Positions 1 to 64,000 of a DNA stretch of 64,000 bases are shown here, piece after piece (positions within the stretch are counted from its first letter, which is position 1; each line of letters opens with the position of its first letter). Position numbers and translations under genes: made by a program. Source of the DNA: Basidiobolus meristosporus CBS 931.73 (Eukaryota; Fungi; Basidiobolomycota); assembly GCA_002104905.1 (NCBI GenBank), contig MCFE01000253.1, positions 49,596-113,595 of the forward strand, in the 5' to 3' direction. The notes beneath the pieces were generated by a model. The model ran no database searches. It saw only the letters and a program-made list of their open reading frames with translations, and was not told the origin of the DNA.

Positions 1-36
1 TTTGGTGAGTTCTTGTAGTTTTGCTCTCAAGTGCAC

Positions 37-472
37 TCATTGATCTGACACATGTTGACTTAATGTGGGGTGCTCATGTAAGGGGTGTTGGTGTAGATTG
101 GACTGATGTGTGCCTGTATGCCAACATTGCAGGGGATGGTGAGGAATCCAGCAAGGCATGCTGGCATGATCTTGATGCAGTTGCTTGTGGTCTGAATACT
201 TCCTCTTGAAGTTAACCTTCTGTTTCCTCAAGGTACTCACTTACCCTCAGTCTGATGCTATGAAACTGTTGTCTCAATGAGTCCTGTATGTATTGCTCTT
301 GGAAGCCACATAGCTCTACTAATGTATCATATAGTATATTAGTCACTTGGGGCAAAAACTCACTCAAAATCTCTTTGGTCCCAAAGTCAAGGCAAAAATG
401 GTATGGTGGTGTAGAGGTACTCATGGGAGAAGCTACACAACTCAAGGTGTGTGAGGTGTCTGATGGGTGCAA
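37..472 (-). mobile_element. Degenerate retrotransposon gag-like remnant (probably Ty3/gypsy)
   Basis: Broken minus-strand ORFs in CpG-free sequence; LSEFLPQ...QFHSIRLRVSEYLEE loosely resembles the Retrotrans_gag core. Weak by-eye match. Confidence 0.3.
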
Positions 473-791
473 TAACCTCTGGGTCTAAACTGCTGGTGTC
501 TTTGTCAATATGTCACTATGGTAAAAGCTCCTGCTTCTCTAGCTTCTTAGGTGCTCCATGTGTCTCCAAAGGCCTCTGTGTGTCTTGTGCACTACCCTGA
601 AAAGCTCCTTGATGGCAATTCTGAGATGTAACTGTTGAAGGCAGGTGCAGTGATCAAGCACTAATCAATAAGGGAGAAGTGTTAATGGTAGAATGGATAA
701 TATATTGCTGAGGGATTGACTTGCCTTAAATACTTTTTCTGATTGCAAAGAGATTACTAATGACAAGGTTTTAGAAGATTCCAGGTATCAG

Positions 792-1169
792 TGGAACTCA
801 AGAAAGCAACCAACCATAGCACTTTCTACCACAGAGGCAGAGTATATGATGGCCTGTGAAGCTACAAAAGAAGCAATGTGGTTAAGAAAGCTGTTTACAG
901 ATTTAGGCCCATGTCAAAAAACACCTATTACTTTATTTCAAGATAATCAATGATGTATACAATTAGGTAGAAATCCAACTTTTCATGCTAGAACTAAGCA
1001 CATAAAAATTAGACATCATTTCATATGTGAAGCTATAGAGAATAACTTAGTTAGCTTAGCTTACTGTCCTTCAGATGAAATGATTGCAGACATATTTACC
1101 AAACCATTAGCAAGAGACAAGTTTGAATATCTTAGGTCAAAATTAGGGCTAGTTGATGTGAGCACTTAA
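792..1169 (+). mobile_element. Ty1/copia RNase H remnant (3' end of pol)
   Basis: Translates [18 protein letters not shown]...QDNQ*CI...HARTKHIKIRHHF...EMIADIFTKPL...LRSKLGL*. One internal stop. Followed by polypurine tract GAGTGGGAG. Confidence 0.92.
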
Positions 1170-1180
1170 GTGAGTGGGAG

Positions 1181-1528
1181 TGTTGTAAAATTTGTAATTC
1201 TACCTAAATACTCACTTAACTTAGTCACTTAGATCATTACCTTCAAATATTAGAGAAAACTGACCAAGTTCCTTGTTGGGATTTAATTAGAATATTTTCA
1301 CCAAAATATCAGGTACCCAGAACATTAAAATTCTCAAAGTTGCCCAAACAGTCCCAGACTTTGCACACATGTTTTTGGGATCTTCCTTGACCTATTCTAC
1401 ATGTTTGTAATGCCAAGACCACGTAACAGTATAAATACTGCTTTTACATTCAATAAATCATTAAGTGAAAACCACATAATCTACTTGTTCTCCCAATCAC
1501 TTTCAATATCTCCAAGACCCTTACAACA
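1181..1528 (+). repeat. Ty1/copia 3' LTR (348 bp)
   Basis: Starts TGTTG directly after the PPT and ends CAACA; contains TATAAATA and AATAAA; clearly homologous (reverse complement) to 52355-52703. Confidence 0.92.
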
Positions 1529-1603
1529 ATAAATCATTGAGTGAAAACCACATAATCTACTTGTCCTCCAAATCACTTCCAATATCTCCAAGACTCTTAC
1601 AGC
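1529..1603 (+). repeat. Second partial copy of the LTR 3' end
   Basis: ATAAATCATTGAGTGAAAACCACATAATCTAC...CTCTTACAGCA repeats ~1453-1528. Confidence 0.85.
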
Positions 1604-2268
1604 AGCTCTTGTCTTTAAAGGGTCTTGAGTATCTCCTTTGCTGGCTTTCATTGCCAATTAAAGAATTTACTTCTTCCTTCTTATTGGGGCTTGATGTTCT
1701 TAATTACTTATCCATGAGCCTTTCATATTTAAGATTTAAGGTCAAATCTTCAGCTCAGGACTCTAGGGCTGCTACAAGGCCTTGAAGCTTGTCTGTCAGG
1801 CTATTCAGGATGGCAACTATCACATCCTCATCAGTAGTTGGTATATCCACAGATTCCATCTTATCCACCAGCAGGGTACTTCTGTTAATTGCGGTTTTAT
1901 TTCTACTCCTGACAGCATTGTTGTAGGAGGGGATTTTTGTCTAGGATGCATTTTCTTAGCATCTGAACATGACTAGTAGGTGTCTTCTAATGCCTTTCAG
2001 GCATTCTTTGCCATTTTTGCTCTTGATCCTTGAATTAGTAACTTGTCTTTGACATTAAGGCAAATGCAGTTAAAGGCACTTTGTTCTTTCTTCTGGCACT
2101 TTAAAGCTTCCTCTCCCATGTCTTTAGGAGGGCATTCTTCTCCCATGACAATATCCCAAAGGCCTCTTTGTTGTAGCAGCATCTTTATTTTCACCTTCCA
2201 CACTTGGTAGCTGGATCCATCCAACTTTTCAGCATAGGGAAGAATTCAGTAATAGCAGTAGTAGACAT
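1604..2268 (-). mobile_element. Ty1/copia gag remnant
   Basis: ATG at 2268; KLDGSSYQVWKVKIKMLLQQRGLWDIV (copia gag N-terminus) and DEDVIVAILNSL...LES*AEDLT (gag_2-like); stops and an internal deletion. Confidence 0.85.
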
Positions 2269-2286
2269 TGCAGTGAGTGACAGCTA

Positions 2287-2445
2287 GGGGCTCATAACCA
2301 GCTGTAAGAGTCTTGGAGATATTGGAAGTGATAGGGAGAACAAGTAGAGTATGTGGTTTTCACTTAATGCTTTATTGAATGTAAAAGTAGCATTAATACT
2401 TTTGCATCTTGTTGGCAAATCAAACACATGAAGAGTGCTTCAAAA
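2287..2445 (-). repeat. Copia primer-binding site plus partial 5' LTR (copy 1)
   Basis: Minus strand: LTR end followed by GGTTATGAGCCCC (2287-2299). Confidence 0.8.
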
Positions 2446-2850
2446 GGTCACCTTCCACACTTGGTAGTTAGATCCATCCAGCTTTTCAGCAGAGGGAAAA
2501 ACTCCAGTAATAGCAGTAGTACACATTGCAGAGAGTGACAGCTTGGGGCTCATAACCTGTTGTAAGAATCTTGGAGATATTGGAAGTGATTGGGAGAACA
2601 AGTAGATAATGTGGTTTTTACTTGATGATTTATCAAATGCCAAAAAAGTAGTATTTATACTTTTGCATCTTGTTGGCAAATCACTCACATGAAGAGTACT
2701 TCAAAAGGTCACAAGAACATGTGTGCTAAGTTTGGGGCTGTTTGGACAACCTATCGAAATCTCATGCTCTAGGTGTCTGATACTTTGGTGAAGATACTCA
2801 AAGCAAGTCCCAACAAGGAATCTGGCCAGAATTCTGAAAGATCTGTAAGC
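2446..2850 (-). repeat. Copia gag start, PBS and 5' LTR (copy 2; far LTR boundary approximate)
   Basis: Duplicate of ~2190-2445; LTR end ...CTTACAACA (2558) directly followed by GGTTATGAGCCCC (2545-2557). Confidence 0.8.
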
Positions 2851-3193
2851 AACAATGTGAGTGACCAGGTTGGATGGGTATTCAGGTGTAATCACCAAAT
2901 TTGCAGCAAGGCTAACTGACACTCACACCAAACCTGGAAATAAGCAAGTCACCACTTCCACCAAGAGTTAAAACTAAAAGTCTGAATGAAAAACATCAGT
3001 CAAATGGCCGGAAAATACCATCAGAATACCAGCAGAATATCCAGTTGGTTCCAAGGATGGGATTTTTCATGGGACTTCTTTCCAATAGTATTAGCATGAC
3101 CACCTTTATACCTTGAAGCCACAGGATCTCAGCTGTTTAATGCTCAGCTGTTGGGATCCTTGGAGTGGAAATCTCCACTAAGCGTGCAGGTGA

Positions 3194-4941
3194 TCAAGCT
3201 GAAGTGATTCCAAGAGTTGACCCCCCATCAACCTCCAGGCCCAGGCAAGACCGGTGGCAGATCTTGCTATATAGCTTCATAGAGTGGGCCACCTGGATCC
3301 TTGCATACGGGATTGATTCAATTCTGGTCAAGTCATTAGCCAGCATGGGGGAGCATGTATTTTCGATGGGTTGGGGTGGATTTGGCCGCCAGAGATTTAG
3401 AGATGTTGGATGTGATTTGGAGTAGAAGCAGACGAAGTGACTTTCCCTCGATGATTGATTGAACGCCGTAGTGGGGCTTATACTTTCCCATGGCCTTGGC
3501 AACAAACAGCGTGGAACATCCGCAGGAAGGTCCCGAGAGCATGTAGGCAAAGTTTGGGAGGGGGGGGCCCTTGGCCAACTATGGGGTTTTTTCATGTCTA
3601 GGGTGCCTGATATTTCGGCGAGACGTTCCAAGTAAACCCCGACGTGGGATTTGGGCAAGATACTCCAAGATTTGTGGACCATGATGCAAGCGACGAAGTC
3701 AGCGGAATATTTGGGTTCAAGTACGCGATTCACCACCAATATGACCGGTATGGCGCCAGGTGGTGATGCGGAAACCGGTCACTTTGTGTCACTTCCGGAT
3801 GGTTGCTATGGTCTTCCGAAGATTTGCCAAGTGGGCATCTGCTGAGGGATCCCAGGAGTTTGGTTGGTGGGAACAGGCCCCATCTCTCCATCACCTGCCC
3901 TTGGTTTCCGGAGGCCCGTTCCAAGGCGGGCAAGATCACTTGTCGGGTAGGCAGTACGTATCGAGTAGATCCAGCCGACCGTTCTACTTCGAACAAGTGC
4001 CGGGGCAATGAGCACAGCCACGGTGGTATCCCTGGGGGGGGCGAGTGGATTTGAATCCAGAGGGACTGGGGGTGATATCTCTTATTCGAAGGGCCATTAT
4101 CTGGTGAATACCCCCCCCCGCACACACACACACATTTTAGCATAGCACACTTAGCAATCACGTTTCAAATGCTGGCTCCACTCACCCCGGCACGAATCTC
4201 GACGGGAAGTTCAAAGGGTTAGTTCAGGCCACGCCAGATCCCAGCTTGATTCGACCCCGAGCACGTCGGCACGCCAACCACGTTCGGTCTGGCAGGGCGG
4301 GCGTGGTAATCACCAAGAGTGTGGGCGGGGTGACCGGGATCCAGGAACGACCGGGTGATTCCGAGGGAAGGGAGAGGGGATGGTTACTCGAAATGTACCC
4401 GTACCCGTGCCCGTGCCCGTACCCCTGGTAGCACCAATCTGTTCCGACGGGTGAACGAGTCTCCAGGGAGAGAAGGTGTACGAGTGATCGGACGCCAGGC
4501 CAATGGGTTTTCATCCGACCGACGCCGCCCAACAGGGACGATCTGGATTCCCTTGTTTGGCGGTCACCTAGCTGTGAATGGTAATGGGAGCAAGCGGACC
4601 ATCCGAACTTCTTGACCTGGAGACCCTCGGGCGGGCCTCACGCTTATTGGCGTAGGCCGCAGTGCTTCGGGGGGAACCGTAACTTGGGGGATTGGGTGTG
4701 GTCCAGGGTGGGTAGTGAGGCATGCAACGGGGCACCAGGCGCCTTGATCTAGCGGGATCAAAGGTCGCCCACCACCCTTTCTACGGTAACCGATCGCCCA
4801 TCCTCGTTGAAGCGAGGTGTGAACGCTTTGGCGAGGAGGAAATGAGGATATAGAGGTTTGGATACGAGTCGAGTGGTGAGGCGTAACATGGATGGATTGA
4901 CAGGTCAGATCTCCCTGCACCGCCCGCGCTATCCAGACCAC
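3194..4941 (-). other. Unresolved GC-rich, possibly coding or pseudogenic segment
   Basis: Several overlapping 100-180 aa minus-strand ORFs with normal CpG content; IPVILVVNRVLEPKYSADFVACIMVHKSW is faintly F-box-like. No confident family. Confidence 0.2.
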
Positions 4942-5174
4942 GGGATGTAAATAGCAGATGGCGAGGGGAAATTCCCCGAATATATTAGTGTAGATAAGGT
5001 TCGTCGCGGACCAATCCGAGGGGAGATCGGGCCATGTTCATTTTACCCTTTCGGGAACGGGATGGGTGGATGGAAGGATTGGATGGCTGGGGTTGGTTGT
5101 ACGCATGGTTTATTAAATTTACAATTACATCGACCAGGAGGGGAAATTATTTACAACGCGACAGGCGGACCGGC

Positions 5175-5999
5175 TCAGAAGTGGGGGCCGAAGTTGGGCC
5201 TGTTGAGATCATGTGCACCGTTGGGCTCCTGGAGGGTTCGCAGTGGTGGCAGTTTGTAGAGATACTCCTCACGTGGGCTGATCTCGCCAAGCGGGGATGG
5301 TGTTGATGTTGGTGAGGGGGATGGCAGTGGTAATGGCAGTGATAGTGGCAATGGTAGACTGAACGGATTCCCGTAGGGTGATACTGGGGTCAATGACCGG
5401 TTTCTGGGCGGCAAGGGTTGAACCTTGAATGCCTCCAAGGAAGGGAGAGTGACGATACCACTGGGGCATGAGTTGGATCTAGGGTGGAAATGATTAGCAG
5501 CGATGGCAGCAGAAGAGCCGGTCTCTGGTGGGGTCGCCGGAGGGGAGTCAAGGGCAAGGGAGCACTGAGGGGTGTCGGGGAATGAGGTTGGCTCGTAATG
5601 CCACAAAATCTGGGATGGTTTGGGCGCCTTGTAGTTTAGCTTCAGCACAGTGTAATCCCGCTTCCTCTTCTTATCCCTGCCCTCGTCCTCGCTCTGAGGA
5701 TCCCGGGGGACGATGAGGGGCTCCAGCTTCTTCTTCTTGAGCGACTGGCGCCTGTTCTGGAACCAGATCTGAACGGTTCTTGGGTTCATCTCCAACTCTT
5801 GGGCCAGCTGCTCTTTGGCGGCGGTGTTGGGTCGGTTGTTGGTTTGGAAGTACTCTTCCAGGGCGGCGAGTTGCTCTTTGTTGGTTCGACGACGAGGCTT
5901 ACGCTTGGGCTTCGCCGGCTTGGCCAAGGTGAACTCCTCGGCCCTTGTGTTGACCCAGGAGCTGATGGTGGTTGCGGTTGTGGTGTGTAGAGTAGTCAT
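5175..5999 (-). CDS. Homeodomain transcription factor (intronless, ~274 aa)
   Basis: KPRRRTNKEQLAALEEYF...KEQLAQELEMNPRTVQIWFQNRRQ; first ATG at 5999. Confidence 0.93.
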   Translation of the reverse strand: MTTLHTTTATTISSWVNTRAEEFTLAKPAKPKRKPRRRTNKEQLAALEEYFQTNNRPNTAAKEQLAQELEMNPRTVQIWFQNRRQSLKKKKLEPLIVPRDPQSEDEGRDKKRKRDYTVLKLNYKAPKPSQILWHYEPTSFPDTPQCSLALDSPPATPPETGSSAAIAANHFHPRSNSCPSGIVTLPSLEAFKVQPLPPRNRSLTPVSPYGNPFSLPLPLSLPLPLPSPSPTSTPSPLGEISPREEYLYKLPPLRTLQEPNGAHDLNRPNFGPHF

Positions 6000-6040
6000 G
6001 GCAGGAGGAAGTTGCTCAGCCAACCGGACGCCGCCCAGTA

Positions 6041-6046
6041 TTTATA
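6041..6046 (-). promoter_or_regulatory. Putative TATA box of the homeobox gene
   Basis: TATAAA on the minus strand 42 bp upstream of the ATG. Confidence 0.4.
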
Positions 6047-6509
6047 GGCGTTCTCCAAACGTAAATCGAACTAAGGTGTGGGACGGAAAAGGGAATATAA
6101 CATAATGGGCCGTCGCGTAGAAAACGGCAATATGACCAAGAATCCAGGTCGACTGGAGGACGAACTACAGCTTATCGGGTGGATTGGCATAGAAGGGATT
6201 TGGATAGATGCTACGACAGATTTGGTAGTGTTGTTTACGGATTGGGAAGGTCGGGACACTAATATGGCAGGAATGTTGTCTGATTCGGGGGCAATCTAAC
6301 AAACCAGTATCCTTAGCAAGTAGCGGTGCAAATCACAGCTACCTGGGCTTGCTTAATCACTTGCCAAATGCTAAACCTAAAATTCAGACCAAAACGGGAA
6401 GGTTTATTTCATAGAGCGCTCTAGGGTGGCAGGGTTAGGATGGTTGGGGATGGTTGGGGATGGGATATATGAGATAGTTCTAATATACAGGTGTTTACAA
6501 ATAAGGTGG

Positions 6510-8919
6510 TCAGGCATTACTGAGATTGATCGACTGAAGAAGTTCCATAATATGCATTATTTTGGGAATCATATGTCTGTAGCGTTTGGTCACTATATCC
6601 TCAATAAAGTATTCCGAGGTCTTCCCCTCAGGATCGATAGAGACCAGGGTCCGGCCATATTCTCTAACAAGGATCTTCTGGTGGTCATAGAAGTTGAACT
6701 GGACCGTATGGTTCGAGAGCAACAGCATCCTGGCGTGCTGGCTGTTGATCAGATCCCCGATCACGTGCAGCTTCCGGGTGTCAAACCTGATTTGCTCTAC
6801 GGTCTCGCTGTTGCTGCGCAGATGGGTCTTCATGAAGCGGTAGCTCTCGACTATCCTCTTGAACTTGATCTTGAGCTCGGTGGTAGGGATCTTCTCGGGG
6901 GAGAACTCGGTGACTTCCCCGGAGTTGTGATCCCGGTACTGGCAGGATCGTCGATCCGAAGAGAGGGTGATGCTGGTGTTGTCGAGGAAGTTGAGGCCGA
7001 TGGCTTTGTCCCCGAATTGGTAGGCGAGCCCCACCTCGGGAAATCGGATGAATTTGCGCACGAAGACTGCGTCACTCGTGATGGGATTCTGGACGGGGGC
7101 TTCGTTAGCGATGTTGTCGATGCGACGAAGCTCGTAGTCGATCAAGGTGTTGCGGAGGTTCATAATGATCGGCTCTACAAAGGCTATCGATTGAATGTGA
7201 GTACGGACCGACAATGAATTGAGCCTGGTCAATGCAAGCTTACCTGGTCTATTGGTCGCGTATGTAACGTACGCGCTGGGCGATTCGCTTACCACGGGTG
7301 CAACTGGCGCTGCCAATTGGGGTGCTTGCTTCTCTGAAGGGTCGGATGGTTTGGCGGTACGTGAGCGACGAACTCGCTCATTGTTGAAGATGTCTCGAGT
7401 TGATTTGGGTCTCAGCTGGAATGGCTCCCTAGCTTTATTGACTGCCTCTGGCTTCGGTGCTGCGGGCTTGCTTGGCTCAGCACGCTTGGCTTGAGCGGTG
7501 GCATGGCCGGGTTCGGCATCGTCCGATGAATTGGAATCATCCATGCCAAGCGCTTTCATTTGAGCTACCAGGGGGTTGACCTTTGTGCGACGATTCAAAT
7601 CCTCGCTCTGATACTCTTCTTGTAATTCTTCTTGGATCTTCGATCTCATCTTCTTCCGCTCTTCTTCGCGGGTAGGTGGCAGGTTTTGGGTAGCGGATGT
7701 TTCCAAGAAGAAGGGTAGCTGCAAGAGCTCCCTGAAGGTCAGTCGGGACTCGGGATTTCTGTTGAGACAGGCGCGGATCACCTCTTCTAGTTCTGGACTG
7801 CATGTAGCAGGGATTTGAAGCGGAGCAGAGGTGATGTTGCGTTCGACCTCCTTCAAACTAGATCCTTTCCAGGGGGCACGGGAGAACGCCATGATATAGA
7901 CCATTACTCCGAAGGACCATACATCAGCTTTGGTTCCGTGGCCAATCCTAGTGACAATCTCCGGCGCCACGTAGTTCGGGGTTCCGCATTTCGTCAGCCG
8001 ACGCTCATTATCTTCACGAAGTTGTGCACAGAGGCCAAAAGTCGGCGATTCTGGGTGTCCAGTCTTGATCCAGGAGAACGTTGGCCAGCTTCAGATCTCG
8101 GTGAATCACTTTCATCTTTTCGTGAAGATAGTTTAGCCCACTGGCGACCTCGCTCATTACCTTGCGGATCTTCCTTTCGGATATCGATCCCAGGCGATCG
8201 GTCCAATCCTTAAGTGAGCCCCGGGGACAGAGTCCAATAAAGAGGTACAGGAACTCGGTATCTTCGTGTTGGTGGATGAATTCGACGATGTTGGGATGGG
8301 AAGACTTTCGGGTGATAAGCATCTCATACTTGAGCCTTTCCAACACTTCTTGTCTTCGTATCGCACACTTGGCCATCACTTTGACGGCGCACTCTTTACC
8401 GGTGTTACGGTTGTACGCCTTGAACACTCTGCCGAATCCTCCCTTACCTAGGATCTCTCGGAGCTCCCACGTACCAGCACTGGTTTCAATGACGGAGGGT
8501 GGCTCTGGTAGGTCATCTTGTCGACTTGATTTGGCCGGCTCTTGCTGTTTTGGTTGCTGTGGGACATGCTGTTCTAGAAAGCGACGATAATCGTCTGCGC
8601 GGTGCTGGCGTGGATCAGGTACGGGTTGTGTGCGGGTCTTCGTGGCGGATTTGGGATACCTGTTTGGATCAGAGGAAGGAGTGGTGGATGGGTTGCCAGT
8701 CGGATTGGCAACGGTTCTCTTTTGCGAGTAAGGAGAGGGAATGGCTTGAAGCTCATTAGTGTTGCGGGAAGCGAGCTGCTTCGTGGGCTCCACGCTGCAC
8801 AGTGGAGTTGCAGTGGAAGTAGGACGTTTGTTCATCGTCCGCGGTCTCAATTGTCTAGCAGTTGGTTCAGGAACACGATTAACTGCGGGATATGCAAGCG
8901 TAGCTACTGGTTGCGACAT
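6510..8919 (-). CDS. PLK1/CDC5: Polo-like kinase (kinase plus two polo boxes) with a +1 frameshift at the DFG motif
   Basis: LGKGGFGRVF, VIHRDLKLANVLL; DFGLCAQL...KCGTPNYVAPE is restored by removing one base from the run at 8037-8040. Polo boxes GLAYQFGDKAIGLNFLD and NHTVQFNFYDHQKI. Confidence 0.9.
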
Positions 8920-9419
8920 AAATAGAAGAATCAACCGAAGGGTTCAGTAACGACAAGTGAGAAGGACAAAGGTTTGCTTATTTACACGGAAAGGGGCGTG
9001 AGGAAGTACAATATCTGAGAAGCAAGCTGGGAAGAAAGAGAGGTTAAACTACGGCAGCCGCGTGCATCAATGAGTAAAACACAGGGATTGAGAAGTTTGA
9101 GCTCCACGAATCGGTAGCAATATTATTATAACAATTCTCGATCCAGACAACAATCAAGTTTGTTTTGAAGAGAAATGCTGGGGATGGGGTGGGCTTATTT
9201 CATCAAAACAAACCACCCTACATGATTGGTGGAGTACCATTCTCTTGCAAGGGCGGCCCATGAGTCATCTGTCCAATGGGCGGTGTAGACGGAGAGAAAT
9301 TATCATGAGAGTTGGTGGCCATGAAGATGAAAACAAATAAATGACGGATATGGTGTGCAACTTTTAATTGTGTGCATACAGAACTGTGATTGATTTATGG
9401 AACTTGATTGGAATTTGGT

Positions 9420-12400
9420 TTAACTGGTTGCGAGATTCCTTACATTCCAACCCATACTTCGAGCCCGATCGTGCTCGCCAAGGATTGAGCTCGATGGCTC
9501 ATTTGTAGGACGTAGTAGATATTGCTCAGCCACTCGCTGGATATCCTCTGTGGTGACAGCTAACAGGTCTTTTCGACGTCTATACGCGGAATGTCAATCA
9601 TTGATCTAGGTAAGCTAGCGAGGTAATCTGTATGTAGTCCAACTGACCTCTGCCTCATGCCAGCGGAAATTCCAGTGATGAATCGTGTCAGCCCCTCTTC
9701 AGAGGCTCCTACCGGGGAATCGAGCCTTCCGAAGATAGCTAGTTTGGCTTCGGTTAATTCCTAGATCACATCACATTAGCGCACTACCTGGGAAAATCCC
9801 GCCAAATAGAATCCACCTTTTCACCAAATCGGTGGCCTGTCGCATACAGCTTGGATTTTTCGATGGATTCCAGAGTGTGGAGTGGTGTGGGATCCCGGTA
9901 TGAAAAGAAGGTGAACATCCCGAAACTGGCGTCATATTCTGCACCGCCATCGTAAGCGCCATTCTTTTCTCGGATCTCCCGATGGAGGAATTGTTGCGTC
10001 AACAGGTTCGCAAGTACCTGTGATGAAAGGTGAGTGATATGCTCGAAAACTGAAGGCCGATCTTCTTTTCCTACCGCAAGCTTAGCACTGTCTTCATGGG
10101 TGTACGGTACGGCTTTGATACATTGAGCAACAAAGTTGGTGTTAAAAGAGAGCGGAATAAATGATTTGGCAGGTTGTAAACTAAAGGTAGGCTGGAGAAA
10201 GACGCGTGTTAGCTAAGCTTCGAAATGAAGAGAAGAAGTTGACGTTTACAGAAATTGCAGCTTTGCTACAGTTTGCATCCCTCTTGAGACCGCTTAAGAA
10301 GTTGGCAAGATACTTGCGGTGATGCTTGGACCCCTCTGGGGTTCCATTTATGGCAATGCGAATGGACTCCTTCTTGAATATGAATGATTGTATCGACTGC
10401 ATATTTTGAACTGGTTAGGGATTGTGAGTAGGGTTCAGGTGAGCTTCAGGCATACTTTAAGTTTCTTCGCGACACTCTCTATAGTACTGATATTGTTCGC
10501 TAGCTTTCCTGCAAACTCCACCTGAGTAAGGCCGTTGGCAATCTCATTAAATTTCTTGATCCTGCGTTAGTGGAGCGTAGCACACGTCGGTAAAGTAATG
10601 GCACTTACCGCAGCCGAACTTAGGCTAGATGCTGCATAGGACTTGGCATAGACATGGCCGGAATATGGGACGGAGGCAAGCAAGGTGGAGGCATTCTAAT
10701 GGAGCTGTTATGTTGGTACGCAAATAGAAACAACTACGTAGAGTAATTACACTTGATATCAGAGGTTCGAGTGCATCAACATTCTCGAAATCAGTCTCTT
10801 TGATGAGATAGAGGACCAGCTTGTACAGCTTGGGTATGTGTCGATCAAGAACATACGACGAGAGAGAAATTCCTTCTTCGAACTTGTCGATATCTTTGGA
10901 AAGAAGATCCACTAAGTCTGGGGCTTCTAAAAGGCGTATGCACCAGCAACATGAAGTTACCTGAATGATCGCAAGCAAGAAAATGAGCAAATGATATTCC
11001 CCCAGTATACAGCCGTATTTCCTGGTCGATCTCTGCCATTGTTCTGAACCTGGTACCCAGGAAAGTTAACGCCTAACGGATGGTAAGCATTCAATGGTTT
11101 CCATCAAGATAGCCCCATCACATACATCACAAAACAACGGAAGGTACGGTTTCAAGTCCTCAGGCAAATCGGGAAGTGGGCTGATTATGCGTAGGTACGA
11201 GATACCATTCGCAGAGGTTGAACACCACTGAACCGGAACTCCGTCGATATCATCATGATCCAGGGGAGTTTCTTCACCATCTACTGGGATATCGGACAAG
11301 GATAATGACGGGAGGCATGAAACGTCTGGACGTATGTAAGAGTATGAGCAAATTGCAATTCAATGATTGAATCGAACCTTCCACAATGTCCTGGTATCTG
11401 CGCAATTCAAGTCCTCGCTGGAAAATCCTCGCTTTGTCTGGACCAGTCAATGACGAAGCGATCTTCTCCAGCCGTTGCCTTTCGTTAGCAAGGAGCTGAT
11501 TCGTATAGTTGACATCAGGTTGCATGACGAAGGTTAGTCTATGTGGGTTCTTGAGTAAGTACTTTTCGATCTTCGACCGGAAGAAGCCTCCTTTAAGGGA
11601 CAGTTGTTTGATTCGCTTGAGATTCTAATATCGAGTCAGTGAATTTCTCTTGATTGTGGCATTCATGAAGCCTCACTGACTTGATCAATTTCCAACTCGT
11701 CTATCGGATTCCTGCCATGAAACCAACTAGCGGATAGCGTTTGTAGAAGCGCCAGTCCAAAATTCCCAGTTTTCTTATATCGAGTCTGGATATCAGTTCG
11801 GAGATTCGATGCAAGTCTGATGTCTCTCTTACGTTTTTACTGCCCAGCTCAACTGGGTGAAGGATCGAGTCTATCCTGTTTCTGCTAAACCCTTTCCCAT
11901 GGGCGCGCTCAAGCACCATCTGAATGGAGTTTTCAACCTGTATTCGGATAAATTAGATGAAGATGGGCCGTACCGAGTGGCGTTACTTATCAGTACCAGA
12001 TCAATGTCATGATAGCGAACTCCCTGTAGTCCAGCACTGAAGGAGCTCGTCCTTGAAATCGGGATGGTTACGGATCGACAAGAGTTATAGACGTTGACAT
12101 TGTTTAACGTACTTTGTGGTTGTATTGTATCCTACATTGGTGGAGTATTCTGTGCCAAGGTCGGAGTCGATCAGTGCCTGGTGCATAGGCGAGGCAGGGC
12201 CGTCCAAAAGCAAGGCGGACAGAATTTTCATGCTGAAATGGTCAAATGCACTCTTCAGCCAGTTAGAAACGGGATAATGGAACTCAGTGCCAAAAAAAGC
12301 TTACTGGAAAGTCGTCGATTAGATACGACATCGATAGTTTGATTTGTCTGTTTGGGTTTCCTACTAGATGGATCCATGTTAGTTGCAACATCGGCATACA

Positions 12401-13866
12401 AGCGACGAGCCTTACATGAATCGTAAGGCCCAGCAACCGTGACTTGCTGAGGAGATGTGAAGCGTTCGACGGTCTGATTAGGATATTGAGTGTGTACTCT
12501 CGAGTAATGGCTGATTTTGCGGTCTATCGCTTTGAGTTGGCTCTCGAGAGGGAAGTTTCCTTGGGCGTCTTAGAGGGGTTGTCTTGAAAAGAGTTTGCAT
12601 TTAAAGAGACTACCGTATGAATAGAACTTGGCATTTGTTGGATGATAATATCTTTGGTGGAATTTGAGGAGGTTTTCATGGGTGAGATCTGTGATGTGTT
12701 GTGGATCACCACCAGCAATGTAGCCGTAAGCGGTCCCGGGGAACAGTTTTTGTTGGGCACGGCAGTAGAAGAGTGTCCCAGGGTCAGCCTAACATTCCCT
12801 CGCTTAGAGCAGATGACAACGATAGCTATGGTGGACAACAACCTACCAATGCACCTTTCATCTCGTTATAAACCACGCCCTTAAACACGAGTGGAGAATG
12901 AGGATCTTATCAACTCGGTTAGGAAGCCCTATCTTCTGATAATCCTATTTGAATGTCACCTACTGCCCACAAACTCGTTCTCGATACGCCAACCTTCTTG
13001 CAGAAAGTCTAATTCGAGTAATTTTGGCGCAAATACTGCATCCAAGAAGACATCGCGAAGATTATTGTAATCAACTAGATTTTGTGTGGAGAATGGGTAA
13101 TGCGTGTAGTCACACTCTGGTGAACAGAGAAAAGCAGATGGTTATTATCTCTAACCGGGTCATATTGTCCTATATCACTGTGGGCACTACCTGTCAAAGC
13201 ATTCATAAAGGTTGATAGTGAACGGTTTGCCATTTTGAAGTATGGATCCCGAATGGGGTATTTCTCAGAACTGCAGAGCACTGTATGTTCCTATATGTAC
13301 GTGTTGAGAAAAAACCGAACTCCAATCAGGCTCGGATCCCTCCAACATACCAAAATATGAGCAGCGCCAGTGTCATCCGTCGGGGGAGTAGAGAAGCCGA
13401 CGCTTTAGACAACAGTATGAACATTCTGCCATGCAATAGCCAAATTCGCTTGAGAGCAATACCTAAACACGTTATTCCTGTCGTCACAGCCCAGGTGAAG
13501 ATATTCGGCGCCAGTTTTTTCGTGGTTTAATTTGATCGCGGTCAGGCGGAATTCTCGCACTTCTCTAACCTACGTGAGACGACGAAAATTTCGAATCGAC
13601 AGCAAGTTTGTAGAGATCATAGGCGACACTAACTTCTTCCACTTTAAATCCGTGAACTGTTTCCCCCAATACAAAGGTGGCTATGTTTATGACCAGGTCA
13701 ATACTTTTCAGGTAGAAGTGAAGATTTTGCTATGCTCCTTACATTCTTCATAGCTGGTTTGTGAGTGGAATTTTTTTACAAGACGGATAGCTGTGTAAGA
13801 CGACGCATTGATGCTGGCTAACCTAGAGCTTACTAGAGACGCGGTATATCGAGCTGGACGCAACAT
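9420..13866 (-). CDS. CYM1/PITRM1: Mitochondrial presequence protease (M16C), multi-exon
   Basis: Targeting-peptide-like N-terminus [11 protein letters not shown]; spliced TGAAHIL|EHTVLC (HXXEH); [21 protein letters not shown]; EIREKNGAY...FFSYRDP; GT-AG introns. Confidence 0.92.
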
Positions 13867-14652
13867 GCTGTTGGATTGCCGATTAGAAGCGATCGTACCG
13901 GAATCCTCGATGAGAATACTAAGCTCGAATTAAAATCACTGAAATGAGAAAATTCCCTAGCATTTGACATCGTGCATATAGCGAATTACCTAAATCTGCA
14001 TTACACTTCGGTCAGTGGAGATTACTTAAATCTGCATCGAGCCAGGAGCGGAAATCGGAAACCTGGAGCAAAGATCGAAGGTTACCTAGCCTTGTTCTGT
14101 TCAGCCAACAACCGAGACCAAGCGGGTGTAGGATCCGTTGCTGTTGCTGCTGTTGCAAGCATGAAGGCTGTCGATGGTTGGTCGATCGACAAACAAATTC
14201 AATGAAGAGAGAAGTTGGCTGATCAAAAAGCAGAAGATACGGTGGCCAATCGGAGGATTTAGCATGAGGCATTCCATCTCCAATCGTTTGACATGACATT
14301 TCCCATTGCCAAGTAGACATCCGCCGCACGTTGGATTAAGCCAGCCCCTGGTGGATTTAACCAAAAGTGCTCAGCAGGCTAATCTCAGTGGCCCACGGGC
14401 ACCTTGGTAGAATGACAACAAGCATCAGGGGCCATGATCATGACTTTGGAGACTGTATGGACTCAGGAGTGCATGCCGCGACCCCAAACGCAACGAACAC
14501 CAGATTATTCACCACGGAAATCCCCCTCCGCCGGCTCTCCATGTGGCCTCAAAGGTGGGAGAGTGCGTCAACACCGTATAAAAGAAACCGGCACCCCGCC
14601 TTCCACTGTATAGTTTAGCACATCTTTACATTGGCCGCCAACACTACATAGC

Positions 14653-16065
14653 ATGGCTTTGGAAGACTTCCCCGTCTCCGACGGGCAGAAAGCATCGATC
14701 TTTGTTGTCTATGTGATCTATTTATCCTCCGTCCTCGTCACCACCACCTTTTTCTGGAAGTACAGAGAGCATCCAGGTATCAGATCCCGTAGTCTCCTCA
14801 TCACCATGATCGGCGTCAGCGCCAATATCGTCCTGTCCACGGTGTACCTGATGGGCCCCGTGTTCGCCAGCTTCTTGCCCTGCTTCGTCACCCTGTGGTT
14901 TGGTTCGCTGCTGACGCCTGTGACGATGCTGACCACTGTGGGGAAATTCCTGCGCGTTGCTTATCTCTATCGCTCCTCGTTAGCCAAGCTGAAGGCTGAG
15001 AGACGCCGCCAAGAGGGGCTAAGAGAGAAGAGCAAAAGCAACTCAGTGCAGTCCAGCAAAGACCAGGCAAGCGAACCCTCCATCGTACTGCTTACCATCG
15101 ATTCATCGACCAACCTCAAACTCTCACAGGACTATGACCTGGAGAGTAATTGGATTCAACGCCATTCATACATTTTTGAGGATCATTTCCTGATTCGGAT
15201 TCTTGGTGGGCTCACCCTGTTCCATATCGTGTTGACCATCTTTGTGCAAGGCTTCACCCAGAGCTATGCATTCACGGCCCTGCCAAGATTGGACTGCTTC
15301 AATGGCTGGGAGTATATCCCGGTGTACGTGATTGGCTCGTGCGAGATCTTCCTGTTTGGAAGCGTGGTCATCCGATACATCCGAGGTGTGTCTGATGCGT
15401 ACAACATCGTCAAGGAGCTGTCCCTCATCGTCATAGCAACCGGGGCCGGCTTCTTCCTCCACCTGCTCTTTGCCTACACCCCAAGCCTGTACACCGTGCG
15501 TGCAACCATCCCGGTGGGGACCTGGGGATTCTGCACTTTGTGGTCGATCCATCTGTTGAACTGCGGCCTGCCGCTGGTTGAAATCTACCAAACCAACCGA
15601 AGGGCCAAGAACTATCTGAATGGGCGGAAGTTGCCCAGCTTTGAGGAGGTCCTCGAGCACCCGATCCTCTTCGAGAAGTTCAAGGCGTTCACGGTCAAGG
15701 ACTTCAGTGTTGAGAACGCACTATTCTACGAGCGCTACTTGCGATTGCGCACCACGCCGACCGCCTTCGTCAAGGACCACCTGCCCACGCAGGAGGACCG
15801 GCTCCCTGTGGAAATCAAGGCCGAGCTGCAGTCTATCTACGAAACGTTTATCAAGATGGATTCCGACTACCAGGTGAACCTCAAGGGTGAGACAGTGTCT
15901 GAGATCGAACGGAGGGTTCGTGACGACGAATACGCGTTGGATATGTTGGACCAGGCCCTGACCGAGGTCAAGCTCCTTATGTACCAGCACACCTTCAAGC
16001 GTTTCCTCCAGCAGGAATACCCCTACACCACGTTGGCAGAGGGTCACGAGATCGAACTCAATTAA
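14653..16065 (+). CDS. Seven-transmembrane protein fused to an RGS domain (GprK/RGS1-like), 470 aa
   Basis: Several hydrophobic helices followed by RGS motifs FEEVLEHPILFEKFKAFTVKDFSVENALFY...IYETFI...VNL...MYQHTFKRF. Confidence 0.9.
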   Translation: MALEDFPVSDGQKASIFVVYVIYLSSVLVTTTFFWKYREHPGIRSRSLLITMIGVSANIVLSTVYLMGPVFASFLPCFVTLWFGSLLTPVTMLTTVGKFLRVAYLYRSSLAKLKAERRRQEGLREKSKSNSVQSSKDQASEPSIVLLTIDSSTNLKLSQDYDLESNWIQRHSYIFEDHFLIRILGGLTLFHIVLTIFVQGFTQSYAFTALPRLDCFNGWEYIPVYVIGSCEIFLFGSVVIRYIRGVSDAYNIVKELSLIVIATGAGFFLHLLFAYTPSLYTVRATIPVGTWGFCTLWSIHLLNCGLPLVEIYQTNRRAKNYLNGRKLPSFEEVLEHPILFEKFKAFTVKDFSVENALFYERYLRLRTTPTAFVKDHLPTQEDRLPVEIKAELQSIYETFIKMDSDYQVNLKGETVSEIERRVRDDEYALDMLDQALTEVKLLMYQHTFKRFLQQEYPYTTLAEGHEIELN

Positions 16066-16473
16066 GCATCCATCCTTTCTTTAACCTGGCACCTCGAGAA
16101 TCCCTGATTCGATTGCTTGTTTCATTTGACCACTTCTCCATGTAGTTAGTTTCTAGCCCTCAAGATGCGGCTGTAGGATTAAAGCACTCTAGAAGCACCA
16201 AGTCTTGTTTAATCCCTAACCCCGATCTTGGTCCTGGCAATCTTATTAAATGCGCTTAAAAATAAACCAGCTGCAGCCATCTGCGCCCAATCCACTGTAA
16301 AAGGTCCACTGGCTGTCTGGCTCGGGATCACGAAGAATCTCTGATCGCGACGCCCTCTGGACCAATAGAAAGGGCCGTAGGTTTTTTTCCCATCAGCCGG
16401 GTTTAAAAGTGGATTTCGCGCATTTTGCAACGGCCTTTTTTCCTGGTCGGTCGACTAAAGCCGCGTCGTAAAC

Positions 16474-17234
16474 ATGCCTCCAAGAAACTGTATTCTCTGG
16501 ACGAGAGTTGAGTATGGCCAGCATTTGTGATTGTTTTCTGTGATTTGATCGCCACTCATCGTTCGAGAAGAGCTTCATAGCTACTTCTCTGGGCATGAAC
16601 GAAGTGAATCTAATGAGTGGGCCTCATGTTGGTGGGCAAGCGGCGAGCAGACTCCTCGCTTGACCTGTTGGTTGATTGATTTCTAGGCTCCAAGACTTAC
16701 AAGGTTCCCAGACGTCCATTCGAGAAGGAACGTATCGATCAAGAATTGAAGATCATTGGTGAATATGGTCTCCGTAACAAGCGCGAAATCTGGAGAATCG
16801 GATACACCCTCTCCAACATCCGTCGTGCTGCTCGTGAGCTTCTTACATTAGACCCCAAGGACACCCGTCGTCTCTTCGAAGGTAATGCCCTCATCCGTCG
16901 TCTCATCCGTATCGGTGTCTTGGACGAATCCAAGGCCAAGCTCGATTACGTTTTGGGTCTCAAGGTTGAAGATTTCTTGGAGCGTCGTCTTCAAACCCAA
17001 GTCTTCAAATTGGGATTGGCCAAGTCCATCCATCACGCTCGTGTTCTCATCAAGCAAAGACACATCCGTGTTGGCAAGCAAGTTGTTGACATCCCATCCT
17101 TCGTTGTTCGTTTGGAATCCCAGAAGCACATCGATTTCGCTTTGACCTCTCCCTATGGTGGTGGTCGCCCTGGTCGCGTCAAGAGAAAGAGAATGGCTTC
17201 CGGTGCCGGTGCCGAAGAAGAAGATGAGGAATAG
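16474..17234 (+). CDS. RPS9: 40S ribosomal protein S9 (uS4), intron 16490-16686, 187 aa
   Basis: Spliced [42 protein letters not shown]...[18 protein letters not shown]. Confidence 0.97.
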
Positions 17235-17472
17235 CTTCCCTCAATTTGATTAAATATTCTTCAATAAATTGTCAATTTGTTTATTCTATTATCCACCATC
17301 TCCAAGCTATACATCCATCTGGTCCAGGGGAGGTAGGGTTAGGTTAGGTGGCTTAGGGAGGGGGATCTGCCAACATAAAGAACATTCATGGAATGCGTGG
17401 ATTTGTTTGTGCGCTCATTGGTGTAACAATGGCAGCTATAAAGGCTGATGATTTGTGGCTGAGCAGTCGATA

Positions 17473-20267
17473 ATGCAAATGGATCCTCCAGAAACCCTGC
17501 CTGCCTCCATCAAAGACGCACCGTCCTCAAGTAACCCTTTCTACAGCTATCATGCAGAAAAAGCGTTGAAGCAGGTAAGTCCATTGGTAGCTAGGTCTCT
17601 GCAACTCCTCGGACTCTCAACAATGCGCCAACAGGAGGATTCCAAGCTTCTTGCTCGACAAGTCAAAGCCAGTAATGAGGAGTCGGGAATCGTTCGTAAG
17701 CCCACATTCGGCTACCCGGCACTGAGTTCCCCCATGAAAGCTGAGGGTATGTTGTAGAGAAGGTTTATTGGGTTGTGCTTGGCTGAATTTCGTATGCTAG
17801 ACGAAGGTTACAAAGCGGAGCTTAGGCAAATCTATTCAAGCCTTCAGAAGTGTATGGACTTGCGCGACAAATACATGGCCTTGTCTTTGCAAAGGCCCAC
17901 CGACGACCCGAAAAACACCCCCGACTGGAGGATATATCCGCCGCCTCCTCCACCTGGCTCGAAGTCGGGAGAGTTTCCGGTGGGCTACGATTTTGACATG
18001 AGCCACATTGAGCTACCCGACAGGCATTCGGTAATCTACGGCATTCCAAGTATGTTAAGAGCATGCACTCACCTGACCGCTCATGATAGTTCACCTTCGG
18101 AATCAACGACCAAGGGGTCTATCAAGTATACCGCACTACAGAAGGTTTCTATCAGCCATCATCGAGCCCATGCTTAGTTAGTAACCCTTTCTCGTGCACA
18201 GAGCTGGATCAGGGAAAGCCCGCATACGATATCCCCACTATCAAGGATTACTACCAGGATCTCGAGTTTGTCCTTGGCGTGATCTCCGATGGTCAAACAA
18301 AATCCCTAGCCTTTGACCGCCTGCGATATCTTGAAAGCAATTGGAAGCTTTATGCTCTGTTGAACGAATACCAGGAGATTGCCGACTCCAAGGTGACCAT
18401 TTGTGTTGGCTGTTTTGCATTCCCAATGAAACTCAGCGTCAGTTTAGAGAGTCCCTCACCGAGACTTCTACAACGTCCGCAAGGTGGATACTCAAGTGCA
18501 CCACTCGTCGTGTATGAACCAGAAGCATCTACTACGCTTCATCAAGTCGAAGCTGAAGAGGAGCCCTGATGTACGTCAACCAGGAATCTCTAATGCCACC
18601 GTGCTCAACTCTGCTTTATGATAGGACGTTGTCATCCACCGTGATGGCCAAGACCTGACCCTGGCCCAGGTATTCGATAGTCTGAAGCTCACTGCCTACC
18701 AGTTAAGCATTGATACCCTGGATATGCATGTATGTCGTCGCAGCGCAGGTCCCTTGCTGTGTATGGAACTAATGTAGTCCGTTCAGGCTCATGCAGACTA
18801 TTTCCACCGCTACGACAAGTTCGACCTCAAGTACAACCCAATAGGCGAGAGCAGGTTGAGAGAGATCTTCCTCAACACCGACAATAAGATCCGTGGCTCT
18901 TATCTTGCAGAGCTCACGCGGGGTATGCGGTAAAACCTAGACCAATCTAGCGCATTGACTCATTCATCAAATAGAGGTAATCGGGGACCTCGAATCCAGC
19001 AAGTACCAGCTAGCGGAATACCGATTGTCGATTTATGGAAGGTCAGTGCGCAATCAGGAAGCCTTGCCTCGTGCTTTAGTGACGACTGTTTCTCAGATCG
19101 GCCGAGGAATGGGACAACCTAGCCAGATGGGTTGTTGACAACAAACTTGTCTCTCCCAACGTTCGCTGGCTCATCCAAGTCCCTCGTTTGTATAATGTAT
19201 ACAAGAGCACCAACACCGTGGCGAACTTCGAGCAGCTCATACAGAGTGAGTGAATCGACACCACTACTCACCGTCCTCGCTAACCGGTCTTCTAGACATC
19301 TTCCAACCTCTATTTGAGGTGACAATGGACCCCTCGTCGCATCCAGAATTGCACGTTTTCCTGCAAAGGGTCGTTGGCTTTGATAGCGTTGATGATGAAA
19401 GCAAAGCCGAGCGTCGGATCCATCGTAAGTTCCCGTTCGCAAGGGCTTGGAACACTGCCCTAAACCCGCCTTACACGTACTACCTGTATTATATGTTTGC
19501 CAATATCGCCTCACTCAACCACTGGAGAAAGGACCGTGGGTTCAGTAAGTGCAGCTGTTGATCCACTTGACCAATAGGATGCTCAACGTACCATCCTTCC
19601 AGATGTGTTTGTTCTACGCCCACACTCTGGAGAGGCGGGCGATACGGACCATCTAACTTCAGCCTTCTTGACCTCTTGGAGCATCAGTCACGGGATCCTT
19701 CTTCGTAAGGTTCCAGCGCTGCAATATCTGTATTTCCTCCAGCAGATCGGCATTTCCATGTCCCCACTGAGTAACAACGCACTTTTCCTAAACTATGAGC
19801 GGAACCCGTTCCCAGCGTTCTTTCGCCGGGGACTGAATCTCAGCCTGGCCACTGATGACCCTTTACAGTTCCACTTCACGAAGGAGCCCCTCATTGAGGA
19901 ATACAGCATTGCTGCCCAGGTAATGTTGACTTGACTATTACACCGATTTGCACATGAGATTCACTCGTGCTATGAAGATATGGAAGCTCTCCAATGTAGA
20001 CATGTGTGAACTAGCTCGCAATAGCGTGCTACAAAGTGGCTTCGAGATGGCCGTTAAGAGACACTTTGTCGGGGAGAACTGTCACATCCCCGGACCCGAC
20101 GGAAATGGTAACCATTTCTTCCTTGGTTCAAGGATGCTCGATACTAACTCGAGCCCTTTGTAGATATGAGAAAGACCAACGTTCCCCACATTCGCTTGGC
20201 TTTCAGACATCAAGCGTTGAGGGAGGAGTTGCTCAGAGTCCAGAAATACTCCCGCCCCAGTAAATAA
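17473..20267 (+). CDS. AMD1: AMP deaminase homologue, multi-exon
   Basis: [77 protein letters not shown]. Start codon tentative. Confidence 0.92.
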
Positions 20268-20326
20268 AACCCAACAGACTTCTGAACAGGTGACTGCTTT
20301 ATACACATAAATACAAATAAAAGACA

Positions 20327-21359
20327 TCAGTTGCCGGACAAACTCACAGCCTCTTTGGAGGTGGTGAGGGCTGCGGGGCGTTCCAAAATTTCAGGAGAAG
20401 AGCGGAACAGGTTTCGATACATGGCCAGTATATCCGCAGCCTCTGACCAGATGATCACATTACTGTGAATCTGGGCACGGGTGCTAGGGGTTTCTATGAT
20501 CTTGCTAAGAACCCGGCCACGTCGAACCAGAGCAATATCATTACTGGAAGGCGATGGGTTAATGGAGCCCACCAAGATCATGTAAATTTCACTTACGCTC
20601 TTAACTTGGTGATGGGACAGAAATCGTTCGCTCCGTCACCCACATAGATTACTCGATCGTAGCCTCCCTCCAGCATCACCCGAGTAATCTCTCGCCCCTT
20701 GCACATATTCACGCTACAGGTATGGCCGAATCCCTCCGCACTGGTGCAACATCCATGGGGGGTCTCCTTGGGAACCAGGCGATCTATCACTAGTTTGCCC
20801 TCCCTCCATTGTGCAGGATTCGTGATGATGTTGGCGAACAACTGGCTGACCTGGTAATGGTGCAATACTTTCGAGATGGCCACGGTGTTCGCATCGGAGA
20901 TGATCATGATGTCGGCGTTGGCTTCTTTGGCAACATGAAGAGCTTTGATCATGTCTTTGCTGAAAGGAATCCGACTCCATGCCTTATCCATGTGCTCCTG
21001 AGTAAACCCCGACGCGCTAAGTTCACCCAATAGTTGATTCTGCGGTAATGCCAGGTTCAATGATTTATCGACATATTAGGTTTGATCTAATCGTTACCAT
21101 CATATCTGTCCACTGCATTTTGAGCTCCAGTTCGCTCATCTTCTGGGCAAGAAGAGGACTCAATTGGCTCACCAGGTAGTTGTCACTAGAAGAAGTACTC
21201 ATCAACAATGCTGCCCAGCGACCTATCTCACCGGCACATACCTGTCTTCATCGATTAAAGACCTAAGTGGAAATGGATTAATCCGATGGCCTGGCTCTGG
21301 ATGGAACACGAAATAATTTACCAATCGAAGTCGTAGGCTACAAGAGTCTTGGTAGTCAT
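20327..21359 (-). CDS. PHOSPHO1/2-like HAD phosphatase
   Basis: Spliced MTTKTLVAYDFDW|SLIDEDS; IISDAN; NMCKG; IYVGDGANDFCP. Confidence 0.9.
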
Positions 21360-22040
21360 ATTTTCAGCTGTGAGGTTGTAATGTGTATTTAGACAGGTGC
21401 TGGGCTTTTATAGCGCTGCTTTGTCACTTCAGCCAATCAACCAGGCATGGTGCGGCCAAATGATGATCATGATACAAGCAACGTTGTCAAAATCATCAAC
21501 ATAAATAGCCAGGTTGCCAAATGCAGCAGCAATGGTCGACAAATACAGATCAATTCAGTTATGTTGTCAACCCTAACCGAATCATTCAAACACGCGATCG
21601 AGATCTTTCTGATTACGGGTAGAAGTTACTGATCCTCCACCACTCCCCCAGAATGTCACAATCAACAAATCTCATTCACCGCTTCCATGCACTGCTCATT
21701 CCATTTCTCATTGCAAACAAGGGGTTGTGAGCCTCTCGCAATGAACACCTATCGATATCACGTGACCGAAATGGCTCCTTCCAGATTTAACCAGCTCATC
21801 TTCGTCAGCGAAAGAACTCCGCGGTGAGTTGACGTCAATGAGCCATCATAGCGTTGGGAATGCACCGGCCCATGGGATGGTAGGGAAAGATGAGCCCATC
21901 TCGGCTTTTTATTTTACAAGAATGCCAAAAGTTGCATGATCACGGCTGCATACCAACGATATTAAGAGATTAGCGAAACGACCTAAGGATGATTTGTTTA
22001 TACACGTTTGTGGTCTATTTTTTTGGTGGCTGAGGTGAGT

Positions 22041-25000
22041 CTAAGGAGTCCTCCACATCAGATTCATCACTCCGCTTGCGTTTGGAGTTGAAGATGCCAG
22101 ATCGCATGTTATCCGATACTCTAGAAATGCAAGGTTAAGAATCATCTTGATAAATGTGATGTGAGTTTGATCGACCGACTTTTGTATGACATGCTTTGGT
22201 ATAGAGATTCTGGTTCCTTCCACTCGGATACTTGGCTCATCATCTTGGATAAGGTCATTCTGGTCTCCAATGGGAATGGGCGTGCTAACGCCAGAGTTGT
22301 TAGCACTGTTATACTTCGGGCATTTCTTGTTCGTTTTCATGTGCCCAAGTTGACCACAGTTACCACAGCGCCGCTTGAGGATGAAGTTTAGTGAGCGTTA
22401 CGGAGTTCCGAGGGGTCCTTGAAAACTTACTGGTAGATTCTTTCCACTCTTGGTGGGCGTTGAAGATGATAAAATACTGTTCGACTTCAAACTAGATAAA
22501 GTAGCCTCACGAGCCTTAGCTCGGGCCAGGCGTCTTTCCTGGTTGCGTTTCAGTGTTGCCAGGTGGTCTTGAATCCTGTCAGAACAGCTTGGTTATACAC
22601 AGAGTTTGATATTTACATTCAAACGAAACACTCACCTCTTCTTCATCCGTCGATTCTTCTCTTCGTCATCAGTGGGCTCGAGCATTTCAACGCTGCGGAA
22701 GGCTTGTTAGTTGGAAGGTTGTATATAGGCCGTGTCTTTTCTCTGTACCTGGTGGTTTGCTCTTCAATTAGTTGACGCTGACGAAGATAGGCATTCATCA
22801 CAACTGGGTCCTTGACAACCTCTGATTGCCACGATGTTTCACCATTCTTATCTCTTACAAGGCGCTTGATCACCAACAGTTTGTTCTGACTGCCAACACC
22901 AGAAACCGATAGGTCGTCGTCAACAGAGCATACAGAGGGTGATCGAGAGCGTAGGTGCGATGAAGACTGCAAATCCTGACGAAGTTAAGGTAAGCTGCTG
23001 GTTAGATGATATGGATTTCGGAATAAGCTATGAAGGAGCATGTATTACATCGTCAAGGTTGTCTTCGCTGTCGTCTTCTGACAAAGAAGGCTCTTCTGTG
23101 CTACTTAAAGCTTTGAATTGCGCATTCCATATTCTGGTAATCTAGATTAAACATGTAAGCATACTCTTGTGGGTATTTGACTTGCATGGAGCAGCTTACC
23201 TCCTCTCTATAGATTTGTTGTTGCTCAGCTACATTGTAACGGTGAGCGCTTTTGGGACGGGCTTCAATCTCAGCTGATATAATTGATGATACTATGAGTG
23301 CGCTGTCGGACGGGCTAATGGGTAATCACTATTATATCTACCAAGCTTCTCTTCCGCAGATTCGCCGGCCCTTAAAAAGATGTCTTTCATAGAAACTCTA
23401 ATAAAACTAAAGCCTTCTCCTCGCCCTGTTGGATCGCCAGGACCGTACAGCTTTAGCATCGCTTTACCCTAAAGGAGGATAAACTGTAAGCCGAATACCT
23501 AAAGGTTCAGTGGCAACAATAATCACCTGAGTGGCGTAAATAAAGTTTCTGGTCGTGATCCAAGGAGCTAACTGCTCCTCGATATCAAGCTTACTCTCGG
23601 AATCCTCGTTGTTTTCCTCTTCATCGTCGGCTGATTTACCATAACCAGCATCCTGTAGATGCCTTTGGCCAACAAGCATACTCTCATATAGACAAACCAT
23701 CTCAGGGGTCACCATCTTTCTGATATCTTCTTCCGAGGGCAGCGGAACATGTGGCTTGAGCTTCCAGCAACCATTTACGTCGCCCTTTCTTTGGAATTCG
23801 GCGAATTCCTTAGTATCGAAAGGATGGGTTAGAATTCAGGAACATGTATGGAAAAATCACCACAATACGCACCTTCAGCCTCTGTCTAATTTGCCCCTCG
23901 GAGTATTCAGGAAATGCTTTGGCCAGTTTACTCACTCGCAAGACGTGTTGAGCATCCTTTTTGATAAGACGGTACGCGGCGACCTAAAATACCAAGACGT
24001 ATAAGGACCAACGCCATCCCACTACCCGAAACTGTGCTTTCGCAGCATACCTGCAATCTATTCTTGATGGTGGTGGTGATCTTACGAGAATGCGGACCGG
24101 GGACTTCCTGAACAGGGTACGTTTGCCCGACGACAAAAAGATAGGGGATTTCGCGAATATAGTACTTGGCGACGCCTCTGTACGTGTGTCTGGACATAAC
24201 GGTGAGTAAATGAGGAGTGCAAAGTAGAGCCATCGGCCAACCAACCTTATCAATAGAAAATCGCTTTCGCGTGCAGGTTGCTTAAATAATGGTGCACGCA
24301 TCAAGTTGTTGTAAAGGGTCTGAACTGTTTGTCCTGGCTCGACGTTACCGAAGTTCATGAAGGGAGATGCATCAGCAACATCTAGAATAAATGGATCTCC
24401 AATGTCCAGCTACTAGGGTTAGGCTAGTCGGGTAAAGTATCGATCGGCCCAAAGTTTACCTGAGGTACTTCTTCGTCGTCATTATCTCTTTTACGATAGT
24501 AATTGATGAGAAGACTTCCCATTCCAATGTTTTGGATGATTGACGGGTATTCCTCCTAGTCAAAATGTAAGTGGTGAATCTCCGGCGGAAAAATGCCCCC
24601 TACGTACCGAAAACTCCAACAGGATGTAATTCGAGCGATCTTTCAAACTGAGGTCTTTAGAACTACGAATAGTTTCACTAAACTCTTTCTTGGACTTTTT
24701 CTTTTTTCCACTCCTAACTCGTGACACTGTCAACAAAACATTGTGGGGGAATTGCGCCGAGGGACGGTGAAACGAACGGAGGTCTCCCTTCGTTAACTTT
24801 GATTTGAACTATCCGATCGCATTAGTCAAACATTCTGGCATATTGCTTGTTCATTCTTACTTACAAATGGTGATTGTAGCTTCAAGGCTGGCAAAGAATG
24901 CTGCACATTTAGTTGTCCGAATGTTTGTCTCACTCTTCGCTTTTTCAGAGCTTCGTAATACCGATCGTTTGATAAATTGAATTTGTCCACGGCTGCCTTG

Positions 25001-26681
25001 CTCTTCGGGTCGAGCCTGGGTGCCTCTACTTGGATAATCGCTTTCTTGGAGGTCTTTTTGGTTTTTTTCGCGCCTTCATTGATCAGAGTATTAGTATTGT
25101 GAATCTACGCTTCAGAAATTGGTAGCGGGCTTACTTTTCTGCTCGTGGTGAGATGACTTGTGCACGTCTAAGTTCGAAGTGGTATCGAAGAGCATATTCG
25201 TGTCGTTTAGGTCCAAGATTAGCTTAGTACAAGGGACAAAGGGCTCTTCAGGATCCCATATTATCGACTCGGTCCAGTCCCCATCTTCTACATCATAGTT
25301 GCGAAAAGAAAACACGTCGTTCAAAAGGCCTGCTTCCTTCTATGGCGGTGAATCATGAGAATGGTGTTGCATAATTGGCATGATGCGGGAATGCTCACCT
25401 GTGTTTGTGTGTCTGTGCTAGGCTCAAGTTCGACACTAATTGAAGAGCTTAGCTTGATGATTCTCATAAATCCAATAAACCCAATTGAGCGCTACCTTTC
25501 GTCGTCTTCATCTGAGGCCCATACTATTTTGTCTTCCCAGGAATCAAGCACTACGGAGTGATACATTTCAGGGACTTTGAAGTCGGCTTTCAGTGCCTCT
25601 GCTTTACTCTTTGATCCAGATCAGAAAATGCCGCTGGCAGCCGATGGTGTGCACAAATTCAGGTACCTGTATTTCCTCCGCTGCTTCCTCTGATTCAGGC
25701 AAAGGGGTGATTGAGGAAGTTTTCTCCGTAGCACTGATGCTGAAGTCGCCGAAGGATTCACGAAGCTGCTGTAGCCCATTGACGGTAATTTCGTTTTTCA
25801 GCGGTGCTTCGAATAACTCTTGATCGTCAGTTGTATATGATAGCTCTTGGGGCAAAGGCGCGGTAACTGCTAGAACACAATGAATATACACTTCGAAAAA
25901 CGCGTGCTTTTGATGGCCAGTTGGAATTCTTACTCTTCTTAGGCTTGTAGTACCGCTTGGGTATTTTGATGGCAAATAGCTCTGAGAATTTCAAGATCTT
26001 GTCTTTTTCGAAAGCAGGATATAGCACCTTGACATCTATAGGTGGTTGCTCAACTTCGGTAGGTTTGGATTGCTTCATTAGTTCCGAAGGCGCAATGGTT
26101 GACATTGCGGGCTCTTGTGTCATCTGGATCTCGGCCAGTGAGATGGTTTGTTTGTTTTCCACGTTGGAGTTGTCCGCGTCGTAATCATCATCGAGATCAC
26201 TACTCACGTTTGAAAACCGAGACAGTTTGCGTAAATTCCCGTCGCCAGAGTCCACGGCTTTCATGCCGCGTTGGAAATATTTATTAGAAAACATCTGATC
26301 GTCCGCGGGCTCATTAATATCCGAGTAATCATCAGCGGGCTCGTTAAAATCTGAGTAATCAACAGCATCCTCGACATGCTTTACTTGATCTGTGGAATCT
26401 TCTACATCAGTCACGTCCGCCTCCGATGCAACCTCACTTTTATCATATCCATCCTCTTGATCAAGGCCAAGCGAGCTGACTGAAAAAAACTGATCTAATA
26501 GACGGCTATCTCCATCCTCGGCAACTTTCTCTAGACTTTCTCTCAGTTCCTGGCATTCAAAGAAACGATCAAAACATATTCGTAAAACTTCTCAAAAGCG
26601 TATAGTAACCTTATCTAAATCAGTATTGTCGAGATGACCCTTTTCATCAATGTTTCCAAATAGATAGCCAGCGAAAGACAT
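22041..26681 (-). CDS. TAF1: TFIID subunit 1 (fungal type, no bromodomains), multi-exon
   Basis: MSFAGYLFGNIDEKG; LYNNLMRAPLF; QTYPVQEVPGPHSRK; TPEMVCLYESM; EQLAPWITTRNF; C-terminal CGNCGQLGHMKTNKKCP knuckle. Confidence 0.95.
26301..26360 (-). repeat. 30-bp tandem duplication inside TAF1 (DYSDFNEPAD/DYSDINEPAD)
   Basis: Two adjacent 30-bp units, 26301-26330 and 26331-26360. Confidence 0.85.
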
Positions 26682-27169
26682 CGCCACTCTCTAAGTAAAC
26701 TGTGGAAGAAAAGTGAATAACAAAAAATGCAAGCGCACAAGCTCTGTGACTAGTTCTTAAATATATTCCTGAGCTACAAGACCAACTCGAGGCAGGAACG
26801 CGCATAGGGTTAGTAAATTTTTGTTGATTAAATTGGTCAACATTCATTGGTGATGATCTACTAGCGAATGTCTGATGATAATGCTTTTGTTGCCGAGTGT
26901 GAGTAAGCTATTGGTCAGAAACACCGGCAAACATACAACAATGTTGGATTTCCTGCGGAGCGTAGAGTTTATTCACCCAGTGGTCTGCCCGTCTCCCCGG
27001 GAATCACGAGGAGTGGTCAGAAAGGTCAGTTAAATTACAACTCTAGGGAATGTCAATCAAGAGAAGAAAATCACTGAAATTTGGGATAAATAGGGTACTT
27101 CGTCAACATACAGAGCATTCACCCAAAGGAAAATCGAGTGCAGCCACAATTACTCTCTGTGGTGTCAGG

Positions 27170-30100
27170 CTACGAAGTCTTCCTCCGCTTCGAGTGACTG
27201 CCACTAAACAGTAGATCATGGTCAGAATCATCTTCGATTTCTAACTCAAAAAGATTATCGTCGGGGTCAGCAGTTTGATTTCGTGGTGGAGTTGGGGGCC
27301 ATTCTGCGCTGTTCAGAGTAGCAAACTCTTCCTCTGCTGGATGTTCGGGTGATTCGGATGTTGGTGTAGGTTGACGTGGGAAAAGAGGGGGTTTCTGAGT
27401 GTTGGGGCCTTGATGGTTTTCAGTCGTGTCGTCTTGGCTGTGTTGTTGACTTGCGATTTCGGGACTAGAAATCAGGTGATTCAAGCCCAATCGCCTCAAG
27501 ATCACTTTTTCTGTGGTTGAACCAAAGTTTGAACGAGCCCTAATCGTAACAACTAGAGTACACAATACCTTGTTTGAAATATTCCTCCTCCGGGTCTTTG
27601 GGGAATGCAGCATGGAGTGTACTCGTTGGCCCTAGCAACGCTGAGCTTTGCATGGAGGCCTCTAGCAAGGTCACAACTACAACTGCATCCATAATCGTCA
27701 CTTGGTCTGAAGAGCGTAAGCGTGCATGTGCTTGAGAAAGACGGATTAAACTTTCAAGCAATCGGATGGTTGTCCGAGCCGCATTACGCGAATCGGTTTG
27801 TCTTTGCATCTGGTAGTAACGTGATAGAACCAGCTCACTCTCTGGCGTTAGTTTAGGCTGGAATGAAGACTTGACATATTGTATATAGGCCTGCAGCTTC
27901 TCTAGATTCCAGAGACTTCCTTGATAAGTACTATGTATGACTTTCTCTTCTGTTTCTGTTTCCAGGATGAACGAAGACACAAGCCTAAATGATGGACTAC
28001 AGCATTAGCATTCCTCCTGTTGCACGCTTCCAACTAGACTTGACATACCGATCCCACTCGTCATTTTGCGAATCGAGTAGCACCAATACCAAATCAAACC
28101 GCGACAGAAGTGGGCTGGCAAGTGCAACGTTAATCGATATGCTTTGTTCTGGATCGTATTTTCCCTTCGGATTGGTAGCTGCCAACACAGAGCAACGGGT
28201 ATTGAGTTTACACACGATACCGGCTTTAGCAATGGAGATGGCTTGTTGCTCCATTGCTGTTTTTTCATTGTTCGTTAGACAGCGCAGCAAGAATAGGCAT
28301 CTATGTTATCTACCTTCGTGAATGGCAGTTTTGTCGTGCTCTCTAATGCTTCCAAACTCATCAATACAACACAGTCCACGGTCAGCTAAAACCAATGCAC
28401 CGGCTTCCAACTGCCACTCTCCGCCATCCTGTCCAAATTCTAAGTCTTTATGTTTTCCAGCTACAGACGACATTTAACTTACTCTAACTGCAGTCACCGT
28501 CAGCCCAGCGCTTACATGGTTGAAATATAAACGATAAGTTGGTTGGCTTTGGAGTAAGAGACAGCGAGTTCTATGCTTTTACCTGCTTGAACCAATTCCA
28601 GTAGTAAGAATTGACCGAGGCACTAATTTAGCAGCATACTTTAAGAACTGGGATTTCCCCGTTCCCGGGTCGCCGACAAGTAATAAATGAGATTCACCGC
28701 GAACTTTCAGACCAGATTTATCCACTTTTTGAACGCCCCCAATCAAGACGAGCATCACAGCTAATTTCACGACGTAGAGGCCAAACACTTGTGGGCAGAA
28801 GCTTGCTAGAATATTATTTCTTTCAGGATGTGACATCGCATGTTAGAGCTAGACCGACAATCGATGAGGTCTGGTGACTGATATACCTTCCTATAGAAGC
28901 AGGTCTTAGTATCGATCGCTTTCTGAACTCGCACCTTGAATGCACTCTTAGCTGCCCGTACCTGTCATCGGTTTTTCATCATGCACGCTCCAATACGCTT
29001 CGAACTCTGCTTTCAACTCATCTGTTACTCCGACTCCTACACGCTGCTCATTATGAATGAATACATGGTTGGCAAAGAGAATAAGCTCGATATCGCATCT
29101 CTCATTGCTAATCATATGTTTCCAACGACGCATGACTATCCCACTAGATCGGAAGAACCGGTGTTGGTAATAAGATATGCTGTCAATGCTCGCAAAACAA
29201 CTCATACGTTATCGTCACATCATCGCCAGATTTTGCTAGGTCTACGAGGTCATCTTTCAGGACTACAACCATGGACTTTGGAATGTAATATACGAGTTAA
29301 AGATTCTTGTTTGTTGGGTCGAACGAATTCTGGAAGGAATAAAAAGGATATAGATCCGATAGCAAGCTTATTCACTTGCTCTTGAATCTTGATCTCTTGA
29401 TAATCCTGGCATGATTCAGGCATGTCGCCTAAACAACTGAAAATCAGTATGCAAATAAACACCAATGCAAATGTAATATGAGGCTGTTGCGACAAAACCC
29501 CCCAACATACCAGCCTGTAGGGATACGGTGTTGAACTTTGTAGAGTTACAAACGATGCCCTCGGAGGGGGCCATACATTTCAAAGGTTTTGGCACCGTGT
29601 TGAACTGCTCTACATCGGATTGTACCGAAAACACTTTTTTACATTTACCACACTCATACTGCCTCTCACTCTCTAACATTTTCGTTATCCCCGTCCTAGT
29701 ATTCCCTATTAATTTAGCGCTACAATGTCGAAGTAATGTTGGTGCACTTGCCTAATTACTGTTCCAGAGATAGACAATAACCGTCCAATATCCTCCGATC
29801 CCGGGATGACTGTGCGAACAAGCTCAGGACAGTGAGGTAAACTAATAAAAACATTGATTAAGTAGGATGCCTTTGAGTGACAAACAGCATTTCCCTTTAG
29901 CGTGGCCTCACGTTACCTCATTACTCTGGCATGACAGTTTGATTTCTGTGACATGTGGGAGCGAAGAGAGTGCGTTTTCAGGTAATATCCTTGAACGACT
30001 TGGATCGCCCGATCAAGGATAGGTATAAATACAGTCGGATTCTGGATAAGAATGTGACCCAAATCACTATTTGATTCCAATAGATCAACCATACTAGGAC

Positions 30101-30339
30101 GGCGCTTTAGTGTTTTAGTGGACGGGGTAATCTTTCTGCAAAAAATATTACTTTATGACTATAGAATAGTGAAGAGTGGTGTCTTCGGCGAACAGACAGT
30201 TCAGTATGTCGTCTTCATTACGTGCCATTAGCTCAGTTGCAAATGCAGCTAACAGATAACTCCACATAAGTATACGAGATTCAACACATCGTATCAGAAA
30301 ATGTAAAACCTTCATATTCCTCCTCAGTAGTTTTTTCAT
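27170..30339 (-). CDS. MCM9: MCM9 helicase, multi-exon (start approximate)
   Basis: [84 protein letters not shown]; Zn finger CGKC. Confidence 0.9.
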
Positions 30340-30851
30340 GAATTAGTTGAGATTGTGAAGGAAGCTGTATCTCTAACATAACGTCTGTGAAGCTTAATGG
30401 CTACTTGACAATCTATTTCTTTGTAATATTGATATTGTTACAAGTGAAAGAATATGAGGGTCGAATATCACTAATACTACTTAGTTGGGTCAAGATAACT
30501 GTCACTTTGGAATCATGCACCGCAGCTCCTCACAAACAGAAGTGCCTAACCAAAAGACAAGTGATCCAATAAATAAACATCACAATTACAAGTAAAGTTA
30601 TATGTATATAAAATCAATATTTTAATCACCTAACTAAACCAACACTACTTTATGAAATGCACTAGATAAAATTAAAAAATCCACCTGGAAAATCATAAAT
30701 ACTGATGATTCTGTTTCGTGATGAGATGAAAAAGAAAAAAAAATGCTTAAGCTGTAGAGCAGCGAAAGAAAAAAATAATTAACATAATAAACGGGATTAA
30801 AATTACCAAAGCTTGGACAATTGAAGGGTCGTGAGTTATAATTTCGTAGGA

Positions 30852-33800
30852 ATGGTTAAAGCTTATCTTCGTTACGAACCACAAGCCGCTTTTGGTGTCA
30901 TTACCAGTTCCACCTCGAACGCAGTTTTTGATGCTGAAGGAAAATTTGCGGTCGCACCTGCTTTGGAGGATGTGATCGTATGGGACCTTAAGAAGGGTAT
31001 CCAGGTATTTTGATTCTTATATTGGGCTCAGTGAAGCGACTCTTTTTCTAACGCTTCTGTTTACCAATCTACTTTCACTCGGCCCGTAGGTTAGTAGATG
31101 GCACGATGTTGATAACAAATCTGAGGTATCCGCCATAGCCCGTAGCCCTAATGGAACTGATTACGCCGTGGGGTATGAAAATTTGCACCATTTCACGTCT
31201 TATTTCACTGTCTAAGATACCGCTCGTGGTAAATCTAGTTATTCCGACGGCTCAATTCGTATTTGGAACTTGAAAGACGGAACTCCTTCTATCACTTTTA
31301 ACGGTCATAAGGGAGAGGTGTCTGCCCTTACTTTTGACAAGTCGGGAACCAGACTAGCTTCCGGATCAAAAGATACTGATTTGATTATTTGGGATGTCGT
31401 TGGTGAAGTTGGTCTATACAGGTTTGTGAATGCAGCCAAATATCATTAACAACCAGCTAACTCACCGTGTTGTTAGATTGAAGGGTCACAAGGATATGAT
31501 TACCTCCCTGAAATTCATGACCAGAGGTGGCTCCCGTACAAACGATTCGGTCAACACCGCCGGATATTTGCTTTCTTCCTCCAAAGACACACTTGTCAAG
31601 CTATGGGACTTGGCTACCCAGCATTGTGTTGAAACCCTTGTTGCACATCGCAGTGAAGTTTGGTCTTTCGATCTCACTGAAGACCAAAAGATGTTGATCA
31701 CCGGTGGCGGTGACAACGAGCTACGTGTATGGAGAATTGACCAAGATATTCTCGATCAAGGAATCATCGAGTCATCGGAGAATGAGGTAAGCAAGGATAA
31801 GAGAGCCCCGTCTACATCAGCTATATACTCATTTACGCTGAAATAGATGAAGAAGGCATTCTCCCTCTATGGGCCTGTGTATCGCCAGAGTAAAGAGCGC
31901 GTGGTGACCATCCAAATCCACCCTTCTGGTGATCTGATGGCTTGTCAGGTAAGGCATGGTTAATGTAGGTTAAGACGTAGTGCTTTGTTAACGAATTTGC
32001 GTCAGTGTGCCGACAAAACAATCGAAATCTTCCGAATCAGATCACAAGAAGAGCTCCAAAAGAAGCTCCACCGTCGTATGAAGCGCCAGAAGGAAAAGAT
32101 GAAGAAGGCTGGTAAAACGGAAGATGAAGAGCCGGAGGTGCCAAAGATTCAAGCCTCTGACGAAGTCACCTCATACCAAACTATTCGCACTGCCGCTAAA
32201 CTTCGCTCCATTGATTTTTCGCCACAGTTCAACCTGGAGAAGAATAAGGCGGTTCACATTCTCGGTTCTCTCACAAACAACGTCCTGGAAATGTACTCAA
32301 TTACGCTTCCATCTAAGAGTAAGACAGAGACTCCTACCGAGCCATCAACTGTGTACACAGTCGACCTCCAAGGTCATCGATCTGATGTGAGAACCCTCGC
32401 ACTGAGCTCTGACGATGAGCTTTTGTGTTCCGCCTCTAGTAATCTACTTAAAATCTGGAACGTCAAAACTAATGCATGCATTCGTTCGATCGAGTGTGGG
32501 TACGCGCTTTCTGCCGCTTTCCTCCCAGGTAACCGTCATGTGGTGATTGGTACCAAGACTGGAGAGTTGGAAATCTTCGACATCAATGCATCCTCCATGA
32601 TAGAATCCATCGCTGCCCACGAGGGTGCAGTCTGGTCTATCACCATCCGCCCAGACAGAAAGGGCCTCGCAACTGGCAGTGCAGATAAGGATGTCAAGTT
32701 TTGGGACTTCGATGTTGCCGAGGATGAAGCGGAGAATGGCGTCAGACGCCGACTTACCCTGGTGCATATGAGAACCCTCAAAATGTCCGACGATGTTCTT
32801 TGCGTCCGTTACAGCCCCAACCAAAACCTGATTGCCATTTCATTGCTTGACACCACCATCAAGGTCTTCTATCACGATACTCTGAAGTTCTTCCTTTCCC
32901 TTTATGGCCACAAGCTCCCCGTTCTCTCGATGGACATTTCGTCGGATAACAATCTGTTGGTGTCCTGCTCTGCCGACAAGAATGTGAAGCTCTGGGGTCT
33001 TGATTTCGGTGATTGCCACAAATCCATCTTCGCTCATCAAGACAGCATTATGAGTGTCCAATTCGTCTGGGGAACGCATTATTTCTTCACTGCCGGTAAA
33101 GACAAGCTGGTGAAGTACTGGGACGGCGATCGATTCGAGAATATCATGAAGCTTGAGGGACATCACAGTGAGGTGTGGGCTATTGCAATTGCCAAGCATG
33201 GAAACTTTGTTGTTTCCAGTTCGCATGACCGCTCGATCCGTATCTGGGAGAAGACTGAGGAGCAATTGTTTTTGGAAGAAGAGCGTGAGAAGGAACTGGA
33301 GGAGTTGTATGACTCAACTCTTGCCAATTCTATGGAAAAAGCAAATATCGAAGATGGTGAGGATGTGGAAGAGATGGCTTCGGCTGGTAAGCAAACCATG
33401 GAGACTTTGAAGGCTGGTGAAAGAATCATGGAGGCAATTGAAATCGCCGACGAGGAGAAGGCTCAATGGAGGGTGTATGAAGAGGTAAGTCAACCCACAA
33501 GATCAGCGCCGAAATCCTATTTCTAAACCTGCTGTTTCTAGTCTCTCGCCAAGGGTGAAAGAATCCCACCACCACCACCCAATCCTCATTTGGTTGCCAT
33601 GGGTAACTTGACTCCCGACCAGTACGTCCTGCGTACTGTTGAGAAAGTCCGCTCCAGCGACCTCGACGAAGCATTGCTGGTCCTTCCATTCAAGCAAGTT
33701 ATCTCATTGTTCTCTTACCTGGACACATGGTCTGAAAAGGTACGATGCTTGTATTTTAACCCACCTTTCAGACATTTTACTTATTTTCGTATCAGAACTG

Positions 33801-34086
33801 GAACCTTCCTTTGACTTGCCGAATCCTGTTCTTCTTGCTCAAGGTCCATCACCATCAAATCGTCTCGAACCGTATCATGAGACCTATGATGGATTCTCTT
33901 CGGAAGCATTTGAGAGCCGGACTTCAAAAACAGAAGGATAACATCGGATACAACACTGCTGCCTTGAAGTACGTCCGTCGTGACTGGGAGGCCAACAACA
34001 CGGCTGACTTCTTTGACGAGGAAAAGATTGAAGAGGCTAAGGGCGAGGTGAAGAAGAGAAAATTCGTTGGCCTTAGCGCTGCTTAA
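30852..34086 (+). CDS. DIP2/UTP12: U3 snoRNP WD40 protein, multi-exon
   Basis: [17 protein letters not shown]; many WD40 repeats; [19 protein letters not shown]; C-terminal Utp12 domain ([10 protein letters not shown]). Confidence 0.95.
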
Positions 34087-34674
34087 ATCCACCTTTACAA
34101 TTTTTCACGTTCAATATTTTAATCATCCAAGCCCCGTCATCTGTCAAATATCACAGTTTTTTATAGAGAAACCATTGAACTATCTTGGTCACTACAAACA
34201 TAGAAAAAACTAAAAGGCGCCACCTTGAATTCTTCTGAACCTTCGTATGACCTATTTCCCGACATTCTATTCTTCGTTTGACTAGTGATATTCCGTGTTC
34301 TAGAAAGGTGGTCCTCTCACACTCTTTCTAGATGAGTTTAGTTGTTGCAAGCGAAGTATATTTTAATAAATAGTTTGGACTTAGTAAACCTACATTAAAT
34401 GCCTGCAATAATAGCTGGCTGGAGTGGGATCGCGACTTGGCAATCTACATTCGCGATTGCAACATCATGACGCGGTTTGTCCACCTATCCAATGGATGAG
34501 AAACGGCGCAATTATTTGATTCCCCCGATTGAAGGGGAAAAGTCAAACATTTATCACTGGATGGAGTTGCGGAATAATTCTAGATTACTCAGCCTACTTA
34601 ATAGATTCCTACAGCACATTGATTAACTTGTAGCCATTTCTTGGTAGCAGTATTTAGAATATCCTCTTGACCAT

Positions 34675-36018
34675 ATGACGTTCGAATCGGAACCTTTACT
34701 TGAGAGCAAGGAATTGGCAGAGTTTAGAAAGCAATGGAAAGAGGAAGTGGAGGCTGGTAAGCGCGCGCATCAGGCTCCTTCAACAGTGCCCCCTGTGCAA
34801 AAAGCCAAAGAAATTCCCCAAGACGCTGGCCTCGAAACCGAAATAGGGACAGAGAGTCAGGGTCCTTTTGAGAGCGCAACTTCTCATGCCCAAACATCCC
34901 CTCCAGACGCCCTTGAATACTACCTAAGAGCAGTGGCCAATGAGAGACAGGGAAACCTAAACGCAGCGCTTATAAACTATCGACAGGCATTTAAGTTAAA
35001 TTCAAATGTGGATGCTCTTTACAAGCAGCACTACCAAAACCAGCTTCTGACAGAAACGCAGAAAGCCAATGCTGAAACGAAGGAGGATTTCCTTTTTGAA
35101 CGTCACATACAAATAGGCGAGGATTACGAAGCCATACATGCAGAGCACCCCAACGCAGAGGAATTTGAAGATCCCCTTAACGATCTGTTGCAAGACATGA
35201 AACAGTTGACCTTATCATATAGCCCTCTTAATCCTGATAAACCAGTGCCTATAGCTATTCTTCCCGACGAACTTGTGCTGGTGCTGTTCAAGAACCTAAT
35301 CCTTCGGGATATTCAGTCTATTGGAAGATTGGCCAGGTCATGCAAGAAATTCTTAATGTTATCTAGAGATAGTGCACTATGGAAGTTTGCTTGCCTGGTG
35401 ACCTACAAGGATCCACTGGACAAAGAGAAGCATCTGTTGCAAAAGTACCACCAGAGCTGGAGACAGATGTACATTGACCGACCCAGGCTTCGTTTAGACG
35501 GTGTATACATTTCTACATGCTACTATCTGCGGTAAGGAGATCTATGGGTGTATGCTTTGGTTTGGATATCTAACTCTCCACATTCGAACACTAGACCCGG
35601 AAGTTCGGAGAGCTCATGGCAAAGTCCAATCCACATGGTTACTTACTATCGATACTTGCGATTCTTCAACGATGGCACGTGCATCAAGCTTCTCACCACT
35701 GATGAGCCAGGCCACGTTGTCAAGAACTTCAAGACTACCTACAAAGGTAAGGGTTTTATGAGTGGAACGTACAGGTGTTCAGGAAACAGCATTATGATCG
35801 AGGTGAAGGATCGCCACAGGTTGAAAAATACGTTTTTCCTCTCGCTGAATCTGAAAAGCACTACCCGTGGCAAGCATAACAAACTTAGTTGGAATGATTA
35901 TTACTCCGAGGACTCCACGCGGAATTTCGAGCAAACACAATACTCGCTCAAGCATTTTAAGAGCTTCTTCTTCTCTCGTGTTAGATCTTATAACCCAATG
36001 CAACACATCTCGATATAG
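34675..36018 (+). CDS. FBXO9/HRT3: TPR/F-box protein, one intron (~35532-35594)
   Basis: AVANERQGNLNAALINYRQAFKL; F-box ILPDELVLVLF; RPRLRLDGVYISTCYYLR; VTYYRYLRFFNDG. Confidence 0.88.
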
Positions 36019-36598
36019 TCGGGTTGAGTAAAGTGTAAAATCCACCATTCTTCTGTTCTTATGTCACAATAATGAATGCTCGATATACCCTGAGATGGAA
36101 TGGATTTGGGACAGTGTGGCCTCAGCACAGCAATGGAGTATACGCATACACACTAAATCGGAGAGTACATATAATCCCAACGATGATGCCTCCTCACAAA
36201 GCATCCTCTATTTCCACTATCTTTAATACACACGTAGTAGTAATGTGACTTCTAAATTGTCCAATTCACTAATAATCAACAAACAAACAATTGGTTGATT
36301 ATCTAGTCTAACCATGATTTATTTCTGATTTGTGGAAACAAATAGTAATCCTCGTGTATTTAGTGATTAGTTTTCCTACCTGTTGTTGTGACCTTCACTA
36401 ATGCTACCAACTAAAGTATGTATACTTGGACGTACTCTTGCAGTTACGGGTCGATTCTTACATGGCGTACTTTTTCTTTAGAGGAAAGCTAGAGAAAAGA
36501 AAGAGGCCGATCTAGAGTTTAGGTAATTATTTCCGCTTGTTGTCTTTCAATTCGCAGAGAGACTGCAAAGGAAAGCCTCCCTCGAATATAACTGAAAA

Positions 36599-39347
36599 TT
36601 GAAAATAAATCGACCCTTGGGGATTAGTTGTAGCCAGCCTGTACCGCAAGCCAACAAGATCATTGATTTAACAGAAAGCACCTATGACGATTTTGATCTC
36701 GTGTACTCCTCTCGAAAGCCCAGTATCTCGTCTAGGCCAAAGCGTAAAGCCACTTACAAGCCCATTAGTAAAGTAAGTTTGATGTCTAACGAGTGTTGTT
36801 AAACTTTGAATTTTGTTCGAAATCTCACGAATTATTTCGAATGTAGCCAAAGTGGAAAATTCCAACCTCGGATAAGCAGATTAAAACCACCTCAAAGAAT
36901 AAAAGTGAGAAAGACCATTTGAAAAAGGGATTATAATATGTGAAGTAACTTCTCTGCTATTACTTAGTACATTCCTCTATCCCTTTATGGGAGAAATACC
37001 AGCCAAGAAGCGAGGTCAGTAGAAGTACAAATCTAGTTCCCCATATATTCACCAAATTTGCTCATCACGTACCGCTAATAATAGGAAGATATCGCCGTTA
37101 GTAAGAAGAAGGTGTCTCAGGTTAAAAGCTGGGTCAATAGCGCCTTAGATCCGGCAACCTCACAACTGGTACGTGTAAGTTCGCATCCTACTTTGGTCTA
37201 TATACACTTCACTAAATCTCATTAAGAATCGCATGTTGGTACTCACTGGACCACCTGGGGCAGGAAAAACTGCGGTCGTAAAGCTACTATCAGAAGATGT
37301 TTGCTTTGAGATTATCGAATGGATCAATCCTATATGGTTTAGTCAAGGAGATGTGCATGTGGATGGTACTTTCGATGCTACAATCCATCTTATCTCCATT
37401 GTCCATAACTCGATTACTTCTGTAGAGTCCAGCCGGGCTATCGAGGCTTTTGAAGAATTCTTGGTGAGATCCAACAAGTATCCAGCATTATCCCTCCAAG
37501 AAGAGACACCTTCCACGTCTCATAATGAATCACAAAGAAAAATGGTTGTTATTGAGGATATACCACTTTTAACATCTTCCACAACCAAGCAACACTTTCA
37601 CCGTGCACTTGAAAAATACATTCTCTCTCCTCGATTCCATTACCCGTTAATTCTGATTATCAGCGATACATACACACGTAGCGATGCTGACAGCTATAAA
37701 GGACGATACCTCCAAGACTTCACTAGTGTTTCTACGATAATTCCCGCATCGATACTAGCATCTCCATTCGTGCAACGTATAAGGTATTAGCATCTCCCGT
37801 AATTCTACATTGTCTAATTATTCACGGCCACTACCTTCATGTCTAGCTTTAATCCTATAGCACCTACATTCCTCAAGAAAGCCCTCAAACAAATTGTGGA
37901 TCTGGAGTACTCCCAGAGTCAGCAGCAACTAACTGCGAAAGATGTAGAAGCTATTGTGGCGCAAAGTAATGGCGACATCAGAAATGCGCTGAATGGGTTA
38001 CAGTTCTTATGCCTTGGAGATCATATCCCAGAAGCAATAGGGCCTTTGGTTAAAAACTCAAAAGGAAAGGCCAAATTCGACAAGTCTAAAGATCCTAATA
38101 GGTTGGTGAATTTAATTTGATCAAATTGGCATTGTGTTGACAGCAACTTCAGCGTTCCACTATTTTCCAAGGAGTCAAACCTCAATTTGTTCCACGCTAT
38201 TGGGAAAATTCTGTATAACAAACGTAATACCTTCATCACTAGCGTTTACTCTTTTGAGTGGTATTGACCTCTCAGTACATCCAGGTGTCGATCATTCAGC
38301 AGGCCTAGGATCGAAACAAACCAAAAGATGGGCACTTCCAGAGCATTTGAAGCGGCATGCTCGTCTGGAGCAAGAATCAAACCCCGATGTAAGCATATTG
38401 TCTACCTTGGCGCATCCCATTGACGTATCCTGATATTGGTAACCACCTAGATTGTCCTCGAGCAAGTGCCAGTTGATCCGGACGTCTTTACATCATTCCT
38501 ACATCAAAATTACTTGAGCTTTTATAGTGACATTGATGAGTGCGTCAATGCTTCTGAATATATGAGCTCAGCTGACTATCTGATAGGTAGCACGAATTGG
38601 ACGGTAAAGTAACCTTCATTCTAATGGGAATATATCCGATGAAGCTGATGCGGAAGTCTCGTCAACAGAGTGGCCCAACGCTTAATAGATATGCGGCAAT
38701 GATGACTACTCGCGGATTAATGTTTTCATCCACCACTGCGGCTCGATTCAAACCCTTCTACAAACCAGAGTTATGGGCGGTCAACCGGTGTGCTCGTGAA
38801 TTCCAGGAGAACATGGCCTCGCTGCAGATGCTGATGCAGCGGTCTGGTAACATAGCCAGTTAAGTCCCACACAGTTGACAACTCCAACAGGAGCTATGCT
38901 AATGCGACCTCACAATAATCCCAGATTTGAAAGATGAGAGAGCATTGGAACTAGAAATCGGGCCCTACCTGTCACGCATGCTCCAGCAGTCCGCATTAAC
39001 CTCAGCAGCCCATCCAATCATCGACAAGCTCAACAGAGGTATATCATTGATACACAATGCACAATATCTCCATTGCTAATGCCACTGATCAATCTTCAGA
39101 AACGTTGGGATTTCTATACCAATTATCAACATTCACAAAACCATCTCAATCTGTTTACACTGAAGGCTCCCGTCTGGAAGATGACCCTTTCAGCATGGAT
39201 GTTCTAGAAGAATCAAAAGAGAAATTTATTAGGGAAATCAAGAAAGTAGTGCCACTAGGTCCACCACCAGCACCAGCTATCAGAAAACCAAATATCAGCA
39301 ACAACTACGGGCCCATATCTGATGATGACATAGAGGATTTCGACTAA
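36599..39347 (+). CDS. RAD17/RAD24: Checkpoint clamp loader, multi-exon (5' end unresolved, may start further upstream)
   Basis: EKYQPRSE, DIAVSKKKV, LTGPPGAGKT, FNPIAPTFLKKAL, GDIRNALNGLQF, LFHAIGKILYNK. Confidence 0.9.
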
Positions 39348-39511
39348 TTGTTAGAGTAATTAAAGAGCTTTGAACTCGACTTGGAATTTTTGAGGTTGTT
39401 GAAATTTATTTTCTTGTAGCCAGTACACTTGGGTTTTCCTACCACAAAACTAGCCATCTCGATTGATGTTTTACGAGCACGACGGTGTGCTTTAGCGAAG
39501 GTGAATCACGT

Positions 39512-40048
39512 CTAGTTCTTCTTGAGAGCAGCGATTTGCTTGCCGACGATGTTACGACGTTGCTTTCTCAACTTCATGAGCTTGAAACGATCGAAGTCAG
39601 ACAAGGCAGCACGCTTTTCACGAGCAGCAAGCTTTTGAGCCCAGGTGCTCTTCTCCCAGAGGGCAATGATCTCTTGCTTCTCAAGAGCCTTCTTAAGAGC
39701 TCCGGAACCAACACTGCGGGGGAGAGACTTGACAACCAAAGGAGTCAAGGTAAGACGGCGGTAGGCGTGAGCGTGACGAGCGACACCAGTAGTAGGGCCA
39801 TCGACAATAGCCTACAGGAGCAGAATAAGTACACTCGTCGATTACGAAGCAATGCGGCTAATACGTACTCTGTTGTGGTCCAAAATCTCAACAATCACGG
39901 CGAGCTTACCAGCATCGGCACCGCTGTTGAGCAAGACTACTCTGCCAACTTCGACAATACGCTTGAAAGAATCTTGCTATCGATGGATACGAAGTGGTTA
40001 GTATTGAGCAAATGTAAGAGCCACCATTAACTTGCTACATACAGTCAT
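39512..40048 (-). CDS. RPL14: 60S ribosomal protein L14 (eL14), two introns
   Basis: Spliced MT|[16 protein letters not shown]...[12 protein letters not shown]|AIVDGP...[21 protein letters not shown]. Confidence 0.96.
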
Positions 40049-40617
40049 CTGGAATACGTTCAGTAAGTTCTCACAATCAACTAAAGTTGTGTCGAGTTGG
40101 ATGGATGCAAAGAAAAAGTGGATTTCTTTGAAGAGATTCCAAAAGTGAAAGAGGAAGCCACTGTACTCTTGATCCACTCTATATTTGCTCACCAACCGTC
40201 CCCAAATTTCATTCTATCCAACATATTCTGCCACCCCGTTTTCGGTGATTTCCAACCTGGATCATGTGAGTGGGTGAACAAGGATTAACCCTATGAAAAA
40301 TTGAATGCATTCATGTTTAGCTGCTGGTCAGTTGAGGTTAGGCTAGTTAGCTCTACAAAGAATGCTAAATGCGACGGTTGGACTAGATGTGTCTGGATAC
40401 TGCTAGCCTGGAGCCAACAGTTCATCAAGAACTTGCCATCGTATGTACTTCCTGAATGTCCAATGCAATTTTGTGCGCGTGCTTGAAAGGCCGGATGCTC
40501 TCTGCAGCTACTGACCGAATCTTACCTCTGTGATCTACGGCCCTCCCTCTTTATTAGTCCCTATCCAGACTCCCCTTTCCATTTGCTTCGATCTTTGTGG
40601 AATAGCTACACAAACAA

Positions 40618-42991
40618 ATGTCGTTAGATGAACTTCGCCCCTTGGGCATTCAGTGCGAGTTTCCAAAAGACGACTTCTACATAGGCACACCACCAACTGG
40701 GCGAAATGATACCAGAGAAGGCCCCTCTGCCTCGAATCGAATTAGCCAATCTACCATCGCACGTTCAGCTAGAATCGGATCATCACCACAATTGAACGGC
40801 CTGGAAACGACTAAGGAAACCGAGAGGGATCCTTCAGGCCAAGTGCGTCAGGTCTCGAAATGCCACTCACTAGAAAGGATCAGCAAAGCCTCGCATGCCA
40901 GTCCCGTACCCATACGCAGATCAAGTAAACCCGAAATGGCGTCGAATCTTACCAAGACAAATCACCCTGGTGTCGACGCGGTCGGCTGCCTGATTACTCA
41001 AGTCGACGCTCTTGATCTGACGCCAAGTGCAGAAGATTCGGAAGCTACCACAAAGAAAAATCCCGCGAGCCCTGATAGTATGCTTGGGTCAGAAGAGGAC
41101 CCTTTCACCACTGATACAGAGTCAGTGGAGAGCGAAAAGGCTCCAATGACCCCTTGCTTCATCGAACATGATAGTCTTTTCAAGAGCAACTGGGCTACCG
41201 ATAACAACGCCAATTGTACTGATGATGGAGATTTCTGGGTCTCAATAGTGGAGAATTACTCTTATAATGCATCCAAAGTGTTGCATCAGTATGTAGTTCA
41301 AGCTCAGCAGGGAATTCCTCAACGACTTCGCGGGGTCTTATGGCAGACCATGTGCCATGGGCGTTCGACCTATCTCGAGACTATGTACAACCAGTTGCTG
41401 CACGAGCCCAGCCCCTACGAAAGAATAATAATAAGGGATCTACCAAGGACATTCCCAAAGCTGGACATGTTCAAAGACCAAGGCGGGGTAGGCCAAACAA
41501 GGCTCTTTAACGTCATGAAGGCGTATGCAATATACGATGACGGGGTCGGCTACTGTCAAGGGATGGGGTTTCTGGTAGGGCCTCTGCTTATGAATATGCC
41601 AGAGCGCGAAGCATTTTGTGTATTTGTGAGGTATGGAAACATTGTGTAGTCGAATGCCGCTATTTCCTTGGCTTAATCTTCTGGAAATAGATTGATGGAA
41701 GACTACGGTATGAGATCCATGTTTACCAGAGAAGATGGAAGGCTTAGAGTTAAGGCTTTATCAGTTGAACTCTCTACTCTCGTCAATTCTTCCGGACCTC
41801 TCTCGACATTTTCACGAGCACGGGATAAATACAGGGATGTTCGCTTCTCAATGGTTTCTGACTTTGTTCGCCTACAGCTACCCATTACCATTGGTGTTGC
41901 GTATTTTCGATATTGTCTTCGCTGAAGGAGCCGCGGAGACAATAATGCGCGTTTCATTGGCATTGCTCAGGCGTAGCCAAGAGAAACTGCTAAGCATGAG
42001 TGAATTTGAAGACATCATTGGATTCCTGAGCTTGCATTTGTACGATTCTTTCGACAATCCAACCGAATTGATCCAAGATGCAATGTCTTTAAAACAAACC
42101 ATTACAAAGCAGAGGTTGGAGTCCTTAGCACAGAAATACTCCTTTGAAGGAGACGCCAATCGCAAATCGGCGAAAAAATCAATGCTAGGCTGGAGGTGGA
42201 TGCTGAAGGAGCAGAGAGTAAAGATGAGTTCTCCTGCGTCATCACGTCCTGCTGGCAGTATAGAAAATATGCCAACCGACGCGGCTACCAACCCTACCTC
42301 TGAGCCGAATGCATGAAATTGGAACTACACAATCTAAGGGTGACTGCTGAGACATACACCACAGTCCTAGGGCAATTGCGCGAGGATAATACACAATTAA
42401 CATGCAGAGTTGATTTCGATCAAAGCATCAAAGTTTTGCATAGAGGAAGAGAACGAGGAGCTACGCGGGCATCTTCAAGGCATGGAAACATCTAAAAAAC
42501 GAGAGCTTGAGGAAAAGAAACAAAAAGACGATGTGATAGCCAATTTAGAGCAAGAGCTTGTGGCAGCCAAGCTTGCCCTGGCAGAGGCAGCGTCCGAAAA
42601 AGAGAAGCTGAAGAAAAAACTACGTGGCTTAAGGAGATCGACCGTGGAGTTGGGAGCGCTTCAAAGGCATTCTGATAATATCACAGTCCCATCCCAAGCC
42701 ATATCAAAAGAACAGTTTTTCTCCAGAGGGACGAAAAGTCTGGAACAGACTGCGCCTATGCGACGAAGTCTCGACGGCCAGGGTTGGTCACTGCCAAGCC
42801 CCACTAACCCACATTCCATCACAAATATCTCACACCCGTCCTATGCAATCTCTTCAGAACAGAATTCCTTCACCTCTAGACTGACTGGGTATTTACCTAC
42901 CATTAGGAAGGCAAAAAGAAGCTCCTTGTCGGCTAATTACTCCTATTCGTCGATATTTGAGGAGGAATATCCGCCTTGGAAAGGCATTTAG
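40618..42991 (+). CDS. Rab-GAP TBC domain plus coiled coil (GYP5/EVI5-like), with apparent frameshifts
   Basis: GIPQRLRGVLW, IIRDLPRTFP, VGYCQGMGF, FASQWFLTLF. Frame breaks near 41727, ~42310 and ~42400. Confidence 0.88.
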
Positions 42992-43417
42992 ACAAATAAG
43001 CACAAAAGAGACGCGAGGGGCTCAGCTTGTGTCCTAGTTGGGAATTGAAGCTCGCAGAGTTTGTGAAAAATCCGCAACTGCTATCCGTCCACCTCACTTC
43101 AAAACTATTTTCATACCTCGCTAAAGAGTTTTACCTTCACTCTAGTATATGCTCAAACATATTTTCATTTGCAACTCACAATAATCCCTATAGATGGCTC
43201 ACCAAAAGGCCTAGCAAACTGTAGGTGTTGACTGTTAAGAACCGATTCAATTCAATAACATACCAGCTACTCAATTCATTATTCAAACTTTAGAGTAGAT
43301 GCATGAATGATTAAATAATATACATCACATCAGCATATATACATAAATTCGTATGGATGATGATTCGTTCACACAGAATGCCAGAACACTACGTCCTCCT
43401 CATCTTTACTCTCCTTC

Positions 43418-44178
43418 ATGAGCTCAAATATCAAGCTGTCACAAACACCTGTAAATATGTCTGATCATGCTCAATTGGACAACGTCAAGTTAGATGTTGG
43501 AAAGGAATTTGATAAAGGAGTCCCCTTACTCAAAGAAGGGTTTATATATCACTTCGCGTCGTTGTTTGAGGAAATAGAAAAGGAATTGAGAGAACTTGAG
43601 TAAATATATCGTAGCGGTCTCTTCAAAGATATCGAAGGATCGACAAGAGACCATCTCTTCGGCACCCAGGAAGGTACTAAATGAACTTTGTTGCTTTCAG
43701 AGAATCACAGGCTCTAACGGCGGCAGAAATTCAACGAGCTCAAGAGGCATTACCGGCTCAGGAAGACTTGGATAAATACGCGGCCACGGTAGGCTGCCAC
43801 CATTGTCTGCTCAGCTCTTTCTGTAGTAAACTCAAGCTTTTTTCTCCACAGTTTAGGAAGCTCCCGATATATCAAGCAAAATTAGCTAGTATACGAAACA
43901 CCATGTTAACCTTACTCCCACGCTCACGTCAACTCAAGCAAAAAGCCTCTACGTTGCTCGATGCGAAGTCTCAGTACGAGGAGAATATGGCAGAAACTCT
44001 CCGGAAGGAAAAAGAACTGGATCAACTTATCGCAGCCAAATCCACCACCACTGAAGTGAAGGTGCTTTCCAAGGCTAAGAAGTCACGCACGAAAATCAAG
44101 TCATCGAAGAGGAGAGAAAAGGACAAGGACAAGGACAGAGCTAGTACCACCTCCAAGAATTCGGGAGAGAGCGTGTGA
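43418..44178 (+). CDS. BLOC1S6: BLOC-1 subunit, pallidin-like, two introns
   Basis: EGFIYHF...ELE|ESQ...YQAKLASIRNTMLTL...LKQKASTL resembles pallidin (YHAKLVNIRKEML...LKKRALKL). Confidence 0.65.
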
Positions 44179-44621
44179 GCCATCTCAACCCGCACCTCGC
44201 AACAATGTCGCAACAATTTTGTAACATTCCTCGAGGTCGTTGCTATCAGTAATAAACCAGCAACACTTCGCTTATCAATTCGGATAAATCCAAATCGAAT
44301 TGCACTTGATTTTGTGAGACAAATATCTAGGGACCTCCATGCACCAATCAGGGGCTGATGGTCGTTGTTCAGGTGTTACGAAAATGCGATCCAATACAGA
44401 TTGGTATGCAACAGCCAACATTATGCGGTATTGGGCTGGAATAATCATGGCGTAATATTATTTGAGCACGGCTGATCAATAAGTACAAATGTTCAAGGTG
44501 AACTATTCATTGGCGAATAACCAATAATTAACAAAGGGGCTTTGGGCAGGGGAGTATAGCTAGTAAAAGAGCGGCGAGAACCGGCTTCTCTTCAAGAGGT
44601 TCTTTTCTCTTACACTTGATC

Positions 44622-46410
44622 ATGTTTGGAAAATTAGGCGCTGCATTAGAGGGAAAACTCAAGGAGAAAGCTACTCAGTTCGTTCAAGAGCAGAGTCCAG
44701 CAATTCCTGGGTGGTAATAAGCAGGAGGCTCAGCAGCCACAACATAATAACCAAAATTACCAACAACCTCAAGGCTCGCAGCAGGGACAGCAATACAACC
44801 AAGGTCAACAGCAATACAACCAAGGTCAACAGCAATACAACCAGGGCCAACAGCAATACAACCAAGGGCAACAGCAGCAATACAACCAAGGTCAACAGCA
44901 ATACAACCAGGGCCAACAGCAATACAACCAGGGCCAACAGCAATACAACCAAGGGCAACAGCAGCAATACAACCAGGGCCAACAGCAGCAATACAACCAA
45001 GGCCAGCAGCAATACAACCAGGGTCAACCCACTCCATTAAATGATGGACAAGGCCACTCAATCGCGCCTATGAACACTAGCTTTGTTCAAGGTGGCCATC
45101 AGGGTGGAGCGTACGTGGGCCAAGTCAACGGCGAAAATGTCTCCGTTTCTGATTGCCGGTAAATACGTCAGCCATCCTTCACCACGTTCTTTGCTAACCC
45201 CGAAAACAGTGGTCGTAAAAAGGCGTTGTTCATCGGCATCAACTATTTCGGAAGCGGATCCGAGTTACGTGGGTGCATCAATGATGTTCACAACGTCAAA
45301 AATTTCGTCTTCAGTCGATACGGGTTCAGCGAGCAAAACAGCGTCATCCTCACTGACGACCAGCAAGACCCGAGCAAGATCCCCACCCGAGACAACATTA
45401 TTCGAGGATTACGTTGGCTGGTGGAAGGTGCCTCCATGGGCGATTCCCTATTCCTCCACTTTTCCGGTGAGTCCCGTTGACATTCTCTCGCTTTCGAAAT
45501 ATTGGCTAACAATTCGGGATCTGTCAAGGCCACGGTGGATCCATCAAAGACGAAGGTACAGCTACGTGTTGACGAAGAAACGGCAACTGCTTCGCTAATG
45601 CTTCTCCTTTACGAAAGATGGTGATGAAGTAGATGGCCATGATGAAACCATTTATCCAGTCGATCACGAGCGTGCTGGTGTTATCGTAGACGACGTGGGT
45701 GGTTTAACGCATCGTCTTGGGCTTCGTGCATTCCTATTAACCCCTACTCCCCTTAGGAAATCCACGCAATTTGCGTCAAGAATCTGCCATCTGGCGTCCG
45801 GCTGACGGCCATTTTCGATTGCTGCCATAGTGGTACCGTAATGGACTTGCCTTTCACATACAAGTGCGACGGTGAAATCGAAGTCATCTGCGAAGACCAT
45901 CGTAAGGAGGCTGCCATGGCACTCTTGAAGGCCGGTTTATCCTATAGCCGAGGTTAGTACATTCCCCACGATCAATGGCTCTAGACAGAAAATTAACCTA
46001 GGCGCAGGTGATAAAATGGGGGCCTTGGGACTCGTCAAGGAAGGCGTCTCCTTCCTTTTCAAGCCACCTGCCAACGCAGAGGCCCAGAAGAAGGCGGAGC
46101 AGGAGAAGAAGTCCAACGCTGATGTTATCCAGTTCTCCGGGTGTCGTGACAGCCAGGTAAGATGATTTGGAGCGATTTCAGTGAGGGATGGTGCTGACAG
46201 GACTTGTAGACCTCGGCAGATGCGATTATCGACAGTAAAGCAACAGGGGCTATGAGCCATGCATTGATTACTGCTTTGTCCCAGAACTCCAACCTGACCT
46301 ACACTCAATTGCTGCAGCAGCTCCGTGACATCCTCAAGGGGAAGTATTCTCAAATCCCACAGATGTCCACCGGAAGGCCCATGGACATGAACACTTTATT
46401 TACCATGTAA
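44622..46410 (+). CDS. MCA1: Type I metacaspase with Q/N-rich prodomain; +1 frameshift near 44694
   Basis: GRKKALFIGINY, LRGCINDV, FLHFSG|HG (catalytic His), AIFDCCHSGT (catalytic Cys), QIPQMS. Confidence 0.93.
44788..45027 (+). repeat. Coding minisatellite: 11 x 21/24-bp units encoding (Q)QQYNQGQ
   Basis: CAGCAATACAACCA(A/G)GG(T/C/G)CAA repeated; TACAAC counted 11 times. Confidence 0.95.
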
Positions 46411-46727
46411 ACCAATCATGTGAACTGGGGAAATCAATAAATGCGATGGTTTGACATGCTATATTTCAATCCCAACACATCACCCAAGTGACACGAGATG
46501 GGTTTTTCTATTTCTGATTACGGAATCCCTGGTCCTCTGGAATCACATGAAACCAACGTTCCAAGTCACACACTCCGAAAGTGCTCTCATTTTTACTAAG
46601 CATATACGCTCAATGGTCGAACTCACATGAATGGGAGTTCACGTGTTGCGAAGATGCTGGATTTCCTATTCACTCTATTTAACTTCGCCCCTTCTCTGCC
46701 ATCTCACTATCCAACCTCTCCTTTGAT

Positions 46728-48008
46728 ATGTCTGACAACGTAGTTCACGCTTTAGCTGGTTAGTACCGGACCCAACCTTGCTGGAGCCTTGCCAACTAAC
46801 TCTTTGCAGGTGCCGGTGGTGGCATTATCTCCATGCTGCTTACCTATCCTTTGGTCAGTATCAGCTCTCGTCTTCAGGTGCAAAAAGACACCACAAGCCC
46901 CGATTCCTATAAGGTAATCCGTTTCTCCTCTGTGCTTTTCGGTAGCTTCTACTTACCGTTTGCTCTACCAATAACCCTTCAAGGACGGCGTGGATGCTTT
47001 CCAAAAAATTCTGAACAAGGAGGGTGTCCCTGGACTCTACTCGTAAGTTTCCCACCTGTGTCTACTTTCTTGGGGGCATTTACCGAACAGCAGGTTTGCG
47101 CTTCTCCAGTGGCTTGAACTCGGCACTCTTCGGCATCGCCGTCACAAATGGTAAGGCCTTTTGGGCTGCTTTATCTGGAAGTATACAAACCCTGACCTAT
47201 TCCTGGTCTGCTCAGGTGTCTATTACTTTTTCTATGAGTGGACCAAATCCACTTTCGAGAAATCCTCCAAGAGCAAGGCCTTAAGCACCGGGCAAAGCAT
47301 GATTGCCGGTGCCATCGCTGGTGAGTAATTGATGAGCATATAGGGTCCATTGGTATTCTGGATATTCACAAACGGGAATTATTAGGTGCTGCTACTTGTA
47401 TTACTACCAATCCTATTTGGGTGGTGAATGTAGGCGCTTTACTAAAAATATCTATTCAAGACCTTTGCTCATCAGTTCCCCCTCAATAGACCCGTTTAAC
47501 AACCAAGAAGTCATTCACCGAGGGTGAAGGTGAAGCTCAGCCAATAGGGGCCCTTGGGACGTTGATCCGCATTATCCAAGAAGATGGTGTTGCCTCGTTG
47601 TGGCAAGGCCTCGTCCCAGCCCTCTATCTTGTGGTCAACCCAGTGATCCAATATACCGCTTTTGAGCAGGCCAAAAACTGGCTCGCCAAGCGCAAGGGCA
47701 AGTTGGGAAATGCCGACTTCTTCCTTCTGGGAGCCTTTAGTAAGCTTATTGCCACCAGTCTCACATATCCATACATTGTCATCAAATCCCGGATGCAATT
47801 GAAGCAGTCCAGTGATGAATCCCAACGCTACAAGTCTGTCTTGGATGGCTTCCGAAAGGTATTGAAGCACGAAGGAGTTGCTGGACTCTACAAAGGCTTG
47901 TACTACAAGTTGGTGCAAAGTGTACTTACCGCGGCCTTCCTTTTCATGGCCAAGGAATCCCTCTTCAAGTATACTTTAAGACTCCTTATGTTGGCCAAGA
48001 TGAAATAA
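46728..48008 (+). CDS. PMP47/SLC25A17: Peroxisomal mitochondrial-carrier-family transporter, multi-exon
   Basis: MSDNVVHALAG|AGGGIISMLLTYPL; TNPIWVVN|TR; LVVNPVIQYTAFEQ; TYPYIVIKSRMQ. Confidence 0.9.
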
Positions 48009-48367
48009 GTTAGATTGTACTCGCTATTGACATTAAACAAATAAGATATTAGTTAAGCAGTCATGGGATTTTCGGTTTAGCGACGTGATTATCTATGTAG
48101 ATAAGGGGGATAATGTGGGTCAAGCGTGGACATGGGCATGGGCATCCGGAATTTGGATTTGGCGGAAGGGAGATCTACATGACTTTGCTGAGGATTGAAA
48201 TAATACTGCTGATGCCCATATTATTGGATTGACACTCGTATCATTCGGTGTGGCATTTTGCACGCAAGCATATTCTTGATATTTCTTACCTACGAGGGAC
48301 CCACACCACACCTCACCTCACTTCTAGCTCACCTCTGCTCTCAATCTCACTGGGATAATATCTCATC

Positions 48368-51300
48368 ATGACCGAAGGTGCCCTGTCCGTGAATGAATCT
48401 GTTGTTTCTGGTGGAGGTATGTGCAAGCGTGGCGCGGGCGAGCGCACATTCACTAAAGCCCATTTTAGAGGAACTCTCCGAAAGATACCAAAAGCTCTTT
48501 CGTGAGTACTCAAGGTTTGAGGATTACGGCTTCTGGGAGCCTTCCATACTTCCCGACTGACCCAATCTAACTCGCCCTCTGCTGCAGAATAAAGGCCCAA
48601 CACTCGGTGCTGAAGAAAGCCATCCTCAAGGTACTCCTCTCCCCGTTCCCTCTTGCTCGTCAGGGAGGACTATGGCTGCGTGCACACCCGTGTGGTTCCC
48701 CGTTTAACCCCCTGTCCTTTAGGAACAAACCCAGAATTCCGAATTGTCCACCGAGAACAAGTCCAAGGAACAAGAGCTTCGCAAAGTATACTCACCCACG
48801 GCGACTTTTTTCTTCGCTCCCCGGCTTACTTGCTCACCGGAACCACTTGATAGGTCTTACAGCAGCTGGACACCTTGAATTTCCATAACCAACGGCTCAC
48901 CAAACGCGTAGAGGATTTGCAGCGGAACGGGTCCCCGGTACGGCATCTAGTCTACATCGATTCTCGCCCCAAACGAACCCGTTTCCTCTTCTCGTCCTTT
49001 CTCATCGCTTTATGTTCAGAAATTAGGGGGACAATGGTTACTGCGGGCCTCTGCCAAGAAGGAGCTGGAAAAGCAAAGGATCACCCTAGAGGCGACGACA
49101 TTGGATTTACAAGGGAAAATCGAGGAGAATGGTATGCGCGGGTTCGGTATAGATCCACCAACAAACCGACCAGGCTAAAGAGTTCATCAAATCGTAGAAA
49201 ATCTGCACAAGGAGGTGTATGAGATCCATAGCCTGTATACCGAGCAGTTGAATGTGTATCAGAAGAAGGTGGATGAGTTGGAGAATGAGAAGAACCTTTT
49301 GAATGTATGTTGCGGCGGCATTATCGGGTGAAGTATGTACTGATCAATGGATCCCAGGAGGAGCTGGTCAAATGCCAAATGGTGAACGAGAATTCGGCCC
49401 AAGCCCTGAGAAGTCAGAAGAAGGACGCCGAGCTGGAGATCAAAAAGATCCGCGAGGACCTGAACAAGTAACTGTTGAGCCATTCCTCCTCTATTCGTAA
49501 ATCGGCAGGCGTTGATTTGTTTATCGACAGAACAAAAGAGAGCCTGGCCGGCCTTCGGGAGAACATAGCGGAGAAGTCGAAGCTACAGGCGGAGGAGGTT
49601 GCGGTCGTTAAGCGACTATCCACATCTCTGCACCATTACGATCAGCTCTATGAAAGACTATTTGCACATGATCCCAAGGTACCGATTCACATAACCGCGG
49701 GGCTGTCTGAATGCTAACACCTCTTTAGTCTGGCTGTAGAGCGATCTTCAACCAGTGCTCTGATCTATGGTCAGACCTGATCAAAAACGCACAGCTCGTC
49801 GAGGTTCCCCGTGATCTACAATATCTCCTGGTGAGTAGTGTTTGACCCTAGCCCTAGCTCCAGCTCTAACGTATTGGCTCAGAACTTTGAGACCTCGTCG
49901 TTTGAGGAATATCTGATTAACGAGCACCTCCCGGTTGGCCATGGGAAGGGCACAGATGTAAGTATCGATCTTGGTTTCTCCGAGGAAGACGTTAGAGACT
50001 AACGTTGGCTTAGGAGAATATCGTGGTCGCAGTCCAGGCTGTACTCTCCATATATGATAGACTGTTGCAAGTTGCGTGCGAGAAGTAAGTAAGCTCATGA
50101 TGGCCCCTGTTTACCATGGCTAATCCGTGATTAGTTTACCAGACGCGACTCACCTTCACAACCGGAATGGTAAGCTGGAAAAGGTCCCGTTGAGCGAGAG
50201 CTTTTCGGAGTTCGTCGCGGAGTTCTTCACACAAGGTATGCGTATATGTCGACTAACCGGTAGACTTGTTCTGACTACACGCACAATTCCAGCCGCGGTG
50301 CCACTCGACGACAAGGCTCGGGAGAGCTTGCTTGACAAACTGGCCGCAGTTCGCATCGGGATCAAGAGTAAGAGAGGTGCCATTCTTTCGGGTGAATTTC
50401 AACTAAACCACCCCTTTGTAGGTTACATTCAAGTCAGCACAGCGGACTCTACACATCACGTGCTCTTGAGCTCCTTAAATGAATGCAGCGGTAAGAGCGC
50501 AAAGGATTTTGTGGAGATTTGACTCTCATCTATCTTCCGTGTAGACCAGCTAAGCGGAGCCATTCAGAGCGTATTGTTGACAAATCCCGACCGAGTTGGT
50601 TCGGAGGAGACGGTAAGGCAGAGACGAGTGAGAGGAGGTTTATGCGAGCTACGGTTAACATCACTTCACGATCTCAGATACCTGACTCCAGCCAGAATGT
50701 CTGGAAGGGAATCGAGGACGCATTCCAGGAGAGCCTATCCTATCAACAGACCCTGGTGTCGAGATTGGCCGTCCTTCAAAGTAGAACTTGAGATCCAAGT
50801 CTCCCCGCATGGTCCCATTTTAAACAGATTTGAGTTTAGGAGAAAGCTCAAACCTCATCCGGTCCAATGCTGACCTGCGTTCTCGTCACGAAGAGTTGCA
50901 ACGGGAATCGGCCGCGCAAAAAGATAGAGCCTCGCAGCTAGAATCGGAGGTGAACAGCCTCAAGGCAATGATCGCTGAGCGCGAGGTAACTCTAATGGCC
51001 TGGACACTAGCCGCAACCACCATCTGATGCTTCTCGTCTACAGAGTCCCGAGGTTCTCGACCAGGTGGAGGACCCAGAAGCGCAAGTCGAGAGAGTCACT
51101 GCCGAGGCGTCCACACAGACAACAGAGGTATTTGAGGTGGTGCAGTCTCAGGCACCAGTTGCCAATGGGGTTGTATCGTCTGGCGATGAGGCTTCGGTGG
51201 TATCCCCTTCAGGACAAGTAATACCAGGTTACTTACGCAGTGACACATGCCGTGGATTCATTTGTTATGGTTACAGAGCGAGCCCGAGGAAGACTTGACG

Positions 51301-51892
51301 GATAACAAGGCGATCAACGGATCGTCGTTGTCATCACCTAATCAGCTGGTAGGTTACGGGAGGCACACTTCATGAAGGTTATCATACTCACAGGGGGGGG
51401 TTCTAGGATCCAGATCAAATGACTAGAGAAGATCTCATCAAGCGGCATTATGAGGGCAAATTGGCACAGCTGCTAGAACGGGTGAGTTTTGTAAATATTG
51501 GCCAATCCGACGGCACCCACTAACACGAACTTGCGGGATAGTCACAAGAGGCAGACAGCCAAGCCCAGCGAATGCGCAAGGTGTGTCAAAACTTGGTTCA
51601 GAAGCTGGAAGCCTCCGAGGTGGAGAAGAAAACCATACAAAAGCAACTTGACGAGGCTAAGCAGCATGTCACAAGAATCCAGGTACATACACGACCCATT
51701 GATGAAATCCGACGAGTAGCCATAAACTCACGTGTTGTTAGGACGAGCTTCGTACCACCGAGGAGAATTACAAAGCGCAGTTGGACATGATGACCGAGCG
51801 TAAGTGCTTCCCCTGTGTTACCACATTTGGTGATTTGTTGCTTACTGTTTCCTATAGATATTGCACAGCTCACTGCAAGCATTCCACAGTAG
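48368..51892 (+). CDS. PPP1R21: PPP1R21-like coiled-coil protein (KLRAQ and TTKRSYEDQ motifs), multi-exon
   Basis: RYQKLFREYSR|IKAQHSVLKKA; LDTLNFHNQRLTKRVEDLQ; REDLIKRHYEGK; DELRTTEENYKAQLDMMTE. Confidence 0.8.
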
Positions 51893-52055
51893 CTTCATTA
51901 ATTTCCCAATTTTGAGTGTATTCCCTCTATATCAAGCTTTCCAAAATAAATTACCATTGTACTAAATATAGCATTTTGCAGTTTCAAGGGTGTGATAACT
52001 CTTTTTGGGCCTTTTCAAGCAAATTTCTGCTGAATTCAAGATACACAGTTAATGC

Positions 52056-52242
52056 TTAGGGGGGGGGTGACATACACCAACAGGTGAAATCTTTGTTTCA
52101 CTAACTCAAAATAAAGAAGCCAAGTGCTACAAGGGTAGCTTTTTTACAAGCAAATACAGAAGGTTCATTTTGGGAAAGCTGATAAGAAAGATCCCTAAAT
52201 TTATGTGGAGTTTAAACAGAGTTGAATGCTACTGGAGGGAAA
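52056..52242 (-). mobile_element. Module E: 3' end of a decayed telomeric LINE (third family)
   Basis: TTAGGGGGGGGG junction plus shared tail (CACC-AACA-GGTGAAATCTTT...AAAGAAGCC). Minus strand encodes PPVAFNSV*TP, similar to the ORF2 C-termini of families A (PPFPLNSVLST) and D (PPKPLNFIFTP). Confidence 0.75.
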
Positions 52243-52354
52243 AGTAGAATATGTGGTTTTCACTTGATGATTTATTGAATGTAAAAGTAGTATTTATACT
52301 TTCACATGGTCTTGGCATAACAAACATGTAGAATAGGCTTAGGAAGGTCCCAAG
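52243..52354 (-). repeat. Internal fragment of the copia LTR
   Basis: Matches the interior of the adjacent LTR; lacks both LTR termini. Confidence 0.85.
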
Positions 52355-52703
52355 TGTTGTAAGAGTCTTGGAGATATTGGAAGTGATTGGGAGAGCAAGT
52401 AGATTATTTGGTTTTCACTTAATGATTTATTGAATGTAAAAGTAGTATTTATACTTTTACCTGGTCTTGGCATTACAAACATGTAGAATAGGTTAAGGAA
52501 GGTCCCAAGAGTACATGTGCAAAGTTTGGGGCTGTTTGGACATCTTTGAGAATTTTCATGTTCTGAGTACCTGGTATTTTGGTGAAAATATTCCAAGTAA
52601 ATCCCAACAAGGAATTTGGTCAGTATTCTCTAGGATTTGAGGGTAATGATCTAAGTGACTAAGTTAGGTCAATATTTAGGTGGAATTACAAATTTTTACA
52701 ACA
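52355..52703 (-). repeat. Ty1/copia 3' LTR (349 bp)
   Basis: TGTTG...CAACA termini; PPT TAAGCGGGAG adjacent on the minus strand; same family as 1181-1528. Confidence 0.93.
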
Positions 52704-52714
52704 CTCCCGCTTAG

Positions 52715-54190
52715 CTAAATGCTCATACTGACTAGTCCTAATTTTGACCTAAGATATTCAAACTTGTCTCTAGCTAATGGTTTGGCAAATATGTGTGCAA
52801 TCATTTCACCTGAAGGACTGTAAACTAAGCTAGCTAAGTTATTCTCTGTAGCTTCACATATGAAATGATATCTAATATCTATGTGCTTGGCTCCAGTATG
52901 AAAAGTTGGATTTCTACCTAATTGTATGCATCCTTGATTATCTTGAAATAGAGTAATAGGCATTTTTCAACATAGGCCTAAATCTGTAAAAAGCTTTCTT
53001 AACCACATTGCTTCTTTTGTAACTTCACAGGCTGCCATGTACTCTGCCTCTGTGGTAGAAAGTGCTACAGTTGGTTGCTTTTTTGAATTCTATGAAATTG
53101 CTCCTTTGCAGTAAACAAAGGTGTATCCTGTGGTTGATCTTCTGTCTTCCAAGTTATGTCCCCAATCTGCATCAGAGTATCCCATTAGATTCTGGTCTGA
53201 ATCCTTATAAGTGTATCTCAAGTAGATATCAGCAGTTCCTTTTAGGTATCTAAAAATCCGCTTAACTGCTGCAATATGATCCAATCCATAGTTCTGCGTA
53301 TGTTGGCTGACAACTCCCACTGAATATGAGATATCTGGACATGTTCCAAGCATGATATACATCAGACTGCCAGCCATAGATTGACAAGGAAAGTCAGGGC
53401 TTTCAGATGGCACCAAGCTCTCTTGATTTGGTTGAGTTTTGACCAAGTTAAGGTCTGTCTCCATTGGGGTAGCTGCCAGCTTACAGTCTTCCATTTGGTA
53501 CTTCTTTAGTATATCTTGAATATACTTGGATTGGCTTAGGGTAATAGTCTGAGTACTTCTGTCTATGGAAAACTTAATCCCTAAGTAGTAACTAAGTTCT
53601 CCTAGATTGGACATCTTGAACTCCTTAGATAGGCTGGATTTAGTTTCTTCCAATGTTTCTAGTTTATTAGTGGCTATAATAAGAACATCCATATTTAGAG
53701 CTGATAGAACTGGACTTGCTCTATCTGGCTTATAGTATATACTATAGTCAGCATTACTCCTTTTGAAACTCACAGATTCCAAATAAGAATCTATCTTGCA
53801 ATTCCAGGCTCTTGGTGATTGTTTGAGACCATTTAGTGACTTTATAAGCTTGCAGACCAAATGGGGGCTATCTTGATCAACAAAACCATCAGGCTGGCTC
53901 ATATACACATTTGTATCAAGTTCTCCATTCAAAAATGCAGTTTTTACATCTATTTGATAAATAAAAAACTTATATTTGGCTAAAATAGCCAATATTAATC
54001 AGATGGAATTAAACTTGGCTACTGGTGCAAAGGTCTCAGTATAGTCAGGTCCTTTTGCTTGAGAGTATCCTTTGGCTACAAGTCTTGCCTTGTATCTTTC
54101 AATTGTACCATCAGCCTTGTAATTTGTTTTGAAGACCCATCTGAATCCAATTGATTTTTGGTTGATTGGTAATTTGACTAAGTCGCAAGT
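52715..54190 (-). mobile_element. Ty1/copia RT-RNase H pseudogene, truncated at the start of RT
   Basis: [63 protein letters not shown]; three stops; YVDD decayed to NMDV. Confidence 0.93.
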
Positions 54191-54194
54191 TTGG

Positions 54195-54234
54195 GTCAGG
54201 GGGAGGGAAAGTCACCAAGGTAGGTGAAATCTTT
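54195..54234 (-). mobile_element. Module C0: ~40-bp tail-only stub
   Basis: GGTCAGGGGGAGGGAAAGTCACC-AAGGTA-GGTGAAATCTTT joined to the broken copia. Confidence 0.8.
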
Positions 54235-55320
54235 AGGGGGGAGACAGTCACCAACAGGTGAAATCTTTATTTCAGTTGAAACAAAGAAGCCAGCACTACT
54301 GTTGTAGCTTTGTTACAAGAGTGTGTAGCTGAGGGGAATTTGTAGGTAAGTTAATAAGAAGTGATGATAGCTCTTCAGTGCTCAAGACACTGTTCAGTGG
54401 GAAGGGGGGTAGCAAGAGAGGTAAGAATGACTTGTGAACAACATTAATGGGGGGAATGTGATAAGGATTGATATTCATCATAAAGGGAGTGTGCTGCTGC
54501 AGATATTGCTGCCAAAGGTCTGTCAAGTACTTCAGGTAGGCCAGCTTGGGTTTTTCTGACTGCAGAATATAATGAGCAAACTTCTTGACTTCAGGATCTC
54601 CAAGTATAGTTCTCCAGCAGAAGCCAGGTGTTGTGTGGTGTGTTCTCTTCCAGGCCTTAATCAGTGGGTTGTTGCAGTGGTGAAGTCTGAGGTATAATCT
54701 TGTTCTAAGGTAGAGAAGTCTGATCTTATAGGGCATAAACCCAAAAGCACCAAGAATAGCATGTCTGTAGGGGCATTCAGGCAAATGAGGCACTAAGGAG
54801 GTAATGCACCATACTGCAAACTTGTCAAGCTTAGTGCAGTCTCTAGAAGTAAGAGAGAGAAGTGGTAAGCCAAATTCCAGGACCGGGAAGACAAACTGCT
54901 TGAGTAGAAGGAGGCAGCTGGGAGCTGAAGTTGTAGGAGGAGTAACAGCCAGAAGCTTGTGGAGTGCCTGTCTTGCCAGGATAATTCTCTTCTTCAGGTG
55001 TGCTCCAGAGTCTAGTCCAGTAGGAAGGAAAGGAAAGCCAAGATATGTAGCAGAAACCTGAGCAGGTAGAGTGGAGTTCTCCAAGTTGATGGGAGAGCCC
55101 AAAGGTACTGTCTTTGCAATGGAAAGCTGGAGATTATTCTTCTGCAGATACTGGTGGATGGTCTGGGAGTCTTGTTGCACATTGGAGGAGGATATTCTGA
55201 TGTCATTAGCAAAGAGAGTAACCAGGCAGTCAGCTGAGAGTCTTGGGAAATCATTCAGGAAGATGGCAAACAGTATAGGACCAAGCACAGAGCCTTGAAC
55301 CACTCCATTAGGAGCTGAGA
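54233..55320 (-). mobile_element. Module A1: 5'-truncated telomeric LINE, family A (RT C-terminal part)
   Basis: ORF 54296-55303: NGVVQGSVLGPILF, FAND (decayed F/YADD), YLGFPF; homologous to ORF2 of D; shared tail; 5' end capped by AGGGTTAGGG. Confidence 0.92.
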
Positions 55321-55324
55321 AGGG

Positions 55325-55850
55325 TTAGGGGGAGGAAAGTCACCAAGTGGTGAAATCTTTATTTACTTATGACAAGTATCTAAAGAAGCCAAGTTAATCT
55401 GAAGTAATTCCTAGAAAGCTAAGTCTGAGAGATATCTTCCTGGTAAGCCAGGTCTGAGAGTTGAGAAGCTGATTGGTACTATATTTTCTAGTTAGCTAGG
55501 TCTGAGAGAGGTTTCCTGGAAAGCCAGGTCTGGGAAGTGAGAATCTGAATATATCTGAGCTAACTTATACTGGTTTGCGGTAGCTGAATTGTGGCCGGAA
55601 TGGCCAGCAGACTGGGGGAACTGAGATGTATTTCTGGGCAATCACTGGCCAAATTTACTAGGCAAATCTGGCCAATTAGCATTTCAAGGATTTCAGCCAA
55701 TCAGAGCCTTTACTTTGCCCGATGGTTGATCAAGCCATCTCCCAATGAGCACACATCAATTTATTAATCAAATTTTGTTGGATCCAGGATTTGAACCCAC
55801 AACCATGGGTATGGAAGGGTTAGGGATAACCACAAGGCTAAGTGTTCTGG
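55325..55850 (-). mobile_element. Module B1: full-length tRNA-derived SINE (~525 bp)
   Basis: A box TAGCCTTGTGG (55830-55840) and B box GGTTCAAATCC (55787-55797), 32 nt apart; non-coding body; LINE-type shared tail. Confidence 0.85.
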
Positions 55851-56379
55851 TCAGGGGGGAGGAAAGTCACCAAGTGGTGAAATCTTTACTTACTTATGAC
55901 AAGTATCTAAAGAAGCCAAGTTAATCTGAAGTAATTCCTAGAAAGCTAGGTCTGAGAGATATCTTCCTGGTAAGCCAGGTCTGAGAGTTGAGAAGCTGGG
56001 TGGTACTATATTTCCTAGTTAGCTAGGTCTGAGAGTGGTTTCCTGGAAAGCCAGGCCTGAGAAGTGAGAATCTGAATATATCTGAGCTAAGTTATACTGG
56101 TTTGCGGTAGCTGAATTGTGGCCGGAATGGCCAGTAGACTGGGGGAACTGAGATGTATTTCTGGGCGATCACTGGCCAAATTTACTAGGCAAATCTGGCC
56201 AAGTAGCATTTCAAGGATTTCAGCCAATCAGAGCCTTTACTTTGCCCGATGGTTGATCAAGCCATCTCCCAATGAGCACACATCAATTTATTAATCAAAT
56301 TTTTGCTGGATCCAGGATTTGAACCCACAACCATGGGTATGGAAGGGTTAGGGATAACCACAAGGCTAAGTGTTCTTGG
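55851..56379 (-). mobile_element. Module B2: second full-length SINE copy, tandem to B1
   Basis: About 14 differences from B1 counted by eye; A box 56358-56368, B box 56315-56325. Confidence 0.85.
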
Positions 56380-56546
56380 TTAGGGGGAGGGAAAGTCACC
56401 AAAGTAGGTGAAATCTTTATTTGATTTCAGACAAGTCTAACTACAAATAAAGAAGCCAGCTGGGAATAGAAGATTCCCAAAGTAAACAAAAAGTTGAATA
56501 TGAATAAATCTAAGCTAAAGTTAAGGCAGTATCCCAGAGTACACTG
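56380..56546 (-). mobile_element. Module C1: 3' end of a non-coding tail-bearing element
   Basis: TTAGGGGG junction, stem-loop tail with AAAGTA loop, ACAAATAAAGAAGCC motif shared with D; no ORF2-like translation. Confidence 0.7.
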
Positions 56547-57243
56547 TGTTGTATCCAAGAGAAAGTGTAATAAAACTCTTGAATGGTTTAACTGAACCAA
56601 AGGGACAATCAAGTGCAGAATCTTAGAATTGTCAGAGAGTGGCGGAAATATTAGCAGAAAGATTCTGATCTAATATTGGTCTTGGATATAGCTGGGTTGG
56701 CTATAAAGGCAATGATATTTGTTTGCTAGGCAGGCTAGGCTTGGTGTTCTTTGGAGTGCTAGATATACTAGGCTTGGATAGAAACTAGAACGGAATTGTT
56801 GGATTCTTATTTTTGCTGAGACAGAATCTTAATTTTGTTGAGACACACACTAAACCAAAAGGTTCAGTACACTTAATTTATACTTTTCTGATCAAGTTGA
56901 ATTAGTAAGCACCAAGGGACTGGATTGATTGAAATCAATTTGGGTGTTCTTTGGTGCACAAGATAAATGAAAATTACATCGTCAATCAACTGATGTCTTG
57001 GCAACTGCACAGTGGTTGGATAGATCTCAGATGACTAATCACCTGGGAAGGCTTGGCAGATAGGTTGATAACGTGATGACCATTTGAAAATAGATCAGGT
57101 GTGATAGCTAAAAATAGATTCTGAGGTGGGATCAAATAAACTGTAACTGGGATTTGTTATGTTTGGGTTAGGGAAAATCAGTTAGGGTGCTAGATTTTCA
57201 AACGGAGTAAAATTGGCAAAGTTTTAAATGTTGATGCACAACA
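56547..57243 (-). repeat. Putative 3' LTR of a Ty3/gypsy chromovirus (~697 bp)
   Basis: Begins TGTTGT directly after the pol stop and purine tract AGAAGGAAG; TGTTGT inverted terminus at 56547. The far boundary is inferred. Confidence 0.6.
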
Positions 57244-58900
57244 TCACTTCCTTCTGGAAGAGGAGTTTTTTGATACCTTCTGGGTTCCTCTGCGGCTGCA
57301 ATACTGATTGATAATGGCAACATCATCAAAGTTGGTGTAAGGTTCCCAGGTGTTGTGTTTGGCATCATAGCCTTTCCACTTGACTAAATAAAGGCAATTT
57401 GGTTCTTCTCCATCATGGTCCAAAATAACTTCAACTTCATAGGATTCTCAAGTTACTGGGTCTTGAGAAATAGGTTTGAGTGAGGAAGGTGGAAAGTTTT
57501 TGGGTAGCAGTGCTCCAGTGTTATCTTGAAGTACATAAGATCCTACAGTAGTGCGTCTGACAACCTTGAATGGTCCTTCATACTTGGGGTCAAGCTTAGA
57601 TTGCCGGATTGGATCTAGTGTCATGACATATGACCCATTTGGGAAGCTGCTGTTCCTGTGTCTTGAGGCATATGTTGAAGTCATCTTTTGCTGAGAGGCC
57701 TTACTTCTGGCACTGATAGCAGGGTAGACAATGTTGGTAAGGTACTCAAGCCGGTTCTTTAGCTTATCTGTATTCAAACTTGCTAACTCTGTATTCTGGT
57801 AGTCTCCAAAGTGGTTGTATCTTCTTCCAAACATCAAGGAAAATGGGGTTGATCCATGTAGAGCGGCAATTTTGGTGTTGATAGCATACTGTACAGTTGG
57901 AATGTACTTGTCCCAATTCTTCTTGATACCTTTGATAGATTTCCTGATGATGTTCACTGAGGTCTGAACATGTCTTTCAGCCAGTCCATTAGCTTTGGGA
58001 TGATATGGAGTGATCAGACGATGATCAATGGCGCTATTCTGGCAAAGGGCTTTGATCACGTGATTCACAAATTCTGTTCCACTATCCGATTGAATGACCT
58101 TAGGGAATCCAAAAAGGCAGAAGAGCTTGAATAGTTCTTGTGCAATAGTGGCCACATACTTGTCTGGGATGGCTTTGAGGAAGACAAAACGTGTGCAGAC
58201 ATCCACAATTACAAAGAGGTAGTGATTACCATCATTGCTAGTGGTGAAAGGTCCAGCTAGATCAATTGCAATATGATCCATAGGAAGGCTTGCATGGATG
58301 GGGCTCAAAGGGTGAAATCCATGGCGGCTGATATTGTAAAGTTGACATTCTCTGCACAACTTGACAAATTCTAAGCAGTCAACTTTGATATTTGGCCAGT
58401 GATATCCATCAGAGTGTAGCTTCTTCATAAGTGTATCAGCTCCAAAGTGACCAAGTAAATGACCCCTCTGTATCAATGTTTTCCTTTGTTCTTCAGGTGG
58501 GATTTTCCAAGTTGCTGAATCCAGTTGAGGAATTATTTTGGAAGTTGTAGAGAGTTTACTGATTACATCAGTAATCACATGTCCCTCCCAAGGTGAAGTT
58601 GGAAAAAGTCTTGACAGGTGGTCAGGAAGGATATTGAGAATTCCTGTGCAATGAATAACTGTATATTCATAATCAAGTAGAGTATCAAGCCAGTTGGTAA
58701 GCATTGGAGTCAGAGTCTTCTGAATGTGGATATAGACAAGGGCTCGGTGGTCAGTGTACAAGGTAAAAGGATTACCCCATAGATACTGATGAAACTTCTT
58801 CAAGGCAAAGACTATGGCAAGTAGCTCCTTCTTGGTAGCAGAGTAGTTTCTCTCAGCAGGTTGTAGGGACCTGGCCTGGAAAGAGATCCAGTGAGGCGGA
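57244..58900 (-). mobile_element. Ty3/gypsy chromovirus pol remnant: RNase H, integrase and chromodomain
   Basis: ISFQARSLQPAERNYSATKKELLAIV; HHCC finger; DHIAIDLAGP, QSDSGTEF, NGLAER. After a TGA at 57448: ESYEVEVILDH...YLVKWKGY...NTWEP. Confidence 0.93.
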
Positions 58901-59018
58901 TTAGGGGGGAGACAGTCACCAACAGGTGAAATCTTTATTTCAGTTGAAACAAAGAAGCCGGCGCTACTGTTGTAGCTTTGATACAAGAGTGTGTAGCTGA
59001 GGGGAATTTGTAGGTAAG
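58901..59018 (-). mobile_element. Module A2: ~118-bp 3' stub of LINE family A
   Basis: Near-identical to the 3' end of A1 (54233-54348). Confidence 0.92.
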
Positions 59019-59044
59019 GGTTAGGGTTAGGGTTAGGGTTAGGG
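59019..59044 (+). repeat. Interstitial telomere tract GG(TTAGGG)4
   Basis: Read directly; caps the truncated A2. Confidence 0.98.
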
Positions 59045-59179
59045 GGAGGAAAGTCACCAAGTGGTGAAGTCTTTATTTACTTATGACAAGTATCTAAAGA
59101 AGCCAAGTTAATCTGAAGTAATTCCTAGAAAGCTAGGTCTGAGAGATATCTTCCTGGTAAGCCAGGTCTGAGAGTTGAG
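59045..59179 (-). mobile_element. Module B3: 5'-truncated SINE (~135 bp)
   Basis: Matches the 3' part of B1/B2; capped by GGTTAGGG. Confidence 0.92.
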
Positions 59180-59269
59180 GGTTAGGGGAGGGAAAGTCAC
59201 CAAGTTGGTGAAATCTTTATTTGAGTTAAGAACTAATCTAGGTACAAATAAAGAAGCCAATTAAGAGGT

Positions 59270-62119
59270 CTAGAACCTCTCTAATAAGTAATCTAATTTA
59301 TGTTTTGTTTCATCTCTTATGTTTGTTTCAATAAAGTAAAGCTCATCAGGGGTAAATATAAAATTCAGGGGTTTTGGGGGAAGTACAAATTGTAGATGTT
59401 TCTGATCAATATAATCCAAGACTGGAACCCAGCCTGGGATTAGGTGTAGTAGGAAAGGTGTGTGGACTTGTAAGTAGCTCTGCCACATAGATCTTAGATG
59501 GTCCTGAGCCAGTAGTCTTGGTTTCTCAGCTTTTTGAAGTTTTGAAGCAAGCTCTGTTACTACAGCAGAGCCAACCAGGGTGTGCCAGCAAGAAGATTTC
59601 AGGGAGGAGTTAGATTGAAGCCATTGTTTGATGGAGGGGTTATGTGATTTCTGAAGTTTGACTAGGAAGGAAGCACGGAGATAGACCATTCGGATTTGGT
59701 ATGGGTAGAAGCCAAAGGCTCCATTAGTTGCATGGATATAGGGAGATACTGGAAGATAAGGTACCAAGGATCTGATACACTGATGGAGAAATTTATCCAG
59801 GCGGTGAAGTTCTCTGGAGGTTAGGGGTATAATGTGGAGACCAAACTCAAGTACCGGCAGTACATACTGCTTCAGAAGTATAGGGATCTTTTGAATTGGA
59901 GTGTCTGGAGTGACTACTACCAGAAGCTTTTTGAGAGCCTGTTGAGCAAGACGGATCCTATTATTCAGGTGGAGCTTTGAGTCAATCCCATGTTGACAAA
60001 ATGGCAGACCTAGATATATTGCAGTTTGTTGTGGCAGAATGCTAGTGTTCTGTATAGTTGTAGTGCATCCAATTGGGACTGTCTTGGAAATTGAGAGTGA
60101 GAGGTTGTTGGCAGCCAAGTACTTCTCAATGATGGCAGTGTCTGCTATGGGATTAGGAGTAGCAATCTTGATATCATCCGCATAGAGAGTTAGTAGTGGA
60201 TAGGGAGAGTCTGGTGAGGGGCCTTTTGGAAATAAAGGAAAGTCATGTAGGAATATCACAAATAGTAAGGGACCTAGTACAGATCCTTGGACTACTCCAT
60301 TTGGAACCTCATAAGTCTCTGATGTACAACTTGGATGCAAAATTTTGGCTGAGTTCTCACAAAATAGAGAACGTACAAGAAGGGTCATTGGTAGTGTGGT
60401 AACTGCTAATAGCTTTCTCCAAAGCAGAGCTCTGTCCACAGAGTCAAAGGCTTTAGTAATGTCAAACAGAATGGTTGGCAATGAGAATTGAAGTGAATGA
60501 TCATGGCTTAGCACTACAGCCATATCCAAGGAGAGTTTGGGCAAGAAGCCAAACTGAGAAGGATGGAATGGATATAGTTGAGATTGCAAGGATCTTGCAA
60601 TTATAAGCTCAAAGATTTTCCGGCAGGTTGGCAGGAGTGAAACTGGCCGGTAAGAACCTGGGAGTGAGTGTTTCCCCTTCCCTTTGTATAAGGGTATTAC
60701 ATTTGCCTGTGACCAGGCCTTTGGGGTAGTCAATTGTTGGGCACAGATAGAGTAGAATGGGAGAAGTAAGTGACTCATTTTGGAGTAGCACACCCGGAGT
60801 AGATCGTAGGTAATCAAGTCATGTCCAGGTGCAGTATTTGCAGGAAGCTTCTTTAAGATTTTCTCCAGAAGCTTTGCTGAAACCAAAATTGGAGATGTTG
60901 GACTGCTAGATATGTTACCAGTATGGTAGAAAGGAGGAGTGGGATGCACGGTTGAATCAAAGAATATAGGGGCCAGTTTGTCTGGTGATGGTATACTCCT
61001 TGCTTGGGGTCTCATGGCTTTATATACTCTTGATATGGACCTTGTGGTGGCATTCATATTTACTAAGGGCAAGGTATCCATGATATGAGCCCATAATCTA
61101 GTGTGCTCAGTGATCTGTAGTGACTTGGAGTAGGAGATTGCGCTTTCCAGGAGGTTCTGTGTTTTTGGGTTAGGGAAACATAGGTAGCTGGAATTTAAGG
61201 CAGAAATGATGGATTTCCATTTAAGTTGGTTTGCAGATGGCTTTTGGTAGGACTTGGTGGGCAGGGCCAGACAGCCAGTGATTATGATGAAATGCTGGTA
61301 AAATAGCCATAATGCATTTATATCATCACAAATCCATGCAGGTAAGCTGGGAAATGCATATTCTGTAAGCAAGGATAGGTAGTTGGCAAAGTCCTGTGTC
61401 TGTGATACTGAAGCTTTGGCTGGCAGGATTGTAAATGGCTGAAGAAGGGTGCCAATTGGTAGGGTTTTTCTGGCAGAAATGATAATATGTATTGGCTTGT
61501 GATCAGATTTCTCTAGTGAACCACAGCTGATATCCTCTGGAATGCTTGTAACCTGGTGGATGTATTGTAAGGCAGCTGGAGTAGCTGTTACCCAGTCAAC
61601 ACAACGTTGAGCTTGCTGAGTGTTTACAGTGACCAGATGGTTTTGTCGGAGGAACTTTGTAAAGTGCTCCTCTCTAGTTCTAAGTCTGGATGAAATAGTG
61701 GTGATATTTTCAGGGTGGGGAATATTTATATCTCCCACTACCATACAAGGGATTGATGAGCTGTTAATGAATTCTGATGTGGCCAAGAAAATTGCCAGTG
61801 TTATGGAGTTAGACAGAGATGGAGGGAGATAGATAATAATGGCTACTATAGTTGGAAGTGTTAGAGCATAGCAGTAATACTCATAGATGATGGATACATT
61901 TGCTGAGGGTGCAAGCTTAGAAGATGAAAGAGCAACAAGTGCCATTGAGTGAGCTGGAAATCTTGGGTGAGCAGATGAATATGCATTCAGTCTAGAGGGA
62001 AGTTTTGGCAACTTAACATCAATTAGTAGGAGCAAAGAATATTCCTTTTTCAGTAAGTTTTCTAATTCAGCTACAGTTGGAGTGATGGAGTTGCAATTGA
62101 GTAAGAGTATGTTTTGTAG
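59270..62119 (-). CDS. LINE ORF2: APE endonuclease plus reverse transcriptase (no initiator ATG before the EN domain)
   Basis: EN: ILLLNCNSI, LLLIDVK, YLPP, VVGDIN, CVDW, SDHKP. RT: APGHD, YRPVSLL, QFGF, FDITKAFDSV, QGSVLGP, YADD, YLG. Frame is open back to the ORF1 stop. Confidence 0.95.
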   Translation of the reverse strand, partial: LQNILLLNCNSITPTVAELENLLKKEYSLLLLIDVKLPKLPSRLNAYSSAHPRFPAHSMALVALSSSKLAPSANVSIIYEYYCYALTLPTIVAIIIYLPPSLSNSITLAIFLATSEFINSSSIPCMVVGDINIPHPENITTISSRLRTREEHFTKFLRQNHLVTVNTQQAQRCVDWVTATPAALQYIHQVTSIPEDISCGSLEKSDHKPIHIIISARKTLPIGTLLQPFTILPAKASVSQTQDFANYLSLLTEYAFPSLPAWICDDINALWLFYQHFIIITGCLALPTKSYQKPSANQLKWKSIISALNSSYLCFPNPKTQNLLESAISYSKSLQITEHTRLWAHIMDTLPLVNMNATTRSISRVYKAMRPQARSIPSPDKLAPIFFDSTVHPTPPFYHTGNISSSPTSPILVSAKLLEKILKKLPANTAPGHDLITYDLLRVCYSKMSHLLLPFYSICAQQLTTPKAWSQANVIPLYKGKGKHSLPGSYRPVSLLPTCRKIFELIIARSLQSQLYPFHPSQFGFLPKLSLDMAVVLSHDHSLQFSLPTILFDITKAFDSVDRALLWRKLLAVTTLPMTLLVRSLFCENSAKILHPSCTSETYEVPNGVVQGSVLGPLLFVIFLHDFPLFPKGPSPDSPYPLLTLYADDIKIATPNPIADTAIIEKYLAANNLSLSISKTVPIGCTTTIQNTSILPQQTAIYLGLPFCQHGIDSKLHLNNRIRLAQQALKKLLVVVTPDTPIQKIPILLKQYVLPVLEFGLHIIPLTSRELHRLDKFLHQCIRSLVPYLPVSPYIHATNGAFGFYPYQIRMVYLRASFLVKLQKSHNPSIKQWLQSNSSLKSSCWHTLVGSAVVTELASKLQKAEKPRLLAQDHLRSMWQSYLQVHTPFLLHLIPGWVPVLDYIDQKHLQFVLPPKPLNFIFTPDELYFIETNIRDETKHKLDYLLERF

Positions 62120-63778
62120 TCAGGCAGACTCTGAGGTTGCCTGTTCCTGCTGAAACTCTTGCACTGCCCTTTGTAAATTTCCAGAATTATTCCACAACTC
62201 TTCAAATGGAGCTTGTGTAATGTCTTTCAGGATTCTAATTGCTTCCTCTTTCAAGAAGTAGGCCACATCATAGGTTGGAGCCTGTTTCTTAATGGCAGCA
62301 AAGAAAGCCATAATTGCCATGTGAGCTGGGGGCTTGTTGAATATTCCTGGCTCAGTGTCCATTGACTCTGGTGGAATGATTGTGAATTTGGTAGACACCC
62401 AGTTTAGATTTTTTGCCAGATACTTAGTCAATGCAGTGGAGAAGTTTCTGTCCACAATCATTTCTAGGATCTTTCCTCTTCTCCAAGCTAGGTTAACAAT
62501 TTTTGAAGTGTCAATATTTAGAGAGCGGAATGTATGTCTGATGTTTGATATAGTAGTCCATGGAACATTGGCAAAGTATAGCAAGGACCAATTCTGGAGC
62601 TGAGGTAAGTTTGCTGGAGGCTTATAGGTAGACTTCCTGGCAGGTTGTGTGGTAGGCTTTAGTGTTTCCAAGGTAGCAAGTTGTGGTTGAGACTTTTTAG
62701 AATTACGTATGACTTTGGAAAGAATTCTGCCAGCAACTGTGTCAGGAATGTTAGTACTTGTTGATGGTGCAGGGCCTGGCTCCTGGTACTGCTTTTGTAG
62801 AATACTTGAGTATGTCTCTTTTTGTTTTCCTTTATCCAAGGTGCTATGCCTTGGAATGGGATTTTGGGGAATAGAGACTTCAGGTATCAACTCTGGGGTC
62901 TGGTGATTGTCCAACACTGTTGCTTGAGCTTCCAGCTTTTCCTCTAAGATTTGAACTCTCTGCTTAAGCTCATCATTTGACGCTATAAGTGTGGCATTGT
63001 TTGGAGCCAGGTCAGGTGTTGAGTTATGAAGGCAGGTTGAGCAGCATTCTAACTCCTTTGTTTGGTCATCCAACTTTTCTTCTAAGGTTTGAACCCTCAA
63101 TTTGAGTGCACCATTTGAGGTTAGAAGCTCCAAGTTATCAGCCTGCAACTTCTTTAGATCCCTAAATATCTCAAATATCTGTGCCTGCAAGTCTTTAGCA
63201 GTGATATTTCTGATGGGTACTATTTCCTCTAGGAGTTCTTCTTGAGCCAGGTGAGCATTGGGACTTGAGCACTCTACTGAAGGAGTTGCTGGAATTTCCT
63301 CAATGTCTGACAAAACTCCTTCACTTGCAGCATCAGTTGTATGATTATCCTGAGTAGCAGCAACAACCTCAAGTTCACAAGGACCAGTTGAAGTAAAACA
63401 TTTCTTGGGTGGGACTATCTCAAGAGGCTTGGGTGGGACTTTTGCTTTGAATGGTGAGGTACTAGGATCAAGAATTGGGACTGGGACAGAAGCTATGGTG
63501 TCTATTTCAGCAGCAGTTGCTGTAGAGCTACTGGGGCTCTGACTGGCTGGTTTTTTGGTCTTTGCCTTCACTCCTGCTACCAACTGGTCAAGACCACAAA
63601 TCTTTGTACAGGCCTTGCATTGGACCTGCTTGACCTTATTCTTGCCAGCACGGCCATTGAGCTTCCATTTGCCTCTGATACCACAGGCAGTGCAGTCAAG
63701 TTTTGAATACCATCTTCTGAAGAGAGTCAGATCCTCTTTTTCCTCACTGGTAAGAATCACCTTACTTTGTGGAGGCAT
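62120..63778 (-). CDS. LINE ORF1 (552 aa): N-terminal C4 zinc finger, coiled coil, C-terminal putative RNA-binding domain
   Basis: CTAC-x21-CKAC; heptad-like LQADNLELL...LKLRVQTLEEKL; position upstream of ORF2. Confidence 0.85.
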   Translation of the reverse strand: MPPQSKVILTSEEKEDLTLFRRWYSKLDCTACGIRGKWKLNGRAGKNKVKQVQCKACTKICGLDQLVAGVKAKTKKPASQSPSSSTATAAEIDTIASVPVPILDPSTSPFKAKVPPKPLEIVPPKKCFTSTGPCELEVVAATQDNHTTDAASEGVLSDIEEIPATPSVECSSPNAHLAQEELLEEIVPIRNITAKDLQAQIFEIFRDLKKLQADNLELLTSNGALKLRVQTLEEKLDDQTKELECCSTCLHNSTPDLAPNNATLIASNDELKQRVQILEEKLEAQATVLDNHQTPELIPEVSIPQNPIPRHSTLDKGKQKETYSSILQKQYQEPGPAPSTSTNIPDTVAGRILSKVIRNSKKSQPQLATLETLKPTTQPARKSTYKPPANLPQLQNWSLLYFANVPWTTISNIRHTFRSLNIDTSKIVNLAWRRGKILEMIVDRNFSTALTKYLAKNLNWVSTKFTIIPPESMDTEPGIFNKPPAHMAIMAFFAAIKKQAPTYDVAYFLKEEAIRILKDITQAPFEELWNNSGNLQRAVQEFQQEQATSESA

Positions 63779-63859
63779 ATTTGCAATTTCCTAAAAAAAA
63801 AAAAAAACACCAAAAGTGGGGGAGGAATCTTTTAGTTGTTGGATGTTAGTCTCTATGGC

Positions 63860-64000
63860 TTAGGGTTAGGGTTAGGGTTAGGGTTAGGGTTAGGGTTAGG
63901 GTTAGGGTTAGGGTTAGGGTTAGGGTTAGGGTTAGGGTTAGGGTTAGGGTTAGGGTTAGGGTTAGGGTTAGGGTTAGGGTTAGGGTTAGGGTTAGGGTTA
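63860..64000 (+). repeat. Terminal telomere (TTAGGG)23.5
   Basis: Perfect repeats to the end of the window, G-rich strand pointing outward. Confidence 0.99.

What the first reader, a model, noticed from the sequence alone, without database searches (positions are those of the whole stretch)
52056..64000. Chromosome end built from a polarised array of telomere-specific LINEs and non-autonomous partners
Seen: nine modules start at 52056, 54197, 54233, 55325, 55851, 56380, 58901, 59039 and 59182. All are on the minus strand with 3' ends toward the centromere, most are 5'-truncated, each is joined through TTAGGG or TCAGGG, and the array ends in a perfect telomere. Known: this polarity matches priming of reverse transcription on the G-rich strand, as in Drosophila HeT-A/TART/TAHRE, Bombyx TRAS and the Athena/Coprina Penelope-like elements. 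The fungal telomeric non-LTR elements I know (MoTeR, Cnl1) are RLE-type, whereas this RT carries an N-terminal APE domain. Inference: a multi-family APE-LINE system that repeatedly extends or heals this chromosome end alongside telomerase-like capping.
Basis: partly seen in the sequence, partly recalled or inferred. Interest (0 to 1): 0.95.

Follow-up and report, generated by a model that had tools for sequence, protein, structure and literature searches.

The report
Telomere-tailed LINE/SINE stack at chromosome end
The last 12 kb of this fungal contig is a one-way stack of jumping genes (two LINE lineages with a cutting-enzyme domain, plus a short passenger element). Each ends in the chromosome-cap repeat instead of poly(A), they occur only at chromosome tips, and I found no paper describing this kind of telomere retroelement.

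Summary
Nine copies of a conserved 3' tag start at the stated coordinates, all on one strand, none elsewhere in the window, and none in 100 shuffles. Seven join through TTAGGG and two through TCAGGG. The contig ends in a perfect (TTAGGG)23.

The outermost unit (59182-63859) is an intact LINE: ORF1, an in-frame UGA, then ORF2. The ORF2 N-terminus folds as an APE endonuclease and the RT keeps YADD.

- Modules "A" and "D" are short tails interrupted by a copia fragment and a gypsy fragment. The telomere-side parts of both are missing, which fits terminal loss followed by re-extension.
- Window 54233-59026 recurs at 98-99% identity on another telomeric contig, so not every module was added at this end.

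Genome-wide, the tag occurs about 1,580 times. LINE copies on about 124 contigs sit at a constant short distance from the contig end (rho -0.998, contig lengths inferred). Relatives in other public samples carry the same tag plus CCCTAA.

The most likely mechanism is that the CCCUAA-ended RNA is reverse-transcribed from the G-strand 3' end, alongside telomerase. Cutting within TTAGGG by the endonuclease is not excluded.

This scan has already reported the same system on other contigs of this genome. I found no paper describing it.

The parts
52056..52355 (-). Module 1 ('A'): an old, degenerate B-like 3' end. It has a tag with a G9 run, and 52239-52354 resembles part of the adjacent copia LTR. 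It is joined directly to unique gene-bearing DNA at 52055/52056.
   Evidence: 79% to B 3' ends; the flank 50000-52055 is single-copy in the genome
52356..54196 (-). Copia-type LTR retrotransposon fragment, made of the 3' LTR (about 52356-52706) and part of pol. It carries in-frame stops and its 5' (telomere-side) part is missing. The break at 54196 is capped by the next tag.
   Evidence: Pfam RVT_2 E 1e-44; other copies and solo LTR pieces occur on C14, C25 and C3 in both orientations
54197..54232 (-). Module 2: a 36-nt unit consisting of the tag only. The next unit starts on its terminal TTA (atctTTA|GGGGGG).
54233..55324 (-). Module 3: LINE family B, the 3' 1.09 kb (C-terminal 335 aa of ORF2 plus the tag). 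This copy carries a FAND mutation of the RT FADD motif.
   Evidence: Pfam RVT_1
55325..55850 (-). Module 4: full-length 526-nt non-coding SINE-like element with a B-box-like GGTTCAAATCC head, an internal CCCTAACCC and the shared 3' tag.
   Evidence: no tRNA called by ARAGORN or Rfam
55851..56379 (-). Module 5: second full-length SINE-like copy (529 nt), joined through TCAGGG.
56380..56546 (-). Module 6 ('D'): a 167-nt 3' end of an E-related lineage, interrupted by a gypsy LTR terminus.
   Evidence: first 80 nt 87.5% to the E tail; 95% copies on C14 and C25
56547..58900 (-). Gypsy-type LTR retrotransposon fragment (3' LTR, integrase, RNase H). Its 5' (telomere-side) part is missing and the break at 58900 is capped by the next tag.
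   Evidence: Pfam RT_RNaseH, rve, Integrase_H2C2; the same LTR terminus abuts a different sequence on C1
58901..59020 (-). Module 7: 118-120-nt B tail unit. The same truncation point recurs in tandem on C2.
59021..59044 (+). Internal telomere tract (TTAGGG)4, the only junction in the window with more than about 1.5 units.
59039..59181 (-). Module 8: the 3' 143 nt of the SINE-like element.
59182..63859 (-). Module 9: full-length LINE family E (4,678 nt), the outermost unit, directly capped by the telomere.
   Evidence: one of only 3 of 9 copies reaching the 5' end
59182..59264 (-). 3' RNA tag of the LINE: GGCUUCUUUAUUUG hairpin 1, AAAGAUUUCACC-loop-GGUGAC hairpin 2, a C-rich stretch and a terminal CCCCUAA.
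   Evidence: fold z -4.1; shared by all families and by relatives from other samples
59273..62119 (-). ORF2, a 949-codon open frame after the UGA. The APE-fold domain lies at about 61472-62116 and RT (RVT_1) at about 60071-60673 with YADD intact. There is no RNase H, REL or CCHC domain.
62120..62122 (-). Single in-frame UGA between ORF1 and ORF2 in the context GCC-UGA-CUA. The APE domain starts 4 codons later with no AUG, so stop-codon readthrough is probable.
   Evidence: same arrangement in 7 lineages;
62123..63778 (-). ORF1 (552 aa): an N-terminal CxxC...CxxC zinc-ribbon-like motif, a coiled coil and a C-terminal domain. No Pfam family matches.
63779..63859 (-). 81-nt 5' UTR with a T15 run. 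The 5' terminus is shared with C435 and C1283.
63860..64000 (+). Terminal telomere, a perfect (TTAGGG)23.5 running to the contig end.

Best explanation
This is a chromosome end built from telomere-restricted non-LTR retrotransposons. Two autonomous LINE lineages are involved: E, which is full length here, and B. Each encodes ORF1, a UGA readthrough site, and an APE-RT ORF2. They mobilise themselves, diverged relatives and a roughly 526-nt SINE-like passenger. All of these RNAs end in the same two-hairpin tag followed by C-rich sequence and CCCCUAA, which is the complement of the telomeric G-strand.

Proposed cycle:
1. The telomere shortens or is lost, sometimes eroding into the terminal element or into LTR elements that had landed there.
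2. The 3' end of the G-strand pairs over 0-6 nt with the terminal CCCUAA of an element RNA that ORF2p holds through the tag.
3. The RT copies the RNA outward, so the element's 3' end faces the centromere.
4. Either a further RNA is copied directly, by end-to-end template jumping or by re-priming on the bare end, or telomerase caps the new end with 140-210 nt of TTAGGG.

Recombination between chromosome ends then spreads blocks of the stack.

Shown here: the architecture, the polarity, the restriction to contig ends, intact coding capacity, the shared tag, truncated LTR elements, junction composition and block sharing. Inferred: priming from the natural end, the role of the APE domain, readthrough, and any benefit to the host.
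For: - Nine tags on one strand, none elsewhere in the window and none in shuffles.
- Genome-wide there are 1456 + 127 tags. All 33 tags on the six contigs of known length lie within the last 22 kb.
- 134 APE matches on about 124 contigs track contig size rank with Spearman rho -0.998, meaning they sit at a constant short distance from the right contig end.
- C1, C2 and C25 end in TTAGGG tracts laid on 5'-truncated elements.
- The copia and gypsy fragments lack their telomere-side parts, and those parts are absent from the distal sequence.
- The innermost tag is joined to single-copy gene-bearing DNA.
- Of 34 distinct junctions, 32 are TTA and 2 are TCA. G is at position -1 in 21 of 34, and only 1 junction has two or more extra full repeats. 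This argues against insertion into long tracts.
- Some junctions use a terminal TTA of the previous unit.
- B copies approach the family consensus toward the telomere on C1, C2 and C3. The terminal E copy is 100% identical in its APE region to copies on other contigs.
- The APE fold is supported by AF2 models with pLDDT 77-81 and Foldseek probability 1.0, E about 1e-10, to APE1/ExoIII, including a model built from family members only. The N, Y, GDxN, D and SDH motifs are conserved.
- The tag folds into two hairpins in five of the seven family tails folded, with z between -2.5 and -4.1. The stem sequence of hairpin 1 differs between families while pairing is kept.
- Relatives at 44-65% identity from other samples carry the same tag plus CCCTAACCCTAA and are also stacked.
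- A TERT RNA-binding-domain match is present in the genome.
Against: - There is no read-level or RNA evidence. No RNA run was listed, so the true 3' end of the transcript is unknown.
- A conserved APE domain is unexpected if priming uses natural ends. EN nicking of the G-strand at TTAGGG, as in TRAS, gives the same polarity.
- The family-wide Glu-to-Asp change at the metal site leaves endonuclease activity uncertain either way.
- Window 54233-59026 is shared with C2 at 98-99%, including a shared FAND mutation. Recombination, not retrotransposition, therefore explains part of the layout.
- The 118-nt B units truncated at one identical point could be tandem duplication.
- The age gradient rests on few copies.
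- Contig lengths behind the rank correlation are inferred from six anchors.
- Nearly all telomeres lie at right contig ends (6728 versus 68). This is an unexplained property of the assembly.
Confidence: 0.6

Rival explanations
1. Endonuclease-driven site-specific insertion, in the manner of TRAS/SART. The APE domain would nick the G-strand inside TTAGGG, either in telomere tracts or in the single unit that precedes every resident tag. Ordinary target-primed reverse transcription would then insert the element, and stacks would grow by insertion into existing junctions with no need for end erosion.
For: The APE fold and most catalytic motifs are conserved across lineages that are only 36-40% identical, which implies selection on the domain. 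The polarity is the one expected for a G-strand nick. Every junction carries a TTAGGG-like unit that could serve as a target. The internal tract at 59021-59044 shows that some additions did occur next to several repeats.
Against: Only 1 of 34 junctions keeps two or more extra repeats. Insertion into real telomere tracts should leave repeats on both sides, as at Bombyx TRAS/SART sites (my own knowledge). The copia, gypsy and unique-DNA junctions (54196, 58900, 52055) carry no TTAGGG target in the disrupted sequence, and the missing halves are not found distally. The metal-binding Glu is Asp throughout the family.
Confidence: 0.25
2. The stack is mostly a product of recombination. A few old retrotransposition events would have been spread and reshuffled among hundreds of chromosome ends by break-induced replication, unequal crossing-over and gene conversion, with telomerase alone maintaining the ends today.
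For: The 4.8-kb block is shared with C2 at 98-99%, with 2 versus 3 SINE copies and a shared FAND mutation. The 120-nt B units are tandem. Copia pieces recur at several ends.
Against: At least 17 E copies and dozens of B copies keep intact 949-aa and 922-aa frames, many at 99-100% protein identity. The window's terminal E copy is full length with both ORFs and YADD intact. Blocks diverge distally, where different elements follow. Truncation points and junctions differ between ends.
Confidence: 0.1
3. Assembly artefact: telomere-bearing repeat reads were wrongly appended to the right ends of contigs.
For: There is an extreme orientation bias: 6728 forward versus 68 reverse telomere matches, and 1456 versus 127 tags. 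Many contigs of about 20 kb consist only of arrays. No reads could be laid on the window.
Against: Short-read contigs from unrelated public samples show the same tag-CCCTAA-next-element junctions (L034, L051). Junctions are base-precise and differ between ends. The 12-kb array is within the span of single long reads. The flank is single-copy.
Confidence: 0.05

Closest known systems
Bombyx mori TRAS1 / SART1 (R1-clade telomere-repeat-specific LINEs)
   Same: They are APE-type LINEs with ORF1 and ORF2. They are restricted to telomeric regions, coexist with a telomerase-type repeat, and recognise their own 3' UTR stem-loop. TRAS1 EN does appear among the PDB hits of the mixed APE profile (1wdu, E 9e-8).
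   Different: TRAS and SART end in poly(A) and insert at a fixed nucleotide inside long (TTAGG)n tracts, so they are flanked by repeats on both sides (my own knowledge). Here the tail is the telomere unit itself, junctions keep about 1-1.5 units, ORF1 has no CCHC knuckles, ORF1 and ORF2 are joined by an in-frame UGA, and the host is a fungus. RT clade membership was not tested.
Drosophila HeT-A / TART / TAHRE
   Same: They form head-to-tail, one-way arrays at chromosome ends with 3' ends toward the centromere. Terminal copies show variable 5' truncation, and an autonomous element supports non-autonomous partners (PMC5537684, found but not read; the comparison rests on my own knowledge).
   Different: Drosophila has no telomerase and its junctions are oligo(A). 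Here a TERT-like gene and TTAGGG caps are present and the junction is a telomere unit templated by the element.
Penelope-like Athena / Coprina elements (endonuclease-deficient)
   Same: Their 3' ends carry reverse-complement telomeric repeats thought to anneal to the G-overhang, and they lie at chromosome ends in one orientation (my own knowledge; the Athena chain at a rotifer telomere is described in PMC2861651).
   Different: Those are PLE reverse transcriptases without any endonuclease. Here the enzyme is a LINE-type RVT_1 RT with an APE-fold domain and an ORF1.
Fungal telomeric non-LTR elements MoTeR1/2, FoTeR, Cnl1
   Same: They have a fungal host, are non-LTR retrotransposons confined to telomeres or subtelomeres, and form 5'-truncated stacked arrays.
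   Different: These cluster in the CRE/SLACS/CZAR clade and carry a restriction-like (REL) endonuclease (PMC12857005). The window's ORF2 has an N-terminal APE fold and nothing recognisable C-terminal of the RT.
Stringent-type LINE/SINE pairs (e.g. eel UnaL2/UnaSINE1) and endonuclease-independent L1 insertion at uncapped telomeres
   Same: A SINE shares the LINE's 3' stem-loop and short repeat tail, which the RT recognises. L1 RT can also prime on dysfunctional telomere ends. Both points are my own knowledge.
   Different: Here the short repeat tail equals the host telomere repeat, and the whole LINE/SINE set is confined to chromosome ends.

Membership tests
APE-type non-LTR retrotransposon (LINE) | Reverse transcriptase of the non-LTR (RVT_1) type with an intact catalytic motif | tested here: met
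   Pfam RVT_1 E 1.5e-20. The best PDB matches are human L1 ORF2p (E 1.5e-11) and R2. YADD is present.
APE-type non-LTR retrotransposon (LINE) | N-terminal apurinic/apyrimidinic-like endonuclease domain | tested here: met
   By sequence the match is weak: PF14529 E 3e-4, below the curated cut-off, and the family-only profile finds nothing in the PDB. By fold it is clear: AF2 models with pLDDT 77-81 hit APE1/ExoIII with Foldseek probability 1.0, E about 1e-10, TM about 0.58, including the model built from family members only. The N, Y, GDxN, D and SDH motifs are kept, but the metal-site Glu is Asp. Activity was not tested.
APE-type non-LTR retrotransposon (LINE) | No LTRs, variable 5' truncation, a defined 3' end | tested here: met
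APE-type non-LTR retrotransposon (LINE) | Assignment to a named RT clade (L1, Tad1, I, Jockey, R1, ...) | not testable with these tools
   No clade-labelled reference set was available. In the exhaustive HMMER search about 7 representatives stand clearly above the generic LINE RTs; three or four of them are strong matches at 52-65% identity and the rest are short, partial or probably fused models at 29-46%. The generic hits lie at 28-33% identity.
R1-clade TRAS/SART | Poly(A) tail and insertion at a fixed position within long telomeric repeat tracts | tested here: not met
   No poly(A) at any of the 9 junctions. 33 of 34 junctions have fewer than 2 extra repeats.
CRE-clade fungal telomeric elements (MoTeR/FoTeR/Cnl1) | Restriction-like endonuclease domain C-terminal to the RT; single ORF | tested here: not met
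   The C-terminal 276 aa have no Pfam match even at E 10. There are two ORFs and an N-terminal APE fold. The family definition is taken from PMC12857005.
Penelope-like Athena/Coprina | PLE-type RT, no endonuclease, telomeric repeats at the 3' end | tested here: not met
   The RT is LINE-like and an APE fold is present. Only the telomeric 3' end is shared.
SINE (modules at 55325, 55851, 59039) | Short non-coding unit with a defined 5' end and a 3' tail shared with a LINE | tested here: met
   Units are 526/529 nt. The same 5' terminus CCA(A)GAACAC is seen in the window and on C2 and C25. The tag is identical in architecture to the LINE tags.
SINE (modules at 55325, 55851, 59039) | tRNA-derived head with a Pol III A and B box | tested here: inconclusive
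   A B-box-like GGTTCAAATCC and an A-box-like TTAGCCTTGTGG are present. However, ARAGORN calls no tRNA, Rfam gives no tRNA match at E<=1, and the head does not fold better than shuffles.
Telomere-specific retroelement (functional class) | Copies confined to chromosome ends in a single polarity | tested here: met
   Contig lengths were inferred for most contigs.

The most novel reading that the evidence does not exclude
An early-diverging fungus with a few hundred telomere-bearing contig ends (200-350 by my estimate) runs a second, retrotransposon-based end-extension system beside telomerase. APE-LINEs and a dedicated SINE carry a telomerase-template-like CCCUAA at their RNA 3' end. They are copied straight onto eroded or uncapped G-strand ends and so act as a back-up healing device. 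This would be a living intermediate between telomerase, Drosophila-type telomeres and TRAS/SART-type parasites. A conserved UGA readthrough would produce an ORF1-ORF2 fusion protein.
Probability: 0.35. Interest if true: 0.9.

Novelty: new variant of a known kind. Interest (0 to 1): 0.8.

Why it matters
Telomere-dedicated retrotransposons are known from a few lineages. Each known system has only part of the feature set: an APE endonuclease in Bombyx, attachment to chromosome ends in Drosophila, and telomere-repeat 3' tails in endonuclease-free Penelope-like elements. This system combines all three in one fungal genome, adds a telomere-specific SINE, and coexists with telomerase.

If the end-priming model holds, it offers a tractable microbial system for two questions. 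One is how a LINE reverse transcriptase can act like telomerase. The other is how hosts and elements share telomere maintenance.

It is also abundant, with about 1,580 tags on more than 120 contig ends. It therefore shapes a sizeable part of this genome's architecture and explains why the assembly fragments at chromosome ends.

Tried and rejected
- RNA evidence: no RNA run was listed for the LINE. Read laying was therefore never used, and neither transcript ends nor assembly support could be checked.
- tRNA origin of the SINE head: ARAGORN, Rfam at E<=1 and MFE folding gave nothing.
- APE by sequence alone: the Pfam hits are below the curated cut-offs, and the family-only profile against the PDB found nothing at E<=1. 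The claim rests on fold and motifs.
- The mixed profile A2 hits L1-EN strongly, but it contains bona fide APE LINEs, so I do not count it as evidence.
- A comparison of the E 5' end with held loci gave no hits. I used a genome table instead.
No further ends, left contig ends or C935 (TERT) could be read.
- RT clade assignment was abandoned because no labelled references were available. The Atlas look-alikes say only 'APE+RT LINE'.
- ORF1 has no Pfam family and only unnamed Zoopagomycota/Mucoromycota look-alike clusters. Both structure-prediction jobs went on the APE question, so ORF1 was not folded.
- I considered and rejected a non-standard genetic code as the explanation for the in-frame UGA. 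The copia stops are mixed (a TAG at a conserved Trp position and a TGA), and the UGA context is a specific conserved GCC-UGA-CUN.
- The organism name Basidiobolus meristosporus comes from earlier notes of this scan. I did not verify it.
Full report
**What is in the sequence**

The core of the conserved 3' tag, CACCAA-N(2-6)-GGTGAARTCTTT, occurs nine times in the 64-kb window. All nine are on the + strand and all lie in the last 12 kb. No dinucleotide-preserving shuffle of 100 gave a match. Each core is preceded by (T)TAGGG(G)n in seven cases or TCAGGG in two.

The elements read on the minus strand, so every 3' end points to the gene-bearing side and every 5' end points to the chromosome end. 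The window ends at the true contig end (C539, 113,595 bp) in a perfect (TTAGGG)23.5, and an internal (TTAGGG)4 sits at 59021-59044.

The flank is ordinary. A RabGAP-TBC gene lies at 40.6-42.3 kb and a mitochondrial-carrier exon at 47.5 kb. The 2 kb just proximal of the first tag is single-copy in the genome.

**Anatomy of the stack, from the centromere side to the telomere**

| Coordinates | Unit |
|---|---|
| 52056-52355 | Old, degenerate B-like tail ('A', 79% to B) |
| 52356-54196 | Copia-type fragment: 3' LTR plus RVT_2 pol, with in-frame stops |
| 54197-54232 | 36-nt tag-only unit |
| 54233-55324 | LINE B, 3' 1.09 kb |
| 55325-55850 | Full-length non-coding SINE-like unit |
| 55851-56379 | Second full-length SINE-like unit |
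| 56380-56546 | E-related tail ('D') |
| 56547-58900 | Gypsy-type fragment: LTR, integrase, RNase H |
| 58901-59020 | 118-nt B tail unit |
| 59021-59044 | (TTAGGG)4 |
| 59039-59181 | SINE 3' fragment |
| 59182-63859 | Full-length LINE E |
| 63860-64000 | Telomere |

Their LTR termini (TG... at about 52356 and about 56547) abut different sequences on other contigs. They therefore integrated into resident elements and later lost their telomere-side halves, which are not present further out in the window.

**The autonomous element**

LINE E has an 81-nt 5' UTR and a 552-aa ORF1. ORF1 carries a zinc-ribbon-like CxxC...CxxC motif and a coiled coil, and matches no Pfam family. A single in-frame UGA follows, then a 949-codon ORF2.

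ORF2 matches RVT_1 (E 1.5e-20) and human L1 ORF2p in the PDB (E 1.5e-11). It keeps YADD.

- PF14529 scores E 3e-4, below the curated cut-off.
- A profile built from family members only finds nothing in the PDB.

Two AlphaFold models were made, one from a mixed alignment and one from family members only (pLDDT 80.8 and 77.3). Both hit APE1/ExoIII structures with Foldseek probability 1.0, E about 1e-10 and TM about 0.58.

The N, Y, GDxN, D and SDH motifs are conserved. The metal-binding Glu is Asp (IDVK) in every family member. The fold is therefore established, but activity is open. Nothing recognisable, and in particular no REL endonuclease, follows the RT.

**ORF1-ORF2 junction**

Seven lineages were examined: window E, family B on C3, and the relatives on L031-L035 and L051. 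In all of them ORF1 and ORF2 are in one frame, separated by a single UGA in the context GCC/GCA-UGA-CUN. The APE domain begins 3-5 codons later, usually without an AUG. Conservation of this arrangement at 36-65% protein identity points to programmed stop-codon readthrough. First readers of this scan had noted the same thing on other contigs. The test against relatives from other samples is new here.

**The shared 3' tag**

Families A, B, C (SINE), D and E, and the relatives from other samples, all end in the same arrangement: GGCUUCUUU..., hairpin 1, AAAGAUU(U/A)CACC-loop-GGUG..., a C-rich stretch, then CCCCUAA.

Seven family tails were folded. Five gave both hairpins exactly; one relative gave the same two plus a spurious 2-bp helix; and the degenerate tail A folded differently, although it kept a CACC/GGUG stem. 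The two-hairpin structures have z-scores of -2.5 to -4.1. The inner stem and loop of hairpin 1 differ in sequence and length between families while pairing is kept. The hairpin 2 stem CACC/GGUG does not vary.

The degenerate tag of module A does not fold significantly (z -0.8). This is the usual signature of a 3' recognition element of a stringent-type LINE that its SINE has borrowed.

**Genome-wide distribution**

The tag occurs 1456 + 127 times in the 89.5-Mb assembly. On the six contigs whose lengths I know (C1, C2, C3, C14, C25, C539), all 33 tags lie within the last 22 kb.

The APE region of ORF2 finds 142 matches of two kinds:
- Family E: about 50 copies, at least 17 of them with an intact 949-aa frame, many 99-100% identical.
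- Family B: 40% identical to E, a 922-aa frame, at least 90 copies.

Almost all of these are on the minus strand.

Contig indices follow the lexicographic order of size-ranked scaffold numbers, which I checked on six anchors. Against that rank, the coordinate of 134 matches has Spearman rho -0.998. On about 124 contigs from 5 to 345 kb, the LINEs therefore sit at a near-constant short distance from the right end. I saw no internal copy and no target-site duplication.

C1, C2 and C25 end in 190-213 nt of TTAGGG laid on elements truncated at 0.2-2.7 kb. A Telomerase_RBD match exists on C935.

**Evidence bearing on the mechanism**

1. Junctions. Of 34 distinct junctions, 32 begin TTA and 2 begin TCA. 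G is at position -1 in 21 of 34, and 12 show at least GGG upstream, but only one keeps two or more extra full repeats. Some units start on a terminal TTA of the previous unit, for example atctTTA|GGGGGG at 54232.
2. Terminal loss. The copia, gypsy and unique-DNA breakpoints have no telomeric target and their distal halves are missing.
3. Age. Within C1, C2 and C3, B copies come closer to the family consensus toward the telomere: 1.81 to 0.18%, 1.29 to 0.83% and 1.01 to 0.00%. The sample is small. The terminal E copy here is intact.
4. Full-length SINEs follow each other with a single unit between them. This suggests either end-to-end template jumping or re-priming on a bare end.

Together these favour reverse transcription primed by the G-strand 3' end, paired to the CCCUAA end of the RNA, at short or lost telomeres, with telomerase capping afterwards. 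The main rival is TRAS-like nicking of TTAGGG by the conserved APE domain. It gives the same polarity and cannot be excluded from static sequence.

**Recombination**

Window 54233-59026 equals C2:254779-260104 at 98-99% identity. C2 has three SINE copies where the window has two, and both share a FAND mutation in the B fragment. The two ends differ both proximally and distally of this block. Blocks of the stack therefore move between ends or predate their divergence, and the nine modules are not nine events at this end. The 118-nt B unit recurs in tandem on C2 with the same truncation point.

**Relatives and literature**

Only five proteins at 44-65% identity were found by the word-indexed search. 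In the exhaustive HMMER search of 1.84 billion representatives, about 7 stand clearly above the generic LINE RTs. Three or four of them are strong matches at 52-65% identity. The rest are short, partial or probably fused models at 29-46%. The generic hits lie at 28-33% identity.

The contigs of those closer relatives are short-read assemblies of other samples. They carry the same tag followed by CCCTAACCCTAA, and two of them (L034, L051) show stacked units. This also argues against an artefact of this particular assembly. The next nearest LINE (P0006) has no such tail.

Full-text searches found no paper on telomeric retroelements of Basidiobolus, on telomere-specific SINEs, or on APE LINEs with telomere-repeat tails. 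The 2025 FoTeR paper places MoTeR1, Cnl1 and FoTeR in the REL-bearing CRE/SLACS clade (PMC12857005). Rotifer Hebe is subtelomeric, has an APE domain and ends in poly(A) (PMC2861651).

**Standing in this scan**

Earlier notes report the same stacks, the SINE, the shared tag and the readthrough on other contigs of this genome, and they name it Basidiobolus meristosporus. I did not verify the name. ORF1 look-alike clusters are commonest in Zoopagomycota and Mucoromycota.

New in this report:
- the APE fold test based on family members only, and the Glu-to-Asp observation;
- the rank-coordinate test of end restriction;
- the truncated LTR elements as evidence for terminal loss;
- the block shared with C2;
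- the junction statistics;
- the out-of-genome relatives with the same tag and UGA junction.

**Verdict**

I class this as a new variant of a known kind, telomere-dedicated retrotransposons, apparently unpublished, with the mechanism still inferred.

Noticed in passing
whole assembly: Telomere tracts, tags and LINE copies are almost all in one orientation relative to their contigs: (TTAGGG)6 matches 6728 forward versus 68 reverse, tags 1456 versus 127, and APE matches about 140 of 142 on the minus strand. Nearly every telomere therefore lies at a right contig end, and no listed contig shows a left-end telomere. This could be an assembler convention or one-ended contigs. It is unexplained.
   Followed up: partly
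window 62117-62125 (-); L031:905, L032:1666, L033:2112, L034:2669, L051 about 1452: ORF1 and ORF2 are in one frame, separated by a single UGA in a conserved GCC/GCA-UGA-CUN context in seven lineages. Programmed readthrough is probable, which is unusual for LINEs.
   Followed up: yes
window about 62020-62035 (-), ORF2 residues about 28-32 (LIDVK): The metal-binding Glu of the APE active site is Asp in every member of the family (E, B, P0002, P0003), while the other catalytic motifs are kept.
   Followed up: partly
window 58901-59020; C2:259993, 260113, 260233 (L043): A 118-nt B tail unit truncated at the same point (...GTAGGTAAG) recurs, three times in tandem on C2. At that point full-length B reads GTTA. 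This could be a microhomology hotspot for re-priming, a discrete mini-element, or tandem duplication.
   Followed up: partly
window 52242-52357 and 52397-52512: A direct repeat with 155-nt spacing (92% identity) lies inside and beside the copia LTR. LTR-like pieces of about 117 nt also occur between B tails on C2 (253936, 254149).
   Followed up: partly
window 53085-53092 and about 52966 (-): The copia pol has a TAG at a conserved Trp position (AIS*NSKKQ) and a TGA further on, so this is a decayed copy.
   Followed up: no
window 55817-55825, 56345-56353: The SINE head contains GGGTTAGGG (CCCTAACCC in the sense orientation) between the A-box-like and B-box-like motifs. GGGTTAGGGAAA also occurs inside LINE E ORF2 (61167) and in the gypsy 3' region (57165).
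   Followed up: no
window 40618-42313 (+), 47562-48005 (+): Ordinary genes (RabGAP-TBC, a mitochondrial carrier) lie within 4-11 kb of the array, so there is no long gene-poor subtelomere.
   Followed up: partly
window 52000-64000: There is a strong positive GC skew (0.18-0.31) across the whole array compared with about 0 in the gene region. It reflects the one-way orientation of the elements.
   Followed up: no
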